Shown here: positions 1-64,000 of the stretch, piece by piece
Layout of the letters: each line of letters opens with the position of its first letter
Position numbering within the stretch: the first letter of the stretch is position 1
Source of the DNA: a virus
Lineage: Duplodnaviria; Heunggongvirae; Uroviricota; Caudoviricetes; Crassvirales
DNA: 64,000 nt
Virus record (IMG/VR): IMGVR_UViG_3300037280_000040
Coordinates: 20,379-84,378 of that record
Reading direction: 5' to 3' (one strand)
Program-made: the position numbers and the translations under genes
Notes under the pieces: generated by a model
Seen by the model: the letters and a program-made list of their open reading frames with translations, nothing else
What the model was told of the DNA's origin: nothing
The model's database searches: none

Positions 1-756
1 TCTCTTGCTTGTTGAGCTACCCAACCTTTCTTTAAGCAACCTAAATAACTAAATTCAGATACCATTAAAGAGAATAACCAATAGTCAAAAGCATTCCAAA
101 TACTACAATCACTATGAGCTACATCATGACAGAAATGTTGAATATCTACTAATTCACTAGGAATAGAAGAAGAAACTTCATCATCAGTTACCCAATTAGG
201 TTGAATAAAAGTAACTTCATTACCAAATTGTTCTTTAGAGAAGTTACAATATCTAGTAGATTGTTCAGCAATAGAATCAACTCTATGTCTATTAAACTCT
301 CTACTCACACCAATATCACAAGTGAATCTTACAGAGATTCTTTTTTGATGTAATTCATCTGGAGTATTGACTATATAAGGTTTATGGGCAAACCATCCAC
401 TCTCTATAATAACTCTGTAATTAGTAGTTATATAATAATAAATACCTCCCAAAGTAAAATGCATCTTTACTCTACTATATTTGCTTCGTTTAAATCCTTG
501 TATAAGAACTTCTTTTATAGCTTTTTCTTCATCCTCAGGTTCATCTTCTTTAATCTTAGGTACAAATATAACAAGATAAACAGTACCATGTTCAAGCATA
601 GCTCCATGACCTCTCTCAATAAGATTAGATACAATCTTTTCAGCAGAACCCTGCATGATTTTATCTTGACTCATATAACAGGTCCTAGCTGCTCTCTCAA
701 TATCTTTATACAATCCTTCTGATTGTAAAATTTCAAACTTAGGTTTAATTAGTTTC
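1..756 (-). CDS. thyX: Flavin-dependent thymidylate synthase ThyX. The start ATG is at 754-756 and the C-terminus runs off the window edge.
   Basis: My own translation of the minus strand from 756 gives MKLIKPKFEILQ... and contains the ThyX signature RHRVDSIAEQSTRY (RHR-x7-S-x-RY). Confidence 0.8.
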
Positions 757-757
757 A

Positions 758-1372
758 TTACTTAACAATTCTAATTAATTCAGGGTCAATTCCAATTCCT
801 TTACCTTCAGATATATCTTGTAGAGTAAGTTTAACAATAGTACCTTTTGGGGTAACTTTTTTAATTTTACTACAAGTAACAATATCTCCATTTTTACCCT
901 CTTTTAATCTTGCATAAGATTCAGGAGTCATAACAATATAAGGAGATTCACTATTCTCAAGTTTACCAATATAAACTCTTATTCTATTAGACTTACTAAA
1001 ATCAGTATCATTTAAAGGAGCTAATACTAAATCTCCAATATTAAATACATCAGGTTTAGTAGAAGTTTCAACTTCCTTAACTTCTTCTACTACATCTTTA
1101 ACAGATTCTGTAGCACTTGGTCTTGGATATTTTTGAAAGAAATCATTATAATAATGGGTGTTTATTATAGCTGCCCAAAATACAATACCTTCTCCATCAT
1201 TTTTAGTTATACCCCAATCAAATCCTCCTAATCTCCTAGAAGTATCACGTTTTGCTTGGAATATTTTAATATTTCTTACATTACCTTGTATCTGTTGATG
1301 ATACAACATCCTCTCTACTACTTCAATAGGTAAATTTTTTATATCACCTATTAAATCATCTTTTGTAACCAT
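758..1372 (-). CDS. Hypothetical protein (204 aa)
   Basis: Long ORF packed tightly in the minus-strand gene array. No motif recognised. Confidence 0.5.
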   Translation of the reverse strand: MVTKDDLIGDIKNLPIEVVERMLYHQQIQGNVRNIKIFQAKRDTSRRLGGFDWGITKNDGEGIVFWAAIINTHYYNDFFQKYPRPSATESVKDVVEEVKEVETSTKPDVFNIGDLVLAPLNDTDFSKSNRIRVYIGKLENSESPYIVMTPESYARLKEGKNGDIVTCSKIKKVTPKGTIVKLTLQDISEGKGIGIDPELIRIVK

Positions 1373-1553
1373 TTCTTACAATTTTAATTTTATTTCTTTT
1401 AATAATTCAAACTCTTCATTAGAGATTAATTTATCTCTAAAACCAATCTTTTTTTGAGAAGCAATTACTTTAGTAATAGCTGATTTAAAAAGATTAATTT
1501 CCTTTTCTCCATTCAACTGCACCATTGCAATGTTGGTAATTGCTATCTCCATA

Positions 1554-1751
1554 TTATTGTAATTCTATTGATTCTACTGTAAAATCTTTTTCACTATTAA
1601 TAAAATAATCTCTTACTTTTTCTTCTAAATCCTTATTTATTTCTTCTTCAGAAATAGTAGGACTAAAATCTCCATGTACAAATAATTTAATAGTTACTAT
1701 TACTTCTTTCTCTACATAAATATCATCACAAGGGTCTCCTATCTCACTCAT
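1554..1751 (-). CDS. Hypothetical small protein
   Basis: ORF overlapping the next gene by 4 nt, which suggests translational coupling. Confidence 0.3.
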   Translation of the reverse strand: MSEIGDPCDDIYVEKEVIVTIKLFVHGDFSPTISEEEINKDLEEKVRDYFINSEKDFTVESIELQ

Positions 1752-1978
1752 TTTAACTTACCTTTACAAAATTTCCAAACTATTTCAGCATTTTCTTCAG
1801 TATCAGACATATGTTCATCTAAGAAGTCTTTTCCTTCTTTAAGACCAATATTTTTATAGTAATCTTTAGGATTTCTACTAAGTTCTACCATTCCTTTTAG
1901 AACTGTTAATTTATTACCTTTTCTTATATTTTCAATAAAAAAGATAATAAATTCATCTTTACTCAATTTCTTTTCCAT
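1748..1978 (-). CDS. Hypothetical small protein
   Basis: ORF in an operon-like array. Confidence 0.3.
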   Translation of the reverse strand: MEKKLSKDEFIIFFIENIRKGNKLTVLKGMVELSRNPKDYYKNIGLKEGKDFLDEHMSDTEENAEIVWKFCKGKLK

Positions 1979-2558
1979 CTTTATAGTATAATAATGTTGG
2001 ATTATTCTTATGTATATCTACTGGGAATTCTTCAAAAGTTGTAAACTCTTTAATATTAAAAGGTCTAGTAATTAAATGCCAACCATTTAATGTAGGAATT
2101 TTACCTAATACATTTACTTCAAAACCTGATTGACACTTATTAATACTGTCAGTATAAACATTTATCACATCCTCATTAAAGAAATCTAAATCAACTATCC
2201 ACAGTTTATCACCAGTAGTATATTGACCACATACACTATCAAAAGCTGATTTAACTGACCAAAACTGGTCATTAAGTATCTTATCAGTTACTTCCTTTAG
2301 CATATAAAAAGCTAACTTTTTATAGTTTCTTCTATTTAAGCCAATATAAGCTCTAGCATTAAAGAACTTACATAACTTTTTAATCTCGTCCTGAATAGAA
2401 TCATAGTACTCTAAAGTACTTATATAATAAGTTTTAATAATCCTATTATTATTATTCTCATCAGGATTTTCTTTTCTCCTTCTTATAATTTGTAGAAAGT
2501 AGAAATCACCTTCTTTAAATTTAAGAAATTGCTTAATTAATTCAAAATTATCAATCAT
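1959..2558 (-). CDS. Hypothetical protein (199 aa)
   Basis: ORF. No motif recognised. Confidence 0.4.
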   Translation of the reverse strand: MIDNFELIKQFLKFKEGDFYFLQIIRRRKENPDENNNNRIIKTYYISTLEYYDSIQDEIKKLCKFFNARAYIGLNRRNYKKLAFYMLKEVTDKILNDQFWSVKSAFDSVCGQYTTGDKLWIVDLDFFNEDVINVYTDSINKCQSGFEVNVLGKIPTLNGWHLITRPFNIKEFTTFEEFPVDIHKNNPTLLYYKDGKEIE

Positions 2559-3364
2559 AATATTTCTTCTTTAATAAGTATTTCTTTTACTTTAATAATT
2601 AAATCTTCAATAGTACCATTATTTTCAATTACATAATCAAACTTATAATCATCTAAAGCAGTTTCAGATTCATGTTCTATAGCTAAAGATTTTATTGCAG
2701 CATCAAATATATTAGGTCTATTAACTCTAATAGTTATACCATTTCTATCTTTAATAGCTTTAGCTTCATTAGGAAATCTACAATCAGTTATAATCCAATT
2801 AGGATAACCATTATTATATCTTTCAGGATTAGATAAAATTGTCATTTCAATTTGTCCTCCAAAACCAATATTTCCAGTAGGTTTTACTTTATATTCATAT
2901 CCTTCATTAGGAGTATAATCCCCCATAGTAGCATTAACCCAAATATCAGGATGAATTATTTGTCTACCACATTGAGTACCTATTAATTGTAATAACTTTC
3001 TAGGTGTTAAAGGAACTTGTTTACATTCACAAAATGAACAATTTTCTTTATCTAAATTTTTACATACATATTCTTTGGGTTGATTCCATTCCTCACCTAA
3101 TTCAGTCTCTTTAAATTTTTGGTTTTCAAGTTGTTCTCTTGTACATCCTATTAAAAGACATACAATATCTTTTAATTTATCTGCAAACTTTTTAATTTCA
3201 ACTCCTGATACCTTACTTAAGTCTACAGTAGCTAATTCTTCTATAAATACATCAGGTGGATAATATCTTCCTCTAACTTCTTTAGTCATATAAAGATGAT
3301 ATTGAATTATTTTACCTACTAAGTCTTTTCCCGACCCTATCTTACCACTAACCCCTATTAACAT
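2555..3364 (-). CDS. P-loop NTPase, putative (deoxy)nucleotide kinase. It has an inserted Cys cluster, CSFCEC.
   Basis: The N-terminal Walker A, MLIGVSGKIGSGKD, resembles phage dNMP kinases. It sits between thyX and the DNA polymerase. Confidence 0.5.
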   Translation of the reverse strand: MLIGVSGKIGSGKDLVGKIIQYHLYMTKEVRGRYYPPDVFIEELATVDLSKVSGVEIKKFADKLKDIVCLLIGCTREQLENQKFKETELGEEWNQPKEYVCKNLDKENCSFCECKQVPLTPRKLLQLIGTQCGRQIIHPDIWVNATMGDYTPNEGYEYKVKPTGNIGFGGQIEMTILSNPERYNNGYPNWIITDCRFPNEAKAIKDRNGITIRVNRPNIFDAAIKSLAIEHESETALDDYKFDYVIENNGTIEDLIIKVKEILIKEEIL

Positions 3365-3725
3365 TCTTTTCCTCCTTTTCTTTATCTTTTAAAGTGATAT
3401 AATTATCTAAAAGGTATTTAGTTTTAATAGCTATTTGTCTGTACTCTAAATCATTATCTTTATCATCTAAAGCTATTAATAATATAGCTGGATAAGCATG
3501 TTTATCTTCATCATTATAAATCCAACAATTTTTAATAGCTTTAAATCTAAACCCTGATTTTTTATTAATAAATATCCTTTCTTTATCTACAGTAGTTTGC
3601 ATTTTACAAAGTAAATATATACCAAATAGAAATATAATACTAACAATACCTAATACAAGTATCAATTTTAATATATGTGGGTCCATTATTTTAAAATTTA
3701 AAAGTGGCACTATTACTAATGCCAC
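3348..3725 (-). CDS. Small membrane protein
   Basis: Hydrophobic stretch ILKLILVLGIVSIIFLFGIYLL. Confidence 0.35.
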   Translation of the reverse strand: MALVIVPLLNFKIMDPHILKLILVLGIVSIIFLFGIYLLCKMQTTVDKERIFINKKSGFRFKAIKNCWIYNDEDKHAYPAILLIALDDKDNDLEYRQIAIKTKYLLDNYITLKDKEKEEKNVNRG

Positions 3726-3883
3726 TTATTTATTATTAATCACTTAACTCTTTATTAAGAAGTCTTTTTACTCTTCTTTTGTATATTCTCATAAGTTGTG
3801 TTTTACCTATACTTGGTTTAAAATCACTTTTTCTATCACATCTTTTTGATATAATATACTTTCTAAATAATCCTTTTTCCATA

Positions 3884-4129
3884 TTAATGAATCCAATATT
3901 TAGCTGTTTCAGGTACTGCAACTAATTTAACTGATTTACAGAATATAGCAGCTGCTTCATCCATAGCTTTTTTTAAATTTGCTGCTACTTCATCTACTAT
4001 TTCATCAGGAGATTCAACTAAGTACTCATCATGTACATCATTAGGAATCCAAACTGTAAACAATAGATTATTTCTAAGTAAATAATTAAAGAATCTAATA
4101 CCTGCTATTTTTGTAACTATAGCTGCTGT
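3884..4129 (-). CDS. DNA polymerase I family (PolA), 3' exon. It carries motif C and the C-terminus.
   Basis: Manual translation of the minus strand gives TAAIVTKIAGIRFFNYLLRNNLLFTVWIPNDVHDEYLVESPDEIVDEVAANLKKAMDEAAAIFCKSVKLVAVPETAKYWIH*. VHDE is PolA motif C. It joins in frame to ...NAPVQG of exon 1. Confidence 0.7.
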   Translation of the reverse strand, partial: TAAIVTKIAGIRFFNYLLRNNLLFTVWIPNDVHDEYLVESPDEIVDEVAANLKKAMDEAAAIFCKSVKLVAVPETAKYWIH

Positions 4130-4918
4130 CAGCTTTGTTATCTTATAGGCTCTTTATCCTATAATTCAATACCTTTAACTTTCGGTATTGCTCGGACTAT
4201 ATCTTAAAATATTATTACAAAAATTTATAAGTTCTTGTGTGGTAGCAGAATTTTTCATAGAGTTAGCTTTCTTACTGATAATCATAATGTTATTTTTAGT
4301 GTAACCAATACTATTATCTATCCTATCTAGAGATGGACTATACTCGTAGTTCCCCTTACTGCCTTTAACTAAAGGAACAAGTAATATAGGACAAATATCA
4401 GGAATAATTATATCTTCTACTGTTAAAGTAAATTCCATATTTTTTCTTTCTGCCCTCTTTTTAGCTGCATTTAGCATACCTACTTTATAAGGAATATCCT
4501 TTTTTAAAGAATTTCTCTTTAAAAGATTAGTTCTTTCCTTAAAACTAGTATCATATAACCTTCTAAATTGTCTCATAGACATATCTTCTGGTTTAGATTC
4601 TATACAATCTATGCAAGCCCACTCTCTTTTATACTCTCCCTTATAAGCAATTCTAAAAGAATCTAGGGGAAGTAATCTTCCACATTTTTTACAAATTTTT
4701 GTTTCCATACATATAGTTATTTATTACTTACACAAAGGTAAGTAATAATTTTGATATATGCAAATATTTTACCCCTTTTCTTGGTGTTTTACCTTCCCAT
4801 AGGGAATCCATACACTAGTCTCTACACCTTCTACTTATTACTAAGTAGCTTGGCTCGGTATTCCCATCTCAGGGTTCACCGAATTTAAGGGTTTTAAATA
4901 GGGCACAACTTTATGTCC
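4130..4918 (-). mobile_element. Group I intron interrupting the PolA gene, with an HNH endonuclease ORF in the P8 position
   Basis: On the minus-strand RNA there is an R-like element, GGUGUAGAGACUA (plus 4816-4828), and an S element, AAGAUAUAGUCC (plus 4194-4205). Exon 1 ends in U and the intron ends in G. A homologous core with compensatory stem changes is present in the RNR intron. Confidence 0.7.
4175..4708 (-). CDS. HNH homing endonuclease encoded inside the PolA intron
   Basis: The N-terminal CKKCG...CIDC zinc ribbon and SLDRIDNSIGYTKNNIMIISKKANSMKN resemble the second HNH ORF at 9137-9805. Confidence 0.6.
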   Translation of the reverse strand: METKICKKCGRLLPLDSFRIAYKGEYKREWACIDCIESKPEDMSMRQFRRLYDTSFKERTNLLKRNSLKKDIPYKVGMLNAAKKRAERKNMEFTLTVEDIIIPDICPILLVPLVKGSKGNYEYSPSLDRIDNSIGYTKNNIMIISKKANSMKNSATTQELINFCNNILRYSPSNTES

Positions 4919-6724
4919 ACCCTGTACAGGTGCATTTAAAGCATTTCTCTCATAACCACTTTTAGTCTGAAAGAATTTACTTACATCTAACATCATTTGA
5001 GGTCTATCATCTCTATTACTTCCATTAGCTATCCATTGCTGTTTAACTACTCTATACTCTGACCAAAACTCATAATCCATTGATTTTTCAATCGCTTTTA
5101 ATTCTTTCCAATCATGTATAAACATTTTATGACCAGTTATAGAATTAATAAGAATATAACCTTTATCCCACATATCTTTCTTTACTCTTTTAAAGTAAAC
5201 TTCTATATTAGGTAACCCAGTTAAATAAGATTTTTCAATAGCATTACCTTGTTCTAAAGGTAAAGATAAATTTCTTGCAATAGTTGAACCATTTCCTCCA
5301 TAATGTATTGAAAATTTAGCTTTTTTTGCTAATGTTCTTAAATCAGGTCTTTTAGGTTTCACTTCTTCTTCAGATAAAATATCTAAATCTTTAGGAAAGC
5401 AAATTTTAGCAACAAAACTATGTCCATCTCTTTTTCTAGTATCATTGTAAAATTCAATAAGTTTTTGTTCCTGAGATAACTCAGCAAATATAAAATCTTC
5501 TTGAGCAGTATAATCACAATCAATTAAAGTATAGCCACTTTGAGCTACAAAACTATGTCTTGTCTCATCATTATTAGGTAGATTTTGTAGGTTAAGATGC
5601 TCTATATTATTAGTTTTATCTTTACCACCACAACTTAATCTACCAGTGTCCATCATCTGATTAAAATTAGTATGAATTCTACCACTAATAGGATTTATTT
5701 GGTCTATAACACCTTGTCCATAAGTACTTACTACCTTATCAAAACCTTTATAATCTAAATAAGGTTGGGTAATAGTTGATACATCTTTCTGTAAACTAAT
5801 TACTTTAGCTTCAACAGATTTTTTCATCAATCCAGTTTTCTTATCTTTAGTAAGTAATTTAAATCCTAAAATTTCAAACAACTTAACTACTTGAGGAGAA
5901 CTAGCCCAATTAATATTACATACAGGTTCAGCATTAAAACCTTCAAATAAATCACCTTGTAAATCAGTTTCTGTAAATTTTAATAATCTTGAATCAGTTT
6001 TACTATTATCTACTACCCATTTATTAAGTACTATTCTAGAATCTTCTAATTTCTTAGAATCATTAGCCATTTTAGACTTCCACTTCTCAATATCTAACTT
6101 AATGCCACTATACTCAATATAAGCAAGTACTTTAACAAATTCATTTTCAACTCTAGCAGCTGAATGTAAGTCTTTTTCTGTTAGAGCTAACTCTTGAGCA
6201 TCTTTGATTTGACTAAGATATTTTACATCATTACAACCATATTCTATAACTTCTTCTGTTAAAGCTCTTTTAATATTACCTCTTTCTGATTTATCAAGAT
6301 AAATGTTTAGATAATTACCAGCACAGCCTTGTAAACCCATGCTTCTTTTACCTGGAGGATAACCCATATAGAGTAATTTCTCTACTACAAAAGTATCATA
6401 AACATTCCTTATAACAATTCTTTTATGATACAAGAATTGTAAATCAAATTTAGCATTATGTAATATAAATAGCTTAGAAGAATCTTCTAATAATGGCTTT
6501 AATAATTCAATATTGATAGTATAATCTATAGCAAATTGATTCTCAAAATCTCCCAACTGAAGTAATAATAATGCTTTTGTATAAACATCTAATCCTTCAG
6601 TTTCAGTATCAAGACCTATGATAGGTTTATCAGCAAAATAATCTAAACAAAATTGTAAATTACATACTGATACTCTATCATAGGTATTGAATAGTTGAAC
6701 ATTATTAGTTATAAAATACTTCAT
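4919..6724 (-). CDS. DNA polymerase I family (PolA), 5' exon. It carries the 3'-5' exonuclease domain and polymerase motifs A and B.
   Basis: Exo I is DTETEGLD. Motif A-like is LIDCDYTAQEDFIFAELS. Motif B is RTLAKKAKFSIHYGG. The conserved ERNALNAPVQG lies just before the splice point. The 24 codons that follow it are intron read-through. Confidence 0.75.
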
Positions 6725-6987
6725 TACTTAAATGTAATTATACAACCTGTTCCAGGAATAAAATCAATAAATCTTACAATAAATCCCTCAATATCAGAAC
6801 CTAATCTAATATTGGGACCATCTACTATGTTTACATAAATATGATTAAACTCATCATATTCAGGTATAATCCCTTCACTAGCTTTAACAATATAAGTTTT
6901 AGAGTCAATTCCTTCAGTTACAGAGTTTAATTTCTGTAAATAATTATTAGCTCCATTTTTACAATTTAACTTTATGATTTTGTCCAT
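6724..6987 (-). CDS. Hypothetical protein (87 aa)
   Basis: ORF whose stop abuts the PolA start. Confidence 0.35.
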   Translation of the reverse strand: MDKIIKLNCKNGANNYLQKLNSVTEGIDSKTYIVKASEGIIPEYDEFNHIYVNIVDGPNIRLGSDIEGFIVRFIDFIPGTGCIITFK

Positions 6988-7550
6988 ATTACCATGTTAT
7001 TAAAGTCAAGTTCCCATTGATGAGTAGTAAAGAATTTACTACCTAATACACCATGTAACTGTATATTATTATCATGTAATACTACAGTAAATACATCTGT
7101 CATAGGCATTAATACAAATTCTTCTCTAAATTTATAATTATCATAATCAAAATTTAAAGTACATTTAGTACTTTCTTCTATACCACTACCTGTAGTAACT
7201 TTACTATTAGGTAATTCTTCTAAATTATTAGTAGTTTTAATATTATTAAATATGTCTTTATTAAACATATTAACATCAGCCCCACTATCTAATAAGAAGT
7301 TGTATTCTACACCATATAAAGTTAATCTTATGATAGGTAATTTATGCTTCTCAAAATCCTTTTTAAACTTTAATTTATTATCTTTAAGTCTTAATACTCT
7401 TAGATTAAAAATATACTCTTTTTTAATTACTGCTCTAATATGTTTTACCATATAAAACAATGGAATTCCTAAAATTAAAAGGAATCCTAAAATTACCAAA
7501 ATCATTTCTATCATCTTCTCTTTATTTTTTACCAGTTGAGCCAAATCCAC
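6972..7550 (-). CDS. Membrane-anchored retropepsin-like aspartic protease
   Basis: An N-terminal TM helix, MIEMILVILGFLLILGIPLFYMV, plus the LLDSGADVN motif (hh-D-S/T-G-A). Confidence 0.5.
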   Translation of the reverse strand: MDLAQLVKNKEKMIEMILVILGFLLILGIPLFYMVKHIRAVIKKEYIFNLRVLRLKDNKLKFKKDFEKHKLPIIRLTLYGVEYNFLLDSGADVNMFNKDIFNNIKTTNNLEELPNSKVTTGSGIEESTKCTLNFDYDNYKFREEFVLMPMTDVFTVVLHDNNIQLHGVLGSKFFTTHQWELDFNNMVIWTKS

Positions 7551-8010
7551 CTCTATTAGGATTTTTCAAACTCTCAACTTCTACAAATTTAACTTTGCTT
7601 GTAAATAACCATTTTAATTTTATCCATACTGGAGCTGTCTGAGTAGGTCTTATTCTAAACTGACAAATTCTTTCTCCTTCTTTAATGGTAGTAGCTCTAA
7701 AGGCAGTAGCTAAAAATCCCCACTTATCATCATCTCCACAATAAGTATTATCAATAACTCCTTGAGAGTTATTAGATATAATGCCATATTTATTATAGGT
7801 ACTAGACCTAGGTAATACATTAGCTTCAAAATGCTTAGGTAACTGCATACTTACTCCTAATGGAATAATAGCACTATTGAAGAGGATAGAGTTATCACTG
7901 TTAACTTTAGGACCTTGTAAGGTTACTTCTTTTTCAGCTCTAAGGTCTATCCAATCTCCAAAGGATTCAATTTTACAAATAGGATTACTATATTTAATTT
8001 TAATTTTCAT
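7522..8010 (-). CDS. dut: dUTP pyrophosphatase
   Basis: All five dUTPase motifs are present: GDWIDL, PRSS, GVIDNTYCGDD, ERICQF and RGGFGSTG. Confidence 0.85.
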   Translation of the reverse strand: MKIKIKYSNPICKIESFGDWIDLRAEKEVTLQGPKVNSDNSILFNSAIIPLGVSMQLPKHFEANVLPRSSTYNKYGIISNNSQGVIDNTYCGDDDKWGFLATAFRATTIKEGERICQFRIRPTQTAPVWIKLKWLFTSKVKFVEVESLKNPNRGGFGSTGKK

Positions 8011-8013
8011 GTT

Positions 8014-9153
8014 TTATGTTAATGATTGATGAATAAAGAAACATTTAGAGTAAGTACATTCAGAGCACTTAACACAACCTGCTTCATGAACTAGTGGTTT
8101 ACCACAATCAGGACAAACTTCTCCTTTAACTTCTTCTTTAGGAATATATTTACCTAATACTCTACACATTGCTGAACTAAATGAAGTAATATTATCATTT
8201 ATTTTTCTAGTAGTATCTATAATAAAAGATATTGCAGCCCCATGTCTTAATAACATAGAAGTATAAATAGTACAAGCTTTTTCTTCAATCTTATCATTAG
8301 CTAATTGTAAATTAGGATAAACATAAAATTCAGAATTAAACTGATATTGTCCTTTTTTAACTTTAGTAATAGTACCAATAGTATTCTTAGCTAATTTTTC
8401 TCCTAATGAATCTTTCTTTAATTCATAAGCAAATATCTCAAAAGGTTTGCCATCTAATAATCCTACTATAACTGCATAACTAATACCTTGAGATTTAACT
8501 ACATACATTTCAGCAGGTAATGTTTTAGGTCTTTTGGGAGCAGAATTTTCTTTAATTGTACCTAATTTTTCTTCAGTAGTAATGTTATTTAATATACCAT
8601 CTCTACAACCATCTCTATAAATAGTAATACCTTTAAGATTTTTATTCCAAGCCATCATAAATATCTGAGAAATAGTCTCTTCTTTTACATCCTTAGGTAA
8701 ATTAATAGTAGAACTAATAGAATGAGTAGTATATTTTTGAACTATTGATTGTAATTCAATTCTATCCTCCCAATCAATACTAGCTGAATCAGAGTTGTAC
8801 CAAGGAGATTTTTTAAAATAATCTTCTAACTCAAATGTTTTTATTCCTTCACAACCATCATCATATTTAAGTTGAATCCATTGTTTAAATGGTTCATGTA
8901 AAACATAGAATTTAGTAAATTTCTCTCCAGTAATATCAGTAAAATCAACTCTATCATTCTCAGACATACATTTCTTACTTCTCTCATAATAAGGAGCAAA
9001 TATAGGTTCAATACCTGAAGATACTTGTGCCATAATACTTACAGTACCAGTTGGTGCTACAGTAGAAAAAGAAACATTCCTCCTCCCATACTTTTGCATT
9101 TTCTCATATTGTTGTGGAAAATTTTCTTTTATAAATTTATACCAAGCATTCAT
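8014..9153 (-). CDS. Ribonucleotide reductase large subunit, C-terminal fragment, translated as a separate ORF
   Basis: RRNVSFSTVAPTGTVSIMAQVSSGIEP matches the RNR alpha LRNSLLIAPMPTASTSQI...ESIEP region. It ends in a Cys cluster, CPDCG...CVKCSEC. Confidence 0.7.
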   Translation of the reverse strand: MNAWYKFIKENFPQQYEKMQKYGRRNVSFSTVAPTGTVSIMAQVSSGIEPIFAPYYERSKKCMSENDRVDFTDITGEKFTKFYVLHEPFKQWIQLKYDDGCEGIKTFELEDYFKKSPWYNSDSASIDWEDRIELQSIVQKYTTHSISSTINLPKDVKEETISQIFMMAWNKNLKGITIYRDGCRDGILNNITTEEKLGTIKENSAPKRPKTLPAEMYVVKSQGISYAVIVGLLDGKPFEIFAYELKKDSLGEKLAKNTIGTITKVKKGQYQFNSEFYVYPNLQLANDKIEEKACTIYTSMLLRHGAAISFIIDTTRKINDNITSFSSAMCRVLGKYIPKEEVKGEVCPDCGKPLVHEAGCVKCSECTYSKCFFIHQSLT

Positions 9154-9805
9154 ATTTTTTTCTTTTTTGATTTAATGCAATTTTGGTGCACATATTTATA
9201 AAATGTTCTTGAGTATATACATTTTTCATTATATTAATATCCCTATGTACCCATTGTACATTTCCTTCAATATAACCCTTTGTAGAATCTATTCTATCCA
9301 AAGAAGCATCAAAAGCTCCAAAATCTAGATTACCACTATAGACATTTTTTTTATTAATAAGTACTCCTGGTTCAAATAGTTTTATATCTATACCAGATAA
9401 ATTACATTTTTTATTTTGTTTAATAAATAATTCCCATAAATATTCTATAGATATATTAAATTCATGACCTCTTGACTTGGCTGCATTTTTATAATGCCAA
9501 TATAAAGATCTTGGTAAATCCCCTATTCCTTGATGTTTAGGAGAATATCCAACTGAACATATTCTGCCATTTAATTTATTATTTTTCCATTTTTCTCTAT
9601 TAGAACATTTTCTACATCTCGTAGACTTTTCTGATTTTAAAGTATCTCCTCTAATTAATTTTTCAGCTCCACATTTAATACATTGTACTTTTATAAATCC
9701 TCTATGTATATTATTAGTTTTATTCTTAACATTATATACAGTTGAATCAATTACTTTATAAATACCATATATTTCATCTTCTTTAAAATTATATTGTCTT
9801 GGCAT
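9137..9805 (-). CDS. HNH homing endonuclease inserted between two RNR fragments
   Basis: It has a zinc ribbon, CIKCG...CRKCS, and SLDRIDSTKGYIEGNVQWVHRDINIMKN. Its start overlaps the upstream RNR fragment stop as TAATG. Its end overlaps the downstream fragment start by 17 nt. Confidence 0.6.
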   Translation of the reverse strand: MPRQYNFKEDEIYGIYKVIDSTVYNVKNKTNNIHRGFIKVQCIKCGAEKLIRGDTLKSEKSTRCRKCSNREKWKNNKLNGRICSVGYSPKHQGIGDLPRSLYWHYKNAAKSRGHEFNISIEYLWELFIKQNKKCNLSGIDIKLFEPGVLINKKNVYSGNLDFGAFDASLDRIDSTKGYIEGNVQWVHRDINIMKNVYTQEHFINMCTKIALNQKRKKYECLV

Positions 9806-10677
9806 TATAATACTTTTTCTAATTCTGCATCATAACCATCAAATGTACCTCTTATTATAGCTAAATCAATAGTAGAATCTAATTCTCCCATCATTTTAGT
9901 ATAAAGAATTAAATCAGTATATTCTAAAGACTCTTCACTACCATATCTTATACCTAACATAGCAAATACATCTGCTAATCCAGTAAATCCTACTCCAGCT
10001 CTTCTACCTTTTTTAGCAGTTTCTTGGATTTTAATCCATAAATCTAATTCTAATATATCAGGTTCTTCTGCTCTACTAATATGGTCTATAATTCTATCAA
10101 TTGCTTCAACTTCTAAATCAATTAAATCATCTGCTAATCTCATTGTTTTATAAGCTACTTCATATAACTTATCTGTCTCAAATTGAGCAGAATCTGTATA
10201 AGGATTAGATACAAAACTAGCTAAATTAATATGAATTAATCTACAAGAATCATAAGGTTGCATAAAGATTTCACCACAAGGATTTGTTGTAACTCCTCTG
10301 TATTGAGGATATACTCCATCAGGACTATAATCATGATGATTATCTTCAAACATAATTCCTGGCTCAGCAGTATTCCAAGCACAATGTACTAGAGAATTCC
10401 ATAATTCTTTTGCTTTTACTTTCTTAAACCATAATGGATTTAAACTATTTTGAGCTGAATATAACTCATTATAATTAAAATCTCCTATAATCATATTAGC
10501 TCCTGCATTAATAGGAAACTGTTGTATAAAATCTTTATTTTTATCTACTGATTCCATAAATTCAGTAGTAAGCTTTACTGATATATTAGCACCAGTAATC
10601 TTATCTAAATTCTGTTTAGAAGTAATAAAATCTCCACTATCAGGATGTACTATACTAATAGTTTCCATTAATGCCCC
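9805..10677 (-). CDS. Ribonucleotide reductase large subunit, middle exon with the active site
   Basis: The NPCGEI active-site motif and RRAGVGFTGLADVFAMLGIRYGSEESLEY match RNR alpha. It joins in frame to exon 1 as GGRR|GALMETISIVHPD. Confidence 0.7.
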   Translation of the reverse strand, partial: GALMETISIVHPDSGDFITSKQNLDKITGANISVKLTTEFMESVDKNKDFIQQFPINAGANMIIGDFNYNELYSAQNSLNPLWFKKVKAKELWNSLVHCAWNTAEPGIMFEDNHHDYSPDGVYPQYRGVTTNPCGEIFMQPYDSCRLIHINLASFVSNPYTDSAQFETDKLYEVAYKTMRLADDLIDLEVEAIDRIIDHISRAEEPDILELDLWIKIQETAKKGRRAGVGFTGLADVFAMLGIRYGSEESLEYTDLILYTKMMGELDSTIDLAIIRGTFDGYDAELEKVL

Positions 10678-11657
10678 CTATTTGGACTATATCACACCTT
10701 AATTTAATAATTAAGGCTTGGGTTCTAATTCTGGTTATTAAGGGAAACCAATTTCCCTCCAGTAGTCTCTACACCTTCTATAGAATGGTCTATAGCTCGG
10801 CTCGGTATTGCATTATCACTAATGGTTTCACCGAATTCTCCCAATTCAAGACGCAGGGCATTGAATTTATCAAATTTTCTCTTTAATGGTATAAAATCTC
10901 TATCTTGGTATAACCAATCATAGAATTTTAATACATCTTTTTTATTAGAGAATTCTAATACAAAACAATCAGATTTTGTCTTAGGTTTAATAGAAGTAGA
11001 TATCCCTATTTTATATAGTATTTTTTGAGTAGCTAATAAAAGACCATAAGAAGAAGTAAAAGACACTTTTTGCCATATTCTTCCTCTATCTATTCTTTTG
11101 CCCCAAGTTATACAACCATCAGCATCAAATAAACCTTGTATCATATACTTTTCTAAACTATTTTTTAAAATAGGAAGATTTCTTTCTTTTTTAAGAGTAT
11201 TTCCTAAAAATTTAGATAATCCATTTATCTTTCTAGTAATACTAACATCAGGGAATTTTTTAGTAATTTCATTTCTAGTTAAATCTTCAAATGTATTACA
11301 TCCTAATATATTACCTAAAAAATCAATCAATTCTTTATCCCTATGTTGTAGTACTAATTGTACCATATCATTATTTATATAACTATCAGCAGCTATAAAT
11401 CCAATAAGATAAGCCCATTCTTTTGTTTCTATTTTATCTAAAATTAAAGTTGGATTTTTTTTATGAATCATTAAATTAGTTAATTCATACTTTTTAATCC
11501 AATATCTTAAAGATAAAGGTAATAACCCTAAATCTCTTTCTATTTGTCTTACACTTTTTCCCTCTAATAGGAAATTTGATAATTGTTCTTTTGTAATATT
11601 ACATACTCTATTCATTTTCTGTATATATTTAATTAAAATTTAATTAAGAACTTGTTT
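10678..11657 (-). mobile_element. Group I intron in the RNR gene, carrying a LAGLIDADG endonuclease ORF
   Basis: The R-like element is at plus 10762-10774 and the S-like element, GUGAUAUAGUCC, at plus 10684-10695. The core is homologous to the PolA intron, and the variable hairpin shows compensatory changes (ctatag/ctatag here, ctactta/taagtag there). Exon 1 ends ...cgU and the intron ends ...AAAUAG. Confidence 0.7.
10725..11615 (-). CDS. LAGLIDADG homing endonuclease, double-motif, encoded inside the intron
   Basis: The two motifs are LIGFIAADS and GLFDADGCI. Confidence 0.7.
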   Translation of the reverse strand: MNRVCNITKEQLSNFLLEGKSVRQIERDLGLLPLSLRYWIKKYELTNLMIHKKNPTLILDKIETKEWAYLIGFIAADSYINNDMVQLVLQHRDKELIDFLGNILGCNTFEDLTRNEITKKFPDVSITRKINGLSKFLGNTLKKERNLPILKNSLEKYMIQGLFDADGCITWGKRIDRGRIWQKVSFTSSYGLLLATQKILYKIGISTSIKPKTKSDCFVLEFSNKKDVLKFYDWLYQDRDFIPLKRKFDKFNALRLELGEFGETISDNAIPSRAIDHSIEGVETTGGKLVSLNNQN

Positions 11658-12224
11658 ACGTCTACCTCCCTGAGCCACTTCTCTAGTGATTTCAGAGTCT
11701 ACTTCCATAAAAGAAACAGGTCCTGTAGAAGTCTTTGCAGCATTGTTTACAAAAGCTCCATTAGGTCTAAGTAAAGATAAATCTTTACCTACTCCTCCAC
11801 GTCTCTTCATAAGTTGAGCTTGCTCAGTTCTTTTAAGCATAATGCCACCATAAGAATCACTAGGTTGTCCAATTACAAAACAATTAGATAATGAACCTAT
11901 TTGAGTAGTATTACCTAACATACTCATTACTGAACCACCTGGAATGACATATTTAAAATTCTTAAATAATCTATAAATATCAGAATATATATCAGCAGAA
12001 GTAGCTTTTAATAAATCTACTTGTAGCTTTTTTCCATAATCTGATAAAGAATTAACATCATAAGATTTATCTGATTGTTTATAATTCCATTCAATCCTAG
12101 TAAACTCTTTTGCCATTCTTTTGTGCATATCATCAGGAGTTATTTCTCCTTCAATAGCATACTTACTTTTCCAAGCTTGTGTAGCTAATTCATCTCCATT
12201 AAAATACTTAAGTATTTCTTTCAT
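11658..12224 (-). CDS. Ribonucleotide reductase large subunit, 5' exon. No ATP cone is present.
   Basis: GSLSNCFV is the first catalytic Cys motif and VAQGGRR follows it. The ORF tail KQVLN* is intron read-through. Confidence 0.7.
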
Positions 12225-12225
12225 C

Positions 12226-13272
12226 TTAGTTTTTTAAAAATAAGTTAGTTATATCTCTTTGTCCATTAGCTTGATAAGAAGCAAATGAATAATCTATTTT
12301 TCCACTTTCTATGTGCCAATTAAATTCAGTTAATAGATTGTACCAACCTTTATAAAGAGTGCCATCTATTGATATTCTATCTCCTGTAATTTTACTGTCT
12401 TTATAAATCCAACACAATGGTTTCTGATTATATCTATTAATACAAATAAACATAAAAGGTAATATCTCAAAATCTTTAAAATATTCATCTTCTGAGCATA
12501 TTTTTCTTAATATATAAGAATACATAGTAGCTTGTAAATCATATCTCCATGCTGTAAAAGAATGTTCAAATTCTTCTTCAGGTTTACCTGTAGTTTTTAA
12601 ATCTATAGGTTGAATAGTTTTTTCTTTATGATTTACTATTACTCTATCAAACATACATCTAATAGATAATTTACTACCAATTATTCTAAATTTAAGTTGA
12701 TAGAAAGCTTCAGTATCTGTATCAAAAGGATTATCATAAAAGAACTTAGATGTAAATGGATGTGTTTTTAATACTTCTATACATTGTTGTGCTCTATTAT
12801 AATCATTTTGAGACATTAAAGTTTTACCATCACATAATGCTAATAATTCAAAATAAGATTGACCCTCTTCTATAATTTTATTAATTCTAGTAGTATCTTT
12901 CCAATTGGTATAGTAATTTTCTTCATTAATGTACATAAGTATAATATCATGATTAACTTTACTAAGATTATTATTAGTCTTATCAGATTTATCCCATATA
13001 TTAGTAATAATTTTGGTAATTACTTCTGTTGGTTTATTAAATTCAGCTATGACAAATTTATCATTAAGTAACTCTGGCTCAGTCATTAATGTATCTGTTA
13101 GTGACCCAAATCTTAAGGCTTCACTATTTTTTTTATCTTTTAAATGAGGTATGCATTTAGCTCCCTCTCTTGCAAACATACTTAGAGTAGAATATGAAAC
13201 TGCTTCACTTGCTCTATATGTTTCTTCATCAACATCCCATGCTAATTCTTTAATACTTTTTCTTTCTAGCAT
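12226..13272 (-). CDS. Putative PD-(D/E)XK family nuclease (exonuclease-like)
   Basis: MFDRVIV...IQPIDLKTTGK fits the D...(D/E)xK core. Confidence 0.4.
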   Translation of the reverse strand: MLERKSIKELAWDVDEETYRASEAVSYSTLSMFAREGAKCIPHLKDKKNSEALRFGSLTDTLMTEPELLNDKFVIAEFNKPTEVITKIITNIWDKSDKTNNNLSKVNHDIILMYINEENYYTNWKDTTRINKIIEEGQSYFELLALCDGKTLMSQNDYNRAQQCIEVLKTHPFTSKFFYDNPFDTDTEAFYQLKFRIIGSKLSIRCMFDRVIVNHKEKTIQPIDLKTTGKPEEEFEHSFTAWRYDLQATMYSYILRKICSEDEYFKDFEILPFMFICINRYNQKPLCWIYKDSKITGDRISIDGTLYKGWYNLLTEFNWHIESGKIDYSFASYQANGQRDITNLFLKN

Positions 13273-13586
13273 AAATCCTCTTCATTAACTATAGGTTCAT
13301 CTTCCTTATCATCTACTCTATACACCTCATCGTCATCATCTTCAATTCTTTGTGCTCTATAAGATATAATCATAGCTAGTAACATCTCTAAATCAGCCAT
13401 ATTTATACTTAAATATTCTTCTTTAGGATTCTCTCCTCTTAGATTATATTCTATTATAACAATAGCAGAATCTACTAAGTTCTGTAACTCAGAAAAGTTT
13501 CTATCATCTAATAATTTTAGACCTATAGTTACATCTGATTTAGGTAAAGAACTTATCAATAATTTTATTTTATCTATTGTTTTCAT
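13266..13586 (-). CDS. Acidic hypothetical protein
   Basis: ORF with an Asp/Glu-rich C-terminus. Confidence 0.35.
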   Translation of the reverse strand: MKTIDKIKLLISSLPKSDVTIGLKLLDDRNFSELQNLVDSAIVIIEYNLRGENPKEEYLSINMADLEMLLAMIISYRAQRIEDDDDEVYRVDDKEDEPIVNEEDLC

Positions 13587-14050
13587 AATTCTTTAATTAT
13601 TTTAATACACTCTTTCATTTGTTTTTTACTATGAGGTTCAAAAAATATAAATTTATCTCCAGTTTTAACAGCTTCTCTCTCTAAATAAGCTAAAAATAGC
13701 TTCTTTTTAAGAGGATAAGTATCATTAGGATTACCTTTTGATTCAATAAATATTTTATATCCTTTATATTCTAAGTAAAAATCAGGAGTATAAGTCATAC
13801 TTATTATTTTCTGATGATTTAAACCAAATACTCTTCTTAGATTTCTTGGCTTATATACATCATAAATTATAAGAGAATTAGAGGGATAAAAACCTTCTAA
13901 TAATACTATTTTAGTAGTCTCATAGCCAAATTTAAAATCTTCCTCTAATTCTAATAACTTATAACAATTGCATTCAAGTTCACTTCTGAATTTTATACCA
14001 TTGTACTCAATTCTTTTAGCATTCTTGACCTTTTTATTTTCTTCTTCCAC
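13583..14050 (-). CDS. Small PD-(D/E)XK nuclease, possibly resolvase or VRR-NUC-like
   Basis: YTPDFYLEYKGYKIFIESKG carries PD...ExK. Confidence 0.4.
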   Translation of the reverse strand: MEEENKKVKNAKRIEYNGIKFRSELECNCYKLLELEEDFKFGYETTKIVLLEGFYPSNSLIIYDVYKPRNLRRVFGLNHQKIISMTYTPDFYLEYKGYKIFIESKGNPNDTYPLKKKLFLAYLEREAVKTGDKFIFFEPHSKKQMKECIKIIKEL

Positions 14051-14678
14051 TGAAAATTTCCTTCTTTAAAGGAGCTAAGATTTTAATAGCTACAATAGCA
14101 TCTACTTCTGACCTAAATAAACCAATTGTATTGGTAGATTTAAGAAATCCTGGTTCAATAAAATAAGGATTACCTGTAGCAGAACTAATAGTATATAATC
14201 TAGGAGAATTACTAATATGGTCAGGATATTGACTATCTAAAGCAACAGCAATTTCTTTAAGTATTAAACTAAAATAAGCACCTTTATTAATATGTTTAAT
14301 TGCTTTTATGTATTCAACAGCTTCTACTATTGTCAAATTTTCACTAGTTCCTGCCACTTTTTTAGCAAGAATAAACTCATAGTGACTAATACTAGTATGT
14401 ACCAATTTAAGTGTATCAGAAATAGCCACACTAAGGTTAGACTTATCTGCTTTTACACGTTCAATATTTGGTTTATATGTAGCTATTTCTTTTTTTCCTT
14501 CTTCTTTAATATTAATTACTTGGATAATTCCTACACTTATAAGAAAAGGAATTGTATCTTCTGATACTATTACTTCTCTATGAGTACTACTAGTATTATC
14601 TTTTGAAGGAGTAATAAGTAAAACAGTATCACCCATAAATACTTCTTTATCATTCCCCTTAAATTTCAGGTTCTTCAT
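14034..14678 (-). CDS. Hypothetical protein (214 aa)
   Basis: ORF. Confidence 0.4.
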   Translation of the reverse strand: MKNLKFKGNDKEVFMGDTVLLITPSKDNTSSTHREVIVSEDTIPFLISVGIIQVINIKEEGKKEIATYKPNIERVKADKSNLSVAISDTLKLVHTSISHYEFILAKKVAGTSENLTIVEAVEYIKAIKHINKGAYFSLILKEIAVALDSQYPDHISNSPRLYTISSATGNPYFIEPGFLKSTNTIGLFRSEVDAIVAIKILAPLKKEIFSGRRK

Positions 14679-15345
14679 ACCATTTTATTTTTAAATTGTT
14701 TTTTAATTTAAGTAAATTATTAATTTTTATAAACACATCATAGTTGGTTTTAACTCCTAATCTAGCATAATAAGCTGGGTGTTTATATTCAAAAACATAA
14801 TTAAGTTCTTGATTTATATAAGGTTTAAAAGTTTTAGCAGTCTCACCAAATAAAACATAAACAATTCCCATATTTTTATCAGATAATTCAGATAATAAGG
14901 AGCTAATAAACGGTCTCCAAAACATTGTATGTGACCCTACTTTATTTGCCTCAACTGTAAGAGCTGAATTTATCATTAGAATACCTTGTTTAGACCAAGA
15001 TTCTAATGTTGTATCAAATATTATAGGATTCATCATAGTACTTTTAGTATAATCAAGTACATTTTCTTTTATTAGTTCTAAAGAGGGACTTAAATTAATA
15101 GTTCCCTCTTTATTACCAAATAAAATTCCAGTAGCTATGTCCTTTTGAGGATAAGGGTCTTGCCCTATCATAACTACTTTTAAATCAGAATAGTTACATA
15201 AATTAAAAGCTTTAAATATATTTGATTGTAAAGGATATACTATAGATTTTGAATATAAAATACCCAATTTCTGTAGTAATTCTAACAATTTATTTTTATC
15301 TATTACTTTCAACCAGTCATTAAAAAAATTCTCTAGTAAATCCAA
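14659..15345 (-). CDS. Uracil-DNA glycosylase (family 1-like)
   Basis: VVMIGQDPYPQ contains the GQDPY water-activating loop. HPAYYARLG sits near the C-terminus. Confidence 0.6.
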   Translation of the reverse strand: MDLLENFFNDWLKVIDKNKLLELLQKLGILYSKSIVYPLQSNIFKAFNLCNYSDLKVVMIGQDPYPQKDIATGILFGNKEGTINLSPSLELIKENVLDYTKSTMMNPIIFDTTLESWSKQGILMINSALTVEANKVGSHTMFWRPFISSLLSELSDKNMGIVYVLFGETAKTFKPYINQELNYVFEYKHPAYYARLGVKTNYDVFIKINNLLKLKNNLKIKWYEEPEI

Positions 15346-16096
15346 CTTCTGAAGTTATAAAGTTAATACTTTCTTTAAGTAACTCATTCATTACAAGATT
15401 AACATTTTCTTTAGGTTTTACAACCTTTTGTAACCAAGAGCTTTTATCCTGAATTTCTATATCAATAGGTAAACCACCATTATAATTACTTTTACTTATA
15501 TAAGTAGGAATAATCTTATTTATAATAGTTTTAGATATTAAATCTTTAGAAGTAAATGCTATAGGATTAACATAAATAGTTCTTTTAATTTGTGCTACTT
15601 TAAACTCACTTATATTATACTTAATAGTAGTCATTAATAATATATTATAATTAGCATCTACTATTAAACCTTTGCCACAAAAGAATTTATCTCCATTAGT
15701 TATAGTAAAAGGTACAAATCTTGCATTAGCATTCTGTTCATATATAAATTTAATAATAGCATCTCCTGTTTTTAATACAGGAGTAATAATATTTTCTCCC
15801 CAAGATAAATCACCTACTTCAGGCATAGGTATTATTACATTTTTAAAATCATTTATCAAAGTTTCAGCTTCTTCTACTGAACTATTTAATATTATACTTC
15901 TATAGTTTAGCATACTTCTCTCAAATATAACTTTTCCAATAGTAGGAATTTCTACACTAGTAGGATATACATTAGTAATTAAAAACTTGGAATATAATCT
16001 ATTATCTACTAATAATCTATTATAATAAGAATTACTACTATTGGAACTATTACTTATAAATACAGCAAACATACGTTCTATAACAGATTCTCTCAT
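15320..16096 (-). CDS. Hypothetical protein (258 aa)
   Basis: ORF directly downstream of the E1/JAB pair. Confidence 0.4.
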   Translation of the reverse strand: MRESVIERMFAVFISNSSNSSNSYYNRLLVDNRLYSKFLITNVYPTSVEIPTIGKVIFERSMLNYRSIILNSSVEEAETLINDFKNVIIPMPEVGDLSWGENIITPVLKTGDAIIKFIYEQNANARFVPFTITNGDKFFCGKGLIVDANYNILLMTTIKYNISEFKVAQIKRTIYVNPIAFTSKDLISKTIINKIIPTYISKSNYNGGLPIDIEIQDKSSWLQKVVKPKENVNLVMNELLKESINFITSEVGFTREFF

Positions 16097-16097
16097 A

Positions 16098-17108
16098 TCA
16101 ATCTACAGTTTTAAAGTACATAGTACTTGCATTATATTCTGTTAAGAATGGTAGAGTTCTATCTATAATAGGATTACATTTATTAGCTATAAAATTTACA
16201 AATAAATTAACCATAGTAGAAGCTATATGATTAGCCATAAAAGTAGTTTGCTTATAAGAGCAAATAGTAGGGTCAGCTTCTTCATCAGAGAATAAGTACT
16301 CATTAGTATATTTATTAATAGAATAATCATCATTACCTTGAATACATAAAATTTGATATTCCTCAGCAGCTAATCTACCATCAATAAATAAAGCATTGGC
16401 TTTTTCATTACCTTTTAATCTCTTAACATGTTTAAGCCAATTAGTAAAGTATACTTTTCTTGCTTGCATATTATCAAATCCACAAATCATAATGTTTTTA
16501 ACTGAATTATCAACAGTATATCTATCATTATAAGTGTAAATCTTATGAAATTTAGAATAAATTCTTATCATATTAGCTATAGCTCCTACTTTACTACTAT
16601 TTATATCTTGAATACTAAATAGTTGTCCAGACAAGTTACCTTCTTCTACAATATCATTATCAAATAAGACTAATTGTTGTATATTTAATCTTGATAATAA
16701 AAATGCTACATAAGAACCAATACCTCCAACACCTGCTAACATTACCTCTGCTTTCTGTATTTCTTCATACCATTCAGCTGAGCTAAATCTAGAAGTTACT
16801 ACATCTACACTTAAAGACTCTGAGTTAACTGGTATTAAATCAGGTATAGGTTCTAATATAGTTGGTACTGGTGGGGCTATTTGTATAGCTTCTCCACTTC
16901 CTAAATCATCTATATCAAAAAATTCTTCAATATCCAAGGATTCTTCAGTATGTGTACCTGTTATTGGTACTGGTACATCTTCTGCTAATTGATTTGTTTC
17001 ATGTAAATATGCTCCTATACTACTAGCATCTATTGCATCTCTACTAGTTCCAGTTGAATCTACTTCCAATGAGTCTAATAATTCATCTATTACTTCATCT
17101 TCATCCAT
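16098..17108 (-). CDS. E1-like (ThiF/MoeB/UBA superfamily) adenylyltransferase with a 115-aa acidic N-terminal extension
   Basis: The nucleotide-binding loop is VMLAGVGGIGSYVAFLLSRLNIQQLVLFDNDIVEEGNLSGQ, encoded at 16717-16736. ICGFDNMQARKVYF matches the E1 D-x-D-N...R motif. Confidence 0.65.
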   Translation of the reverse strand: MDEDEVIDELLDSLEVDSTGTSRDAIDASSIGAYLHETNQLAEDVPVPITGTHTEESLDIEEFFDIDDLGSGEAIQIAPPVPTILEPIPDLIPVNSESLSVDVVTSRFSSAEWYEEIQKAEVMLAGVGGIGSYVAFLLSRLNIQQLVLFDNDIVEEGNLSGQLFSIQDINSSKVGAIANMIRIYSKFHKIYTYNDRYTVDNSVKNIMICGFDNMQARKVYFTNWLKHVKRLKGNEKANALFIDGRLAAEEYQILCIQGNDDYSINKYTNEYLFSDEEADPTICSYKQTTFMANHIASTMVNLFVNFIANKCNPIIDRTLPFLTEYNASTMYFKTVD

Positions 17109-17121
17109 TTTTATTCATTTT

Positions 17122-18411
17122 TTAAATTACATAATTAGAAAGTTCTGTTATAATAGCATTAAGATACTCATTCATAGGAAATTCTTGCAAATAACTTATA
17201 AGAGAAAATGCAGCTATTGCAGCTGTTTTATCTTCATCAAATGAATATAAATTAACATCATCAATATTGAATAAGATAGTTTCAATAAATCCTGAAATAA
17301 AGAAATCAAATGCTTCTTTAGTAGGTAAAATAGCTGTATAAGCTTCTTCCATCCTAGGTATAAAGTTATTTAAATTTATCTTATTATTCTCAGGAACTAA
17401 CATAGACCCCATAACTATTTTTTTAGCTAATAAGTCAGTTAGTTTATCTTGCAATACTGTATCATAAAGTAAAGAGTTATCCTCTTCATCTGTAGCTGTT
17501 TCCTCTTTAGTAGGAACTGTTATTACAGAATCTTTAATCCTTTTGTCTGAAAATTCTTTAATAGGAAATGTTTTAGCAGTAGGAACTTCTCTTACAACAG
17601 GAATCTTAAAATCTCTATTAAAATCCATTTCCTGCATACCTTTAGTAAAGCTATTATTAGGATTATTACCTTGCCAACCTGCTGTACCATTGTACTTATT
17701 AGATTGATATATAGGAGCTCTATAAGCTTCTCTTTTTTTCTTAGCTATTTCATCTAATCTAGCAATAATTTCAGCATTATTATACGCAGGTACATCAATG
17801 ATTACTTTTAATTTAGACCAAATAATTTCTGACTTTTCCTCATCAATTTCAGTTTCTTCAGTATCAGAAATAACACTACCATCAAAAGTTACATATTCAT
17901 ATAACTCTGTTACTTTTGATTTAGATTTAGTTTTAAGAACAGTAGTAACAGCAGCTGTATAAGTACGTCTATTATTTACAATTAATGACACAAAATGATT
18001 ATGACACATTGCTTCTTCTCTCAAAGTATTAGTATCAGTACCACTAAAGAAAGTTTCCATATTATTATGAGAATGGATTAAACCCATACCACAATCTAAT
18101 AGGTCATTTTCTGCCATATATGTAATAATATCAGGTGATTCTGTATACTCTGTATAAGCAGCACTACCAATATCCATAACATAAATATCTTGAGCTAAGA
18201 CATTTAAATTATTTTCTGTAAATGAACCTTCAGTTGTATAAAATAATACTCCTGACCATTCATCTTTATTAATTTTTGAACAAATTAAATCTATTTTGTC
18301 CTGTACCTCTTTTTTAATTGTTAATGAAAAAGGCTTTTGGACTTCCTTGAACCCTATAACTGGTAATTTCTTCTCCTGTATAGGGATGGGTATCTGTGTG
18401 TTTTGTTCCAT
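17122..18411 (-). CDS. JAB/MPN (JAMM) metalloprotease-domain protein with a roughly 290-aa C-terminal extension
   Basis: The JAMM motif is H113-S-H115-x7-S123-x2-D126 (LIHSHNNMETFFSGTD), with HSH encoded at 18067-18075. Glu residues lie upstream in TTEGSF. Confidence 0.65.
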   Translation of the reverse strand: MEQNTQIPIPIQEKKLPVIGFKEVQKPFSLTIKKEVQDKIDLICSKINKDEWSGVLFYTTEGSFTENNLNVLAQDIYVMDIGSAAYTEYTESPDIITYMAENDLLDCGMGLIHSHNNMETFFSGTDTNTLREEAMCHNHFVSLIVNNRRTYTAAVTTVLKTKSKSKVTELYEYVTFDGSVISDTEETEIDEEKSEIIWSKLKVIIDVPAYNNAEIIARLDEIAKKKREAYRAPIYQSNKYNGTAGWQGNNPNNSFTKGMQEMDFNRDFKIPVVREVPTAKTFPIKEFSDKRIKDSVITVPTKEETATDEEDNSLLYDTVLQDKLTDLLAKKIVMGSMLVPENNKINLNNFIPRMEEAYTAILPTKEAFDFFISGFIETILFNIDDVNLYSFDEDKTAAIAAFSLISYLQEFPMNEYLNAIITELSNYVI

Positions 18412-19651
18412 AATTTACGTTACTAATTACTATTATTTTTTTAACTATGTGTTGTACTAATCCTGGATTTAATAAGATTGAGTGGTTATCTACTGTATTC
18501 TCTAAGGTACTTCTTGTAATAGTTATAGGAATTCTATTACCTTTAAAGGTACAGGCAGATTGTCTCTCTGCTTTTTCTATATCACTATCACTAACACTTT
18601 GAGAAACTGACAATACTTTAATAAAAGTAGATGATACTATAGCTTTTACTAATAATCCTGATGCTAACATAGCATTTAAATTAGGAAAAAGAATTCCTTC
18701 TTTATTTTTTTCATTGATATACTTTATAAAAGTATTACTAATTAAAACATTAGTATCAACAAAATTCATAGCTATATTATAAGCATTATTATTAAAATTA
18801 AATGGCAATACATTACTATTAAATAAGTATTCTAAGAATCCAGTGATTATAGGTTTAATACTAAATCCTGGTATATTATTAATTGAAGTATAATTTTGCT
18901 TATCTAAAGTAAAACTTTTATGTTCTCTATAACTAAAATTTCTTTTACCTATATTTTCAAATCTTTGATAAGGAGTTCCTTTAATAGATTCTACTTGAAC
19001 ATATTTAGATAACTCTAGACAGAACATTAACCATTCATCTTCATCATAATGAGTAGTTAATCTTAATATAGTATCTCTAATTGGACCTGAGCCAGTACAA
19101 CATCCTTTAAATAAGTTAAGTTGTGATAATTCAATTTGATGTACATGGGAATGCATATATAAGCTTGCAAGTTCATCTTCTGTATATTCAGCTCTATTAA
19201 ACTTCATAGCTTGTCCTCCCATAGTACCTTCATTATCTATATGGATTCTTGCAAATAACTTATTAATCTCCATATGTTTATCATTCTCATTAGAAATGGT
19301 AACTTTAGGAAAATATACTAATATAAATATTTCTTTAAAATATTCAAATATTATTCTTTCAACAATCTTATTAAAGAATAAATCTAAAATATCAGGATTA
19401 AGGATAGTTTCTATTCCCTTATTAGCTTTTATATTACTATAACAAATAAATTCAGGAGAATCTTCACTATACTTAGAAAAACTAACTATATTTCCTATCT
19501 TTATATCTTTAGCTATGATTGAAAAATCTTCATAACTTAAAATATGCATGTCTACTTTATCTTCTCCAAAAAAATCTGAGAATATAGTAAAAACTTGGTT
19601 AGGAATTCTAACCAAGTCTTTATATTTATTTGTAAGAATCTCTTCTAACAT
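18314..19651 (-). CDS. Hypothetical protein (445 aa). The true start is probably an internal Met, because the 5' end overlaps the JAB gene.
   Basis: Long ORF immediately upstream of the JAB/E1 pair. No motif assigned. Confidence 0.4.
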   Translation of the reverse strand: MLEEILTNKYKDLVRIPNQVFTIFSDFFGEDKVDMHILSYEDFSIIAKDIKIGNIVSFSKYSEDSPEFICYSNIKANKGIETILNPDILDLFFNKIVERIIFEYFKEIFILVYFPKVTISNENDKHMEINKLFARIHIDNEGTMGGQAMKFNRAEYTEDELASLYMHSHVHQIELSQLNLFKGCCTGSGPIRDTILRLTTHYDEDEWLMFCLELSKYVQVESIKGTPYQRFENIGKRNFSYREHKSFTLDKQNYTSINNIPGFSIKPIITGFLEYLFNSNVLPFNFNNNAYNIAMNFVDTNVLISNTFIKYINEKNKEGILFPNLNAMLASGLLVKAIVSSTFIKVLSVSQSVSDSDIEKAERQSACTFKGNRIPITITRSTLENTVDNHSILLNPGLVQHIVKKIIVISNVNYGTKHTDTHPYTGEEITSYRVQGSPKAFFINN

Positions 19652-19662
19652 ACTTTTTCTAC

Positions 19663-20427
19663 TTATTTACGAATAGAAGCTTCAAATTCTCTTAATTCAG
19701 CATCTGAGTAAGAAGAAGTTAATTCTTCTACTTTAGCTACTACTTTATCTTCAGACTCAGTAACTGCATGGTCATCAATACTGGCAATATCTGTTACTAA
19801 AGTATCATACTCATCATCAGCAATAACTTCAGCACCAAAGAGTAAACCTACTATTGCAGTCAATACACTTTTTACAGTAGCTTTAGAAGCTTTTACTTCT
19901 TTAGAAGCAGCTGGTTTTTTAGCTTCTTTTTTAACTACAGGAACAATTTCTTCCACTTTAACTACTGGAGTAGCAGGATTTTTCTTACTAGCTTTAGATG
20001 CAGTAGTACTTACTCCTTGTTTAGAGTTTTTATGTCCATCAACAAATTTTAGCAAATCTTCAGTTTTTACCTGAGTATAGTTTTTACCATCAAATTTTAG
20101 TTTAATAGCATCACCTAATTTGTTTTCTTTGATATAATCAAAGGCATCAGTTCTATCAGAACCTGATTTGATTTTTTTGTTTTTGAGAGTAAGCATAATT
20201 ACTAACTCATTGGTGGTTTCACCTTTATAAGGAAGATTTGTAGGTAATACAGAGCTGTCATCCAATAATTCTACCTTAGCAATTGCTACATAGAATGTCA
20301 TATCATCAAAGTTAATATTGTTTTCAATTAAATTTCCTTTTAATTGACCCAATGTTTCAGCATTACTTACAAAAGTGATTTTACCTTGACCTGCTGCTTT
20401 AATTACCGTAATTTTTCTTGGTTCCAT
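19663..20427 (-). CDS. Hypothetical protein with a Lys/Ala-rich region and a compact N-terminal domain of about 90 aa
   Basis: KKEAKKPAASKEVKASKATVKS is histone H1-like low complexity. The N-terminal domain ends ...KIKSG. Confidence 0.4.
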   Translation of the reverse strand: MEPRKITVIKAAGQGKITFVSNAETLGQLKGNLIENNINFDDMTFYVAIAKVELLDDSSVLPTNLPYKGETTNELVIMLTLKNKKIKSGSDRTDAFDYIKENKLGDAIKLKFDGKNYTQVKTEDLLKFVDGHKNSKQGVSTTASKASKKNPATPVVKVEEIVPVVKKEAKKPAASKEVKASKATVKSVLTAIVGLLFGAEVIADDEYDTLVTDIASIDDHAVTESEDKVVAKVEELTSSYSDAELREFEASIRK

Positions 20428-20461
20428 AATAATTTTTTTTGTTTGTTTTTAAAAAAGTTTT

Positions 20462-21481
20462 TTATTTATTTATAAGTTTAAAGATTATTTCTCTAAACAT
20501 TTCTACACCACAATTTTTTCTTAAATCTGATGAGTCTTTTGATAGATACTTTTGATTAATTTCTATCTGAGGTAGACCAAACTCATTTGCTATTTTAGCT
20601 CCTAATGTTCTACCAGGATTATCTTTCTTTTCCCAATCATTATCATATAAAACCCAAACATTTTTAAATCTGAATTTTAATTCTTCAACTACTTGTTTCT
20701 TAGGAAAATAAGATTCTGCTTGTAGACTGCAACTAGGAATACCTGTATTCTCCCATATACATAAAGCATCTTTTCTACTTGAAGTGATAATTACATCATC
20801 TCCATATTGAGGAAGTTGTTGCCATAAATCCCAAACGGAAGAATCATGATTATTAGACCATTTATGGTTAATACTATAAGGTTGATAGATTTTAATAGAC
20901 TCTACTCCATCCTTAAATTCAACATATACATATGCATATTTTTCTGCTCCAATGACTATTTTTTGGTCATCTTTTGTTATTATAATATGAGAAATAGGAT
21001 AAGTACAAGAGAATTTTAACCAAGGAAGGGATATACCATATTGTTTCCAATATGCTATATCATAGTCCTTCCATTCTCTAACTTTAACTTGTAGTGTTAC
21101 TGGGGTTTTATTAATCTTAATTTCTTTTATATTATTTAATTTGGAGTTTAATGTATAGTTAGGTTCTAATAAGTTACTATTATCTAATAACTCTTCAGTT
21201 ATTTTGTTAATAGTTTCTTGTATAGTAGTATGTCCCCACATTAATTGTAGTAAATTAAAGGTATTACCTCTTTCTTGAGTTTTAAAATCTCTAAAGAATA
21301 TATGTTCACCATCATAAGTATTTAAACTTAATGAGGGATGATTATCTACTCTTAAAGGAGAATGTATTAAACAAGGAAGTTCTGTTATACCTAAATAATA
21401 AGCTAATATCTTAGATTCTGATACTATACTACTTAATTCATTGATAGACATACTATCTTTTCTACTTTTTCCAAATCCCAT
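20462..21481 (-). CDS. DnaG-like DNA primase (zinc-binding plus TOPRIM)
   Basis: CLIHSPLRVDNHPSLSL resembles the CHC2 zinc finger CPFHxEKTPSF. VLYDNDWEKKDNPGR is a TOPRIM DxD motif. Confidence 0.55.
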   Translation of the reverse strand: MGFGKSRKDSMSINELSSIVSESKILAYYLGITELPCLIHSPLRVDNHPSLSLNTYDGEHIFFRDFKTQERGNTFNLLQLMWGHTTIQETINKITEELLDNSNLLEPNYTLNSKLNNIKEIKINKTPVTLQVKVREWKDYDIAYWKQYGISLPWLKFSCTYPISHIIITKDDQKIVIGAEKYAYVYVEFKDGVESIKIYQPYSINHKWSNNHDSSVWDLWQQLPQYGDDVIITSSRKDALCIWENTGIPSCSLQAESYFPKKQVVEELKFRFKNVWVLYDNDWEKKDNPGRTLGAKIANEFGLPQIEINQKYLSKDSSDLRKNCGVEMFREIIFKLINK

Positions 21482-21490
21482 AATTAAATT

Positions 21491-22429
21491 TTACATAGGT
21501 AAATCATTACCTCCAAAGAAACTACCTAAATCAGCAGCTGCTACTGGAGGTTGTCCAGCTGGTGCTTCTGTAAATGTAGTAGCATTTACTACATATTCAT
21601 GCAAAGGTTCAATACTAAATTCTGTTTTAGAATAAGCATTATTAGCCTTAGCATCTTTAATAGCTGCATCTACTTTAGAGTAATCAGCAATACTATTTCT
21701 AATAGGCATTCTACTAAAAATATCTTGATACTGTTTACCTTCATCTATAGTTTTAATACCTACTGCTAACTTGATTTTATTTTCAGGTTGTAACTTGATA
21801 AGTTCCTTAATTTCTTTTACATTACCTGTAAAATAATTAGCAATATTATCTAATCTTGCTTCAGCATCAGATATATTATCAAGAGTTACAACTTCCCCAT
21901 TTTTCTTTTTGTAAGACTTATTAGGAATATTCAAATACACTTTTAAGAAGGCAGTTAATTCTTCTTCACCTACTACTACTTTTTTGTAAGGTCCTTCAAA
22001 CCAAGTAGCAACTTTTTCAGGGATTGCTCCAGTAGCTACATCATCAACACCTACCCAAGTACATTCTCCATAAGCATTGATAACCTGAACTTTAGTTTTA
22101 TCTTTATTCAGTTTATCTTCTTGTTTAAGGAAGAAGCTTTGTTTAGTAAGTAATTCAATACCATTATTTTTATCAGGTACTGTTTTAATAATAAAGTCAA
22201 GTCTTACTTGATTAACACCTGTTTCTTCTTCTACTGAAGTATATTCAGGTTCTTTCTCAAGTTCTCTACCATAAATCTTTTCAGATTCAGCCATAGTAGG
22301 ATTTAAAGCAATTACATTGAATACACCAATACCAATGTATTTAGGATAAACTACTGCATCTGTAGTTTCTCTACCACCACCAAATGCCATAAACAATGAA
22401 CCACTACTTAATTTTTCTTCTTCTTTCAT
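21491..22429 (-). CDS. Putative ssDNA-binding protein
   Basis: It lies between the primase and the helicase. It ends FFGGNDLPM, reminiscent of SSB C-terminal tails. Weak call. Confidence 0.3.
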   Translation of the reverse strand: MKEEEKLSSGSLFMAFGGGRETTDAVVYPKYIGIGVFNVIALNPTMAESEKIYGRELEKEPEYTSVEEETGVNQVRLDFIIKTVPDKNNGIELLTKQSFFLKQEDKLNKDKTKVQVINAYGECTWVGVDDVATGAIPEKVATWFEGPYKKVVVGEEELTAFLKVYLNIPNKSYKKKNGEVVTLDNISDAEARLDNIANYFTGNVKEIKELIKLQPENKIKLAVGIKTIDEGKQYQDIFSRMPIRNSIADYSKVDAAIKDAKANNAYSKTEFSIEPLHEYVVNATTFTEAPAGQPPVAAADLGSFFGGNDLPM

Positions 22430-22473
22430 TACTCTTTCTATTTTTATATATTAAAGGATATTTTTTTTTATTT

Positions 22474-22851
22474 TTAAAGTACTATTTCTTCTGTAGGAGT
22501 ATTAGTAGGTTCAAGAATCTCATCTTCAGATTGTTGACTTCTCAACTCAGCTGTTACATCAATTTCTTCAGGAGTAGCAGTTTCATCAATATTATTGGCT
22601 AAAACTGAAGTAGATGGAGAAATAACAGACTGAGGGTTAAGTACCTCTTCAATTGTTTTACCACCTGTATAAGCTATAGCAGCTTCATGTATACGTTTAA
22701 TTTCAGTTTCTAACTCTTCTTTTTCAGTTTTGTTTTTGTTTAACAATTCTGCTTCTTTTTCATTGATACGGTCAAGTTTTCTTTGTAAAGATACTAAATC
22801 TCTTGACATGCTTTTAATAGCATTTACTTTAAAATTACTTAAATCACTCAT
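22474..22851 (-). CDS. Coiled-coil small protein
   Basis: Heptad-like charged helix, LQRKLDRINEKEAELLNKNKTEKEELETEIKR. Confidence 0.35.
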   Translation of the reverse strand: MSDLSNFKVNAIKSMSRDLVSLQRKLDRINEKEAELLNKNKTEKEELETEIKRIHEAAIAYTGGKTIEEVLNPQSVISPSTSVLANNIDETATPEEIDVTAELRSQQSEDEILEPTNTPTEEIVL

Positions 22852-22874
22852 TTTTTCTTACTTTTTATTTATTT

Positions 22875-23555
22875 TTAATTATAATACTCATCCATAGCTG
22901 TAAATACTAAAGCTAAGTCATTTGGTATTGTTTTTGATTCAAACATTTCTTCAGGAGTCTTAGCAGGTATTTCTATACCATTAATAAGAGCTTTCCTTGT
23001 ATAAAATTGAAATACTGGCTCATTGTTTTTATCAAAACTAGGGGCACAATATAAACACATTGATACTACTTCAATTGGATTATAATGAGCTTCTACCATT
23101 TGTCCAACTAACTTACATTTTTTACCAACAATAGTTTTATCATTGATAATATCATCATCATGTAGCATCATTACTACTTTTAAATCTACTCTAGCTTGTT
23201 CAGCAGCTTCAATAATACTATGAAAATGTTGAGCATACTCAGTAAACTTAGTATATCCAACTTCTTTTGCTCTCTTCATAAATTCTTTTTCCATTATGAA
23301 TCTAGCATCATCAATAATGATAGTTTTAACACCTGGAGCTTGAGAGCTAACCATCTGAATAAATGGTACTACTTTATCCCAAGTATCAATACTAACCATA
23401 TTTTTATTAGCCTCAGAATACAATGTTCTTGACCCTCTAAAAGGTAAATCCTTTTTTAAAGTATTAATAATGATTGTTTCTTTTGGATTTAAGTTTTTAG
23501 TACTCCTACTCTTTCCTGACCCTGTTGGTCCTAGCACAATTAAAATCTTTCCCAT
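22875..23555 (-). CDS. P-loop ATPase, AAA_24/Sak4-like or helicase-loader-like
   Basis: Walker A is ILIVLGPTGSGKS and Walker B is TIIIDDARF. It sits directly downstream of the helicase. Confidence 0.5.
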   Translation of the reverse strand: MGKILIVLGPTGSGKSRSTKNLNPKETIIINTLKKDLPFRGSRTLYSEANKNMVSIDTWDKVVPFIQMVSSQAPGVKTIIIDDARFIMEKEFMKRAKEVGYTKFTEYAQHFHSIIEAAEQARVDLKVVMMLHDDDIINDKTIVGKKCKLVGQMVEAHYNPIEVVSMCLYCAPSFDKNNEPVFQFYTRKALINGIEIPAKTPEEMFESKTIPNDLALVFTAMDEYYN

Positions 23556-24796
23556 TAATTTAATAAATTGTTTAACATTACTTTTCTGGTTTTATGTAAT
23601 GTTGATTGTAAAAACTTAGGAGTGTATTTATCAGCTCCATATAACATCATCATCAGATTATTTCTTAGAATAATCTCTCCACTTCTAATTCTATCTAGCA
23701 TTTTAAAGCTAGATTTTAATAACTCAGATTCATTAGGTAAAGGTAATTCACTAAAGAAATTAACACCTCCATCAAAGAATAAGGGACATACTGTTCCACC
23801 TCCTCCTTCTCTACCAGCAATAAGTTCCATGAATCTTATATTATCTCTAAATTTAGTTATATCATAATTTTCATAGCTTTGTATGCCATGTCTAAAAGGA
23901 CTAAATAAACCAATAATTACATCAGCATCTCTGGCTATTACTTTAGCATCACCATAACCATCTAAAGTGGGTTGTAACTTTCCTAACTTTCTATTCTCAT
24001 TACCTTCTTGAGCAGCAGCTTGTTGTATAACTATAATCATAATATATCTATACTTATTTCTTAAAGTAATAGAATATTCAGAAGAGAATTTTACAATAGC
24101 ATCCCTTAATGTACCATTTTTTTCAGGGCTTAATAAAGCAATATGGTCTATAACACATTCAACATATTCATCAGGGTCATTTGCTTCATAATAATCATCA
24201 ATTTCTTGTTGAGATTCAACTTCTCCTGTATTATTATTAATAAAAGGGACTATTTTAGTATGCTGCACACCGTTAGACTGAGCATATTGTTTCATGAATT
24301 TATAAATCCCAAAAGGATTTTTAATATTATCAATAAATACAACAGTCTCTTCAAAGAATTGAAAATATTGCTTATAAGTATCAGAAGCTAATATATCAAG
24401 AATATCTTGAGATAAAGGGTTTCTAATATCAGCACTTCTTAAATCTTTTGGTGTAATTCTTATATTACCTCTTGAAAGCATAAATAATAAGTGACACATA
24501 AATTGCTGATACTTTTGTTCTTTACTCATTTCAAGAGTAAAATAAAATATCTTTAATCTAATTTTTTCTTTATTTTTTAATGCATAAAAATAAGGAGTAT
24601 AAAGAAATAAATAATCAGATAATTGTGTCTTACCTACTTTAGTACTTGCTGTAACATGATAGGTTGTTTTCTGCTCAATTCCAGGCAATTCTGTAGAGAA
24701 TCTATGTAAACTAAAAGGTATTGAATTAACTTTACCTTCTTCTAATCTATTCTTTCTTGTTATTAAATCATCTATAACTCTATTATATAATTCCAT
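23555..24796 (-). CDS. DnaB-like replicative helicase (SF4 RecA-fold domain)
   Basis: IPFSLHRFSTELPGIEQKTTYHVTASTKVGKTQ matches DnaB GVPTGF..LD..T.G....LIIVAARPSMGKTA. FTLEMSKEQ matches FSLEMS. Confidence 0.6.
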   Translation of the reverse strand: MELYNRVIDDLITRKNRLEEGKVNSIPFSLHRFSTELPGIEQKTTYHVTASTKVGKTQLSDYLFLYTPYFYALKNKEKIRLKIFYFTLEMSKEQKYQQFMCHLLFMLSRGNIRITPKDLRSADIRNPLSQDILDILASDTYKQYFQFFEETVVFIDNIKNPFGIYKFMKQYAQSNGVQHTKIVPFINNNTGEVESQQEIDDYYEANDPDEYVECVIDHIALLSPEKNGTLRDAIVKFSSEYSITLRNKYRYIMIIVIQQAAAQEGNENRKLGKLQPTLDGYGDAKVIARDADVIIGLFSPFRHGIQSYENYDITKFRDNIRFMELIAGREGGGGTVCPLFFDGGVNFFSELPLPNESELLKSSFKMLDRIRSGEIILRNNLMMMLYGADKYTPKFLQSTLHKTRKVMLNNLLN

Positions 24797-24972
24797 TATA
24801 ATAGTTCATCAATTCTAATTAAAAAACTAACTATATCACTTTCAGTTAATCCTTCTTCTTCATATTTTTCTTCTGCTTCATTCATGATATTATCAATATC
24901 CTCTTTAAGCAAAGGGAAGTCACTAATTAGCTTTTTAGCATGTTCTCTTAATCTTTTCATCATCTTCATTTT

Positions 24973-25572
24973 TTACTTTAATTTACTAGTCCAATTTTGG
25001 TCTAATCTATTCTCAACAGCACCAGCATTCTCAATATAATTCATCAACTCACTTACTTCATCACCTTTATCAGGACTTTTTTTCCAAATAAAGTATTTAA
25101 GTAATTGCATATAAGTTATATCATTCTTAAAAGACTGCATATATCTTGTAGTTGCATCTACTAATTGTTCATCTGTATAGTTACTACCATATTTTTTAAA
25201 AAAAGATTGTAGTTTCTTTACAATATCAGGAACATTACCTCTCCAGTAATAATTAGTTCCTTGCTTCTTACCTTCAGGATAAATGACTTGTAATTTAACA
25301 GCAAGTGCTTTTAATCTATCTAAGGCAGGTACATCTTTATCAGACTCTAATGTAAGGTCCTCTAATACTGCTACTCCTTTATCCATTATAAAAAGTTCAT
25401 TAGTAGGTTTAGTCATAAAATACTTTCTACTAACATATCCTTTCTCTAATAAAATAGGAACAGTTTTATCCAAATCTACATGGTAATATAAAGCTAGTAA
25501 TACAACAGCTTCTTGGAAGCTAACATTATGTTTCTCTAATATATTAGAGGTTATATTAATACCATTACTCAT
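24973..25572 (-). CDS. Hypothetical protein
   Basis: ORF. Confidence 0.4.
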   Translation of the reverse strand: MSNGINITSNILEKHNVSFQEAVVLLALYYHVDLDKTVPILLEKGYVSRKYFMTKPTNELFIMDKGVAVLEDLTLESDKDVPALDRLKALAVKLQVIYPEGKKQGTNYYWRGNVPDIVKKLQSFFKKYGSNYTDEQLVDATTRYMQSFKNDITYMQLLKYFIWKKSPDKGDEVSELMNYIENAGAVENRLDQNWTSKLK

Positions 25573-25840
25573 TTTTTTCCTCCAATTTTTTTCTTAATTT
25601 ATTAGCAATAAATAATCTTTTAAACTTAGGTCTAATTAGGACATCTCCTATAAATTTTACCTTAGCTTCATCTTTAATATTATCTAATTTAGCAATTTTT
25701 TCAATATTTATTAATTTACTCTGTACAGAATTACTATTATATGCTTCCATAATAATAGTTGCTGCTTCAATTCCATAAGAAAGGATAACATTTATATTAA
25801 TATTATCCTTTCTAGGAATATTCTCTTTAACTGAATTCAT
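25565..25840 (-). CDS. Hypothetical small protein
   Basis: ORF overlapping its neighbours by 8 nt. Confidence 0.3.
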   Translation of the reverse strand: MNSVKENIPRKDNININVILSYGIEAATIIMEAYNSNSVQSKLINIEKIAKLDNIKDEAKVKFIGDVLIRPKFKRLFIANKLRKKLEEKNE

Positions 25841-25858
25841 AATAAAACTTTTTTAAGA

Positions 25859-27082
25859 TTATAAAATATCTATTTCCTCTGCACTTGTAACTATGTTAAT
25901 ATATTCAGGGTCTATATCCTTGATTATATTTTGCATGTACTCTTCATCTCTGGTATCTTTATAATAAAATACTAATAAAATTGGCTCATCTGCTCTTAAA
26001 GTTCTACCACTTTTTTGTGTAAATGGTCTTTCTACTCCATCTAATTGAATAATTACTCCTGCTTCAATACCTGAAAGATTTTGACCCTCTTGCAACATTC
26101 CTACTGCAAAGATACTATTTATTTTCCTTTTATCAAAATTATCAATAACTTCAGCTGGTGTACTATCTTTCATTTTAGAATGTATAGCATTCTTTTTACC
26201 TAATAATTCAGCTTGTACAATACTACCACAAAAACAAATAAATCTCTTTTTCTTAAGTAACTTAATAAAAGGTTTTACTTTATTTGTCTTAGAATCAGCT
26301 AGAAATCTCTTTCTCTCAGACCCTATTAACATCCATTTTACCTTAGCAAATTCTTGTCTTGTTCTCATATAAAGATTCTTGTAATAAATGAATTGAGCAT
26401 TTAAATGAAAATTCTTTTCATATTGAGTACAGGAAATTACTAATTTTACATTAGGATATGTATCTTTTTTATGCGTTAAATATTGCCATCTATCACCATA
26501 ATTACAGTAAATAGTAACTCTATCTTTTACTTTACCCCATGATTCTTCTACAATACAGTCTCTAATAACTTTTTCAAGTGTGAGAGGTATAAGAAAAATT
26601 CTAGGTTTAGGGAGTATACCCCATAGAATAGCTTGTTTTAAAGATATTTTAAATTCTTTAAACTTACCATAGATTCCTTCAATATAGTACTTATTTTCCA
26701 CTCCTAATGTAGCAGTTAATAACACTATTTTATTAGCCTTAATAGTAGATAAATAATCTAATCTTATCTCTGAAGCAGCATGATGCCCCTCATCTAAACA
26801 TAATAAATCAATATTATCATTAACATTGTTTTTAAGAGAAGCATAGCAGAATATCTTAGTTTTTTTAAGTAATTCTTCTTTACCATGCTTTTTATACTCA
26901 TCTTCCCAGTTTTTAATATGAGCTATTTCTGCTACTACAATCCAAGTAATCTCAGCTTTAAGATATTCTTGTATTTTAATAAAAGCATAACTTTTACCAC
27001 AACCAGTTGCCCATGATAATAATAATCTGTTATTAGTACTTATTAGGCTAATAGATTCACTTTGTATGTCATCTTTAGTCAT
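25859..27082 (-). CDS. SF2 helicase (DEAH-like)
   Basis: Motif I is ATGCGKS, motif II is LCLDEGHH and motif III is LLTATL. Confidence 0.6.
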   Translation of the reverse strand: MTKDDIQSESISLISTNNRLLLSWATGCGKSYAFIKIQEYLKAEITWIVVAEIAHIKNWEDEYKKHGKEELLKKTKIFCYASLKNNVNDNIDLLCLDEGHHAASEIRLDYLSTIKANKIVLLTATLGVENKYYIEGIYGKFKEFKISLKQAILWGILPKPRIFLIPLTLEKVIRDCIVEESWGKVKDRVTIYCNYGDRWQYLTHKKDTYPNVKLVISCTQYEKNFHLNAQFIYYKNLYMRTRQEFAKVKWMLIGSERKRFLADSKTNKVKPFIKLLKKKRFICFCGSIVQAELLGKKNAIHSKMKDSTPAEVIDNFDKRKINSIFAVGMLQEGQNLSGIEAGVIIQLDGVERPFTQKSGRTLRADEPILLVFYYKDTRDEEYMQNIIKDIDPEYINIVTSAEEIDIL

Positions 27083-27085
27083 TTT

Positions 27086-27433
27086 TTACTTCTTCTCTCT
27101 ATTTTTTAAAATCTCTAAAGCAGCTTCAATACCTTTTAATAAAGCAGCATCATAATCTTTTCCATGTGGAATAAATGTAGCCATTCTATTAAAACTAGCA
27201 TAAGTCCTATTATAACTATTAATATCAAATAATTCTGCCCAATATAATCTTTCTTCTCTTGTAGTTGAATAAGTAATATCTATTCTAATATGAATATTTT
27301 GAGTATCTCTTAACCAAGCTTGTATATCTGTCATAAAATTATGACAATTACTAACAGGACATCCTAGTTTAATATATTCTTGTAGTATATCCATTTTAAA
27401 TACCTTTAGAGGAAAGAAGTTTATAAATACCAC
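27086..27433 (-). CDS. Hypothetical protein
   Basis: ORF. Confidence 0.35.
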   Translation of the reverse strand: MVFINFFPLKVFKMDILQEYIKLGCPVSNCHNFMTDIQAWLRDTQNIHIRIDITYSTTREERLYWAELFDINSYNRTYASFNRMATFIPHGKDYDAALLKGIEAALEILKNREKK

Positions 27434-27812
27434 TTACTGTCTTACCCTCAAATAGACCTTCATGATTAGCCTTAAAATAAGCCATACATACTCCTATTGA
27501 AGTAAAGCATTGTTCTGTAATAATATCACTTATTTCTTCTTTACTTAATTGAGTAGGAAGGAATAAATTTAATAACAAATTCTCATCCTCTAATTCTTTA
27601 GTTGCTACACACTTATTATTATCAGTAATAATACCTTTAATAATTCTTATAACATCAGAATCACTAGGATTTCTAGGGTCTTTAGTATTTAATTTGCTAT
27701 TTAATTCCTCATCTCTTGAAATCTCTGCAAGAACAATACCTAGAATTACTCTACTCTCTTTATGAGTATTTCTATAGGTAATAATTTTTTCTAACAATGT
27801 ACTTTCTGCCAT
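27396..27812 (-). CDS. Hypothetical protein
   Basis: ORF. Confidence 0.35.
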   Translation of the reverse strand: MAESTLLEKIITYRNTHKESRVILGIVLAEISRDEELNSKLNTKDPRNPSDSDVIRIIKGIITDNNKCVATKELEDENLLLNLFLPTQLSKEEISDIITEQCFTSIGVCMAYFKANHEGLFEGKTVSGIYKLLSSKGI

Positions 27813-28279
27813 TCTACCATCTGTTTTAATTTATAAATATACTTCTTATCTTTAGCATATTTTATTCTTTTTAAGAAACTAAAGTAATCCTCACTGGGAG
27901 GTTTAAATCTAGCTTGTATGAATAAAGAATATGCTTTTACTGATTCATGCCAATGATTAAATTTCATATACTTACCATTTTGTCCTGTTAGACCAAATAA
28001 GTTCTTTCTTAGTATAAAATTATTAGATTTAAAATGACTTGATTCTAGTAAAGCTTGTACTAATACTACATTTTTACATTTTATACTATAATAATCTAAA
28101 CATTTATTTAGTTCTACAATACTTATAGAATCTGAATTTAAGAAGTTAGGTCTTATCTCAGGCAATAAAATGCCTATATGAGGTCTACTATCTATATACT
28201 CAGTTCTAACAACTCTAGGACTACAAGAAGATATAATATTTAACACCACTAACATAATAATTACTACTTTCTCTCTCAT
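27791..28279 (-). CDS. Lipoprotein with a GH73 glucosaminidase (FlgJ-like) domain. It is a putative peptidoglycan hydrolase and a possible endolysin.
   Basis: The lipobox is LNIISSCSP. VQALLESSHFKSNNFILRKNLFGLTG matches the GH73 signature AQAALESGWG...NNLFGIK. Confidence 0.5.
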   Translation of the reverse strand: MREKVVIIMLVVLNIISSCSPRVVRTEYIDSRPHIGILLPEIRPNFLNSDSISIVELNKCLDYYSIKCKNVVLVQALLESSHFKSNNFILRKNLFGLTGQNGKYMKFNHWHESVKAYSLFIQARFKPPSEDYFSFLKRIKYAKDKKYIYKLKQMVEWQKVHC

Positions 28280-28299
28280 ACTTTATTATTTAATTAATA

Positions 28300-28545
28300 C
28301 TAAATTCTTTCTCTCTCTCTCTGTTTCTTTTTAAAACCTTTCATTAACATAGTAATACCTAAGTCAAATTTTTGTAAATCTGTACTTAAAGTGTTTCTTC
28401 TAATTAAATCTTTGTTTATGAATCTTTTCCTTCTCTTTGCTGTATAAGCTACATCTAATCTTCTTATAGCCATGAGTAAAAGACCTTTTCTCTCTTGAGT
28501 ACTAAATACTAAATCATACTCTTTATCATTAAATCTTTTTCTCAT
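28300..28545 (-). CDS. Basic small protein
   Basis: Lys/Arg-rich ORF. Confidence 0.3.
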   Translation of the reverse strand: MRKRFNDKEYDLVFSTQERKGLLLMAIRRLDVAYTAKRRKRFINKDLIRRNTLSTDLQKFDLGITMLMKGFKKKQRERERI

Positions 28546-28811
28546 AATTTTTTACTATTATGATAAATAATAAACCCTTGAGTAAACATTATACAAATAA
28601 TTAAAAACCATTTACCTATAAAGTTATATTTAGTACTAGATATTAAATCAATTTGTACATGCATACAGATAGTTATAAATCCAATAGTTGCTAATAAGAT
28701 ATAGACAAATCCTAATACTTTGTTTAATTTTTTGCCTGCCATAATGTGATTTGTTTTTAAGTTATTAAAATAATTGATTAATGTATTGATTAATGTATTG
28801 ATTATCAACAC
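28542..28811 (-). CDS. Small two-TM membrane protein, possibly a holin. The true start is probably the internal MAGKK.
   Basis: Two hydrophobic helices, VLGFVYILLATIGFITICMHV and FIGKWFLIICIMFTQGFIIY. The 5' end overlaps a 12-bp tandem repeat. Confidence 0.35.
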   Translation of the reverse strand: MLIINTLINTLINYFNNLKTNHIMAGKKLNKVLGFVYILLATIGFITICMHVQIDLISSTKYNFIGKWFLIICIMFTQGFIIYHNSKKL

Positions 28812-28813
28812 TT

Positions 28814-29224
28814 TGGTGGAGCTAGAGGGAGTCGAACCCTCGTGTTATCTTAATACTTACTAATAATCTTATATATGCTTAGTATTTACTGTACTTTTTC
28901 AGCTATTTCTAGTAATAGAGTGAAATATTGAAAACTCTAGGACTGTTTGGGACACAAACAGACACCACCATGCAATGAGATTGCAATACTTAATATTCCT
29001 CAGTAAGGAGGCAATATATCTCAAGACTTTTTAAGAAAGTTTAAACTTTTTACAACTTTATTTGATAAGGTTGTTGTCACCCCAGTTCTCTTACGCTACT
29101 AAAGCAAGCTTTGCAGCAGGAACAAAAACAATAGTTTTGCCTGTTATTCTTCTTTGAGTATTTAAAGGACTCCTCCATGCATAAATTACTACTTTTCTTG
29201 AGATAGTCTAAACCAACTAGCCCC
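28814..29224 (-). ncRNA. ssrA: tmRNA-like RNA (ssrA-like), about 411 nt
   Basis: The 5' end, GGGGCUAGUUGGUUUAGACUA, parallels E. coli GGGGCUGAUUCUGGAUUCGAC. The 3' end is GAGGGUUCGACUCCCUCUAGCUCCACCA, with a T-arm, an acceptor stem with a G3:U wobble, and an encoded CCA. A tag-like ORF reads AAUAACAGGCAAAACUAUUG...GCUUUAGUAGCGUAA, giving GKTIVFVPAAKLALVA* from a GGC resume codon or AKLLFLFLLQSLL* from GCA. Confidence 0.55.
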
Positions 29225-29246
29225 AGTTTTTTATTTAAAAATAAGA

Positions 29247-29272
29247 GTATAACATAGTTACCTATGTTATAC
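29247..29272. promoter_or_regulatory. Perfect 11-bp inverted repeat, gtataacatag-ttac-ctatgttatac, 23 nt upstream of the tmRNA 5' end
   Basis: Read directly from the sequence. On the minus strand it is followed by a U-rich run. Confidence 0.4.
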
Positions 29273-29429
29273 CCTTAATAAATTAACTAACTTCACAGTC
29301 TGCTAATTTTCAGTGTTAAATTTTCTATTTTAATAAGAAATTTAATACTTATAATACACAATACACATAAATAAAACCGTTATCAAATGTTTAATATTTT
29401 ATATTTTTACTTTAATAGAATTAAAAAGT

Positions 29430-29460
29430 AAATAGCATGACTATTAAAGCCATGCTATTT
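29430..29460 (-). terminator. Candidate intrinsic terminator, 10-bp stem aaatagcatg/catgctattt
   Basis: A hairpin followed on the minus strand by ACUUUUUAAU, downstream of gene 29771-30112. Confidence 0.4.
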
Positions 29461-29770
29461 AAAAATAATTCTATCACCTCTTAAGCCTTCAGTTATTTTT
29501 TCAAATCCTCTATGTATTTCATTCAATTAATTTAATATAATTTAGTCTTTCAGATTCATGCTATAGTGTTTCACTGATGAGAGCATTATCTCATTCAAAG
29601 AGGAGTATTTAGATTATTGTTGTCTACAAGTTTTATATACCAAACAGTATATGGGGAGACACTTACCCTGCTTGATTTAAGAATCTCACTTAAATCTCCT
29701 TAACTTCATATTATATTATATAATATGTAAGGTATGGGTCTAACCAGCCTAGATTATTACTAATCTATTT

Positions 29771-30112
29771 TTATTTTAGCATAGCTTCTAACTCTTCATC
29801 AGAAATTTGAGTAATTTTCAACTCTTTTCTTCTTGCTATTTCAACAAGAATTTTCTGATTATTTTCTTTAATAGCAGCAGCATCTCTAAGAGTTTTAGCT
29901 GCATCCTTTTTAGTAATGTAAATATCTTTTAAGATATTAAAAGATAATTCAATTAACTTATCAACTTTACTTTCAGATTCTTCTAAAAAGTCAAGTTCAT
30001 CATCATCACTAGCTTTAAGAGATTTCTTAATAGCTTTAATAGTGATTTTTAAAGTTGTTACAGAGATTACAATTGTGTACTGATGATTTAGGGTCTCTAA
30101 AAATAGGGTCAT
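29771..30112 (-). CDS. Hypothetical protein
   Basis: ORF overlapping the upstream ORF by 77 nt in a different frame. Confidence 0.3.
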   Translation of the reverse strand: MTLFLETLNHQYTIVISVTTLKITIKAIKKSLKASDDDELDFLEESESKVDKLIELSFNILKDIYITKKDAAKTLRDAAAIKENNQKILVEIARRKELKITQISDEELEAMLK

Positions 30113-30239
30113 CTATAGGTGAAAAGGATTCTAAATATAAATCCCAAGCTTGTTGTCCAGTAATACTACTTCTAAATAGCTTACCTCTCTCGCACATTTT
30201 ATCAAATTGTGCTTGCATTAATTGATTTAATTCTTTCAT
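30036..30239 (-). CDS. Hypothetical small protein
   Basis: ORF with a C-terminal CNLCNNF. Confidence 0.3.
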   Translation of the reverse strand: MKELNQLMQAQFDKMCERGKLFRSSITGQQAWDLYLESFSPIDDPIFRDPKSSVHNCNLCNNFKNHY

Positions 30240-30493
30240 TTATTTAATGTTTTGATTTATAATCTAAAAGTATTTATTAGCACCCTCCTCCTTAGACTCA
30301 CTAAGATTTATTCCACGCATTTAAGGTAGGGTCACATTATAACAATCTCAGGTTAGTAGCCCAATGCTATAATTTGCTGAGAACTCATTTGTGTTGATAT
30401 ACTACTTAGGATATATTCCCTACACCTTTCCTTTCTCAAAGGAACAACACATTCAGACTCTCATCTGATATCCAATTATTTAAGTGGTTTTCA

Positions 30494-31075
30494 ATGTTTA
30501 GTCCACTATTTCTCAAAATAATAATCAATAGATTTGGTAATATGAGATATTTTACTTATATTTGTATTTTAAGATTTAAAATTATGAATAAAGAAACTTT
30601 AATTAATCTGATTAATCAGAATTTAAGCACTTGGCAGATTGCTGAACAATCTAATACTACTCAAGCTAATGTAAGATATTGGCTTAAAAAGTATGATTTA
30701 CAAACTATTAGAACTATTAATAAAGAGAATGAATTAAAATTATGCCCTAAATGTAATACATCTAAGTTAAAATCTGAATTTTATCAATATAAGAAAAGTA
30801 GTTCTTATTGTAAATCTTGTATTGTTGAATCTAATTTAGAAAGACAAAGAGATACTAAATCTTTAGCTGTTGAATATAAAGGAGGAAAATGTTCTATATG
30901 TGGTTACAATAAATCTATTGCAGCTTTAGAATTTCATCATTTAAATCCAACAGAAAAAGATAAAGATTACTTTAATATGAGAGCAGGATTAACTCCTACT
31001 CTAAAAATAGAATTGGATAAATGTGTACTTCTTTGTGCAAATTGTCATAGAGAAACACATCATTTAATTCAATAA
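30494..31075 (+). CDS. Free-standing HNH endonuclease with an N-terminal HTH. It is the only plus-strand gene in the minus-strand block.
   Basis: The HNH motif is EFHHLNP...CANCHRETHH, with a Cys ribbon CPKCN...CKSC. The HTH-like region is STWQIAEQSNTTQANVRYWLKKY. Confidence 0.6.
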   Translation: MFSPLFLKIIINRFGNMRYFTYICILRFKIMNKETLINLINQNLSTWQIAEQSNTTQANVRYWLKKYDLQTIRTINKENELKLCPKCNTSKLKSEFYQYKKSSSYCKSCIVESNLERQRDTKSLAVEYKGGKCSICGYNKSIAALEFHHLNPTEKDKDYFNMRAGLTPTLKIELDKCVLLCANCHRETHHLIQ

Positions 31076-32743
31076 TTACCTCTTATTAGTTAGGTAACAT
31101 GCATCATTATTTACAATCACAATACCTGCATTAGTACAATGAATAATTGAGTTAGCTGAAGCTACAGAACAATCAAATTCAAGTATTGGATTCATATCTA
31201 ATAATCTAGCAAATTGTATTTTATTATCATAAGGTATTACTGCTAAATCATTATTAAGCACATCAAAGTATTTTAATTCGGTCTCAGAAGCTAAATAAGT
31301 AAGTTTTAGATTTGAGATACTAGCATATTGATAAGTTACCTTCTCATTAGCTATTTCTTCAAGTAAAACTAAGTTTCCTCTTTGAATTATATTCTTAATT
31401 GCTATATCAGCCATTACATAGTTTAAACTATTCTTTTCACAATACATCAATACAGTTTTACCTGATACACTCTGATAAATACTATCTATCTGAGTAAATC
31501 CTCTACCATATACAGAAGTTATAGTATAAGATAATCCTAATAAACTTTTACTTAAATCAAAATTATACAGTTTATCTTCTGTTACTAATACAAGATTAGA
31601 ACCATATAAATCAGCTTTGATTTTAATAGTACTAGGAACACTAGCTATATGTTCTAATTTAGGATAGAGTTGAAGTAAGTTACCATTACTATTGAGACAA
31701 TAAATAGCTTTTTCATATACAAAAAACTTAGGATTTTTAGCAGTTATTTTGTCACTTTTTACAAGAGTAGCAGTACCTTTAAGTGAGGTATCATATATAA
31801 AATACTCACCTCTAACTGTATACAATAATAACAAATCCTTACTAGCAGTTGATTGAATAATCTGAGTACCTACTCCTCCAAACATTGTTCTTACAGTCAT
31901 ATTAGCTGATTGTATATTTACAGGTTGTTTAATTACAGTATTAATAATCATAGTATTAAGACTTATAATAAATCTTTCTCCATTATTAAATACTCTATTA
32001 AATTGATTGAGTAACATATTATCAGAAATAGGCTCATAGCACTTAGGAATTATAATATCAGGAGAATTAGACAATATTGATTCCTTCTTAATCATTCTAT
32101 CTGCTATCTTAGGTATCTTTTTATGCATACCTTTGAATGGGTGTACATAAGTAAGCATATTAAATACCAAAATAGACAAGGCAAAATAATCAGAATTAAT
32201 AGATACATCTCCATTAAATAAAAAGTCCCTAACATCTTCTAATAACACACCTGAATGTTTAAATCCAGGGGTCTGAAAGGAATCAGTATCTATAAAATAC
32301 ACAATTCCATCTCTATTAATTAAGATATTATAAGGATTTAAATCTCCTATAACTACCTGATTGCTATGAGCATATTTAACACCTTGTATTAAAGCTTCAA
32401 TTACTTTTTTCTTTGTATCTAAAGTAATTGATTCTCTATTACAAAACACTTTATTTAATAATGAAACTAAAGGAAAGAAATCACTAGGAATTTTCCTCAT
32501 TGAGAATCCAAGAACATGTTTATTAGCATCATAAAGTAATGATTCAGGCTTGATAAACATGGGATTATCTAATTTGTGTAATTCTAGAAATTTACTTTCA
32601 GCAATAGGTTTAACATTGGGAAGATACAATTTAACCACATGGTTAGCATCCAAATCAAGGACTCTTCCTTCTCCACCTCTTGCAATCTCTTTAGATTCAT
32701 TAATATCATAAAGTAGTTGACCATTCTTATCAAATACTTTCAT
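31076..32743 (-). CDS. Eukaryotic-like Ser/Thr protein kinase with a C-terminal domain of about 280 aa and unknown fold
   Basis: The Gly-rich loop is IARGGEGRV, followed by the VVKL lysine. The catalytic loop is HSNQVVIGDLNPYNILI and the DFG-like motif is FIDTDSF. Confidence 0.6.
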   Translation of the reverse strand: MKVFDKNGQLLYDINESKEIARGGEGRVLDLDANHVVKLYLPNVKPIAESKFLELHKLDNPMFIKPESLLYDANKHVLGFSMRKIPSDFFPLVSLLNKVFCNRESITLDTKKKVIEALIQGVKYAHSNQVVIGDLNPYNILINRDGIVYFIDTDSFQTPGFKHSGVLLEDVRDFLFNGDVSINSDYFALSILVFNMLTYVHPFKGMHKKIPKIADRMIKKESILSNSPDIIIPKCYEPISDNMLLNQFNRVFNNGERFIISLNTMIINTVIKQPVNIQSANMTVRTMFGGVGTQIIQSTASKDLLLLYTVRGEYFIYDTSLKGTATLVKSDKITAKNPKFFVYEKAIYCLNSNGNLLQLYPKLEHIASVPSTIKIKADLYGSNLVLVTEDKLYNFDLSKSLLGLSYTITSVYGRGFTQIDSIYQSVSGKTVLMYCEKNSLNYVMADIAIKNIIQRGNLVLLEEIANEKVTYQYASISNLKLTYLASETELKYFDVLNNDLAVIPYDNKIQFARLLDMNPILEFDCSVASANSIIHCTNAGIVIVNNDACYLTNKR

Positions 32744-33461
32744 CAGTTGGCTCTTTTATGAATCTAACAATACTAATATCATCAAAATTAATATAACCTT
32801 TTTTTCTAAAAATGTTATACTTTCTTGATAACATAGCATCTGACCCTATTAAACTTCTATCATTTAAGAATGTATCAATTGCTAATGCTGTAGCATCTTC
32901 TTTAAGTGCATTTCTAAATGAACAGATACCATCACTACAGATACTTACATCTTTTTTAAATGTAAATGAATGTAGATTAGTATGTTTAGCCATTACTAGT
33001 GTAGGATTCTTATCTAAGTAGTAAGCCATATAATCAGGAGCATTATCTTTAGATTCAAGAATTATTAATTCATCATCCACTTTTATTACTCCATCACCTG
33101 AGCTAAGAATTAAAACTTCATCACCTCTAATAATACAAATTATCATAGTTGATACTAATTCTAATTCTTTTAAATCTAATAAATGTTGTACTTCTTTAAA
33201 TCCATCAAATATATCATGAAATAGTATATTCATAATAAAATGAAGATTTAAATCAGCTACATTCTTAAAATTATTACAGGAATGTTTTAATACTTTAACT
33301 AATAGAGAAGAAGCAAAATGAGAATCCATACCGGTGGAGCAACCATCAAAGATTGCTCCAATGTATAAAGGTTCTTTTGCATCTTGAACTCTAAAGAATA
33401 AGGAATCCTCACAATAAGTGAGATGGTCATCTCCTTTTTTAACAAGAGTTCTAACTTCCAT
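32730..33461 (-). CDS. PP2C-family Ser/Thr phosphatase
   Basis: GAIFDGCSTG matches the (V)FDGHGG metal-binding motif. ILSSGDGV matches the GDSR-like motif. Confidence 0.55.
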   Translation of the reverse strand: MEVRTLVKKGDDHLTYCEDSLFFRVQDAKEPLYIGAIFDGCSTGMDSHFASSLLVKVLKHSCNNFKNVADLNLHFIMNILFHDIFDGFKEVQHLLDLKELELVSTMIICIIRGDEVLILSSGDGVIKVDDELIILESKDNAPDYMAYYLDKNPTLVMAKHTNLHSFTFKKDVSICSDGICSFRNALKEDATALAIDTFLNDRSLIGSDAMLSRKYNIFRKKGYINFDDISIVRFIKEPTDESI

Positions 33462-34144
33462 TAGAAAGTTACATCTAAAGGATTAGCACCACTACTTGAT
33501 TTAGAGATAGAAGAAGAAATGAAATTAATCATTTTTCTTATCTCAGCACCAGTATTACCTACTTTAGCCAAATGTTGAATACCCATTAACTTTTGAGCTC
33601 TCTCAAAAGAAGAATCATCTCCTACTCCAAATAAGATTGAAGTAAAAGAAAAGGCACTTGCTTCATTTTTAGCAATATCATCAAGAGTAGTTTTAACAGC
33701 ATCAGCTGCACCTCTCTGTGATGAATTATCTTCACCATCAGTAATTACAAATACTAATGTTTTAACATTAATACCAGTATTTTCAAGGTTCTCTCTGTAC
33801 TCAATAGCATTTTTAATACCTTGAGCCACTGCATCATATAAAGCTGTACCATGACCTGATGGAGTAAATTGAATAGTTGGTACTCCAATAATAGGTTGGA
33901 ATCCACTTCTTACTTTAACTTTATCATGGAATTCTACAATAGAAACAAATAATCTATCATGAATATGACTTTGTTGCATAGTTTGAATAAAATCATTGAA
34001 GGCATTATTCAAGTCACTAGAATATGGGTATATTGATGGAGAAATATCCACAATGAATACAGCATTAATAGTTTCTTCTACTTGAATTTGCTCTGGGTCA
34101 AAATTATTAAAATCCAGAGATAAGTCTAAATCATTAAAATCCAT
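33461..34144 (-). CDS. von Willebrand factor A (vWA) domain protein with a MIDAS motif
   Basis: The MIDAS is FIVDISPSI (DxSxS), then TALYDAV, then VFVITDGEDN. Confidence 0.6.
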   Translation of the reverse strand: MDFNDLDLSLDFNNFDPEQIQVEETINAVFIVDISPSIYPYSSDLNNAFNDFIQTMQQSHIHDRLFVSIVEFHDKVKVRSGFQPIIGVPTIQFTPSGHGTALYDAVAQGIKNAIEYRENLENTGINVKTLVFVITDGEDNSSQRGAADAVKTTLDDIAKNEASAFSFTSILFGVGDDSSFERAQKLMGIQHLAKVGNTGAEIRKMINFISSSISKSSSGANPLDVTF

Positions 34145-34149
34145 GATAG

Positions 34150-34938
34150 TTACAGTTTAATATTGGTTGATATTTCAAATTTAATTCCCATAGCTTGAGC
34201 ATCTGCATAAATACTATCAGCCATATGTTCAAATCCTGTTACAGGACTCATACAGTCAGTTAAGATTATAAATTTCTTAGCTAACTCAGGAAATTGCATG
34301 GCTTGTTTAAGAGTATTAGCCACACAATGAGATTGTGCTTCTCCTGCAAAGTAAATAACATCAAATGTTTCCAGCTTTTGTAACAAAGCTTGATTCAATT
34401 GAGTCTCAGGATGTCCTGCTACTGGAATATTTGCTCTGAATGCACCAAAGTGTTCAGTTAAGGGATAAGTTCCTTTTGCTACTACTTGATAGAAAGATTT
34501 TGTTTCTCTAGCCCAAGCTGTAACAGCATCCATAATAGGCTCAACAAAAGAAGCTCCTTTAGTTCCAATAACACAATGCTCAGCCCAAATACAATGAGGG
34601 AATTCTCCTTGTTTCTCAAGTTCCTCAATATACTTAGTAGCTTCATTAGGCACAAATCTTGGACTCCATTTACCATCTAACACATCTTGATATGTTATGA
34701 TTGTAAAAATAGGTGGGAAATTACCATCTTTATCTGTCCAAAATCCTGGGTGAGCAATATCTAATACTTGGTGACTGTCCATAGTCATACCAATGTAATT
34801 AATGCTGTTTTTATTTTTAGTAATAAATTCAGCTAGTCTCAACATGTCTTTATCTGCATTATCTACAAATAATGATCCTTTTGGGTCACAAAAGTCAAAT
34901 TGAGCATCTATAATTAAAAGAGCTATTTTTTTATACAT
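34150..34938 (-). CDS. Isochorismatase-family cysteine hydrolase, nicotinamidase (PncA)-like
   Basis: IALLIIDAQFDFCDPKGSLFV matches PncA ALLLVDLQNDFC..G.L.V. A candidate catalytic Cys lies in FAGEAQSHCV. Confidence 0.55.
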   Translation of the reverse strand: MYKKIALLIIDAQFDFCDPKGSLFVDNADKDMLRLAEFITKNKNSINYIGMTMDSHQVLDIAHPGFWTDKDGNFPPIFTIITYQDVLDGKWSPRFVPNEATKYIEELEKQGEFPHCIWAEHCVIGTKGASFVEPIMDAVTAWARETKSFYQVVAKGTYPLTEHFGAFRANIPVAGHPETQLNQALLQKLETFDVIYFAGEAQSHCVANTLKQAMQFPELAKKFIILTDCMSPVTGFEHMADSIYADAQAMGIKFEISTNIKL

Positions 34939-34962
34939 TGTGTAAATATTTAATAAGTGAAT

Positions 34963-35295
34963 TTAAATCTTTTTAGTGAGAAATGTAATAATTTTACCTG
35001 CTTTATATACAATATTCTTATCATCAGTATAATACTGAATTATTAGATTTATAATAAAAGCTAATGACATAATAATATTAATAAAAGGAATAAAGAATGT
35101 TATTCCCATTACTATATATACAATTAATGGATATTTTACTCTTTCAGTAGCTACTGAATCTTCAATTAATTCTAATTTATTAGAGTAAAATCCAGTATTT
35201 TTTCTAAAACAATCTTCAGTATATCTATAAGATTGTTTTAGCATATTGTATAATAGAATATACAATATTAAAGCTATGATATATCCTATCCACAT
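34963..35295 (-). CDS. Small membrane protein
   Basis: Two hydrophobic segments. Confidence 0.35.
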   Translation of the reverse strand: MWIGYIIALILYILLYNMLKQSYRYTEDCFRKNTGFYSNKLELIEDSVATERVKYPLIVYIVMGITFFIPFINIIMSLAFIINLIIQYYTDDKNIVYKAGKIITFLTKKI

Positions 35296-35299
35296 AGTA

Positions 35300-36154
35300 C
35301 TACTTAATTAATAGTCCACCATTAACTCCATAAGTAGTAGGATATTTACCATCCCATACTTTTAATCTTTGTAATTCTACAAGAGCAGGAGTTAAAGATT
35401 TTGATACTTTCTGATTATAATATTCTTCTGCATCTGCTTCAATTTTTCTTGCATCTGCACGTCCTTTTGCTTCAGCTATAGCTATATTGGCATGAGCTGT
35501 TGCAAGAGCAACTTTATTCTCTTCCTTTTGAGCATCTTGAGTCATTGCAACTTTAGCATCTAAAGCATCTTTTATAGATTTAGGTATTCTTACTGAACCA
35601 ATTAGATATATATTATCAATTAATATACCATCATTCTTAAGATTAGCTGTTACAACCTTTTTAACTGAATCAATTAATAATCCTTTACCAGCACCATACA
35701 CTGATTCAACAGGCATATTACCACTAATTCTATTCAATGCATCTCTTACTGTATTCCTTAATACTATACTTCTTATTTCTTCAACTTGTTTATGATAGGT
35801 AGTATACATATGAGGTAATTTATCAAAATCAAAATGCATAGCTATTCCTAAATCAACTGCACATTCCATTCCTTCTTTTGTTTGAAATGTAAATTCTTCA
35901 TTGTCTTTAGAACCTTCAGTTGAACTGGCAGTAAATGTATAATTAACCTTAAAGGTAGGGAAATCATAGTAGTTTTGACCCCATGATTCAAAATAATTAC
36001 CTGGTCCAACTGCTTTAGGTTGTACTCCTTTATTATCACCATACTTTTCAAGAATAACTGAAGCTGAGCCTATCTCAGTTCTGTGCATACAACTTGTGAG
36101 AGTCATAGTCAAAGCTACCATAAGTAGCATAGAAAAAATCTTTAATCCTTTCAT
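35300..36154 (-). CDS. Lipoprotein with an SPFH/Band-7 (HflK/C-like) domain
   Basis: Signal plus lipobox MLLMVALTMTLTSCM. The C-terminus has an Ala/Glu-rich coiled coil, ALATAHANIAIAEAKGRADARKIEADAEE, typical of SPFH proteins. Confidence 0.5.
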   Translation of the reverse strand: MKGLKIFSMLLMVALTMTLTSCMHRTEIGSASVILEKYGDNKGVQPKAVGPGNYFESWGQNYYDFPTFKVNYTFTASSTEGSKDNEEFTFQTKEGMECAVDLGIAMHFDFDKLPHMYTTYHKQVEEIRSIVLRNTVRDALNRISGNMPVESVYGAGKGLLIDSVKKVVTANLKNDGILIDNIYLIGSVRIPKSIKDALDAKVAMTQDAQKEENKVALATAHANIAIAEAKGRADARKIEADAEEYYNQKVSKSLTPALVELQRLKVWDGKYPTTYGVNGGLLIK

Positions 36155-36177
36155 CTTTTTACTTTTTTTGTTTGTTT

Positions 36178-36414
36178 TTAATTATTATTTTGAGAATTTA
36201 AATCCTGATATAAGAAAATACCAAATCTGATTATTTTATATAATGCAAATAGTATTAAAATTGCTGAGATACTTATACCTCCAATAAATGCAATAGTACT
36301 TGCCTGACTCATAAGTCTAGGTATTTCTATTGCAAATGCTATAAAATAAATTGCTATAAATATAAGCAATTTAATAGTAAAGGTTGTATAAGTAATTTTA
36401 TTAAACTGTTTCAT
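36178..36414 (-). CDS. Small membrane protein
   Basis: Two TM helices. It is part of a run of four small TM ORFs. Confidence 0.35.
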   Translation of the reverse strand: MKQFNKITYTTFTIKLLIFIAIYFIAFAIEIPRLMSQASTIAFIGGISISAILILFALYKIIRFGIFLYQDLNSQNNN

Positions 36415-36660
36415 TTAATGTTTATATTTACTATGAACTTCTTCATGATTATCTATTAGTTTAGATAACCATTTTGCTAATTTAAAAAATGTTATCACTA
36501 TTAAAACTAATTCAATACCTACAGCAATAATAGTTGTAAGAAATATTTCTAATTTTAATAATGCAGGGACCACTAAGAACATTAATATAACATATATCAA
36601 TATCCATAGAACATATTTACCTAGTATTAATAGCAGGTAATTAAATTTATAAGAACTCAT
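36415..36660 (-). CDS. Small membrane protein
   Basis: Two TM helices. Confidence 0.35.
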   Translation of the reverse strand: MSSYKFNYLLLILGKYVLWILIYVILMFLVVPALLKLEIFLTTIIAVGIELVLIVITFFKLAKWLSKLIDNHEEVHSKYKH

Positions 36661-36839
36661 GCTATAAAAGCTTTAATTATAATTACAATAATAATAATTA
36701 AGAATAAATGATATATAAAGAATCTTCTTATTGTATCAATTCTTATAAATAGAATGTTAGTTTGTATTATCTTATATAATAAATATATAAGTCCTAATCC
36801 AGGAATTAAACTAACAATAAAAGGATAATGATTATGCAT
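36657..36839 (-). CDS. Small membrane protein
   Basis: Hydrophobic ORF. Confidence 0.3.
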   Translation of the reverse strand: MHNHYPFIVSLIPGLGLIYLLYKIIQTNILFIRIDTIRRFFIYHLFLIIIIVIIIKAFIA

Positions 36840-36902
36840 ATTATATTTTTTTAATAGTTTAAACTTATTAGATTCTAGGTCTAAGAAGATAGATAAAATA
36901 TA

Positions 36903-37175
36903 TTACTTTATACTTACCTCATTATTATTCACTGTTTTAGTAGGATGTTCAGGTATATTAAACCATCCAATTACACCACCTATAGGGGGCATAAATATAC
37001 CTACAGTATAAAGAACTTCTCTTTTACCTAGATTATTTATATCCCAATCAGATTTAATATCTTTTACAATACATTGAATCCATCCTATTATTAGGAAAAT
37101 TACTACTATGAATGTAAAACATCCTGAACCTTGTGCTATATGATTATAGCCAAAATTGCCACCACTTCTTCTCAT
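36903..37175 (-). CDS. Small membrane protein
   Basis: Two TM helices. Confidence 0.35.
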   Translation of the reverse strand: MRRSGGNFGYNHIAQGSGCFTFIVVIFLIIGWIQCIVKDIKSDWDINNLGKREVLYTVGIFMPPIGGVIGWFNIPEHPTKTVNNNEVSIK

Positions 37176-37500
37176 ACTTTCTAATTAATTTATTTATAAA
37201 TTTTAATCTTACTTTAAAATCTCCTTGTTTCCACCAATATAAACTAATGCAATATTCCTTATGAAATTCATCATAATTTTTATAAGGTTTTTTAGGTCTG
37301 TTTATTGATAAAAACCTATTTAATGTTATATACTCATATGTATTAAGTGTACCATCAAATAATAAACAATGTGTCATATTACATAATCCTAAACTATCAG
37401 AATATTTATCTGATATTATAGCATCTCTTAATAGTATTAATAATGTTTTTATTCCTCTTTCTATAAGAGTATTATCTATTCCAGTTATTGAATTATCCAT
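37144..37500 (-). CDS. Hypothetical protein
   Basis: ORF. Confidence 0.35.
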   Translation of the reverse strand: MDNSITGIDNTLIERGIKTLLILLRDAIISDKYSDSLGLCNMTHCLLFDGTLNTYEYITLNRFLSINRPKKPYKNYDEFHKEYCISLYWWKQGDFKVRLKFINKLIRKYEKKWWQFWL

Positions 37501-37585
37501 ATGATTTTAATTTTAGAAGAGTTATATCTATATAGTACTTTGTAAGCTTTTATTATTAGCTTCTATATGATATAACTCTTACTTA

Positions 37586-37903
37586 TTACTTAGTAGTAAT
37601 AATATTATTTTCCTTAAACACATTATGAATCTGTTCAATCTCTGCTCTTTTAAGCTGATGAATAGTTTTACCCTCAAAATAAGCATCAGATTTATACAAT
37701 CTTTTCTCATCAGTGGTTAATTCTCTCCACCATAATATAGCAGCTTTTCTTGACTCTAAAGTACTAGGATTTACTACTTTAGTTTCTTGAATTTCTTCAT
37801 TAGTATCATCAGATACTTCTACTGGGATTACTTTTTTAGGTTTCTTAAGTAACACTAGGCTTATAATACTTCCTACAATAATAATAATTAATGGAATACT
37901 CAT
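37586..37903 (-). CDS. Membrane-anchored hypothetical protein
   Basis: N-terminal TM segment, IPLIIIIVGSIISLVLL. Confidence 0.35.
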   Translation of the reverse strand: MSIPLIIIIVGSIISLVLLKKPKKVIPVEVSDDTNEEIQETKVVNPSTLESRKAAILWWRELTTDEKRLYKSDAYFEGKTIHQLKRAEIEQIHNVFKENNIITTK

Positions 37904-37952
37904 GATTTGTAAATGTTTTTGTATTAGTTAATAAATAATTTGTTTATATAAT

Positions 37953-38585
37953 TTAAAGATTTTCTTTAATCCAATATTTCCAAATTTCATCTTCAGTATT
38001 AAATCTATGATTATGGTCTTGAGCTAAGAATTTAAGAAAATTTAATCCTATTTCTTTTATCTCTTTTCTATTCCAAAGTTCTTTTACTTCTTTAATAGTG
38101 ATAGTATTTTTTTTAGGATTTATTTTAATAGTATCAAATACTGGTGATGCACCATTATCCATCCATTTATTATAATCAGCTTTATCATATTCAACTAAAA
38201 CATCAGTAATAACATTACCTTTATTATATTCTTCAATATATTTTTCAATAAATTGTTGAGAAAGTTTAGGTATAATTGCTTGTAATGAATTAGGTGATAT
38301 TTTAAAATCAGTCGTTGCAATTATTTTAGAAGAATATACATTATTATGTTGTCCTATACTTTGCATCATTCTGTCATAACTCCAATCATTTTCTTTTATT
38401 TCTTCATCAGAAGTAATATAAAGATGTTGAGAAATATCAGGTAAAGTTCTAAAAATATTAAATCCAATTGATAATTTACTATCACAATCAAAGTATATAA
38501 TACTTTGTGCTTTTTCATTAGTAGGAAGCATAACTACTTTACAATTCTTATAATATTTACTATTAATTTCTTTTAACTGTGACAT
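37953..38585 (-). CDS. Hypothetical protein (210 aa)
   Basis: ORF. Confidence 0.4.
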   Translation of the reverse strand: MSQLKEINSKYYKNCKVVMLPTNEKAQSIIYFDCDSKLSIGFNIFRTLPDISQHLYITSDEEIKENDWSYDRMMQSIGQHNNVYSSKIIATTDFKISPNSLQAIIPKLSQQFIEKYIEEYNKGNVITDVLVEYDKADYNKWMDNGASPVFDTIKINPKKNTITIKEVKELWNRKEIKEIGLNFLKFLAQDHNHRFNTEDEIWKYWIKENL

Positions 38586-38625
38586 AATGTTCTTAAGTAC
38601 TAAGATTAATAATTTATTTAATTGT

Positions 38626-38698
38626 GATTCAGAAGGGATTCAAACCCTTGACCCCTACCTTAGAAGGGTAGTGCTCTATTCAGCTGAGCTACTGAACC
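38626..38698 (-). tRNA. tRNA-Arg (anticodon UCU)
   Basis: Manual fold: acceptor GGUUCAG/CUGAAUC, D stem GCUC/GAGC, anticodon stem CUACC/GGUAG with loop CUUCUAA, T arm AAGGG-UUUGAAU-CCCUU. Confidence 0.7.
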
Positions 38699-38758
38699 GT
38701 TTAAAATAAGTCTTAACTATTAGCTAAGACTTATATTATGGTATTTAATTTATTCTTT

Positions 38759-39229
38759 TTAAGCTTCTGCTTTTTCTACTTCTTGAGCAAGAATGGGAGA
38801 ATCATCTTTTTCTCTCTCATTAATTTCCCTCATACTATCTTCAATATCACAACTACCTGCATTTGGGCAATTGTCACAATCATGAGAATGAGTTCTACTT
38901 AATAAGTTTGCTTGGTCAATTAAATCTTTATTCATTATATCCTCAGGAGTAATCTTAATTTCTTCCCTTTGTTCAGGATGTTCAAGATTATAAGCCTTTA
39001 ATTCTTCAGATATTCTAGCCAAAGCTGAGACAATAGAATCAGATTCTATTTTATCTAAACCTTTATCAGGAAGTAATAAACATAATGCAAGTAATCCTGC
39101 AAGATATTTATCTTTATCTTCTTCAGTAATACCTTCTTTAAGATATTCAGTAGAATACTTAGAGAATAATGTAATCAGGAAATTAAAGCTACAAATTTTA
39201 GCTAATAACATTAATGCAATTTTTAACAT
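38759..39229 (-). CDS. Hypothetical protein with an N-terminal hydrophobic segment and a CxxC-type cluster, HSHDCDNCPNAGSCD
   Basis: ORF. Confidence 0.35.
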   Translation of the reverse strand: MLKIALMLLAKICSFNFLITLFSKYSTEYLKEGITEEDKDKYLAGLLALCLLLPDKGLDKIESDSIVSALARISEELKAYNLEHPEQREEIKITPEDIMNKDLIDQANLLSRTHSHDCDNCPNAGSCDIEDSMREINEREKDDSPILAQEVEKAEA

Positions 39230-39253
39230 AATGAATAATTTTGAGTGTTTTGT

Positions 39254-39448
39254 TTATAAATGTTTAATACTAATATTTAATAAAATAGGAATATAAACTC
39301 CTGTTTGAATAAAAGGAATTATAGTTACTTTACCTTGTTTATAAAGTAATAGTAACATATCTATTTCCTCACTTGTTAGTGTGTCCATATAATTCACAAT
39401 TATGAGGTTCAACATATAAATCCTTGTTATTGGGGTCAGTATCTTCAA
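39254..39448 (-). CDS. Hypothetical small protein. It overlaps the next ORF in another frame, so it is uncertain.
   Basis: ORF. Confidence 0.2.
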   Translation of the reverse strand: MKILTPITRIYMLNLIIVNYMDTLTSEEIDMLLLLYKQGKVTIIPFIQTGVYIPILLNISIKHL

Positions 39449-39575
39449 TATAAATTCTTACTCCTGATAAAGGTATTACTACTACTCTATCAACAGTAAG
39501 AATTTGTGTTATGACTCCTGTACTAACAATAACTTGGTTACCTTTTTCTAATAAATGAGCTTGTTTAATGGTCAT
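39369..39575 (-). CDS. Hypothetical small beta-rich protein
   Basis: KGNQVIVSTGVITQILTVDRVVVIPLSGVRIYIED looks like real protein sequence. Confidence 0.3.
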   Translation of the reverse strand: MTIKQAHLLEKGNQVIVSTGVITQILTVDRVVVIPLSGVRIYIEDTDPNNKDLYVEPHNCELYGHTNK

Positions 39576-39868
39576 CTTAATAGGGCTATTTTATAATCAA
39601 TTTGAGCATGAATAGAATCACAATCATAGTTTAATGGAACTGAATCATTAAACTTCTTATAAGCTTCAGTTTTACTTGTAGCTTTAATAATGGCTTGATT
39701 ACAATCACCTAAATGATAAGTACTATCATCATGGTCTTTATAATATACTTCATAATCCACTATAAATAATGAATCATGAGTATGAGCAGGAACAGGCAAG
39801 AATACAGCAATAATAATACTAATTATTATTATGATAGAAACAGTAATAAAAAATGTTTTTCTTTGCAT
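39572..39868 (-). CDS. Membrane-anchored small protein
   Basis: N-terminal TM segment, FFITVSIIIIISIIIAVFL. Confidence 0.35.
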   Translation of the reverse strand: MQRKTFFITVSIIIIISIIIAVFLPVPAHTHDSLFIVDYEVYYKDHDDSTYHLGDCNQAIIKATSKTEAYKKFNDSVPLNYDCDSIHAQIDYKIALLR

Positions 39869-39888
39869 TTTAATAGATTTAATAATGA

Positions 39889-40218
39889 CTATTGTTTTGG
39901 GTTTAATAAATACCCTAGAGTATTTTCGTCTGCTACATGAGTATTAATTATATTATTTACCTCAGAGTATATCCAATTCTCAAAATGAGATTTCTTATAT
40001 TCTGATATTTTCTTTAATATACTTAATATATCATACAATTCTTTCTCAGCTTGTTTGAGGTCAAAGGATTTACTACTAGTCATATCAAATCCTGCATTCT
40101 GTAATAATACACTAATAGTAGCATAATTATCAGATTTCCAGTGATTTGAAATGTCTTGTACAATAGCTTGAAAAGCTCTTATTTCCTTTTTGATTAAAAT
40201 TAAAGTATTTACTTTCAT
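39889..40218 (-). CDS. Hypothetical protein
   Basis: ORF. Confidence 0.35.
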   Translation of the reverse strand: MKVNTLILIKKEIRAFQAIVQDISNHWKSDNYATISVLLQNAGFDMTSSKSFDLKQAEKELYDILSILKKISEYKKSHFENWIYSEVNNIINTHVADENTLGYLLNPKQ

Positions 40219-41437
40219 CTTGATTAATAGTTTTTTAATGGTTTAATTCTCAACTATTAATATAGATTAGTTGAGATAGTTTAATAATAATGTTTCATTT
40301 TTCTTGAATTATAGTGAATAATTAGTAAAAAAGAATTAGACAGGTAAATAAAAAATAAACTATAACTAGTCCAATAGAGTGTGTTAATACATCTTTATTT
40401 AGACTTAGTTATAGAATTATACTATCAAATAACTGATGTTTATAATTTTTAATTGGTTTGTTCTTGCTTATCAGGTTCATAATAAACCTTAGCAGGATGA
40501 GTTAATTGGATATCTAATACTTTAGTAAATAAATAGAAAAATCCTATTATAACTACTAAAGCAATGATTAATCCAGTTACTTTTACATGGATAACTTTGA
40601 TTGTTTTCATTAGGACTATTGATTATTGATTGTTGATTAAAAATAAAATAACTCTCTTACTTGACCTGACTATCCTAAGTTATCAAAGATTAACTAGTAT
40701 TCCTAATAGGGCTTTCTGTTGTCTTTCAGAGAGTTAAAAAATAATCTTAAACTATGGGTTGTATGCATTCTTTATCTCGTAGGCTTTACTTGCATAATAT
40801 CAACTCTGACGTTTCTCAGCTTTTAGAGTCCATAATTTAAGATTAAGGGATTGTAATATAAATAAACAAGGCTCTTTACAATCTCAACAATAGTTAAGTT
40901 CTGCAAGTCTTATACAATTATTCATTGCCTTTAAATAGGATTAAACTTATTATATTCAGGGCTGTAATGTGACACCTGCTTGTTTAAAATTTACTACACT
41001 TATTACCACTATTATTTTCAAATGGCTGTATAGTTGATTTATATCTAGAGAGTATTCTAGTTATATTTCATTGGCTATTTAATATAATAAAGAGCTATTT
41101 AAACCCAAACAATACTCGTTTGTAGCTGAATACTCTCTAATATATTTTTTACTATTACTTAATCACTACCATCTAATCCTGGGTAGTCATAATCTTGTGA
41201 ACAATCATCTAAATCACCATCAAGGTCATCTAAATCTCTTTTTCTATAAGCCATAATGGTTAAATTAAGATATTATTGTATCACAATTTTGTTGATTGGC
41301 AAATTTAATTGCTCTAGCTAATGACCTACTAGCACCTTTATTTTTATTAGGTGCTAGTACATCTTCAAATTTATCAGTTTTATTGTTTTTACGTTTGGAC
41401 TGTTTAACTGTACTTACTCTATGAATGGTCATAATAT

Positions 41438-41749
41438 TTACTTTATTAGTTCATTAACATTATAATCAGTAAAGAAGTGTTTCATGATTGTACCTCTACC
41501 TGAGTAGGCAAAGATACTATCATTACTTTCTACAATAATAGTGTAAGACCTTGTATCTATATTACATATTTGGTCTATTATTCTCACAGAATCTTTAAAT
41601 GAATTAAGATTCTCAATAAATTGAGTATCACTAATTAGTTCTAACTCAGGACTTGTGTTAATACTAGTATCTCTTTTGTAATTCTCAGGAGTACATGAAG
41701 TTATTACTATACTTAGTATAATAATAATAAATAAGATAGTTCTTTTCAT
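41438..41749 (-). CDS. Small lipoprotein
   Basis: Signal plus lipobox ILSIVITSCTP. Confidence 0.4.
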   Translation of the reverse strand: MKRTILFIIIILSIVITSCTPENYKRDTSINTSPELELISDTQFIENLNSFKDSVRIIDQICNIDTRSYTIIVESNDSIFAYSGRGTIMKHFFTDYNVNELIK

Positions 41750-42151
41750 TGTGTTTGTATGTGTAATTGTTGATTAATTAAAGAATTTAACTTCTCCAGT
41801 AGGATATGCAATGCATATTCTATTGCTATTAATACGTGTTTTCATTGTGTTTAATGTGTTTATTAATGTATTATTGATTATTGTATGTTAAGTTATAACA
41901 GTAAATACTGTTAAGTAATAATAAATGTATGTATTTGTTCTATATGTTGCTATCAGGCAATAAATAGTGGGTTGTTTATAGACATCAGATTATCAACACA
42001 TTAGCTACATAAATCTAAAGTAATACTGTAGGTATGACCAATGTTAGAGATTTATTATTAAGGGTAATGTATAACTTTAACAATGTGAGTTCTATCAATG
42101 TAACAATGTGAAATGTATTAATGTATCAATGATTTAATGTTACTCTTAACA

Positions 42152-42182
42152 ATAAAAAAAAGAACAGGAGATTGCTCTCCTG
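42152..42182 (-). terminator. Intrinsic terminator downstream of gene 42202-42507
   Basis: GC-rich hairpin caggaga-ttgc-tctcctg. On the minus strand it is followed by UCUUUUUUUU. Confidence 0.6.
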
Positions 42183-42201
42183 CTCTTAGTTTAGAATTTG
42201 C

Positions 42202-42507
42202 TTAGAATTCTGCCAATACAGCAGCATTGGTGTTTTCACCTAATTGGTGTAACATAAAGAATACACCACTTGGATTCCTTTCAGTTGGGTCACCTGTAAC
42301 TTCAGATACAACTGGTTTGTCCATTGCAGCTAATGTACCAACTTTTTTGATACTGACTGAACCAACTACTTGGTTAAGGTCATTTAGCATACTTAAAGAA
42401 CCTGCATTAAGTTCTTTCACTTTGATAACTTTTGTTCCAATAGAAGCTTTGAAGTCTTCTACACTCATAGTCTTATTAAAGACTAGAGGATTTGCATGTT
42501 CTGTCAT
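42202..42507 (-). CDS. Hypothetical protein (101 aa). It is the first gene of the minus-strand block and has its own terminator.
   Basis: ORF adjacent to the divergent control region and followed by a strong terminator. Confidence 0.45.
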   Translation of the reverse strand: MTEHANPLVFNKTMSVEDFKASIGTKVIKVKELNAGSLSMLNDLNQVVGSVSIKKVGTLAAMDKPVVSEVTGDPTERNPSGVFFMLHQLGENTNAAVLAEF

Positions 42508-42866
42508 AATGAATGTTGTTTAAAGAATGTAAATAATAAATGTTGATTAAATGAAATTTGCCAAATTTGAATGTCCCAGAGGGGGATATACCCAAGTGGC
42601 TAAGAGGTGGGGAGAGTCTGGATAGTTTATATATCACTTGTATAAAAATTTATAATTTTCAAAATTTTAGAGTATACATCACTTGCATAAACTTTTTTTA
42701 TTTCAAAAAAAAAATTAGAATTTTTAAATTTTGAATATTCAGACTAGTTAGTATAATAGGTACATAGAAAGAAGAAGTAAAAAAGGAGTGTACTCAAAGT
42801 CTTGAAATATAGATAGATATATTTATTAAAACTTATTAACTTTTATTGTGTTGTGTATGTCAATTA

Positions 42867-42885
42867 TTTTACTTATCTTTGTTGC
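42867..42885 (+). promoter_or_regulatory. Bacteroidetes-type promoter -7 box (TAtcTTTG at 42874-42881) inside the conserved TTTTACTTATCTTTGT motif
   Basis: The same extended motif recurs before six further plus-strand transcription units. Confidence 0.5.
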
Positions 42886-43586
42886 ATCTGATTAGAGTAT
42901 TACTTTCTAATATCATCCAATCTTATATAAATAAGAAGAAATGTAAGTATTGGATTAGAAGTTGGGTTGTAAGTATACAAATATAGTATATTGAGATGTC
43001 CCCAATACAGATAAAAATGACTTATATATAAGTAAATTTCAGACACCCAAGTAATTGAGAAAAGGTAAAGGTAAAGTCTGTTGAGGGATAAAAGTAGAAA
43101 TACTTTAAGACGTGGTTTATGAAGTTATAAGTTTATAAGGACTCTCAGCAATGAGAAGTTTTTTAGTCATTAACAATTTGGCTAGGACTTCTTATATCAA
43201 TAATTAAATAAATAGAAATATTAAAAACAAATAAGGAATAGAACTTAATAGGGGATTGGGGATTGTTGTATGGCAAAGAAAACTCCATTTAAAGCCTTAT
43301 TAAAGTTTATAAATTTGTAAATAAATAAATATTAATAGTATGAAATTAAAAGTAATGAACTTTAAGATTAAACTAGATATGTTTATGGTTAAATATAATA
43401 ATAATATTATTACAAGTATTATTGCTATGTTGCCATTACTATATCTATTATTTTTACTGTAGGAGAAGGAGATAAATACATAAGAATCAAGGTCTAGGAA
43501 GATAGAAAAAATTAAATATAGTTTATTTTTATCTTCTTAATCAAGTTATATGCTTAGAAATTTTATAAAAGATTTGGTAATCTCAA

Positions 43587-43608
43587 TTATTTTACATATC
43601 TTTGTATA
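43587..43608 (+). promoter_or_regulatory. Promoter motif TTTTACATATCTTTGT, with the -7 box at 43597-43604
   Basis: It shares 22 nt of context, caattattttacNtatctttgt, with the copy at 42861. Confidence 0.5.
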
Positions 43609-43794
43609 GACTTTAAGAGATGTCTATATAATTATTAATTTTTAAACTCATATCCTACTATGAAAACAACTAAGAAATCACCTAAAAAGGGTGGTGGCAA
43701 ATGCTAAAGATTTAGTAATTAAGGGGATAAGTAGTTATTCCCTTTTTTATTATTAATTTATAAAGTTTTAACTATATTTATTTGGTATATTAAG

Positions 43795-43816
43795 TAATTA
43801 TACTTATCTTTGTGTA
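43795..43816 (+). promoter_or_regulatory. Promoter motif TACTTATCTTTGTG, with the -7 box at 43805-43812, upstream of gene 43836
   Basis: Motif match. Confidence 0.5.
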
Positions 43817-43835
43817 TAATTTTAAAGGTAAGATA

Positions 43836-44117
43836 ATGAATGAAGTAGAAAGATTTATATCAGTAGTAAGAGATTCTTTTATAGGGTCACAACAAGTATA
43901 TACAGAAGGTAGTTGTTATCATTTTTATTTAATACTTAAAGAAGTATTTCCTACAGCTGAACCTTATTTTGATAAGGACCATGTTATTACTAAAATAGAT
44001 GATAAATTTTATGATATTACTGGAGAAGTAAGAGGTGATTTAACTCTCTATAAGTATGAAAGATTACCTTCTTATGGATTAAAAAGTCCTTATAATATTT
44101 ATAAGAATAATAACTAA
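43836..44117 (+). CDS. Hypothetical protein. The start was moved to the ATG at 43836 behind the promoter and an aggtaag spacer.
   Basis: The ORF listed from 43812 overlaps the promoter box. The internal Met, MNEVERF, is the likely start. Confidence 0.4.
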   Translation: MNEVERFISVVRDSFIGSQQVYTEGSCYHFYLILKEVFPTAEPYFDKDHVITKIDDKFYDITGEVRGDLTLYKYERLPSYGLKSPYNIYKNNN

Positions 44118-44123
44118 TAAAAT

Positions 44124-44194
44124 AGTTTCCTAGTGTAATGGTAGCACAAGAGTCTTTGGTCCTCTTAGTTAAAGTTCAAATCTTTAGGAGACTA
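44124..44194 (+). tRNA. tRNA-Gln (anticodon UUG)
   Basis: Manual fold: acceptor AGUUUCC/GGAGACU, D stem GUG/CAC, anticodon loop CUUUGGU, T arm UAAAG-UUCAAAU-CUUUA. Confidence 0.55.
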
Positions 44195-44203
44195 CAATAA
44201 TAT

Positions 44204-44275
44204 GCCTTTATAGTGTAATGAATAGCACACGATTCTTCTAAGATTATAGTATAGGTTTGAATCCTATTAGGGGTA
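44204..44275 (+). tRNA. tRNA-like, probably tRNA-Arg (UCU), with a weak anticodon stem
   Basis: Acceptor GCCUUUA/UAGGGGU is wobble-rich. The T arm is AUAGG-UUUGAAU-CCUAU. The anticodon loop is CUUCUAA, but only 4 of 5 stem pairs form. Confidence 0.4.
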
Positions 44276-44290
44276 CAATAATTAATAAAT

Positions 44291-44557
44291 ATGATACAAA
44301 GAGTTCCTGTATTGAGAGAATGTTCTTATAAAGAATATAATGATAACATAGATAAACATCCTGATGAATATCTTAGATTATTTGTAGTTGATAGTAATAC
44401 TGAAAGTACTGAGGATATTACAAAAGAGGTTGATGATAATATTGATGCAATAGGTAATACTGATAAGAATAAGTTTTACAAAGTATTAGGATTAGTTAGT
44501 TCTCAAGAGTTAGAAAAAGATATACAACAAACACAACAAAGTAGTTTGTTGAATTAA
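44291..44557 (+). CDS. Hypothetical acidic protein
   Basis: ORF. Confidence 0.35.
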   Translation: MIQRVPVLRECSYKEYNDNIDKHPDEYLRLFVVDSNTESTEDITKEVDDNIDAIGNTDKNKFYKVLGLVSSQELEKDIQQTQQSSLLN

Positions 44558-44718
44558 ATCATAAATGTTTTTAATAAAGTTGATTTAGCTATACTTAGTC
44601 TGTGAAGATAGAGATAGCACAAAAATATAGATATAGTTCAGTTGCTAGAATGCTTGGTTTGGGACCAAGAGGTCAAGAGTTGGAGTCTCTTTATCTATAC
44701 AATTTATTTTAGAATTAA

Positions 44719-44932
44719 AATGGAAGAAGAAAAGAAAACATTAGAACCTTATCAACTAAGAGTTATTGATGAGTTTAAAGATATTGATTTTAAAGTAAGA
44801 AAGATAGAGAAATTTATATTAACTGATGTATATAAAAATTTATCTAAATCAGAACAAAGTATGATAGACTTACAGGTTATGTATATGACTGGTTATTATA
44901 AAGTTTTAATGGAAAGAATAAATAGATTTTAA
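44719..44932 (+). CDS. Hypothetical small protein. The start was moved to the internal MEEEKKT.
   Basis: ORF. The upstream part of the listed ORF is unlikely to be coding. Confidence 0.35.
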
Positions 44933-44935
44933 TAA

Positions 44936-45009
44936 GGGGTCTTAGCTCAATTGGCTAGAGCGATTGCTTTGCAAGCAATAGGTAGTGGGTTCAATCCCCA
45001 CAGATTCCA
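44936..45009 (+). tRNA. tRNA-Ala (anticodon UGC)
   Basis: Acceptor GGGGUCU/AGAUUCC with G3:U70. D stem GCUC/GAGC. Anticodon stem AUUGC/GCAAU with loop UUUGCAA. T arm GUGGG-UUCAAUC-CCCAC. Confidence 0.75.
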
Positions 45010-45014
45010 CATAT

Positions 45015-45088
45015 GTTCTAATAGCTCAATTGGTTAGAGCTTTTGACTGTTAATCAAAGGGTTGTAGGTTCAAGTCCTACTTAGAACG
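45015..45088 (+). tRNA. tRNA-Asn (anticodon GUU)
   Basis: Acceptor GUUCUAA/UUAGAAC. Anticodon stem UUUGA/UCAAA with loop CUGUUAA. T arm GUAGG-UUCAAGU-CCUAC. Confidence 0.75.
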
Positions 45089-45111
45089 CAGTATTAATTT
45101 AATTAAAAACA

Positions 45112-45414
45112 ATGGCACAAATTGAAGTAATGTTAGAGATTATAGATGATGTAATTCCTTTATATCCTGATTTAGTATCAAAAGATTATAAAGAAACTAT
45201 CATATATGATTATAAAAATTTATTAGATACTAAAGAATCTCTATATAAATATAGAGAAATAGTAAGAGAATTAGAAGTAGCTTTAAAAGAAAGAGAATAT
45301 AAATTTAATAAACAATCTCAATTTTTTAATATTGTTTATAAGACTGAAATTAAACAAGGAGTTGATAAACCTGAATATGCTGATACTATGCATGTAAAGG
45401 GAAAAGTATATTAA
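45112..45414 (+). CDS. Hypothetical protein
   Basis: ORF. Confidence 0.4.
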   Translation: MAQIEVMLEIIDDVIPLYPDLVSKDYKETIIYDYKNLLDTKESLYKYREIVRELEVALKEREYKFNKQSQFFNIVYKTEIKQGVDKPEYADTMHVKGKVY

Positions 45415-45415
45415 T

Positions 45416-45643
45416 ATGACTTGGGAAGAAGCTTACTTAGAGATGGAGAAAGGTAATATTATTACCACTCCTAATAGTCCTAATTATTGTTTACTATATG
45501 CTCCTAATCATATATTAGTATTTTGTGAACCTGATAGATTATATCATATTAGTAGTAATAAAAGAATTAAAGAAGTTACTGATTATATAGTTGATAATAC
45601 TAAGAGAGATATTATTAATAATTTAGTAATAAAACTAAAATAG
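45416..45643 (+). CDS. Hypothetical small protein
   Basis: ORF 2 nt after the previous stop. Confidence 0.35.
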   Translation: MTWEEAYLEMEKGNIITTPNSPNYCLLYAPNHILVFCEPDRLYHISSNKRIKEVTDYIVDNTKRDIINNLVIKLK

Positions 45644-45677
45644 TTTATTTTTATCTTCCTACTCAATTTTAAAGCGT

Positions 45678-45938
45678 ATGAATAGATACTTTATAGTTAA
45701 TCCAAATCTTTATATATCTAAAGATAAATACATAGTAAGACTAACTGAATACAATATTGATACTCATATCTTTAAAGGAACTAAGATTAGTTGGATTACA
45801 AATGATGAGGATGGTAAAATAGAAGATATTAGAATAGAAGATATTGAATTGGATGATAATAAATTATCAATATTTAAAGAAATAAATAAAAGAATTTTTT
45901 ATAAGATATTATTAGTACTATTAAAGAATTCTTATTAA
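45678..45938 (+). CDS. Hypothetical small protein
   Basis: ORF. Confidence 0.35.
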   Translation: MNRYFIVNPNLYISKDKYIVRLTEYNIDTHIFKGTKISWITNDEDGKIEDIRIEDIELDDNKLSIFKEINKRIFYKILLVLLKNSY

Positions 45939-45956
45939 CCTTAAAAACTTAATAAA

Positions 45957-46397
45957 ATGGACAATTTTGATTTAGATTTAAGTCTAAGACCTAAGGGTGG
46001 TAGTGGTAATACTAGTGGTACTAGTACTTTTAAAGATTTTATATGTAAACTTGAAAGTTATAAAACTAAATTTAAGAATTTACATTGGGGAGCTATGAAT
46101 GATACTTTACATTTAAGAGTAGACCAATTCTTAGATGAGTTAACTGACTTCCAAGATGAATTATCTGAGACAGGGCAAGGTATTATAGGATTCCAATTTG
46201 GACCTAATGATATAGTTACTACTCACTTAAATTATACTGACCCAATAGTAGCTTTAACTACTCTTAAAGATAAAACATTAGCATTTCATAAAAGTATTAA
46301 TTCTAATCCTGAATTAATTGGTTTAGTAAATTCTGTAGAAGGATTTATGACTATAGTAGGAAAATTCTTATATTTATTTAGAATAGCTGCTAAGTAA
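45957..46397 (+). CDS. Hypothetical protein (146 aa)
   Basis: ORF. Confidence 0.4.
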   Translation: MDNFDLDLSLRPKGGSGNTSGTSTFKDFICKLESYKTKFKNLHWGAMNDTLHLRVDQFLDELTDFQDELSETGQGIIGFQFGPNDIVTTHLNYTDPIVALTTLKDKTLAFHKSINSNPELIGLVNSVEGFMTIVGKFLYLFRIAAK

Positions 46398-46406
46398 TTA
46401 GTCTAA

Positions 46407-46479
46407 GGACCAGTAGCTCAGTTGGTAGAGCACCTGACTCATAATCAGTAAGTCCCAAGTTCAATCCTTGGATGGTCCA
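46407..46479 (+). tRNA. tRNA with a CAU anticodon, Met or Ile2-lysidine type
   Basis: Acceptor GGACCAG/AUGGUCC with a G7·A66 mismatch. D stem GCUC/GAGC. Anticodon loop CUCAUAA. T arm CCAAG-UUCAAUC-CUUGG. Confidence 0.55.
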
Positions 46480-46480
46480 C

Positions 46481-46553
46481 TGTGTGGAAAGCTCTTATGG
46501 TGAGAGTGCCAAATTGTGGATTTGGAGGGAGGGTTCGAGTCCCTACTACACCC
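46481..46553 (+). tRNA. tRNA-like, probably tRNA-His (GUG). The acceptor/D-stem junction is irregular.
   Basis: Clean anticodon arm CCAAA-UUGUGGA-UUUGG. T loop UUCGAGU. Discriminator C, as in tRNA-His. Three A residues separate the acceptor and D stems. Confidence 0.4.
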
Positions 46554-46558
46554 TTAAT

Positions 46559-46631
46559 GGAAATATGGCAGACATGATGTATGCACTAGTTTGAAGCACT
46601 AGCTAAGGGAGTTTGAGTCTCTCTGTTTCCA
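46559..46631 (+). tRNA. tRNA-Phe (anticodon GAA)
   Basis: Acceptor GGAAAUA/UGUUUCC. Anticodon stem CUAGU/ACUAG with loop UUGAAGC. T arm GGGAG-UUUGAGU-CUCUC. Confidence 0.55.
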
Positions 46632-46692
46632 CAATATTAGTTAATACTTAAAACTTTAACAATAATAATTAGGTCATGTAGTTTATTTTACT

Positions 46693-46700
46693 TACCTTTG
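46693..46700 (+). promoter_or_regulatory. Promoter -7 box TAccTTTG inside TTTTACTTACCTTTGT, upstream of gene 46724
   Basis: Motif family match. Confidence 0.45.
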
Positions 46701-46723
46701 TATCAACAAATAAAAAATAAAGT

Positions 46724-47092
46724 ATGAGTGTAGTTTTATTAAATAGTTTGAATGCTGATAGAGATTTTATTTTAAATCTTAATGGTATTTTTAATAATGG
46801 AAAAATTATAGATAAAAAATTATTTTTTCATTCTGAAATTTATATATATTCTAATTCTACAGTAGAAGGAGTAGTAATGTATGTACCTACTAATGAGGTT
46901 TTTCTTAGAATTAAAGTAACTTATCCTACCCAAAATATTGCTAATAAGAGTGCATGGATTATGACTAGTAACTTAGAAGAAGAATTATTAAGACAAATAT
47001 TATTTGCTAAAGAAACTAATAATACTATAACTGATACTAAAGGTAATATTATTAAAACATTTGCTGATTATAAAAAAGAAATAATGCCTTGA
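46724..47092 (+). CDS. Hypothetical protein
   Basis: ORF behind the promoter motif. Confidence 0.4.
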   Translation: MSVVLLNSLNADRDFILNLNGIFNNGKIIDKKLFFHSEIYIYSNSTVEGVVMYVPTNEVFLRIKVTYPTQNIANKSAWIMTSNLEEELLRQILFAKETNNTITDTKGNIIKTFADYKKEIMP

Positions 47093-47171
47093 TGGTGGAA
47101 TTGGTAGACACGCAGGACTTAAAATCCTGTGAGCAGTAATGCTCGTATGGGTTCAAGTCCCATTCAAGGTA
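47086..47171 (+). tRNA. tRNA-Leu (anticodon UAA), type II with a long variable arm
   Basis: Acceptor GCCUUGA/UCAAGGU. Anticodon stem CAGGA/UCCUG with loop CUUAAAA. Variable-arm hairpin GAGC-AGUAAU-GCUC. T arm AUGGG-UUCAAGU-CCCAU. Confidence 0.75.
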
Positions 47172-47254
47172 CAATTATTTAGTTTCTAACAAAGTGGATG
47201 GAAGTTAGAATTAAGTGGAGACATGTAATATTCCAACTAAATAATTTTTAAAAT

Positions 47255-47326
47255 GCCAAATAAACTTTGATGATGAAGCCCACTCTTGTAAAGTGGTTTA
47301 ACTAGGTTTGAGTCCTAGATTTGGCT
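47255..47326 (+). tRNA. tRNA-Thr (anticodon UGU) with an atypical D arm
   Basis: Perfect acceptor GCCAAAU/AUUUGGC. Anticodon stem CCACU/AGUGG with loop CUUGUAA. T arm CUAGG-UUUGAGU-CCUAG. The D stem pairs poorly. Confidence 0.5.
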
Positions 47327-47337
47327 CAAAAAAAAAT

Positions 47338-47411
47338 AGCGGGTTAGAGCAGTCAGGTAGCTCAACAGACTCATAATCTGTAGGTCACTGGTTCAAATCC
47401 AGTACCCGCCA
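47338..47411 (+). tRNA. Second CAU-anticodon tRNA, with an A1·C72 mismatch
   Basis: Acceptor AGCGGGU/ACCCGCC. D stem GAGC/GCUC. Anticodon stem ACAGA/UCUGU with loop CUCAUAA. T arm ACUGG-UUCAAAU-CCAGU. Confidence 0.6.
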
Positions 47412-47434
47412 CTAAATACTTTAAATATATAAAT

Positions 47435-47680
47435 ATGAATCTAATTCAAAGACTTAAAGCTCCAACACCTATAGTTTATAAAAAGTGGGGCAAAACATTT
47501 AAATGGATTGCAGGTGCTTTAATAGCAGGAACTGTAGGAGTTAATACAACAGGATTAACATTACCAACTAATTTTAATACTTACATAGCTTCTGCTATTT
47601 TTATAACTAGTGCAGTATCAACTGCTTGTTATGCTCAAGTAGAAGATAATACAAAAGAAGATGATACTAAAAACAACTAA
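47435..47680 (+). CDS. Small membrane protein
   Basis: TM segments WIAGALIAGTVGV and ASAIFITSAVSTA. Confidence 0.35.
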   Translation: MNLIQRLKAPTPIVYKKWGKTFKWIAGALIAGTVGVNTTGLTLPTNFNTYIASAIFITSAVSTACYAQVEDNTKEDDTKNN

Positions 47681-47831
47681 CTTTACTACTAGTAGGGACT
47701 TATGTAAATTTGTTAATGCTAATGGAATTACAAAAACTAATATAGCTGCTATCTTTATTAAAGATGATGCTTTATATTTATTATATTGGGATGAAATTAA
47801 ATAATAATTAAAAATATTTGGGAGGATATTT

Positions 47832-48287
47832 ATGAGTGAAAATTTAGAAGACACTAATGTTTATCATTATGACAAACTTAGTATAGAAAAGATTGAAAAA
47901 GTTATGATAGAAATGTCTAAAGAAGAAAAAAAGACATTTAATAGAAAAGTACAAGATACTGTAAAAGAAAAGTTTCCTGATTATAAAGAAGATGTAGATG
48001 AATTACCAGTACAAGTAAAAGCTCTTGAAGTAGGAGAAAGTTTTGAGGATAGAAGGATTAATAATCTTAAGAATCAAGGTATTGACTTAGAAAAACCTCA
48101 TGATTTAGTTTATTTTGATGGTACTAGAAAACATAAATCTGTATGGAGAGCTATGAGAAGAGGTCATACAAGTGTTAATGGAGAAGAGTTTCCTAATAGA
48201 CCTTTTAATAATAGGAAAGATAAAAAAATTAATGAGATTAAAAAAGACATTTATGGAGAATACAAAAAAGTTGCCAGTAGAGAATAA
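47832..48287 (+). CDS. Hypothetical basic protein
   Basis: ORF with a ggagg RBS-like element upstream. Confidence 0.4.
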   Translation: MSENLEDTNVYHYDKLSIEKIEKVMIEMSKEEKKTFNRKVQDTVKEKFPDYKEDVDELPVQVKALEVGESFEDRRINNLKNQGIDLEKPHDLVYFDGTRKHKSVWRAMRRGHTSVNGEEFPNRPFNNRKDKKINEIKKDIYGEYKKVASRE

Positions 48288-48480
48288 GACTACTACTGAA
48301 GAATATAATAATATTCCTGTACATTATTGTAGTAAATGTCTCTCATTAAAAATAATGAATTACGATAATAGTATAAGTTACTGTGATGATTGTGGTAGTA
48401 CTGAAATAGAATCTACTCATATAAATAATTATTTACAACTAGTTAAAAACAAAAAAGAAGAAGATGGAAAAAGGAAATAA
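48253..48480 (+). CDS. Small zinc-ribbon protein. The start was moved to MENTKK.
   Basis: Four Cys in CSKC...CDDCGS. Confidence 0.35.
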   Translation: MENTKKLPVENKTTTEEYNNIPVHYCSKCLSLKIMNYDNSISYCDDCGSTEIESTHINNYLQLVKNKKEEDGKRK

Positions 48481-48787
48481 ACTACATATTGTAGAAAAAG
48501 AAACAATATCTGATGACAAAGAAGTATTAGAAAGTGTTCAATCTAAACAAGAAGAGGTTAATCAAGAAGTATCTTATGAGCAAATGAAAACAATTGCTAT
48601 ACAAGCTACTCAACAAACAGAAATGCTTCAAAAAGAGTTACAAAGACTTCAACAAGAATCATTCTATATTAGATTAGACTTTTTATTTAAAGTAGTACAG
48701 TTTAATAAATCATTTCCACCATCATTTGTAAATAAATGTGCAAAAGAAATTGAGGGTAGTATAACTATTCCTGATTTAAAAAAATAA
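48464..48787 (+). CDS. Hypothetical protein
   Basis: ORF. Confidence 0.35.
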   Translation: MEKGNKLHIVEKETISDDKEVLESVQSKQEEVNQEVSYEQMKTIAIQATQQTEMLQKELQRLQQESFYIRLDFLFKVVQFNKSFPPSFVNKCAKEIEGSITIPDLKK

Positions 48788-48799
48788 ATATTAAGAGGT

Positions 48800-49180
48800 A
48801 TGGCTAAAAATATAAATATACTTAGAATACCTACCTCATTAAATACTAAGTTTTTTAGATATTGGTTTGAATTTTTAGAACCAGTACACAAGTTAACTGG
48901 GAGAGAGATTGATGTTATTACCTCTTTTATTAAACATAGGTATTTATTATCTAAAGTAATTCAAGATGAAGATATTTTAGATAAGGTAGTCATGAGTGAA
49001 GATACTAAAAAGAAAATTAGAGAAGAATGTGACATTACTCTTTCTCATTTTCAAGTGATTATGAGTAAATTAAAAAAGAATAAACTTATAATTGATGGTA
49101 AAATAAATAAAAAGTATATTCCTAATATTGAGGAAAATGCTGGAGAATTTAGACTAATATTACATTTTGAGTTAAAGTAA
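48800..49180 (+). CDS. Hypothetical protein
   Basis: ORF. Confidence 0.4.
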   Translation: MAKNINILRIPTSLNTKFFRYWFEFLEPVHKLTGREIDVITSFIKHRYLLSKVIQDEDILDKVVMSEDTKKKIREECDITLSHFQVIMSKLKKNKLIIDGKINKKYIPNIEENAGEFRLILHFELK

Positions 49181-49181
49181 T

Positions 49182-49469
49182 ATGATATATGACAAGTTAT
49201 TTCAAAAAATTATTAAAGAATTAGCAGTTAAACATAATTTACCTGAAGAAGTTATTACAGTAGCTTATAGGTCTTATTGGGAGTTTGTAAAATCTACTAT
49301 AAAAGAATTAGAACTAAAAGAAGGTATAACTGAAGAAGAGTTTAATAAATTAAGAACTAACTTTAATATACCTAGTATAGGTAAACTATATGTAACTTGG
49401 GATAAATTAGAAAAAATAAAAAAGAGAAGAATCTATATTAAAAATTTAAGGGAGAAGAAAGATGATTAA
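49182..49469 (+). CDS. Hypothetical protein
   Basis: ORF. Confidence 0.35.
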   Translation: MIYDKLFQKIIKELAVKHNLPEEVITVAYRSYWEFVKSTIKELELKEGITEEEFNKLRTNFNIPSIGKLYVTWDKLEKIKKRRIYIKNLREKKDD

Positions 49470-49908
49470 ATTAAAGAAAATTACACCAATGTTTAATGGT
49501 ATTATCACCACTGCTGATGTATATGAGCAAGATAGTGTATCAGCAGCAGGTATAATTGATGGTAAAACTAAGAAAGGTGCTTTAAAAGAGTATCAGACTG
49601 TAATATCAATTGGTAGTTCTGTTAGAGCTTGTAAAGTAGGAGATATGATTTGTGTAAATCCTAAAAGATATGAAGTTAGAAAGTATGGTAAGGATAGCAC
49701 CAAAGAAGCTATGGTTGAAAATTATAATACAGTTGTTAGTTATAATTTTAATTTCATTGAGATTAATGATGAGTTATGTTTGCAATTATATGATGATGAC
49801 ATCAAATATGTAGTAGATGAATTTGAAGAAGTAGATGACCCAGTTATGGAACCACCTAAAGAGAAAAGTAATTTAATTTTACCACCAACCAATCTAATAT
49901 TACCATAA
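49462..49908 (+). CDS. Possible GroES/gp31-like co-chaperonin
   Basis: ITPMFNGIITTADVYEQDSVSAAGII...VISIGSS...CKVGDMICV loosely follows the GroES pattern IKPLxDRVLV...GGIxL...VxAVGxG...VKVGDxVL. Weak call. Confidence 0.3.
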   Translation: MIKLKKITPMFNGIITTADVYEQDSVSAAGIIDGKTKKGALKEYQTVISIGSSVRACKVGDMICVNPKRYEVRKYGKDSTKEAMVENYNTVVSYNFNFIEINDELCLQLYDDDIKYVVDEFEEVDDPVMEPPKEKSNLILPPTNLILP

Positions 49909-49922
49909 TACTTAACAATTAA

Positions 49923-49952
49923 AAAGCCTTTCTTACCAGTTAGGCTTTTTCT
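49923..49952 (+). terminator. Intrinsic terminator, stem aaagcct/aggcttt followed by a T run
   Basis: A hairpin plus TTTTTCT directly after gene 49462-49908. Confidence 0.5.
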
Positions 49953-49966
49953 ATATAAATTAAAAT

Positions 49967-50515
49967 ATGAAACTAGTAAAATTTGAGAATTATAAACTTA
50001 CTATAAGTGAAGAAGCTTTATTTATAAAGTCTTTTGCAGCTCTATGGGATAGAGATAAATCAGTAGATAAAAGTAAAGCTTTATCAGAATTAGGATTTAT
50101 TTACTTTCAATATGACCCAAGAAGTGACTACATGTATCTTGATGATGAAAATGAAAGATTTGAAAAGATTAAACAAAGTGAAGGTTTACCTTCTAATTGG
50201 AAACCTGATAAATTAATATTAGCAGCTATTAAAGATTATTTACCATTAGTTAATACAACTAGTTCATTATTATTAGAAGATACTAGAGGAGCTATAGCTA
50301 AAATTAGGAAGTTTTTAAGAGAATTAGATATGGATGCTACTGATGATAAAGGTAAACCAAAGTATACTATTAATACTATTACTTCTGCTGTTAATCAGAT
50401 GCCTAAATTAGCTAAAGACTTAACTGTTGCTGAAAAAGAAATATCTAAAGAAATTACTGAGAATAGTAGAATGAGAGGTAAAAAAGAAAAGAAAATATGT
50501 GAGGATGGTATGTAA
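49967..50515 (+). CDS. Hypothetical protein, a candidate small terminase subunit by position only
   Basis: It precedes the large terminase gene. No motif seen. Confidence 0.25.
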   Translation: MKLVKFENYKLTISEEALFIKSFAALWDRDKSVDKSKALSELGFIYFQYDPRSDYMYLDDENERFEKIKQSEGLPSNWKPDKLILAAIKDYLPLVNTTSSLLLEDTRGAIAKIRKFLRELDMDATDDKGKPKYTINTITSAVNQMPKLAKDLTVAEKEISKEITENSRMRGKKEKKICEDGM

Positions 50516-50814
50516 TGGCTAATATAAAATATACATTAAGAGTAGAGGATTTAGCAATAGCTTTAAATAATCTTACTGGAAGTAAAGGACTTTATGTTAT
50601 TAAAAGAAACATAGAAAAGAATGAACTCTTTGGAGCTATTAAAATCTTTACTATTGAACTATTATACAAAGAAATAGGTAAAGAAATAGTATCAGTATTA
50701 AGAAGTATTAGAAGTAATAAATGTACTACTGATGTAGAAGAATTAAATAACTGGAATGAAGTAAGTATTGAGTTTACAAAAGAAGTATTAAACTATATAA
50801 AATGGAAGAAATAA
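50515..50814 (+). CDS. Hypothetical protein
   Basis: ORF with ATGA overlap. Confidence 0.35.
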   Translation: MANIKYTLRVEDLAIALNNLTGSKGLYVIKRNIEKNELFGAIKIFTIELLYKEIGKEIVSVLRSIRSNKCTTDVEELNNWNEVSIEFTKEVLNYIKWKK

Positions 50815-53171
50815 TATTAAATAAGTATCAAACTCCTATTACAGAAGAGTATTTAGAATCTCTAAATCCTGAAGTAAAAGATGATTTATTAGATGCTATT
50901 ACTAATATTGAATTTATAAAAAGATTAATAAGTCCTGATAGAAAATATGCTAAAGATTTAGATAGAAGAGCAGTAAGTATAGTTACTGATATTACTACTA
51001 ATACAAGAGTAATTGAGAATAGAATTATAGTAGATATAGTTAATCCTCATATACTTGAAGATATGGAATATTTTAGACCAACAGGTAATCATTTTAGACA
51101 ACATGGTACACTTACTAACTTAAGACCTAATGCTAATCCTAGTAGTGAATTTGGTAAATGGTTAAGACAAGAAAAGTTAAGAATTTGGTATGGAATGGTT
51201 AGACCTAGTGATGGTGAATGGATTACAGGAGATATGTATTTTTATTTAAACTATACTCCAATTATTCAATCTAAAATTAGAGAAGGTACTAAACAAGCTG
51301 ATAGAGTTATTGACTTCCCTGAGGTATGGGAAGGTATTTACTTATGGTTTCATTATCAAGACCAAGCTAGAAATGGAGGTATATATAATAATTGGGAAGG
51401 AGCAGAACATGCTATACAGATAGCTAGACGTGGAGCTAGTAAGAGTTATAGTGCTGCTGCAAGACTTGCCAAGCTATTTATATGTGGAGAGAATGAGTTA
51501 GCATGTAAGTCAGTAAAAGGAGCTGTTACAGCTTATCAGAAAGAGTATTTAACTAAAGATGGTATTCTTAATAAGTTTATTGATATTATAGATTTTAATG
51601 CTGAACATACTCAATTTCCTTCTCAAAGATTAAAGGATTCTTTGGCAGATATGTCATGGATGATGGGATATAAAGATGCTGATACTAATACTAATAAGGG
51701 TACAGGTAATGAAGTTTTAGGTATATCAGCAAAAGATAATACTGATAAATCCAGGGGTAAAAGGTCTAATATTTTTATCTATGAAGAATTTGGAGCTTTC
51801 CCTAAATTTATTGATACATGGGGAGTTAATAAATCAAATGTTCAGGAAGATGATATTGTATTTGGTCAAGCTGTAGGATTTGGTACAGGAGGTTCTGAAG
51901 GTTCAGATTTTAGTGGAGCTTTAGAAATGATTTATAATCCTATTGGTTATGGTGTATATGCTTTACCTAATGTGTATGATAAAAATAGTCAAGGTAAACA
52001 AAAGACTGTATTCTTTTTTGGTTCTTATCTAAATAGAAAAGGGTGTTATAATAAGGATGGAGTATCTGATGTTATATTAGCTTTAACTAGAGAGTTTGAA
52101 GCTAGGTTTAAAGTTAAATATAATAGTAGTGACTCAATGGCTTTAACTAGAAAAAAAGCAGAGCAAGCTATTACTATTCAAGAAGCTGTAATGAAAAGAG
52201 AGGGAACTATTTATCCAGTAGCTGACCTTACAGATAGATTAAATGAATTAGATTTTAATCCTAAAAGTTATGATGATATCTTAGTAGGACTCATCTCTTT
52301 AGATAAGGATGCTGTAGTTAGATTTAAACCTAGTAGTGAAGTTAAACCTATTAGAGAATTCCCACATAAAGATAATAAATTAGAAGGATGTATTGAGATA
52401 CATGCATTACCAGTAATGGATTCTAATAATAAAGTTTATAGAGGTAGATATATTGCAGGTATTGACCCTTATGATGATGATGCTTCAGGTACTTTATCTT
52501 TAGGTTCTTTATATATTTTAGATTTATATACTGATAAAATTGTATTTGAATATACAGGTAGACCTATGTTTGCTAATGATTTTTATGAGATTTGTAGAAG
52601 AGCTTTATTAATGTATAATGCTGAGTGTAACTATGAAAATAATAAGAAAGGTTTATTTACTTATTTTTCTACTCATAATTGTACTTACTTATTATCAGAT
52701 AATCTTGAGTTTTTAAAAGATAAAGCTTCTACTAAGGTTGAAGCAAACTATGGAAATAAAGCTAAAGGTACTATATCATCTGCTCCTATTAAAGCTTATG
52801 GTAGGAGAGCAATTAAAGAATGGTTATTAAAACCTTATACTGTTACTAAAGTTATTGATAAAGAAGAAGTAGATGTAAAAGTACCTTTTCTTACTCAACT
52901 TAACTCAAGAGCACTTATCAAGGAATTAATACTATGGAATCCTGATGGTAACTTTGATAGACATGATGCTTTAGCTATGCTTATGTTAATAAGAGAAGAT
53001 AAGTTAAGGTTATTTGGTACTAATACTCCTTCAGAATCTTTAGGTAAAGAGAGAGGAAGTGAATTAGCAGATGACCCATTTTTTACAAATAACTATAAAC
53101 CTTATAAAGAAGATACTTTTACTAAGAATTACAAGGCATTAGGACTACATTTAGATAATAATCAAGAGTAA
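50802..53171 (+). CDS. Terminase large subunit
   Basis: Walker A-like IARRGASKSYS. The C-terminal nuclease-domain motif is YIAGIDPYDDDASG. It precedes the portal gene. Confidence 0.55.
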   Translation: MEEIILNKYQTPITEEYLESLNPEVKDDLLDAITNIEFIKRLISPDRKYAKDLDRRAVSIVTDITTNTRVIENRIIVDIVNPHILEDMEYFRPTGNHFRQHGTLTNLRPNANPSSEFGKWLRQEKLRIWYGMVRPSDGEWITGDMYFYLNYTPIIQSKIREGTKQADRVIDFPEVWEGIYLWFHYQDQARNGGIYNNWEGAEHAIQIARRGASKSYSAAARLAKLFICGENELACKSVKGAVTAYQKEYLTKDGILNKFIDIIDFNAEHTQFPSQRLKDSLADMSWMMGYKDADTNTNKGTGNEVLGISAKDNTDKSRGKRSNIFIYEEFGAFPKFIDTWGVNKSNVQEDDIVFGQAVGFGTGGSEGSDFSGALEMIYNPIGYGVYALPNVYDKNSQGKQKTVFFFGSYLNRKGCYNKDGVSDVILALTREFEARFKVKYNSSDSMALTRKKAEQAITIQEAVMKREGTIYPVADLTDRLNELDFNPKSYDDILVGLISLDKDAVVRFKPSSEVKPIREFPHKDNKLEGCIEIHALPVMDSNNKVYRGRYIAGIDPYDDDASGTLSLGSLYILDLYTDKIVFEYTGRPMFANDFYEICRRALLMYNAECNYENNKKGLFTYFSTHNCTYLLSDNLEFLKDKASTKVEANYGNKAKGTISSAPIKAYGRRAIKEWLLKPYTVTKVIDKEEVDVKVPFLTQLNSRALIKELILWNPDGNFDRHDALAMLMLIREDKLRLFGTNTPSESLGKERGSELADDPFFTNNYKPYKEDTFTKNYKALGLHLDNNQE

Positions 53172-53242
53172 ATTTAGTAATAAACTATACCTAAATACAT
53201 TAGTTTTTTAATTATCTTATTGTATATATCATAAAATTTACA

Positions 53243-53250
53243 TATCTTTG
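53243..53250 (+). promoter_or_regulatory. Promoter -7 box TAtcTTTG inside TTTACATATCTTTGT, upstream of the portal gene
   Basis: Motif family match. Confidence 0.5.
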
Positions 53251-53271
53251 TATTTTAAAATTTAAAAAAAT

Positions 53272-55686
53272 ATGTTTCAAAATAATTTACCTCCACAACA
53301 AATATCCTTCTTAAGAAAAAATAAAGAATGGAGAAAGAAACATTTAGACTGGGCAGACCACAGAACATTTGCTACTGATAGTTTAGTAAGAAACTCTGTT
53401 ATACATAAAAGAATCAATTATGATTTACTTAATGGTAAACTTAATGTAGATGATATGAATCAAGTATTAAATCCTGACTCTATACAAGCAGGATTTATAC
53501 CTGAACATATTACTCATTATCCTATTATGAATGCTAAATTAAATGTTCTTAGAGGTGAAGAATCTAAAAGAAGATTTGATTTCAGAATGATAGTAACCAA
53601 TCCAAATGCTATATCTGAGATAGAAGATAAAAAGAAAGAATTATTATTTGCTGATGTAAAAAAGTTAGTATCTAAGAATGGCTTATCAGATGACCAGTTT
53701 AATGGTGAACTAGATAAAATAAATGACTATTATAGTTATGAGTATCAAGATATTAGAGAGATTAGAGCTAATGCTTTAATACAACATTATACTAAAGAAT
53801 TAGAAATTCCTACTACATTTAACGCAGGTTTTGTAGACGCTATGAGTGTTGGTGAAGAAATTTATCAATCTGATATAGTATCAGGAGAACCAACCTTTCA
53901 AAGAATTAATCCATTAAAAATAAGAATATTTAGGTCAGGATTCTCTAACAGAATAGAAGATGCTGATATTATTGTGCTTGAAGATTTTTGGAGTCCTGGT
54001 AGAATTATTGATAATTATTATGATGCATTATCTCCAGCAGATATGGATTATATTGAACATTTACCTCAAGCTGCTTATGCAGACCAAATGGGTAATATAG
54101 ATGAAAGAAGAGCCTTTATTAATGTTAATGATTTAAGTGGTACTACAGAAGAAGGTGTAGTAATTGATAGTTATGCATTATTTACAGGACCATCAGCTAC
54201 TAATAATTACTATGATAATAGTGGTAATATTAAAGTACTTAGAGTATATTGGAAGTCTAAAAGAAAAATTAAAAAAGTAAAATTCTATGACCCTGAAACA
54301 GGTGAACCTGATTTTAAATTTTATCCTGAAACTTATACAATAGATAAAAATAAAGGAGAAGAAGAAAGTATTTATTGGATTAATGAAGCTTGGGAAGGTA
54401 CTAAAATAGGACAACATATTTATTTGAATATGAGACCTAGATTAGTTCAGTATAATAGATTAAGTAATCCATCAAGATGTCACTTTGGAATAGTAGGAAC
54501 ATTATATAATTTAAATGATTCTAGACCATTCTCAATGGTTGATATGATGAAACCTTATAATTATATGTATGATGCTACTCATGATAGATTAAATAAAGCA
54601 ATTGCTTCTAACTGGGGTAAAATACTTGAGTTAGATTTAGCATTAGTTCCTAAAGGATGGGATGTTGAGAAATGGTTATACTATGCTAAAATTAATCATA
54701 TAGCTATTAAAGATAGTTTTAAAGAGGGTAATATTGGAATAGCTACAGGTAAGTTAGCAGGGTCAATGAATAATGCTTCTAAGGGAGTAATTGATGCTGA
54801 AACAGGTTCTTATATTCAACAACATATAAATCTACTTGAGTTTATTAAAATGGAAATGGCTGAAGTAGCAGGTATTTCTAAACAAAGAGAGGGACAAATA
54901 AGTAATAGAGAAACAGTTGGAGGAGTTGAAAGGTCTAATTTACAATCATCACACATAACTGAATGGTTATTCTTACAACATGATAATACTAAAAAAAGAA
55001 GTTTAGAGTGTTTTATAGAAACAGCTAAAGTAGCTATGAAAGGTAGAAGTAAGAAATTTCAATATATCTTACCTGATGCTTCTTATAGATTAATGGATAT
55101 TGATGGTGATGAATTTGCTGAATGTGATTATGGTTGTGTTATAGATAATTCTAATGGTACAGCTGAATTAGCTTCTAAGTTAGATACATTAGCTCAAGCA
55201 GCATTACAGAATCAAACACTTGACTTCTCTACTATTATGAAGATATATACTACTACTTCATTAGCTGAGACTCAAAGAATTGTAGAAAAGAATGAACAAG
55301 CTATGCAAGAAAATAAACAAAAATCTGAGCAAGCTCAACAACAACATGAACAATCTATTGAGCAAATGAAGCAACAAAATATTATTAATAGTAATCAATT
55401 ATTAGATTCAATGAATCAAAGAGATAATGAAACTAAAATAACAGTTGCTACTATAACTGCTAATGCTAAGAGTCAACAACAACAAACCCAAGAGGAAGAT
55501 ACTCAAGAATATGACCCAGTTGCACAAGCTAAATTGTTTGAAGATATGAAACAATTTAGTTTAGAACATGGATTAAAAATTGATGATTTACAATTTAAGA
55601 AGAAAGTTCATGCTGATAATATGGATATTAAAAAGCAAGACATTGCTATTAAGAGACAGAATGCTAATAAGAAAACTACTAAATAA
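53272..55686 (+). CDS. Portal protein (804 aa) with a Gln-rich C-terminal region
   Basis: It follows the large terminase and matches crAss-like portal size. The C-terminus reads QENKQKSEQAQQQHEQSIEQMKQQN. Confidence 0.5.
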   Translation: MFQNNLPPQQISFLRKNKEWRKKHLDWADHRTFATDSLVRNSVIHKRINYDLLNGKLNVDDMNQVLNPDSIQAGFIPEHITHYPIMNAKLNVLRGEESKRRFDFRMIVTNPNAISEIEDKKKELLFADVKKLVSKNGLSDDQFNGELDKINDYYSYEYQDIREIRANALIQHYTKELEIPTTFNAGFVDAMSVGEEIYQSDIVSGEPTFQRINPLKIRIFRSGFSNRIEDADIIVLEDFWSPGRIIDNYYDALSPADMDYIEHLPQAAYADQMGNIDERRAFINVNDLSGTTEEGVVIDSYALFTGPSATNNYYDNSGNIKVLRVYWKSKRKIKKVKFYDPETGEPDFKFYPETYTIDKNKGEEESIYWINEAWEGTKIGQHIYLNMRPRLVQYNRLSNPSRCHFGIVGTLYNLNDSRPFSMVDMMKPYNYMYDATHDRLNKAIASNWGKILELDLALVPKGWDVEKWLYYAKINHIAIKDSFKEGNIGIATGKLAGSMNNASKGVIDAETGSYIQQHINLLEFIKMEMAEVAGISKQREGQISNRETVGGVERSNLQSSHITEWLFLQHDNTKKRSLECFIETAKVAMKGRSKKFQYILPDASYRLMDIDGDEFAECDYGCVIDNSNGTAELASKLDTLAQAALQNQTLDFSTIMKIYTTTSLAETQRIVEKNEQAMQENKQKSEQAQQQHEQSIEQMKQQNIINSNQLLDSMNQRDNETKITVATITANAKSQQQQTQEEDTQEYDPVAQAKLFEDMKQFSLEHGLKIDDLQFKKKVHADNMDIKKQDIAIKRQNANKKTTK

Positions 55687-55694
55687 TAAATATA

Positions 55695-56342
55695 ATGATT
55701 ATAATTTTAAATTTAATTAAAGATTTTATATTAAAACATAAGAAAGTTTTAATAAGTACTATAGGTATATTAATAACTTTATTAACTATAGTAATAATGA
55801 AGTCTACTATTAATAAACTTGAGAAAGATTTAAATGCTTCTGTTATTAATAATAAGGCATATAGTAATGAAAACTCAACTCTTAAGAATAATACAAGAGT
55901 TTTCTTATTAACTATAGACCAATTAAATGATAGCAAAGATTCTTTAAATGTTTCTTTGAATGATACTAAGAAAGCTCTAAAAATTAAAGATAAAAATTTA
56001 ATTGCTATGCAGAGTATTAAAGACCATTTTACTAAGAAAGATACTACTATTTTAAGAGATACTACTTTTGTTAAAGGTTTAGATATAGATACTATAATTG
56101 GAGATAAATTTTATACTCTTAATTTAAGATTACAATATCCTAATATCATAACTGACTCTATATCAATTGTAAATACTAAACAGATTTTTATATCAAGACA
56201 AAAAGAAACTATTAACCCTCCTAAAAAATTCTTTTTATTAAGATGGTTTCAGAAGAAACAAGAGGTTATAATAGTAAATATTAAAGATAGTAATCCTTAT
56301 ATCATAAAAGACCAAGATAGATTCATACAAATATTTAAATAA
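55695..56342 (+). CDS. Membrane-anchored protein
   Basis: N-terminal TM segment, VLISTIGILITLLTIVIM. Confidence 0.4.
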   Translation: MIIILNLIKDFILKHKKVLISTIGILITLLTIVIMKSTINKLEKDLNASVINNKAYSNENSTLKNNTRVFLLTIDQLNDSKDSLNVSLNDTKKALKIKDKNLIAMQSIKDHFTKKDTTILRDTTFVKGLDIDTIIGDKFYTLNLRLQYPNIITDSISIVNTKQIFISRQKETINPPKKFFLLRWFQKKQEVIIVNIKDSNPYIIKDQDRFIQIFK

Positions 56343-56352
56343 ATAAAGATAC

Positions 56353-56706
56353 ATGACAACACTAATAGGAGGATTAATATCAGCACTTCTAATTATCCTA
56401 GGATATGTGGTAGGTATAAGAAAAAATGATTCAGAGGTTAGAAAAAATGATGCTGATACTGCTAAAAGTACAGCTGAAACTAAAAAGATAGAATTAGATA
56501 CAAGAACAGAAGAAATAAAATTCTATGATACTTTATCTAAAACTATGACTGAACATAATAAAAGATTATTAATACAAAATGAAGAATTAATTAAAACTGT
56601 TCATAGGTTAGATGATAGGATTAAAGCTCTTGAAAATACTGTAGAGAAAATGACCTGTAATAATGCTCTTACTTGTGATAAAAAAATAAATATTAAGGCA
56701 AAATAA
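56353..56706 (+). CDS. Membrane-anchored coiled-coil protein
   Basis: TM segment LIGGLISALLIILGYVVGI followed by a charged helix. Confidence 0.4.
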   Translation: MTTLIGGLISALLIILGYVVGIRKNDSEVRKNDADTAKSTAETKKIELDTRTEEIKFYDTLSKTMTEHNKRLLIQNEELIKTVHRLDDRIKALENTVEKMTCNNALTCDKKINIKAK

Positions 56707-56707
56707 T

Positions 56708-57109
56708 ATGGATGATTTATTAGTAATATTTGATGTAGTTTCTGAGGGTAGTACTTTTCCAGGAGTAGAATTAGAAGTATATGAAGAAATAGCAGTAGAA
56801 GGGTCAGTTGACCCTACTCTTATTCCTGTTGATTTAACAGGAGCTTCTATTATTATGAACTGTGTTAAATCTAACATGGTTCATGCTATATATTCTACTG
56901 ATAATGGTAAACTAGTTATTGGTACTACTGAAATAATTAATGGTGTTACTCAAAGTGTTACACATAAGATAATTATGCCTGAACATATACCCACTTTAAC
57001 TCATGGTACATATGACTTTGACTTTAATATTACCTTAGCTAGTGGTGATAAAATCACTGGATTTGCTAAAGGACAATGGAAAATAACTAACCCTATAACT
57101 AAATTATAA
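56708..57109 (+). CDS. Hypothetical structural protein
   Basis: ORF with ATGA overlap. Confidence 0.4.
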   Translation: MDDLLVIFDVVSEGSTFPGVELEVYEEIAVEGSVDPTLIPVDLTGASIIMNCVKSNMVHAIYSTDNGKLVIGTTEIINGVTQSVTHKIIMPEHIPTLTHGTYDFDFNITLASGDKITGFAKGQWKITNPITKL

Positions 57110-59814
57110 TGCAAACTTTCAGGATAATAGTTAACCAAACTACTCAATCCTATAATGTTGTTGTAAAAAATATCATAAGGTCTTATGTTATACAAGCAAA
57201 TAGTATAAGATGGAAAAGTTTAGGAGAAAGGGGACCAGCTGGTAGAGATGGTAAGTCTGCTTTTGAACTTTCTCAAGATGCAGGATTTACTGGCTCTTTA
57301 GATGATTTTACTAAAGCACAAAAAGGAAAAGATGGATATACTCCTATAAAAGAAGTAGATTATTTTGATGGTAGTAGAGGTGTAGATGGTTATACTCCAA
57401 TTAAAGGTAAAGACTATTTTGATGGACATACTCCAGTTAAAAATGTTGATTATTTTGATGGAAGAGATGGTAATACTCCTTATATACAAGATGGTAATTG
57501 GTGGATTAGTCAATTAGATACAGGTATTTCTGCTAATGGTATAGCAGGTATAAGTCCTAATATTGGGACTAATGGTAATTGGTTTATTGGTACTACAGAT
57601 ACTGGTGTATATGCACAAGGTCCTGCGGGTGACCCTACATTATTATTAGATGATACTCAAGTTAGTTTAACTAAAACTTATAGTTCTAGTTATATTAATA
57701 GTAACTATGAAAGAATTATAGGATTAGGTAATAGTAATCAATACTTTAATGGATTAAAACAATGGGTTAATTTTCCTACTATTCCTACTCAGTATACTGA
57801 TACAATGGCTAGAGCTGCACAATATACAGCTAATGGTACAACAACAGGATTACTTACTTATACAGACTTTTTAGTTTTTAATGCTAAAGTTACATTTCCT
57901 GGATTTGGTACTAGTCATGTTACAGCAGCTTATGGTGACCATAGCCATAGTGGAATATATCAACCAGTTGGAAGTTACCTTACTTCATATACCGAGACTG
58001 ACCCCATATTTACTGCTTGGAATAAGTCTACAGGAATTAGTATAACTAAATCACAAGTATTAGACTTCCCCACACAGTTATCCCAATTTACTAATAATTT
58101 AGGAAACTATGGGGGATATCTAACTAGTATTACCTCAAGTCAAATTACTACAGCTTTAGGTTTTACTCCATATAATGCTACCAATCCTAATAATTATATT
58201 AGTAGCATAACAAGTTCACAAATAACAAATGCACTAGGTAGTCAAACTGCTAATATGGTATATGCATCACCTAATGGAAGTGCAGGTAATCCATCATTCA
58301 GATATTTACAATCAGCTGATATACCAAGTGGAGTCAATGCATATATTTGGAATCAAACCTCTCAACAGTCAGCTACTATAAATGTAAGTGGTAGTGTAAC
58401 AGGGACTGGTGGCTTATTTAAAAGTGACTATTATATGTCATCTCCAAATGGGGGATTATTTATAACATCTAATGGAGGTTTTACAGGAGCAATAACTATA
58501 ACTCTACCTGCTTCAATAGGTGCTACTATGACAAGCATGTGGATAGATGTTTATAACTATGCTGCTGATACTAGCTTTTCTGTTCAAGTTGGTGGATATA
58601 CCTATACTGGGAATACATGGGCTAATAGTCCATTTGCTATAGTATATGGTGCTGATTATACAGTTAGATTAGGTCATAATGGGACTAACTTTGTGATTTA
58701 TATAGGTGAAACTTCTACAACATGGTCTTACCCACAAGTATCAGTAAGAGATATTATTTTAGGTTATGCAGCATCTACTACTAATTGGAAAAATAGTATA
58801 GGAGTATCATTTTCAACATCTTTTTTAAATGTTACTGCAACTTGTACAACAAAAGCATGGACAACTAAAAATTTTTCACCATCTAATTATTTACCTTTAA
58901 CAGGTGGTTCATTAAGTGGTTCACTAAATATAACTGGTTCTAATTGGCTTAATATGACAACAGCAACTTACTCTAATGTTGCTATACTTACAGGAAATTG
59001 GGTAGGTGCAGGTATATGGGGTTTTGGAAATGAAAATGGACATATTTTAAAATTTGACCAAGTTTCAGGACAAGCATTTCAAGGGGCAAGCGATATAACT
59101 TTAAAATTAGGAACTAAAACAGTTATTGATAGTAGTTCTATTGGTGCACAATCAGTAAACTATGCATCTACAGCAGGCAGTGCAGGTTATGCAGGAAGTG
59201 CAAATGGTATTAGTCTAGGTACAGCTATAACAAACCTAAACACATTCTATACATCAAATGGTAATTCAATCCAATTTGCCCAATATGGAGTTGGGACTAC
59301 TGGTATACCTACATTTAACAGTGCTGCATTCGATGGATTTGTTATGAATTTTAATTGGTATTCAACTAATGCTAATAGTTATGGCTCTCAAATTGCTTTT
59401 GGTAATGATAGTGCTAGTGGTCAAGAGGAGATTGCATTTAGAGGTCGCGATATAAATGGCAATCAAGGTACTTGGAAACAGATATTTCATAGTGGAAATA
59501 TTGCTAGTTTACAAACAGCATTTGGTACTCCTTGGACATCAGCTGGTTATTTAGCAAGTTCTGCAGCAAGTTATGTTACAAATGGATATCAGAAACTTAG
59601 TAATGGATTCATAATACAATGGGGACAAGCAACAGCAAACAATACAGTTTATTTCCCAGTTGCATTTACTACAAGAGTATTCTATATAGGTGGTAGCAAT
59701 ATATCAAACAATAATACAGAAGCATTCTCTATAACTAGTTTAACCCTATCTAGTTTCTACTTTAATGAGTATGGAAAGACAAATACTGGTAACTGGTTAG
59801 CTATGGGATATTAA
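57109..59814 (+). CDS. Tail fibre / receptor-binding protein with collagen-like repeats
   Basis: GERGPAGRDGKS and the repeats KGKDGYTPIKEVDYFDG, SRGVDGYTPIKGKDYFDG and HTPVKNVDYFDGRDG. The long C-terminal region is Ser/Thr/Gly/Asn-rich. Confidence 0.5.
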   Translation: MQTFRIIVNQTTQSYNVVVKNIIRSYVIQANSIRWKSLGERGPAGRDGKSAFELSQDAGFTGSLDDFTKAQKGKDGYTPIKEVDYFDGSRGVDGYTPIKGKDYFDGHTPVKNVDYFDGRDGNTPYIQDGNWWISQLDTGISANGIAGISPNIGTNGNWFIGTTDTGVYAQGPAGDPTLLLDDTQVSLTKTYSSSYINSNYERIIGLGNSNQYFNGLKQWVNFPTIPTQYTDTMARAAQYTANGTTTGLLTYTDFLVFNAKVTFPGFGTSHVTAAYGDHSHSGIYQPVGSYLTSYTETDPIFTAWNKSTGISITKSQVLDFPTQLSQFTNNLGNYGGYLTSITSSQITTALGFTPYNATNPNNYISSITSSQITNALGSQTANMVYASPNGSAGNPSFRYLQSADIPSGVNAYIWNQTSQQSATINVSGSVTGTGGLFKSDYYMSSPNGGLFITSNGGFTGAITITLPASIGATMTSMWIDVYNYAADTSFSVQVGGYTYTGNTWANSPFAIVYGADYTVRLGHNGTNFVIYIGETSTTWSYPQVSVRDIILGYAASTTNWKNSIGVSFSTSFLNVTATCTTKAWTTKNFSPSNYLPLTGGSLSGSLNITGSNWLNMTTATYSNVAILTGNWVGAGIWGFGNENGHILKFDQVSGQAFQGASDITLKLGTKTVIDSSSIGAQSVNYASTAGSAGYAGSANGISLGTAITNLNTFYTSNGNSIQFAQYGVGTTGIPTFNSAAFDGFVMNFNWYSTNANSYGSQIAFGNDSASGQEEIAFRGRDINGNQGTWKQIFHSGNIASLQTAFGTPWTSAGYLASSAASYVTNGYQKLSNGFIIQWGQATANNTVYFPVAFTTRVFYIGGSNISNNNTEAFSITSLTLSSFYFNEYGKTNTGNWLAMGY

Positions 59815-59893
59815 TATAGTGATAAATACATATACATATTCAGTTTAGTATTAATAAAATAATAAATAGCTTGTATATATAAAATATTTTTCT

Positions 59894-59901
59894 TATATTT
59901 G
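59894..59901 (+). promoter_or_regulatory. Promoter -7 box variant TAtaTTTG upstream of gene 59935
   Basis: TTTTTCTTATATTTGTATATT. Confidence 0.4.
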
Positions 59902-59934
59902 TATATTAATTTAATAAAATAATAAAAAAAGATT

Positions 59935-60210
59935 ATGGAAATTACAAAAACAAATGAAACTACTACTACAGAAGCTAATGTAATTATAGGTAGTATTATT
60001 TATACTTTTAACTATGTATCAAAGGATTCTAAAGTTCTAAGTTTAAATGGAAATGCAGTTATAGATAGTAAAAATATAGCTACTTTTAATGTATATCCTT
60101 CAGGGATTACATCTAATAGTAATATTAATTTTTCTGCTGATTGTACTATTGATAATAAAAAATTAATAGTAGGAGATGTAGATGATATCTATACTACAAT
60201 AAGTAAATAA
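59935..60210 (+). CDS. Hypothetical small protein
   Basis: ORF. Confidence 0.35.
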   Translation: MEITKTNETTTTEANVIIGSIIYTFNYVSKDSKVLSLNGNAVIDSKNIATFNVYPSGITSNSNINFSADCTIDNKKLIVGDVDDIYTTISK

Positions 60211-60233
60211 TTAATTAATTTTAAAAAGGGGAG

Positions 60234-60677
60234 ATGAAAAATTACAAAGTAAAAATGCTATTTGAAGGAGTATCAGAACTATTAAACTATTGTTATAAAC
60301 AAAACATTAAAAATATAGTTCTTACTACTAGATTGAATCAAAATTTAATTCTTTTAAAAGATGCTACAGAAATCATAGATAAATGTGTATCTCAAGAATT
60401 AAAAGACTTGGAAAAGAAAGCTTGGGAAGCTTTAGAATTAAAGAAAAAAGAAATGATTGAAGCAAAAGAATCAATTGATAATCTTAATTTCTTTGATGCT
60501 CTTAAATTACTATCTGAGGAAGAAAGAGAGAAACATACAGAGTTAATGAAAGAGTATGAGAAAGATATGGATAAAGAATATGTGATTAAACTTATTCTTA
60601 TTGATGTTGAAGATTTAAAAAATACATCAATTGACCCAAGATACTCACCTTTATTAGCTGAATTAATAACAAAATAA
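60234..60677 (+). CDS. Hypothetical protein
   Basis: ORF with a gggaga RBS-like element upstream. Confidence 0.4.
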   Translation: MKNYKVKMLFEGVSELLNYCYKQNIKNIVLTTRLNQNLILLKDATEIIDKCVSQELKDLEKKAWEALELKKKEMIEAKESIDNLNFFDALKLLSEEEREKHTELMKEYEKDMDKEYVIKLILIDVEDLKNTSIDPRYSPLLAELITK

Positions 60678-60678
60678 T

Positions 60679-61104
60679 ATGGAACTATTAGTTAAAAGAA
60701 TATATTTAGCTCCTGATTATACTATAGGTAAACTTAGTATAAATGGAGTTTATTTCTGTGATACCTTAGAAGATACTAACAGAGATATTAATAAAGATGG
60801 TAAGTTTGATAATAATGAAGCTAAAGTATTTAGTAAAACATGTATTCCTTTTGGAAAATATGAAGTAACTATGACTTACTCTAATCATTTTAAAAGAGTA
60901 TTACCTTTACTTATTAATGTACCTTCCTTTGCAGGAGTTAGAATACATTCAGGTAATGATGTTGAAGATACAGAAGGTTGTATTTTAGTAGGTAATAATA
61001 CTGCAAAAGGTAAGTTAACTACATCAAGAGTTGCTTCAGATAAGTTAAATCAATTAATAACAGAAGCTATTAAGACTGAGAAAGTTTTTATAACTTTAGA
61101 GTAA
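60679..61104 (+). CDS. Hypothetical protein with an H-x11-GC motif reminiscent of L,D-transpeptidase (YkuD-like) catalytic sites
   Basis: VRIHSGNDVEDTEGCILVG. Confidence 0.3.
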   Translation: MELLVKRIYLAPDYTIGKLSINGVYFCDTLEDTNRDINKDGKFDNNEAKVFSKTCIPFGKYEVTMTYSNHFKRVLPLLINVPSFAGVRIHSGNDVEDTEGCILVGNNTAKGKLTTSRVASDKLNQLITEAIKTEKVFITLE

Positions 61105-61139
61105 AATTAGTATTATAAATAATTTCAAAGTATAAGTAA

Positions 61140-61172
61140 AAAACTTAATGATTTGCATATATTAAGTTTTTT
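61140..61172 (+). terminator. AT-rich hairpin terminator, 10-bp stem aaaacttaat/attaagtttt, directly before a promoter box
   Basis: Perfect inverted repeat with an 11-nt loop followed by TT. The promoter box is at 61176-61183. Confidence 0.45.
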
Positions 61173-61175
61173 ACA

Positions 61176-61183
61176 TATCTTTG
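61176..61183 (+). promoter_or_regulatory. Promoter -7 box TAtcTTTG inside TTTTACATATCTTTGT, upstream of the scaffold gene
   Basis: Motif family match. Confidence 0.5.
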
Positions 61184-61212
61184 TTTAATAAATTAAAAAG
61201 GGAGAACAATTT

Positions 61213-62349
61213 ATGCCAGGATTTGATAAAATTGATGAATTAGATATTGAAAATATCTTTATGGATGAAACTGAATTAGGGTTTGAAGATAAAGATAAAG
61301 TAGATAATTCTGATGAAGATAAAGATAAAAAGATAGAAACTAATGAGGTGGATGAGAATAATTTATTCCCAACATCAGAGAGCGTAGTTAGTGAAGATAA
61401 AGACAACAAGGACAAGGAGGACACCAATCTTGAGAAAGATAAAGATAAACAAAGTGCTTCTCCCAACACCTACTCTTCTCTTGCTAAAGCTTTAAAAGAT
61501 GAAGGTGTCCTACCTGACCTTGATGATGATTTCTTAAAGACAGTTACTGATGCTGAAACTTTTGTTACAGCTATGGAGAAGCAAGTAGAGTCTAAACTAG
61601 AAGAATCACAAAAAAGAATTAAAGATGCTCTTGATAGTGGAGTAGAAACCTCAGAGATTAAATATTTTGAGAATACTATTAGTTATTTAAATGGTTTAAC
61701 TGAAGAGTTTATTTCTGAAGAAACTGAGCAAGCTACTAAACTTAGAGGACAATTAATATTTCAAGATTATATTAATAAAGGATTCTCAGAAGAAAGAGCA
61801 CAAAAGCAAGTAAATAAATCAATAGCTTCAGGTTCTGATATTGAAGATGCTTTAGAAGCATTAGTAAGTAATAAAGAACATTTTGTTGGTAAGTATGAAG
61901 ATACTATTAAAGCAGCTAGAACTGAAGTAGAAAATGAAAAGAAAGCTATTAAAAAAGAAGCTGCTGAGCTAGAAAAAAAGATATTAGAAACAGAGAAGCC
62001 TTTCTCTGATATAGTACTTAATAAAGATACAAGAAAGAGAATATTTGATAATGCTAGTAAACCTATTTTTAAAGATGAAGAAGGTAATTACTATACAGCT
62101 ATTCAAAAGTATCAAAAAGAAAATAAATCTGATTTCCTTCATAAAGTAGCTGTTATTTTTACCCTTACTGATGGGTTTAAAAATATGGATAACTTAATTA
62201 AAGGTGCTGTTAAAGCTGAGAATAGAAAGAGTATGAAAGAATTTGAGCATACTCTTATCAATAATAGCAGTTTATCTAATGGTAACTTAGAGTTTGTAGG
62301 AGGTATTGAAGATAAAGAGAAACATATAGGTCTAAGATTAGACGTATAA
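61213..62349 (+). CDS. Putative capsid scaffolding protein
   Basis: Highly charged protein with KDKDK repeats and long helices. It lies immediately upstream of the capsid gene. Confidence 0.5.
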   Translation: MPGFDKIDELDIENIFMDETELGFEDKDKVDNSDEDKDKKIETNEVDENNLFPTSESVVSEDKDNKDKEDTNLEKDKDKQSASPNTYSSLAKALKDEGVLPDLDDDFLKTVTDAETFVTAMEKQVESKLEESQKRIKDALDSGVETSEIKYFENTISYLNGLTEEFISEETEQATKLRGQLIFQDYINKGFSEERAQKQVNKSIASGSDIEDALEALVSNKEHFVGKYEDTIKAARTEVENEKKAIKKEAAELEKKILETEKPFSDIVLNKDTRKRIFDNASKPIFKDEEGNYYTAIQKYQKENKSDFLHKVAVIFTLTDGFKNMDNLIKGAVKAENRKSMKEFEHTLINNSSLSNGNLEFVGGIEDKEKHIGLRLDV

Positions 62350-62392
62350 TAATAAAGTATTTTATAAACAAGATTAAAAAAATTAATAAGAA

Positions 62393-63883
62393 ATGGCACA
62401 ATTAGGAAGATTCCAAACTTACGGTTTCAGCCACTGGAAAGGTCTTACTAAAGACAATCACTTAGGAGCTATATTCCAAAGAGCACCACAGAAAGCAACT
62501 AACTTAATGGTTCAGTTGTTAGCATTACAAAGAGGTAAATCTCTTGAAACTTATCTTTCTCAATTCCCTATTAAGGAATTTGATACAGATGAGGAATATA
62601 CTTGGGATGTTATTGGTAGCTCAAGAAGAAATATTCCTTTAGTAGAAGCTAGAGACCAAAATGGTAATGTTATCACTTCAGGTAATGCTGGTGTTGCAGG
62701 TGAACCTTTTTACTTAGTATTTAACGAGGATTGGTTTGCTGATGGTAATGTTATTGTAGGGGAAAAGAATGAAGTTTACCCATTGAGATTGCTTGCTGAA
62801 GGTAAAGCAGAAGGTTCTAATACAGTCTATAAGGTTGAACTTATGGGTGGAGTTATGACTGGTATGCCTTTTGATGAGTTAACCTTAGGTAAAAGATTTA
62901 GTGTTGAATACTCTCCAGTAGAAAGAGAAATGTCAAGAGGTGTAGGTGATGTAAGATTCAGCTCTCCAATTGCAATGAGAAATGAATGGTCTCAAATTAG
63001 AATCAAACATAAAGTTCCTGGTTCTATGTTGAACAAAAAATTAGCTATTGGTATACCTTTCTTAGATGAAAGTGGTAAGAAAGTAGTTGATAATATGTGG
63101 ATGCACCACGTAGATTACCAAGTAGAAACAACTTTTTCTGAGGAAAAAAATAATGTTACTATGTATGGTAGAAGTAATAGAAATAGAAATGGTGAATATT
63201 TGAACTTTGGTAAATCAGGTAATGTTATTAAACAAGGTGCTGGTTTAAGAGAACAAATGGAAGTATCTAATGTTATCTATTACAATAGATTCAGTTTAAA
63301 ATTAATTGAAGATGCTTTATATCAATTATCTTCTTCAAAATTAGCTTTAAATGACCGTGTATTCATTATGAAAACAGGGGAAAGAGGTGCTGCTCAATTT
63401 AGTAAAGTAGTATTAAATGAAGTATCAGGATGGACTGCATTCAAAATTAATGCTGATGCATTAGGAATGATTCAGAAAGTTCAATCACCTTTACATCAAA
63501 ATGCTTTAGCTGCTGGGTTCCAGTTCACTGAATTTAGAGCACCTAATGGGGTTACTGTAAAAGTAGAAGTTGATTCATTATATGATGATGAAATTAGAAA
63601 TAAAATTCAACATCCTGATGGAGGTCCAGCTGAATCATATAGATATGATATTCTTTATATTGGGTCTACTGACCAACCTAATATTCAGTTAGCTAGAATT
63701 AAAGGTCAAAATGATATTAGAGGTTATATTTGGGGTTTAAGAAATCCTTTTACTGGTGAAGTAAATAACTTTAATATGGCTCATGATGAAGATTCTGCTG
63801 TTATCCATAAAATGTGGACTGGTGGTGTATTTATCTTAGATGCTACAAGAACAATATCATTGATACCATCTATTCTTAGATAA
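62393..63883 (+). CDS. Major capsid protein (crAss-like, 496 aa)
   Basis: Its size and its position after the scaffold gene fit. A strong terminator follows. Confidence 0.55.
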   Translation: MAQLGRFQTYGFSHWKGLTKDNHLGAIFQRAPQKATNLMVQLLALQRGKSLETYLSQFPIKEFDTDEEYTWDVIGSSRRNIPLVEARDQNGNVITSGNAGVAGEPFYLVFNEDWFADGNVIVGEKNEVYPLRLLAEGKAEGSNTVYKVELMGGVMTGMPFDELTLGKRFSVEYSPVEREMSRGVGDVRFSSPIAMRNEWSQIRIKHKVPGSMLNKKLAIGIPFLDESGKKVVDNMWMHHVDYQVETTFSEEKNNVTMYGRSNRNRNGEYLNFGKSGNVIKQGAGLREQMEVSNVIYYNRFSLKLIEDALYQLSSSKLALNDRVFIMKTGERGAAQFSKVVLNEVSGWTAFKINADALGMIQKVQSPLHQNALAAGFQFTEFRAPNGVTVKVEVDSLYDDEIRNKIQHPDGGPAESYRYDILYIGSTDQPNIQLARIKGQNDIRGYIWGLRNPFTGEVNNFNMAHDEDSAVIHKMWTGGVFILDATRTISLIPSILR

Positions 63884-63894
63884 AAAAATTAATT

Positions 63895-63924
63895 AGTAGG
63901 GGATTAATACTCCCCTACTTTTTA
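63895..63924 (+). terminator. Intrinsic terminator after the capsid gene
   Basis: GC hairpin agtagggga-ttaatac-tcccctact followed by TTTTTA. Confidence 0.7.
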
Positions 63925-64000
63925 TAAAAAAATAAAAAACAAAATGGGAGAGGGAGAAAAAACAAAAAAGATTTAGATTTAGATTTAGATTTAAATGAAA

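Follow-up and report, generated by a model that had tools for sequence, protein, structure and literature searches.

A group I intron of 789 nt interrupts the polA gene of a crAss-like gut phage at positions 4130..4918 (minus strand) of the 64,000-nucleotide stretch of DNA analysed here, which is referred to as the window. This reading is supported by four independent lines of evidence, namely the continuity of the exons, the internal guide sequence, the RNA structure and the homology to related introns. The whole explanation, in which an IA-type intron is spliced out of the polymerase message and carries in its P8 loop an endonuclease that serves its homing, is in our judgement very probably correct. 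The element is of a well-known selfish kind and represents an ordinary case except for its insertion site; the understanding of how group I introns work is unchanged by it. The Crassvirales origin of the window is indicated by a Crass_capsid match of 660 bits and by an MCP that is 70% and 66% identical to those of cr111_1 and cr108_1, respectively, and the nearest classified relatives belong to the Steigviridae/Asinivirinae.

The first-pass annotation of the sequence had proposed a group I intron in the family-A polymerase gene upstream of motif C, and the exons, the guide, the covariation and the profile homology all bear this out. The automatic polA call is wrong, because it gives a 627-aa product without motif C instead of one of 683 aa, and the RefSeq entry of the related phage cr116_1 carries the same annotation error. 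Recognition of the intron mends the annotation of polA, and the phylogeny based on it, for a set of gut crAss-like phages. From the sequence we infer self-splicing, the activity and target of the endonuclease, and the use of its promoter.

The interrupted polA gene

The host gene polA, which is essential, and with it the whole locus, is read on the minus strand across a 4919/4129 junction. Exon 1 (4919..6724, 602 codons) was delimited with the ORF list, the Pfam models DNA_pol_A_exo1 and DNA_pol_A, and the alignment to Taq. It encodes the 3'-5' exonuclease domain and polymerase motifs A and B, and its C-terminal residues are ...ERNALNAPVQG. Exon 2 (3884..4129, 81 codons and a stop) encodes TAAIVTKIAG...VHDEYLVES...KYWIH*, in which VHDEYLVES contains motif C. 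In the unspliced ORF (627 aa, 6724..4841) the polymerase homology stops at ...ERNALNAPVQG, exactly where its loss had first been noticed; the final exon 1 codon is GGU, and its last base, U, lies at 4919. The ORF then reads through the intron for 25 sense codons (GHKVV...PSQAT) until it meets three consecutive stop codons. It had been correctly recognized that this ORF mis-terminates, with the read-through being one codon longer than the 24 first counted. The expected continuation of the polymerase, which had been placed 790 nt downstream in frame, is in frame and starts at 4129, and the insert measures 789 nt. Because this length is divisible by 3, both exons are in one frame.

The predicted spliced junction (4919|4129) reads ...GCACCUGUACAGGGU|ACAGCAGCUAUAGUU... 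(...CAGGGU|ACAGCA...), and the predicted spliced polymerase of 683 aa is a single polypeptide that has the exonuclease domain as well as motifs A, B and C. The Pfam DNA_pol_A match extends over profile positions 29-379 of 381 with the spliced product (173 bits, 8.9e-51) compared to positions 29-303 with the unspliced ORF (128 bits), and the spliced product matches DNA_pol_A_exo1 at 3e-21. The alignment to Taq is gapless over the junction ('ernalnapvqg|taaivtkiag..vhde' versus 'erkafnmpvqg|taadlmklam..vhde'), and the spliced protein aligns with the Taq and Klenow structures as far as VHDE. Thus, the expectation that the spliced protein would align to PolA through motif C holds for Taq, for Klenow and for the Pfam profile. 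Three uninterrupted relatives (L080-L082) are 64-69% identical to the spliced product and show no gap at the junction, and with tblastn the uninterrupted crAss-like polA genes gave single-piece matches that covered 100% of the spliced query. A megablast search of positions 3700-6800 against phage records returned no match.

Predicted splice sites, ribozyme core and alternatives to splicing

The intron begins with G at 4918, directly after U4919, and ends in the terminal omega-G at 4130, in agreement with the earlier statement that the intervening sequence begins after a U and ends in G. The insertion is about 30 codons upstream of motif C. One internal guide sequence (4900..4909) pairs with both exon ends. 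In P1, the guide segment GCCCU (4904..4900) forms 5 bp with the exon sequence AGGGU (4923..4919), with a U4919.G4904 pair at the 5' splice site; in P10, the segment GUUGU (4909..4905) forms 5 bp with ACAGC of the 3' exon (4129..4125). All 12 family members have a P1 of 5-6 bp, and where the exon reads UCCGAU the guide is changed to match, as GUCGGA. P10 is likewise present in 12 of 12 members, with 4-6 pairs that covary (CCACU/AGUGG in L002). The P1 of the window intron is one pair shorter than those of its relatives, having an A opposite C-6 where the relatives have G. Two other placements of the borders were rejected: moving both splice sites 1 nt upstream leaves the protein the same (Gly as GGG for GGU) but breaks the U(-1) and omega-G rules, and moving them 1 nt downstream loses an invariant Thr.

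The 5' half of the core (4771..4892; this and all following intron features are on the minus strand) was defined by covariation, by the minimum free energy (MFE) fold, by a profile match and by a partial match to the Rfam model RF00028. It is made up of P3 (5' strand 4892..4887, 3' strand 4776..4771), P4 (4883..4877 with 4860..4854), a P5 of only 3 bp (4874..4863), P6/P6a with a GUAA loop (4853..4827), the 5' strand of P7 (4822..4816), which is the R-type element GAGACUA, and nested P7.1/P7.1a (4815..4784). The GUGU/ACAC pairing of P7.1, with double changes in 3 of 4 pairs, encloses UUCCC/GGGAA, with double changes in 2 of 5. These additional helices lie between the 5' strand of P7 and the 3' strand of P3, which places the intron in subgroup IA. 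P8 (4206..4770) pairs AAAAUAUU (4770..4763) with AAUAUUUU (4213..4206), shows compensatory changes in 4 of 8 pairs and closes a 549-nt loop, in which a promoter-like site and the greater part of the endonuclease ORF are located. The 3' half of the core (4144..4205), defined by covariation and a profile match, consists of J8/7 and the 3' strand of P7, which form the S element AAGAUAUAGUCC (4205..4194), followed by the hairpins P9 (4190..4167) and P9.1 (4163..4144), the latter with the conserved loop AUAAAGAG. The tail AGAUAACAAAGCUG follows P9.1 and ends at 4130. Both the S and the R elements named in the first-pass annotation were thus found. No P2 was seen in the intron on inspection by eye, and an 11-nt tetraloop-receptor considered for the internal loop of P7.1 fitted poorly and was dropped.

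Covariation was assessed over 12 related polA introns, the window intron and 11 relatives. In these 12 sequences, 97.6% of the cells in P1 and P3-P9.1 are paired, compared to 81.2% in shuffles and 35-48% in slid controls. Compensatory changes on both sides were observed in 36 of 66 pairs, and the covariation score of 0.486, against 0.166, was reached by 0 of 500 shuffles. The outer pair of P7, for example, switches from G-C to A-U in step on both sides. P10 was excluded from this count and scored separately because the 3' ends of four aligned sequences are off by one column. An unconstrained MFE fold of the 250-nt ORF-deleted intron recovered P3, P4, P5, P6a, P7.1, P7.1a, P8, P9 and P9.1 (z=-3.4).

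In terms of homology, Rfam searched at the gathering threshold over the whole window returned tRNAs only. RF00028 run in E-value mode on positions 3800-5200 gave two sub-threshold pieces of 20.5 bits (4973-4721) and 14.5 bits (4287-4173), so the window intron falls below the gathering score of 50 bits. We attribute this miss to the 534-nt ORF in P8, which splits the match, although the shortfall itself remains. The ORF-less relatives score 58-100 bits against the same model, above the gathering score. Hence the covariance-model check that had been proposed at the outset falls short for the window intron and succeeds for its ORF-less relatives. An nhmmer profile that was built exclusively from ORF-less introns passing the RF00028 gathering score matches both halves of the window intron, at 4910-4782 (E=3e-21) and at 4208-4130 (E=1e-10), and the second match ends exactly on the proposed 3' splice site. 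The S element taken alone is insignificant, as it has 1 match at no more than 1 mismatch versus 2.6 expected by chance. What carries weight is the set of findings taken together: the continuous exons, the guide that forms P1 and P10, the covariation and the homology to validated introns.

The sub-threshold RF00028 score and the shorter P1 would also suit a group I intron that no longer splices, with polA being a pseudogene or the phage defective. A close relative, L204/L205, has an endonuclease truncated to 135 aa, which indicates that parts of the element do decay. We nevertheless regard loss of splicing as improbable in the window, where all core helices are intact, the U.G pair, omega-G and P10 are kept, and conserved open frames are retained in the two exons and the 177-aa ORF; moreover, the polymerase is the replicative enzyme of the phage.

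Another possibility is that an endonuclease gene split polA and that the two parts are translated separately, giving a two-subunit polymerase with no splicing. The window holds an apparent parallel, a DRID-type endonuclease ORF (9805..9137) between two ribonucleotide-reductase ORFs, where the stop and start codons overlap and there is no space for a ribozyme. In addition, RefSeq annotates the homologous locus of cr116_1 as two separate 'DNA polymerase I' CDS and an 'endonuclease'. At polA in the window, however, no start codon is found close to the 5' end of exon 2 (in the ORF list the first candidate is a TTG 22 codons in), and the approximately 255 nt that flank the endonuclease gene outside the ORF form a complete, covarying group I core with a guide for both exon ends. 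A conserved core and guide would have no purpose without splicing, which argues against separate translation and leaves it highly improbable. Removal of the insert at the protein level or its bypass, by an intein, stop-codon recoding or a group II intron, has a negligible probability, and the stops in the exon frame and the group I structure in effect refute it: inteins and recoding are reported in crAss-like phages (PMC7886860) and the length of the insert is divisible by 3, but the exon frame meets 9 stop codons within the insert, three of them consecutive after codon 25, there is no suppressor tRNA in the window, PHROG and Pfam searches of the ORF product found neither Hint/intein domains nor the reverse-transcriptase features of group II, and the group I signatures are positive.

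For a spliced group I intron, the reading that we prefer, the guide would pair in the pre-mRNA with the last five bases of exon 1 to form P1, with the U.G pair at the cleavage site, and an external guanosine bound in P7 would attack after U4919. The guide would then also hold the first five bases of exon 2 in P10, and the freed 3'-OH of exon 1 would attack after G4130, joining ...PVQG to TAAIV... and restoring the 683-aa polymerase with motif C. If the message were left unspliced, ribosomes would terminate after 25 intron codons, and the resulting enzyme would be without the catalytic VHDE motif.

The intron-encoded endonuclease, its putative promoter and the probable mobility of the intron

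The endonuclease ORF (4175..4708, 534 nt, 177 aa) was identified by its PHROG matches, its homologues (364) and its AF2 model. It had been placed between the R and S elements in the P8 loop; it does start inside the loop, and it runs past the S element into P9. Its final 55 nt or so overlap the 3' strand of P8, J8/7, the 3' strand of P7 and P9, and the LRYS of its product corresponds to the S element. In the product, a CxxC...CxxC zinc finger at the N terminus precedes a predicted beta-beta-alpha-Me-like nuclease domain at the C terminus (PSLDRIDN..GY...N....IS..AN.MK). It matches PHROG 3322 'endonuclease' (1e-29), 1035 'endonuclease VII' (2e-24) and 3118 'HNH endonuclease' (3e-10). Pfam gave no match up to E=10 and NCBIfam gave none, and a PDB sequence-profile search returned zinc-finger/PHD noise and no nuclease.

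The AF2 model has a pLDDT of 85.8, and PacI (PDB 3m7k / 3ldy) is its top fold match. In the motif D128-R129-I-D131...N140...N149 the Asp and Asn ligands of the metal are retained, and the canonical catalytic His is missing, its position being taken by an Arg that is invariant in 30 homologues. Y136 is also invariant, and Y121 and Y123 are nearly so, and it is possible by analogy that a Tyr acts as general base as in PacI. The correspondence of the two active sites was inferred from secondary-structure positions and not by superposition. PacI has no detectable sequence similarity to the ORF product, and it is a dimeric restriction enzyme, unlike the homing enzyme proposed here. The model points to a member of the beta-beta-alpha-Me (HNH) superfamily that is atypical in lacking the His. 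The HNH label first given to the ORF stands by predicted fold and PHROG label only, given that the first His is absent and that no Pfam, NCBIfam or PDB match was obtained.

The P8 loop also contains a promoter-like site of the Bacteroidetes -33/-7 type, TTTG-N20-TACCTTTG (4733..4764), which ends 25 nt upstream of the endonuclease ATG and whose -7 element is in a hairpin loop (stem of 11 bp, 4748..4721). A spacer of 20 nt, together with extended similarity, is shared by this site and four more in the window; those four (30533, 43573, 43781 and 61152) are on the plus strand, and three of them are no more than 35 nt upstream of an ORF start. TAnnTTTG is found at the same position in the other members of the intron family that were inspected. 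In the window as a whole TAnnTTTG alone is not enriched (91 found versus 105 expected), and the full pattern TTTG-N17-22-TAnnTTTG is modestly so (8 versus 3.6).

Members of this intron family occupy the identical site in no fewer than 9 further contigs of viral or metagenome origin, including polA genes with diverged flanking exons, and the closest polA relatives (L080-L082) lack it. The intron is 92% and 88% identical to those of L203 and L204, respectively, whereas exon 1 is 77% and 75% identical and exon 2 is 67% identical. The higher conservation of the intron suggests recent mobility, although part of it could come from structural constraint on the RNA and not from recent transfer. A homing intron is characterized by presence and absence at one site among homologous genes, as observed here, and by a spread independent of the host gene, as the identities suggest. 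Steigviridae-like crAss phages thus carry mobile introns in replication genes.

A Bacteroidetes-type promoter of its own (TTTG-N20-TAnnTTTG) would drive the endonuclease gene, and the enzyme most likely nicks or cuts the intron-less polA of co-infecting related phages near ...CAGGGU|ACA..., the candidate homing target being ...AAUGCNCCNGUNCARGGN|ACNNSNGCN.... Recombinational repair would then copy the intron in. The analysis provides two pointers for further work, an endonuclease family without a curated model and a candidate Bacteroidetes-type promoter inside an intron. A broader reading that joins these features is tentative and, on balance, rather doubtful. It holds that the ORF product and its more than 360 homologues (motif PSLDRID...N...N), for which Pfam has no family, are homing endonucleases of the beta-beta-alpha-Me type that resemble PacI, lack the His and form a family yet to be characterized. 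The gene would be physically locked into the ribozyme, with translation of the S element and the P9.1 loop yielding the C-terminal LRYS and DKEP, respectively, and it would have its own promoter; the ribozyme-endonuclease pair would have shifted among sites at 0, -7 and -9 nt in one polymerase motif by retuning of the guide. If this were true, the intron promoter would be of the same type as those upstream of plus-strand genes beside the capsid gene, and it would uncouple the endonuclease from polymerase expression.

Comparison with known systems

The T4 td (I-TevI), nrdB and nrdD introns are, like the window intron, phage group IA introns in DNA-precursor or replication genes. The td intron and the window intron are similar in their 3' tail (...AACAUAAUG). 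The td endonuclease ORF is also in a peripheral loop and has its own promoter apart from that of the host gene, a layout similar to the one proposed here. I-TevI, however, is a GIY-YIG enzyme with its ORF in P6, and the window intron differs on both points; its putative promoter, of the Bacteroidetes -33/-7 type, is also unlike that of td.

The window intron is inserted between the equivalents of G850 and T851, in the motif R841..N845..Q849-G-T. The published insertion sites in phage polA are elsewhere, at codons 674, 676 and 881 by the numbering of E. coli Pol I (PMC3428280), so that the window intron adds a further site to those listed. Comparable introns are known in phage family-A polymerase genes, namely the group IA2 introns with HNH nicking endonucleases of SPO1 (I-HmuI), SP82 (I-HmuII), Bastille (I-BasI), Pf-WMP3 (I-PfoP3I), phiL7 and the T7-like phiI/W31 (I-TslI) (PMC3428280, PMC11878797). 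They are similar to the window intron in host gene, in having an IA-type ribozyme whose additional helices separate P7 from P3', in lacking P2 and possessing P10, in encoding an endonuclease of the beta-beta-alpha-Me type (predicted in the case of the window intron), and in their insertion in a highly conserved catalytic region. In contrast, their ORF is in P6a and that of the window intron is in P8, and their P7.1 and P7.2 lie side by side (PMC3428280) whereas covariation indicates that P7.1/P7.1a is nested in the window intron. The window endonuclease is also unrelated in sequence to the I-HmuI-type HNH enzymes, with no HNH or NUMOD Pfam matches and no catalytic His.

Among crAss-like phages, many group I introns have been described in core genes of some groups, mainly Delta and Zeta (Yutin et al. 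2021). Within the same virus order, the polA gene of cr116_1 (NC_055882) harbours a ribozyme homologous to that of the window and an endonuclease that is 47% identical; the intron there is inserted 7 nt upstream of the window site (after CCGAU), with the guide changed to match. The endonuclease of a PhiPA3 intron is reported to cut the DNA of competitors in co-infection (PMC11620839). On the broader reading given above, if the endonuclease of the window intron also cuts the polA of competitors in co-infection, it would be a weapon among the most abundant phages of the human gut.

Predicted splice boundaries of the interrupted polymerase gene

The first-pass annotation had placed a group I intron with an HNH endonuclease in the family-A DNA polymerase gene (polA), and its account proved accurate overall, except that the gene is encoded on the minus strand. 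As it had described, polymerase homology ends at ...ERNALNAPVQG, within the 627-aa ORF (6724..4841, -), and resumes downstream in frame at 4129, where exon 2 (4129..3884, -) reads TAAIVTKIAGIRFF...VHDEYLVES...KYWIH*. Exon 1 ends in the Gly codon GGU, with its final base at 4919. Beyond this base the ORF does read through, for 25 unrelated codons (GHKVV...PSQAT) rather than 24, before three stop codons in tandem. The intervening segment (4918..4130) is 789 nt long (263 x 3), not 790 nt; it is preceded by U (4919) and has G as its last base (4130), as had been noted. The ORF list contains no start codon near the beginning of exon 2.

With 4919 joined to 4129, the predicted product is 683 aa long, and its match to Pfam DNA_pol_A covers profile positions 29-379 of 381 (173 bits), compared with positions 29-303 (128 bits) for the 627-aa ORF. 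The spliced protein had been expected to align to PolA through motif C, and the Taq polymerase alignment (phmmer vs PDB) runs across the junction into VHDE ('ksgyernalnapvqgtaaivtkiagirff...vhdeylvesp' / 'reaaerkafnmpvqgtaadlmklamvklf...vhdelvleap'). Uninterrupted crAss-like polA genes in phage records matched 100% of the spliced query in one piece by tblastn, with matches to cr108_1, cr85_1, DAC15 and IAS virus at 40-45% identity. The three closest IMG/VR polA relatives (L080-L082) are also uninterrupted; they are 64-69% identical over the C-terminal 280 aa and align without gaps through SGYERN(S/A)LNAPVQG|T(S/A)AI(V/I)TKIAGI. Moving both boundaries 1 nt upstream leaves the protein identical, but the U(-1) and terminal-G rules are then not both obeyed. 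Judged from the sequence, 4919|4918 and 4130|4129 are the only boundaries compatible with both rules.

Ribozyme structure and related introns

The predicted fold of the intervening RNA is that of a group I ribozyme, which would splice at these boundaries. A guide sequence, GUUGU-GCCCU (intron positions 10-19), pairs with both exon ends: GCCCU forms P1 with the final five bases of exon 1 (AGGGU), with U.G at the splice site, and GUUGU forms P10 with the initial five bases of exon 2 (ACAGC). The core, all on the minus strand, consists of P3 (ACCCUU/AGGGGU, 4892..4887 with 4776..4771), P4 (UUCGGUG/UACCGAG, 4883..4877 with 4860..4854), a 3-bp P5 within 4874..4863, P6/P6a with a GUAA tetraloop (4853..4827), P7 (G(A)GACUA/UAGUCC, 4822..4816 with 4199..4194), P8 (AAAAUAUU/AAUAUUUU, 4770..4763 with 4213..4206, enclosing 549 nt) and the P9 and P9.1 hairpins (4190..4167 and 4163..4144). 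The S element AAGAUAUAGUCC (4205..4194) and the R element GAGACUA (4822..4816) are present as previously reported, and P2 is absent from the window intron structure. P7.1/P7.1a are nested at 4815..4784; helices between P7 and P3' are a hallmark of subgroup IA in the Michel-Westhof classification. An unconstrained MFE fold of the ORF-deleted intron (-57.9 kcal/mol, z=-3.4) recovered P3, P4, P5, P6a, P7.1, P7.1a, P8, P9 and P9.1.

A search that started from intron-ORF homologues in IMG/VR found a homologous intron at the identical polA site (...LN.P.QG cagggu|...G|AC...) in at least nine additional contigs, viral or metagenomic (L001-L007, L011, L203, L204). For 12 sequences, covariation was assessed on mini-introns from which the ORF had been removed (alignment A3). 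Standard pairs occupied 97.6% of cells, against a shuffle mean of 81.2%, and 35-48% of cells were paired when the 3' partner was slid by 1-3 columns. Both sides had changed in 36 of 66 pairs (128 cells vs 37 expected), and the covariation score was 0.486, compared with 0.166 in shuffles (0/500 reached 0.486) and 0.05-0.08 in the slid alignments. Compensatory changes were found in all helices but two single-pair ones; the outer P7 pair, for example, switches between G-C and A-U in step (GAGACUA...UAGUCC vs ACGACUA...UAGUCU). P1 and P10 were found in 12/12 sequences, and the guide follows the exon, with GUCGGA opposite UCCGAU at a site 7 nt upstream and CCACU opposite AGUGG in L002.

The covariance-model check gave a divided result. 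RF00028 matched the window in two pieces of 20.5 and 14.5 bits, below its gathering score of 50, because the model cannot bridge the ORF in P8, whereas six ORF-less relatives scored 58-100 bits. A profile built from those six introns alone gave two matches in the window, 4910-4782 (E=3.4e-21) and 4208-4130 (E=1.3e-10), and the end of the second match coincides exactly with the proposed 3' splice site. Searched with half-intron profiles, the fetched loci yielded many introns of this kind, ORF-less ones included, and over 120 IMG/VR contigs contain the 3' signature AAGAUAUAGUCYGANC...GAUAAAGARC. By these sequence matches, the intron belongs to a large phage intron lineage. Within 2-5 kb, three viral contigs (L166, L190, L141) each have 4-7 profile matches to the 3' and 5' intron halves; these are genes crowded with group I introns of the same kin, most of which have no ORF.

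The putative intron endonuclease, its probable spread and other window elements

The intron ORF (177 aa, 4708 to 4175, -) is present as proposed, but its end lies outside the P8 loop to which it had been assigned. It gave no match in Pfam, NCBIfam or PDB sequences, and matched PHROG 3322 ('endonuclease', 1e-29), 1035 ('endonuclease VII', 2e-24) and 3118 ('HNH endonuclease', 3e-10). It has 364 homologues (E<1e-5), of which the most similar (L203, 89%) occupies the identical polA site. The family has invariant zinc-finger cysteines (C6, C9, C32, C35) and the further invariant residues P125-S-x-D128-R129-I-D131, G135-Y136, N140, S145, N149 and K152. The label 'HNH' is probably correct at the superfamily level only: an invariant Arg replaces the defining first His. 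The protein would be a DNA-cleaving enzyme. In the homologue alignment (A2), the C-terminal motifs F-C-K-N-I-L-R-Y-S and, further on, D-K-E-P are the translated P8 3' strand, S element and P9.1 loop. LRYS is the translated S element (UUAAGAUAUAGUC) and the DKEP of longer homologues the translated P9.1 loop (GAUAAAGAGCC); some of what looks like protein conservation is therefore conservation of the RNA. The window ORF stops in the P9 loop, while in many homologues the reading frame continues across the entire 3' core.

A promoter-like site, TTTG-N20-TACCTTTG (4764..4733, -), lies in the P8 loop and ends 25 nt upstream of the ORF ATG. It fits the Bacteroidetes promoter type, which has the consensus -33 TTTG/-7 TAnnTTTG. 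TAnnTTTG by itself is not enriched in the window; the two-part pattern occurs 8 times vs 3.6 expected, a count reached in 4/100 shuffles. Five of the eight have a 20-nt spacer in common and show extended similarity; these are the intron site and four on the plus strand, at 30533-30564, 43573-43604, 43781-43812 and 61152-61183. The first, third and fourth of these plus-strand sites end at most 35 nt upstream of the start of an ORF; for the 61152 site (TTTGCATATATTAAGTTTTTTACATATCTTTG vs TTTGCATATATCAAAATTATTACTTACCTTTG in the intron), that ORF adjoins the capsid gene. Weaker variants are found at 42850, 53215 and 59870. TAnnTTTG was seen at the equivalent position in the other intron-family members inspected. 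I-TevI in the T4 td intron is transcribed separately from its host gene, and by analogy the endonuclease may be transcribed separately from polA, from this putative promoter. Splicing, cleavage and promoter use at the polA intron are what we infer.

The nearest polA relatives lack the intron, and other polA genes, with diverged flanking exons, carry it at the identical site. Intron identity to the window is 92.1% in L203 (5' core 96%; exon 1 77.4% at the nucleotide level) and 87.8% in L204 (exon 1 74.6%, exon 2 66.7%). This excess over the exons fits recent lateral spread by homing, with RNA structural constraint contributing to the difference. In L095, L179 and RefSeq phage cr116_1 (L206, NC_055882 35100-36040), the intron lies 7 nt upstream, after CCGAU, with guide GUCGGA; in L010 and L017 the site is apparently about 9 nt upstream, and the 3' exon starts AUUCAAGG / AUACAAGG (I-Q-G). 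These sequences suggest that the ribozyme-endonuclease family hops between neighboring polA-motif sites by retuning its guide. In ENA contigs L204/L205, with an 88% identical intron, the endonuclease ORF is truncated to 135 aa with a 29-aa fragment upstream, which suggests an endonuclease decaying inside an otherwise intact ribozyme. In L016 (about 2516-3320) and L020 (about 2698-3500), free-standing homologues lie directly downstream of uninterrupted polA (QG|ESAEITK...) and may be the same mobile endonuclease in an intron-less form.

Another group I intron (11657..10678, -) lies in a ribonucleotide reductase gene, where exon 1 (ORF 12224..11640, -) ends ..AQGGRR at 11658. Its LAGLIDADG ORF (11615..10725, -; Pfam LAGLIDADG_3, 1.6e-12) occupies the P1 loop, with the 5' splice site on one side and the guide on the other, and is followed by a compact core at about 10880..10678. 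Features recognized by eye are P1 (AGACGU/GCGUCU, with U.G), P10 (GGGGCA/UGCCCU), P4 (UUCGGUG/UACCGAG), P7 (GAGACUA/UAGUCC) and omega-G at 10678. The intron matched the profiles at E=4.5e-11 and E=2.9e-9 and had no Rfam match at E<=1; predicted splicing would give ..GGRR|GALMETISIVHPD.... Further downstream, a 222-aa ORF that shares the DRID-type motif of the polA intron ORF (SLDRIDSTKGYIEGNVQWVHRDINIMKN; 9805..9137, -) separates two reductase pieces, 10668..9805 and 9153..8014, which match Pfam Ribonuc_red_lgC at profile positions 83-341 and 367-523, respectively. The ORF overlaps the stop codon of the upstream piece at its start and the ATG of the downstream piece at its stop, which leaves no space for a ribozyme; it appears to be a free-standing endonuclease dividing the gene into pieces that are translated separately. 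An ARAGORN tmRNA call (28814-29224, -; tag GKTIVFVPAAKLALVA*) is probably a false positive, because Rfam reports none there at the gathering threshold. The 11 tRNA genes (38624-38698, -; 44124-47412, +) are Arg x2, Gln, Pro, Ala, Asn, Met x2, His, Phe and Leu; none is a suppressor, and there is therefore no sign of stop-codon recoding in the window.

Comparison with known polA introns

Group I introns with HNH endonucleases have been known in phage polA genes since SPO1. Because we take the window site to be equivalent to Q849-G850|T851, by Klenow residues R841, N845 and Q849, it differs from the listed sites at codons 674, 676 and 881 (E. coli Pol I numbering); motif C is some 30 codons downstream of it. 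Codon 674 is the site in SPO1, SP82, Bastille and Pf-WMP3, codon 676 in phiL7, and codon 881 in phiI and W31; all of these introns are IA2, and wherever the position of the ORF is given it is P6a (PMC3428280). In Bastillevirinae, splitting affects nearly half of the polA genes (PMC11878797).

Among the window's genes is one for a Crassvirus major capsid protein (PF23898, 660 bits), which is 70% identical to that of cr111_1 and 66% to that of cr108_1, both Steigviridae, Asinivirinae. The window capsid gene (62393..63883) is uninterrupted; in cr111_1 (L208, NC_055880 10981-13396), its nearest relative by capsid, a 'homing endonuclease' CDS divides the gene for the major head protein into two parts. 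Dense group I introns have been described in the MCP, PolB and primase genes, and the ATP_43b gene, of the crAss-like Delta and Zeta groups, and polA is not named among the intron-bearing genes (Yutin et al. 2021, PMC7886860). In cr116_1 the arrangement is homologous, and RefSeq annotates two polymerase CDS and an 'endonuclease' with no intron feature. In the cultured Escherichia phage KarlSchell_Bas89 (L209, PQ850613 37835-40459), a joined polA CDS containing an 'endonuclease' is annotated; this protein is 24% identical to the window ORF, and the group I core matches lie at a different polA site, with exon 2 starting ..IDGAGDAKLG. In summary, the intron finding is correct and well supported, and of a kind already well known; its modest interest lies in the new insertion site, the uncurated His-less endonuclease family, the ORF overlapping the ribozyme core and the promoter-like site inside the intron.

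Follow-up and report, generated by a model that had tools for sequence, protein, structure and literature searches.

The window is a stretch of 64,000 nucleotides with a very low G+C content (27.7%), corresponding to positions 20,379 to 84,378 of the IMG/VR virus record IMGVR_UViG_3300037280_000040, which is assigned to the Crassvirales. The gene considered here lies on the minus strand of the window as an ORF with a maximal extent of 6972..7550, which encodes 192 aa from a GTG codon and in that form overlaps the gene for dUTPase by 29 nt. The true start is most likely the ATG at 7514, because all close homologues have an N-terminus that is directly the hydrophobic helix and because this ATG is located 7 nt past the dUTPase stop, behind the purine-rich sequence AGAGAAG; the most likely coding sequence is 6972..7514 (-), with a predicted product of 180 aa. 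The dUTPase gene is the upstream neighbour (7522..8010, minus strand; Pfam PF00692, E=9e-9). Downstream, an ORF of 87 aa (6724..6987, minus strand) overlaps the stop of the protease gene by 16 nt and abuts the start of an interrupted gene for a family-A DNA polymerase (PolA), the N-terminal 639 residues of which are found at 4841..6724 (-) and share 44-45% identity with the PolA of crAss-like phages (tblastn).

The interrupted PolA gene spans 3887..6724 (-), with residues 1-639 (cr85_1 numbering) encoded at 6724..4937 and residues 674-770 at 4204..3887, and an ORF for an HNH-type endonuclease (4175..4708) is found in the gap of about 730 nt. An intron, an intein, or a split gene are the three options by which the two parts of the polymerase may be rejoined. 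On the other side of the dUTPase gene, the gene for ribonucleotide reductase (8014..12224, minus strand) is present in three pieces (12212..11646, 10677..9814, and 9150..8038), which match residues 4-181, 178-481, and 488-858 of the Kehishuvirus enzyme, respectively. These pieces are parted by two inserted ORFs, one at 10725..11615 (296 aa) and one at 9137..9805 (222 aa), the latter being Cys-rich with an end motif similar to that found in the HNH-type ORF of the polymerase gene. No group I or group II intron RNA that would explain the split neighbour genes was detected with Rfam at the gathering threshold. Elsewhere in the window, eleven tRNA genes (two for Arg, two for Met, and one each for Gln, Pro, Ala, Asn, His, Phe, and Leu) were located between 38624 and 47412, and ten of them are clustered at 44.1-47.4 kb among short ORFs. 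A tmRNA called by ARAGORN at 28814..29224 (-) was not confirmed by Rfam and is probably a false positive.

The protease ORF at 6972..7550 (-) was originally predicted to consist of an N-terminal transmembrane helix followed by the motif LLDSGADVN, and this arrangement was borne out. The anchor is a hydrophobic stretch of 22 residues, IEMILVILGFLLILGIPLFYMV, encoded at 7446..7511 (-) and corresponding to residues 14-35 of the 192-aa ORF or 2-23 of the 180-aa product; in the AlphaFold2 model it is part of a helix at residues 2-34. It is followed by a Lys/Arg-rich juxtamembrane linker (KHIRAVIKKEY...KKDFEKHK, 7341..7445, minus strand), which was modelled at low confidence, with pLDDT values below 50 for residues 32-45, and the end of which forms, in the model, the N-terminal beta-strand and a short helix of the catalytic domain. 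The active-site loop FLLDSGADVN (7269..7298, minus strand) aligns with FLLDTGAD of the FIV protease. Within it, LLDSGADVN occupies residues 86-94 of the 192-aa ORF (7269..7295) and LLDSGA residues 86-91, and the predicted catalytic Asp is residue 88, or Asp76 in 180-aa numbering (7287..7289). The predicted flap hairpin region (VTTGSGIEES, 7170..7199, minus strand) aligns with the FIV flap IGIGGGKRGT, and the corresponding beta-hairpin was modelled at E102-109/E112-125. The second hallmark of retropepsins, a psi-loop with the hydrophobic-hydrophobic-Gly motif and a following helix, is found as LHGVLGSKFF at 7029..7058 (-); HGVLG corresponds to residues 166-170 of the 192-aa ORF, and H155, G156, L158, and G159 are invariant in alignment A2. 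At the extreme C-terminus, the sequence NMVIWTKS (6975..6998, minus strand) was modelled as a beta-strand (E176-179), which is where retropepsins have the strand of their dimer interface. The monomer model has a single-lobe beta-barrel fold with a flap hairpin, and terminal strands of the interface-forming kind are present in it.

When the window protein was searched alone, similarity to known proteases was below threshold, both for Pfam Asp_protease_2 (PF13650; E=0.003, 18.7 bits compared with a gathering cut-off of 24.3) and for the FIV protease (phmmer, E=0.04). Four close relatives were found, two of which have a precomputed PF13650 assignment, and the homologues carrying this assignment are 47-59% identical to the window protein. 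Asp_protease_2 was matched by all six members of the first alignment, with a best E-value of 6.1e-8, and a family profile built from 21 sequences matched the retropepsin structures of FIV and EIAV with E-values of 3e-7 to 1e-6, the pattern FLLD[ST]GAD being aligned with the catalytic loop and the flap region being aligned as well. The AlphaFold2 model of the protease (pLDDT 83) returned exclusively retropepsin-like proteins as its top 50 Foldseek matches in the PDB, and it superposes on the EIAV protease over 103 of 104 residues. Two sets of homologues were compared, and the active-site pattern hh-D-[ST]-G-[ASC] was kept in 120 of 121 proteins in one and in 147 of 149 in the other; HG[IV]LG was present in 111 of the 121. 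Profile and fold searches both place the DSGA in a homologous context, and a lack of profile matches, which had been named as evidence against the assignment, is not what was found. The original prediction, a retropepsin-like aspartic protease that is membrane-anchored and encoded in the replication module, is in this way supported by sequence, profile, fold, and gene context, and the annotation of the gene as a small membrane-anchored protease of the HIV-protease type, as judged from these comparisons, is secure.

A tblastn search against phage genomes returned 51 records, all of which are from crAss-like phages (Crassvirales), with E-values down to 6e-12; Steigviridae account for all records inspected or assigned to named genera. 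The matched coding sequences are mostly labelled as "aspartyl protease" or "retropepsin-like protein", with dozens carrying the former name, and the profile search likewise returned the "aspartyl protease" proteins of PhiCrAssBcn phages at about 1e-63. More than 2175 members, all 160-190 aa in length and many of them encoded on contigs of 95-103 kb, were found by profile search of 5.8 billion proteins. An exhaustive search of representatives at 50% identity gave 4330 clusters at E<=1e-3, 1195 at E<=1e-10, and 274 at E<=1e-30, so that the family comprises at least 4330 clusters. Matches in bacterial assemblies were considered as a sign of a cellular origin, which was rejected, as they proved to come from prophage-like regions or from phage contigs that had been binned into MAGs, or to be unrelated lipoprotein proteases with two lobes. 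One of the prophage-like regions, in a Bacteroidia MAG (L098, 4851..5459, on a 233-kb contig), encodes an anchored homologue of 202 aa with a poly-Lys tail, and this gene adjoins genes for a Lar-like zinc-finger protein (DUF3268) and a reverse transcriptase.

The original description of the gene as unusual for a phage gene cluster holds only in part. PHROGs contains no family for the window protein or for any of 21 family members, whereas in crAss-like phages the gene is conserved, syntenic, and already annotated, as in crAss001 (gp66). From the absence in PHROGs, together with the crAss-like records and the size of the family, the gene is rare among classical phages and standard in the crAss-like lineage. 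No paper that discusses the function of the crAss-like protease was found in the open-access literature, and discussion elsewhere is possible; the word "protease" is absent from the Crassvirales review and the crAss001 structural atlas. The window phage itself probably belongs to a genus or higher taxon of Crassvirales that has yet to be described, since its PolA is only about 45% identical to that of the nearest named crAss-like phages (Steigviridae).

Gene context was compared across 82 related loci, of which 2 were from GenBank and 80 from IMG/VR. The dUTPase gene is directly upstream of the protease gene in about 77 of the 82 loci and the PolA gene directly downstream in 79, and the order dUTPase, protease, DNA polymerase is found in about 95%, with junctions that often overlap or are 3-6 nt apart. 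In crAss001, gp66 is likewise located between dUTPase (gp68) and DNA polymerase (gp64), and the replication and nucleotide-metabolism genes of this phage belong to the middle class, with transcription 10-30 min after infection (PMC8375218). Of the three loci that lack PolA, two, both on IMG/VR crAss-like contigs (L060, 3908..7652; L074, 3944..6312), carry a family-B polymerase (PolB) after the protease gene, and the PolB gene of L060 is itself split by a GIY-YIG-like ORF. A specific tie of the protease to PolA was ruled out by these two loci, in which the polymerase appears to have been swapped in place while the protease stayed; the protease therefore goes with the locus rather than with either family of polymerase.

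The 87-aa ORF is present between the protease and polymerase genes in about 30 of the 82 loci, the window included, and it is translationally coupled to both. It was examined as a possible partner or substrate of the protease. No Pfam match and no fold match in the PDB (best E=0.28) was obtained for it, and an all-beta AlphaFold2 model was confident in only one of five models. If crAss001 gp65 and the Kehishuvirus protein at the same position are homologous to the window ORF, their label "muconolactone isomerase" looks unfounded in the light of this model.

In the two sets, 120 of 121 and 136 of 149 homologues have a hydrophobic N-terminal segment of 19-24 residues, which begins only a few residues into the protein. 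Lys and Arg residues average 4.2-4.3 in the 15 residues after this anchor compared with 0.1-0.2 before it, and the excess after the anchor is seen in 118 of 120 and in 136 of 136 proteins. Homologues of about 139 aa that have neither the anchor nor a signal peptide are found in prophage-like regions of Paludibacter and Bacteroidales assemblies, where their neighbours include genes for an AAA_24 ATPase, DUF3871, and a Cro/C1-type regulator. Because this distribution of charges follows the positive-inside rule and the anchor-less relatives are without a signal peptide, the sequences suggest that the anchor is oriented N-out and C-in and that the catalytic domain is cytoplasmic. In four loci of the Paludibacter/Bacteroidales group (L089, 4962..5869; also L100, L097, and L096), two anchor-less retropepsin-like genes, of 140 aa and 162 aa, are adjacent and overlapping, which may point to an aspartic protease that acts as a heterodimer, by analogy with pepsin and its two lobes.

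The preceding results are best accommodated by a protein that is probably a 180-aa, single-pass membrane protease of the retropepsin-like type, dimeric and with its catalytic domain in the cytoplasm, which would make limited cuts near the membrane and would represent a divergent form of the crAss-like "aspartyl protease". The short uncharged N-terminus would lie outside the cell, and the basic linker and the catalytic domain would be in the cytoplasm, tethered to the inner surface of the membrane. Two copies would pair through their terminal strands, each contributing one Asp, to give an active endopeptidase, in which the Ser or Thr of D-[ST]-G would form the "fireman's grip" as in retropepsins. 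With the membrane anchor, the local concentration would be higher and pairing at the cytoplasmic face would be favoured. The protease would be made along with the replication (middle) genes and would make limited cuts in a membrane-near protein of the host or the phage; no candidate substrate emerged from the analysis.

Several other readings of the gene were weighed against this one. With respect to topology, the hydrophobic segment could instead act as a signal-anchor that puts the protease in the periplasm, where it would cut envelope proteins such as the phage receptor (leading to superinfection exclusion) or cell-wall and outer-membrane factors. Aspartic proteases usually favour an acidic pH, which is atypical of the cytoplasm and counts against a cytoplasmic enzyme, and in the characterised bacterial relative PerP of Caulobacter, a periplasmic protein with a membrane segment, the catalytic domain is outside the cytoplasm. 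The catalytic domain of APRc is also predicted to be outside the cytoplasm and has a pH optimum of 6 (PMC4140852), and a periplasmic location would fit the idea, put forward with the original prediction, that membrane proteins are processed. Nevertheless, a charge pattern of nearly no Lys or Arg before the helix and about four after it is the opposite of that of a signal peptide or an N-in anchor, a stretch of 19-24 residues is longer than the core of a signal peptide, and the anchor-less homologues have no signal peptide, so that both the reversed orientation and the envelope substrates that it would imply are considered rather unlikely. It is also conceivable, though the chances are small, that the protein has no catalytic role and serves as a membrane tether or adaptor with a retained retropepsin fold, holding, for example, the replication machinery at the membrane. 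The stop/start coupling to a DNA polymerase gene in nearly all loci, be it PolA or PolB, is consistent with such a role, as is the fact that no substrate is known, but proteins that are otherwise only 25-30% identical have a near-invariant catalytic triplet, flap glycine region, and psi-loop motif, as would be expected of an active enzyme rather than a scaffold.

Domestication from a retroelement or a retrovirus, which was raised in the original prediction and would agree with the finding that the best sequence matches in the PDB are lentiviral proteases, is very improbable: identity to these lentiviral proteases is only 14-20%, no gene for gag, reverse transcriptase, or integrase is adjacent, and the bacterial and phage clan AA model Asp_protease_2 outscores the retroviral RVP model (PF00077). 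The neighbours of the gene are those for dUTPase, ribonucleotide reductase, and DNA polymerase, and its closest relatives, which number in the thousands, are all small stand-alone phage or prophage genes, so that the suggestion of a domesticated element was not upheld. Regarding the motif itself, the six residues matched once in the 21,205 aa of the window ORFs compared with 0.12 matches expected and are by themselves weak evidence of a protease; given that the motif is short and that the single-sequence matches to Pfam and the PDB fall below threshold, the DSGA could be taken for a chance match in an unrelated small membrane protein. This was refuted by the match of the family profile to retropepsins, the Foldseek result, and the superposition on the EIAV protease, and it is given almost no probability.

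A more specific and speculative extension of the preferred reading, that of a dimeric protease that makes limited cuts on the cytoplasmic side, is that the enzyme takes part in phage takeover of the host, making a specific cut at the cytoplasmic face of the membrane during early replication that is needed for productive crAss-like replication in Bacteroidota; this is considered unlikely. Its target, equally conjectural, might be a membrane-associated host factor in defence or division or a phage replication protein encoded next to it. If true, a functional role would be assigned for the first time to a retropepsin-type protease of a bacteriophage. Among viruses of the human gut, crAss-like phages rank first in abundance, and a tested function is lacking for most of their genes. 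The result for the window is a divergent crAss-type membrane-anchored aspartic protease, which is ordinary for the lineage, within a large family whose catalytic residues are strongly conserved and whose gene stays fixed beside that of the DNA polymerase. The question of the substrate concerns the whole family and not this window specially, and cultured crAss001, with gp66, allows a direct test.

Compared with known systems, the phage protease shares with the retropepsins (MEROPS A2; FIV, EIAV, and HIV-1) the D-[TS]-G-A loop, the flap, the hydrophobic-hydrophobic-Gly motif, and a C-terminal strand at the end of the chain, and by inference the need to dimerise. It differs from them in being a membrane-anchored product of a stand-alone gene and not part of a Gag-Pol polyprotein, and in having, in the model, additional helices that follow the active-site loop and precede the psi-loop; the gene is flanked by those for dUTPase and DNA polymerase, and not by gag-pol as in retroviruses and LTR retroelements. 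In contrast to Ddi1/DDI2, the phage protein is 180 aa long and has a membrane anchor instead of extra domains, and no ubiquitin-like, UBA, or helical domain was detected in it with Pfam. The small bacterial proteins of TIGR02281 and TIGR03698 resemble it in having a clan AA domain, and members of TIGR02281 usually have an N-terminal membrane helix; the window protein gave no match to either NCBIfam model, and its homologues scored 13-24 bits compared with cut-offs of 57-58.

SpoIIGA of Bacillus, which cleaves pro-sigma-E in the cytoplasm, is an aspartic protease with a membrane anchor, and, if the predicted topology is right, the phage protein would resemble it in having a retropepsin-like domain that is held at the cytoplasmic membrane face and cuts at a single specific site. 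SpoIIGA differs in its several membrane helices and in its activation by a signal from the other side of the membrane, and its family was absent from the Pfam matches of the window protein and six family members. APRc (RC1339) of Rickettsia is a membrane-embedded, dimeric, and autoprocessing retropepsin-like enzyme with three predicted membrane helices and an outward-facing domain, found in the outer membrane fraction (PMC4140852), whereas the phage protein has a single helix and a catalytic domain predicted to be cytoplasmic. SpoIIGA and APRc appear to be the closest working analogies, and neither is a family match.

The closest known counterparts of the window protein are crAss-like "aspartyl protease" proteins, among them gp66 of Bacteroides phage crAss001 (AXQ62709.1) and the proteins of cr85_1 (QOR59499.1) and Kehishuvirus tikkala (WEU69789.1). 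The window and crAss001-type proteases share a membrane helix at the N-terminus with about 120 aa of catalytic domain, in a total of 160-190 aa, the motifs LLD[TS]G[AS] and HG[IV]LG, and the order of dUTPase, protease, an optional small ORF, and DNA polymerase. At only 25-30% identity to the annotated crAss-like phage proteases, the window gene is a divergent new member of a family that has been named in public records since crAss001 in 2018. Its clade is set apart from the crAss001 type by a basic linker that is about 13 residues longer, by DSGA in place of DTG[AS], and by a less canonical flap, with TGSG in place of GI[ED]G.

Follow-up and report, generated by a model that had tools for sequence, protein, structure and literature searches.

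A free-standing homing-endonuclease-like gene divides nrdJ, the ribonucleotide reductase gene of a crAss-like gut phage

How does the gene for an essential enzyme come to be divided by a free-standing homing endonuclease gene (HEG), and what becomes of the enzyme? To our knowledge, essentially one such case has been well studied, that of nrdA and mobE in Aeromonas phage Aeh1. The question is raised again by the stretch of DNA analysed here, referred to as the window, which comprises 64,000 nucleotides of a Crassvirales genome from the human gut and in which the ribonucleotide reductase (RNR) gene is interrupted by a complete open reading frame (ORF). In the annotation of crAss-like phages, splits of this kind show up as seemingly truncated RNR genes and seemingly hypothetical proteins; "unknown forms of gene fragmentation" have been mentioned earlier for these phages (PMC7886860).

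Architecture of the divided gene and its enzyme

The analysis confirmed that nrdJ of this crAss-like gut phage is divided by a free-standing nuclease gene into two halves, which are predicted to be translated separately. The elements of the locus, all on the minus strand, are as follows.

11658 to 12224, minus strand: nrdJ exon 1, 189 codons, ending in AQGGRR with CGT as its last codon; taken from the ORF list
10678 to 11657, minus strand: group I intron of 980 nt, carrying a LAGLIDADG ORF (11615 to 10725) whose 3' end is overlapped by the ribozyme core
9805 to 10677, minus strand: nrdJ fragment 2, 290 codons plus TAA, containing NPCGEI and DSCRL and ending in ...FDGYDAELEKVL before the stop
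9137 to 9805, minus strand: free-standing homing-endonuclease-like ORF of 222 amino acids, ATG at 9805 to 9803 and TAA at 9139 to 9137
8014 to 9153, minus strand: nrdJ fragment 3, 379 codons with its own ATG at 9153 to 9151, encoding the C-terminal polypeptide
9065 to 9854, minus strand: converted tract, consisting of the nuclease ORF and diverged nrdJ flanks; taken from the DNA alignment with the related genome L002
9058 to 9060, minus strand: GTA (Val) codon of STV^APTG, the intron insertion site of the nuclease's closest relatives and the predicted cleavage neighbourhood

The 5' splice site of exon 1 lies after T11658, as set by alignment with the intron-less allele of genome L003, which is continuous through GGRRGALMETIS. 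Fragment 2 is in frame from GGG at 10677 (GALMETISIVHPD...NPCGEI...AELEKVL) to the TAA at 9807 to 9805, and together with exon 1 it makes up a 479-residue N-terminal polypeptide; the 479-residue protein P0010 from L003 equals exon 1 plus fragment 2 and has the identical stop position. The nuclease ORF shares the A of its ATG with this stop (TAATG), and the last 17 nt of the nuclease ORF coincide with the start of fragment 3, so that the coupling and the overlap read from the sequence in the initial annotation agree with our coordinates of 9805 and 9153. Its further proposal, that the RNR is encoded in three pieces through two mechanisms, also stands, given the exact boundaries that the intron-less allele provides for the upstream group I intron and the split made by the nuclease ORF. 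The fragment 3 protein (MNAWYKF...RRNVSFSTVAPTG... / GRRNVSFSTVAPTG...) carries a Cys-rich zinc-finger tail at its C-terminus. An assembly artefact is excluded, because fragment 2, the 222-residue ORF and the 379-residue fragment 3 occur in the same order in the independent contigs L003, L175, L176 and L177, which derive from different samples; the exact fragment 3 protein is present on four further contigs.

On the RNR barrel, fragment 2 maps to positions 83–341 and fragment 3 to positions 367–523 by Pfam and NCBIfam; on the NCBIfam model NrdJ_Z, which together with PRK08665 gives the best family matches, the corresponding positions are 157–412 and 437–602. Joined in order, exon 1 and the two fragments (858 residues) align end to end with the intact NrdJ of cr106_1 (849 residues, about 55%), and over the junction with Thermotoga maritima NrdJ (1xje), the best match in the PDB. 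Both alignments bear out the collinearity of the pieces with one RNR, as the earlier reading had it. The catalytic residues (the Cys in LSNCF, NPCGE and DSC) are invariant in our alignment A1, and the Cys-rich C-terminal tail is present. On sequence grounds, the enzyme is a class II (adenosylcobalamin) NrdJ, the use of the cofactor being predicted; the likeness to NrdA first drawn for this locus needs correction in this respect.

The two halves retain native sequence nearly to the break. Upstream, native residues continue to E476 (common to 27 of the 29 homologues), three residues before the stop; downstream, the C-terminal piece begins one residue before the conserved N481 and is native again from N481/W483. 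In the AlphaFold model, the break at 479/480 falls in the turn between helices 473–478 and 482–490, and the insertion point is a variable surface turn between two short helices and no core element. NrdJ-N (479 residues) holds all three active-site cysteines, and NrdJ-C (379 residues) contains the second barrel half together with the APTG loop and the Cys-rich tail. Neither fragment carries insertion-derived tails like those of Aeh1, there being only about 3+1 non-native residues.

Presence, absence and persistence of the nuclease cassette

Two genomes nearly identical to the window differ from it in the mobile elements that they carry. In L002, fragments 2 and 3 are fused and the nuclease ORF is absent, with flanks 99.87% identical to the window over 6.8 kb; L003 possesses the nuclease and lacks the upstream intron, and differs otherwise by 8 mismatches only. 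Three of the four combinations of intron and nuclease are thereby represented, with both in the window, the intron only in L002 and the nuclease only in L003. In the alignment of the window with L002, differences first appear at 9854 and 9848, a diverged block begins at 9828, and no mismatch follows the one at 9065; the tract thus extends about 25–50 nt upstream and about 90 nt downstream of the nuclease ORF, and its surroundings are about 100% identical to L002. Presence and absence among near-identical genomes, together with co-converted flanks, mark the ORF as a probable mobile HEG. The tract ends 6 nt upstream of the STV^APTG codon; this end may simply reflect how extremely well conserved the APTG codons are, as any conversion further on would then be masked. 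A second mosaic patch, at 8937 to 8800, does not resemble L084 by eye and was left out of the cassette. Separately, W508F (RRNVSFSTV) was considered as an immunity mark of nuclease-carrying alleles and rejected, as Phe is also found in 4 of 29 nuclease-free homologues.

A copy of the cassette is also found in another lineage. In L084, a nuclease with 68% identity splits a divergent nrdJ (41–57% amino acid identity) at the identical position, the upstream piece ending in IEKV before its stop and the downstream piece beginning MNNWYKF, with stop and ATG conserved relative to the window. The downstream flank of the window's tract has 86% DNA identity to the L084 cassette versus 71% to L002, and over 38 codons this flank has 89% amino acid identity between the window and L084, with a dN/dS of 0.13. 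The L084 nuclease lies 114 nt upstream of a group I intron in its own nrdJ, and the nrdJ sequence downstream retains this recognisable intron and open exons. Judged from the L084 copy and the shared flank sequence, this is a mobile cassette whose split persists.

The alternative that fares best is a recent disruptive insertion, in which the split nrdJ would be non-functional or only partly functional, the phage would live on host dNTPs and decay would not yet have begun. The 99.87% flank identity to the nuclease-less L002 does indicate that the insertion is very young in the window lineage, and intact ORFs there consequently say little about function; the Aeh1-type tails that assist assembly (PMC3045599) are missing, and some crAss-like phages have lost RNR altogether (PMC7886860). 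Against this, the cassette in L084 has diverged to a dS of about 1 and yet keeps the split at the same codon, its flank exon is under constraint and its downstream intron and exons are maintained. The window-type allele, moreover, occurs in at least five independent contigs, and the break avoids the core elements of the fold. We therefore regard disruption as unlikely. The case for a functional split enzyme rests on L084, namely on the 38 flank codons and the retained downstream intron.

The nuclease and the search for a hidden intron or intein

The 222-residue ORF combines an N-terminal CxxC..CxxC zinc ribbon with a C-terminal beta-beta-alpha-Me (HNH-fold) domain that is PacI-like and without His. 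The fold is that of the His-Me finger nucleases, and the pair N182 and N191, invariant among 55 family members, supplies the two conserved Asn residues of that fold (a metal ligand on the helix and a structural residue). No Pfam HNH model scores on the ORF, and the catalytic His at the end of beta-1 is absent, the motif there being S-L-D-R-I-D with no invariant His among the 55 members. The original HNH label is hence apt at the level of the fold, though neither for a Pfam HNH score nor for a conserved catalytic His. Tyr178 in the inter-strand loop is invariant, which fits a PacI-type substitution of Tyr for His (PMC5714182); nuclease activity would probably depend on such a Tyr mechanism. Membership in the F-CphI/endonuclease VII "DHHRN" family is ruled out by D-R-x-D and the lack of His (PMC6083498). 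PHROG labels one family that matches the ORF "endonuclease VII". Over 218 codons of the ORF dN/dS amounts to 0.20, and over its first 70 codons to 0.21, at a dS of about 1, which shows that the ORF is coding along its full length and selectively constrained; its earlier description as a complete nuclease gene is upheld by these values.

The closest relatives of the nuclease (46–50% identity) reside in nrdJ and have a gap of intron size on either side, and those with mapped splice sites all lie in group I introns at ST(V/I)^APTG of phage nrdJ. The introns of L004, L088, L091, L092 and L093 (n = 5) interrupt nrdJ between the second and third base of the Val/Ile codon, at a site 95 nt (32 codons) downstream of the nuclease insertion in the window. 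These intron-borne nucleases share with the window ORF the zinc ribbon and the motif SLDRID..GY..GNVQW..N..K. They are preceded by 63–152 nt and followed by 89–166 nt of non-coding sequence, and their ...NHANQ(Q/K)PS tail overlaps the ribozyme core; in the free-standing copies of the window and L084, this tail is missing, 0–1 nt precede the ORF, and the ORF overlaps the next ATG. The free-standing clade was found via a protein database and derives from ENA, Logan and JGI contigs only. Neither IMG/VR nor the metagenome contigs yielded an exact-pattern match to the cassette flank TGGTATAAATTTATAAAAGARAATTTTCC, and in a protein-guided scan of metagenomes the identity of relatives did not exceed 48%.

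Given this kinship, the nuclease ORF could in principle reside within a compact or degenerate self-splicing intron whose core overlaps the ORF, RNA splicing then restoring the nrdJ frame. The ribozyme cores of the closest relatives do overlap the 3' ends of their ORFs. The upstream intron of nrdJ is likewise almost without ORF-free sequence, its LAGLIDADG ORF (Pfam LAGLIDADG_3, E=1.6e-12) leaving just about 89 nt outside and overlapping the core; for that reason, the argument of the initial annotation that a lack of non-coding room precludes a ribozyme is weak by itself, although its conclusion that there is no ribozyme is supported by the searches below. By eye, one can also draw several joins that have U at -1 and a terminal G and keep the reading frame (e.g. 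GAT/...ATG/AAT), each of which would remove native conserved residues.

Covariance-model searches did not uncover such an intron. A wide Rfam scan (5.3 kb, 7500 to 12800) was uninformative, as it missed even the upstream intron; rescanning short stretches recovered this control as Intron_gpI (28.8 bits, E=1.3e-5, at 10677 to 10903), and the relatives' introns in L004 (54 bits) and L084 (34.1 bits) were detected as well. Under Rfam, the interval from 9050 to 9900 gave no match to RF00028 or any other family at E<=10. R1, a custom covariance model derived from the introns of the nuclease's relatives, scored 39.6 bits on the upstream intron (10597 to 10805) and at best 9.7 bits (E=0.18) in the nuclease region. 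No group I or II core was thus found by Rfam or R1 in or around the nuclease ORF, and no GC spike occurs in its region, in keeping with the initial reading that no group I core is present and that the insertion is not an intron. With dN/dS at 0.2 across the ORF and dS at about 1, a conserved RNA core could not be accommodated, the non-coding arms and terminal motif of the intron-borne relatives are missing, and native RNR residues reach to within three codons of the stop and one codon of the ATG. Taken together, these observations make a hidden intron very improbable.

We know of no precedent for a translational bypass of 669 nt. That the halves are joined as proteins or during translation, by an intein, a split intein, ribosomal bypass or frameshifting, is hardly credible: inteins do occur at NP^CGEI in the nrdJ relatives P0001, P0009 and L084, fractured RNR genes with split inteins are known (PMC2677866) and T4 gene 60 is bypassed over 50 nt (10.1101/2022.08.31.505936), but the nuclease ORF lies in a different frame from fragment 2 and is separated from it by TAA, the fragment ends are native RNR with no N- or C-intein halves, and Pfam, which detected the relatives' inteins, found no intein/Hint domain in fragment 2, the nuclease ORF or fragment 3, so that the original verdict of "not an intein" is sustained.

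A model for homing and comparison with known systems

The reading that best accommodates these data, to which we assign a probability of roughly 0.8, is that of an HEG without intron or intein which moves by co-conversion and probably leaves a two-polypeptide NrdJ. At its upstream end, the nuclease ORF supplies or abuts the stop (TAATG), and at its downstream end it provides the ATG. Splicing of the upstream intron would yield an mRNA for three proteins, NrdJ-N, the nuclease and NrdJ-C, and the three ORFs are probably co-transcribed and translationally coupled. No internal Bacteroidetes-type promoter (TTTG-N18-22-TAnnTTTG) for the nuclease or fragment 3 was found in 8000 to 12300. NrdJ-N and NrdJ-C would then form an active enzyme by pairing non-covalently at the native interface of the barrel, without tails of the Aeh1 type. 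The ancestors of the nuclease were probably endonucleases encoded by group I introns at nrdJ ST(V/I)^APTG. Going by the insertion site of its relatives and by the end of the tract, it may still cut or nick nuclease-less nrdJ alleles near this site, after which repair from a co-infecting nuclease-positive genome would copy the ORF, the roughly 95 nt between cut and ORF and a short upstream flank. Such co-copying of flanks would explain the foreign patch around the nuclease ORF. Homing of free-standing HEGs with co-conversion is established for T4 MobE, SegG and S-PM2 F-CphI (PMC2790892, PMC6083498).

More tentatively, the cassette might represent an evolutionary intermediate between an intron-encoded and a free-standing HEG. 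The nuclease would have left, or never entered, the APTG-site intron and kept its target; as a self-contained gene-splitting module comprising stop, ORF and ATG together with some 90 nt of immunity flank, it could enter a divergent nrdJ without killing it, the class II RNR tolerating a cut at a turn without helper tails. We consider this possible rather than probable. If it is true, L084, with a paralogue-bearing intron 114 nt downstream, would exemplify collaborative homing in nature within one and the same gene. That the nearest relatives are intron-borne only 95 nt away offers a handle on how HEGs and group I introns associate and dissociate, and the three near-identical genomes with their sharply bounded tract capture natural homing in gut phages with a predicted cut site.

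Among known systems, T4 gp39/mobA/gp60 is alike in that two assembling polypeptides make up an enzyme that elsewhere consists of one chain; it concerns another enzyme and also involves translational bypass. NrdJa and NrdJb of Pseudomonas aeruginosa are a class II RNR that is functional as two pieces, with no HEG known between their genes and a split nearer the C-terminus. The intron-encoded endonucleases at the APTG site (L004, L088, L091, L092 and L093) belong to the same protein family and occupy the same host gene, but sit in Rfam-detectable ribozymes with non-coding arms, whereas the window ORF has neither and lies 32 codons upstream. T4 MobE/I-TevIII (PMC2790892) and S-PM2 F-CphI with the psbA intron (PMC6083498) resemble the present case in that the HEG lies near, not at, its presumed target and the flanks are co-converted; in L084, too, the free-standing copy lies near an intron, 114 nt upstream of it in the same gene. 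MobE and F-CphI, however, lie between genes and leave the target gene unsplit, and their cleavage was mapped experimentally, whereas here it is predicted.

Closest of all is Aeh1 nrdA-a/mobE/nrdA-b (PMC3045599), in which a free-standing HEG of the HNH superfamily splits an RNR large-subunit gene into two separately translated genes and overlaps the downstream fragment, again with no intron or intein. The resemblance to Aeh1 proposed in the initial annotation is borne out for gene-splitting by a free-standing HEG and fails for the split site, the RNR class and the tails. The Aeh1 enzyme is a class Ia NrdA and that of the window a class II NrdJ; the Aeh1 break falls between the equivalents of Cys439 and Cys462 and partitions the active-site cysteines, whereas the break in the window lies about 145 residues further on; Aeh1 assembly needs insertion-derived charged tails (PMC3045599), in contrast to the few non-native residues here; and the window nuclease is of the His-less PacI-like type, unlike Aeh1 MobE. 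The window thus adds a second example, different in RNR class, phage group (Crassvirales of the human gut), break point and tails, against which the generality of the Aeh1 solution is tested.

The nrdJ locus and its break point

Every gene in the nrdJ part of the window lies on the minus strand, and the gene order is that of the crAss-like phage cr106_1 (Steigviridae): PD-(D/E)XK exonuclease, vitamin-B12-dependent RNR, dUTPase, aspartyl protease, muconolactone-isomerase-like protein and DNA polymerase I. The cr106_1 RNR is a single 849-aa ORF, whereas that of the window is in several pieces. Read from the window sequence, the ORF layout agrees with the coordinates, TAATG coupling and 17-nt overlap of the initial annotation.

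Pieces of nrdJ and intervening elements
12224..11658, minus strand, nrdJ exon 1, C-terminal end ...AQGGRR
11657..10678, minus strand, 980-nt intron with LAGLIDADG ORF
10677..9805, minus strand, fragment 2, GALMETISIVHPD...NPCGEI...AELEKVL, then TAA
9805..9137, minus strand, nuclease ORF, 222 aa; its ATG uses the A of the fragment 2 TAA (TAATG)
9153..8014, minus strand, fragment 3, MNAWYKF...RRNVSFSTVAPTG...; its ATG lies 17 nt inside the 3' end of the 222-aa ORF

Fragment 2 covers positions 83-341 and fragment 3 positions 367-523 of the Pfam RNR barrel model, and NCBIfam assigns both to adenosylcobalamin-dependent NrdJ. The 858-aa concatenate aligned end to end with cr106_1 NrdJ, aligned also with 29 other crAss-type NrdJ proteins, and ran uninterrupted over the junction against the structurally characterized T. 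maritima NrdJ (1xje), bearing out the earlier proposal that the fragments are collinear with a single RNR. The most variable stretch of the region in the NrdJ alignment is F468-M498; native sequence can be traced up to E476 (present in 27 of the 29 homologues) and resumes at N481, W483 and Y484, with at most ~3+1 non-native residues at the new ends and ~5 linker residues absent by comparison with the nearest intact allele. In the AlphaFold structure prediction (mean pLDDT 73.8; 78-83 near the junction), the break falls in a turn that connects two short helices (473-478 and 482-490), following the long helix 437-465 and preceding the GRRN...APTG loop. All three catalytic cysteines (LSNCF, NPCGE, DSC) reside in the N-terminal product. 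The closest full-length relatives of the window NrdJ, P0001 (72% identity) and P0009 (58% identity), have inteins in the active-site loop, at NPC^GEI; one of the two has a LAGLIDADG domain, and the window lacks an intein there.

The nuclease, its relatives and its movement

The 222-aa ORF returned no significant Pfam match and is assigned by PHROGs to the families 'endonuclease', 'endonuclease VII' and 'HNH endonuclease'. Across a 55-member family alignment (motif SLDRID..GY..GNVQW..N..K), CxxC...CxxC (zinc ribbon), S168, R171, Y178, N182, Q184, W185 and N191 are invariant, and no histidine is conserved. The AlphaFold model (pLDDT 89.6, confident) contains a beta-beta-alpha unit, and the invariant Tyr178 occupies the loop corresponding to that in which PacI, a His-Me-finger enzyme, has a tyrosine in place of the catalytic histidine (PMC5714182). 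The earlier label 'HNH endonuclease' is therefore right at the level of the fold and does not extend to a catalytic histidine: the protein is a His-less, PacI-like variant of HNH that is predicted to be active.

Contig L002, from a related phage, preserves the empty site: its protein P0003 is one 684-aa ORF equivalent to fragments 2 and 3 without the nuclease gene, reading ...FDGYDRDKEYDSVSYVANNDFYDFL... over the insertion site. L002 and the window are 99.87% identical across 6.8 kb upstream and ~100% identical in nrdJ outside the differing patches, with the differing block, from 9854 (solid from 9828) to 9065, comprising the 669-nt ORF and diverged flanks. Contig L003 lacks the upstream intron and encodes P0010, a 479-aa ORF joining exon 1 to fragment 2 with the same ...AELEKVL stop, followed by the TAATG ORF; just 8 other aligned positions differ from the window, and this alignment sets the intron bounds at 11657..10678 (CGT| 5' splice site, terminal G). 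Because near-identical phages carry the nuclease only (L003), the intron only (L002) or both (window), both elements are mobile now or were so recently. The split recurs in the independent contigs L175, L176 and L177, and is thus not an assembly artefact. A second patch at ~8937..8800 in fragment 3 (~58% identity to L002 with indels, 100% identity on both sides) falls within a length-variable surface insertion of NrdJ, is by eye unlike L084 sequence, and probably reflects independent recombination.

Outside the free-standing clade, the nearest relatives of the nuclease (46-50% identity; contigs L004, L088, L091, L092 and L093) all lie within phage nrdJ, their ORFs flanked by 63-152 nt (5') and 89-166 nt (3') of non-coding sequence. 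All five split nrdJ at ST(V/I)^APTG, between the second and third bases of the Val/Ile codon (boundaries ...ACC(G/A)T| and ...G|), and L004 has a group I intron above the Rfam gathering score (54 bits). A C-terminal ...NHANQ(Q/K)PS tail, encoded where ORF and ribozyme overlap, is shared by the intron-borne proteins and missing from the free-standing ones. The window ORF lies 32 codons upstream of this intron site, and the patch diverged from L002 stops at 9065, 6 nt before the site (9059/9058), the APTG codons being so conserved that conversion past them would be invisible.

A 68%-identical nuclease copy, P0122 (contigs L084-L087), occupies the same split position in a far more divergent nrdJ, which in L084 has 41-57% aa identity to that of the window and also an intein. 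The L084 junctions read ...FDGWDANIEKV*, the ORF, an ATGA overlap and MNNWYKFIKENFPEQYERMQKFGRRNVSFSTVAPTGTV; a paralogous nuclease is carried by the group I intron that follows, at GTV^S. The 38-codon flank of the window shares 86% (nt) and 89% (aa) identity with L084, versus 71% and 66% with L002; the ORF and its flanks therefore travel together between divergent nrdJ genes. Such joint movement is the signature of homing with co-conversion, demonstrated experimentally for T4 MobE, SegG and F-CphI (PMC2790892, PMC6083498). The nuclease would still cut or nick close to the ancestral intron insertion site, and repair would copy everything from the cut to past the nuclease ORF.

Three elements, each acting by its own mechanism, break up nrdJ in the L084 lineage (L084 1429..6735; also L085 and L086). 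One is a LAGLIDADG intein inserted at NP^CGEI, another the split made by the free-standing nuclease, and the last a group I intron at APTGTV^S that carries a paralogous nuclease. Immediately downstream is an I-HmuI-like ORF. The group I introns of L004 (2888..3804) and L084 (~4768..5668) are homologous, resembling each other in 5' arm and core, and occupy nrdJ sites 18 nt apart (ST(V/I)^APTG vs APTGTV^S); both sites are preceded by the pentamer ACYGT (Thr-Val codon pair), which hints that P1 pairing guides a switch between sites.

DNA polymerase I is also interrupted (3884..6724, minus strand), and further nuclease ORFs adjoin a promoter-like stretch.

Other nuclease-associated features
6724..4841, minus strand, 627-aa DNA polymerase I ORF, continuing into non-PolA sequence
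4708..4175, minus strand, HNH-fold ORF of a related family, 28% identity to the nrdJ nuclease
4063..3884, minus strand, PolA C-terminus (HDE motif), resuming after the HNH-fold ORF
30494..31075, opposite strand to its neighbours, canonical HNH ORF near the 54-nt stretch
L084 6816..7736, I-HmuI-like ORF near the 54-nt stretch

Weak Rfam group I matches occur in the PolA region at 4721..4939 (19.9 bits, E=0.018) and 4173..4287, and a Bacteroidetes-type promoter motif (4733..4764) lies directly upstream of the HNH-fold ORF. The 54-nt stretch (30519..30572, plus strand; L084 6753..6806) is 85% identical between these distant phages, lies directly upstream of a free-standing nuclease ORF in both, and includes the Bacteroidetes promoter consensus in the form TTTG-N20-TATATTTG; the stretch may be a promoter that moves along with homing endonuclease genes. 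Three more close matches to TTTG-N20-TAnnTTTG (43573..43604, 43781..43812 and 61152..61183, plus strand) have additional bases in common (TTTGGTAAT...TTTTAC.TAT.TTTG) and may be host-type early promoters.

Function of the split gene and the case against splicing

That the split leaves nrdJ non-functional or crippled is unlikely, even though the charged tails required in Aeromonas phage Aeh1 (PMC3045599) are absent here and the window-lineage insertion is too young to inform on function. The split, stop codon and ATG are retained in two cassette lineages dS ~1 apart, and the 38-codon flank exon shows dN/dS 0.13 between window and L084. In the L084 lineage, the downstream intron keeps a recognisable core and the exons remain open; the break itself falls at a variable inter-helix turn. 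These points favour a functional split NrdJ, and so do two further ones. An A-rich stretch (AAATCAAAAAAGAAAAAAATATG) precedes the fragment 3 ATG, as is typical of Bacteroidetes initiation regions. A motif search found no Bacteroidetes-type promoter inside the nrdJ locus, consistent with co-transcription and coupling.

RNA splicing that rejoins nrdJ at the nuclease ORF is highly improbable, although U...G joins that keep the reading frame can be sketched on paper. Rfam applied to 5.3 kb at once detected no group I intron and missed the upstream one too, making that negative uninformative, and short stretches were used instead. These placed the upstream core at 10677..10903 (RF00028, 28.8 bits, E=1.3e-5), its end coinciding with the predicted 3' splice site, and gave no match to any Rfam intron family at E<=10 in 9050..9900. 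With filters off, R1, a custom covariance model of the 3' cores of six introns bearing relatives of the window nuclease, scored 39.6 bits (E=1.6e-8) on the upstream intron and reached no more than a noise-level 9.7 bits (E=0.18) in the nuclease region. GC does not rise over the nuclease ORF (0.18-0.32) versus 0.41 in the upstream core. Against the 68%-identical homologue, dN/dS is 0.20 (218 codons, dS ~1.07) and 0.21 in the first 70 codons; the entire ORF therefore evolved as protein-coding sequence rather than as a conserved RNA core. The change of frame and the TAA stop rule out an intein, as does the absence of Hint domains.

The initial annotation's reading of the insertion as neither intron nor intein thus stands, as does its view that the RNR is in pieces by two mechanisms, a group I intron upstream (RF00028; absent in L003) and a nuclease ORF without one. 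Its supporting argument, that there was no non-coding room for a ribozyme, is unsafe in this genome, since the 980-nt upstream intron has only ~89 nt outside its ORF; the LAGLIDADG ORF (11615..10725) reaches ~180 nt into the ribozyme core (10725..10903 of the Rfam match 10677..10903). Within that core, 87 nt (10731..10817) match, at 91% identity, a stretch of the Flavobacterium phages vB_FspM_immuto that is annotated 'hypothetical protein', which suggests that these phages carry a related, unannotated intron.

Relation to known systems

In earlier crAss-phage work, introns and inteins were reported to be dense and 'unknown forms of gene fragmentation' were mentioned (PMC7886860); no description of this nrdJ split appeared in the literature searched. 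The present locus adds a trio of natural genomes differing in presence or absence of the two elements, and a cleavage-site prediction that can be tested. The intron-borne homologues and the position near the intron site link it to collaborative and trans homing. Among known cases, Aeh1 nrdA-a/mobE/nrdA-b is the closest, and the resemblance proposed initially holds for the gene-splitting logic: a free-standing HNH-superfamily homing endonuclease gene that overlaps the downstream piece, and two translated pieces (here predicted from sequence). The two systems differ in RNR class, break point, nuclease subtype and the tails, which are present in Aeh1 only.
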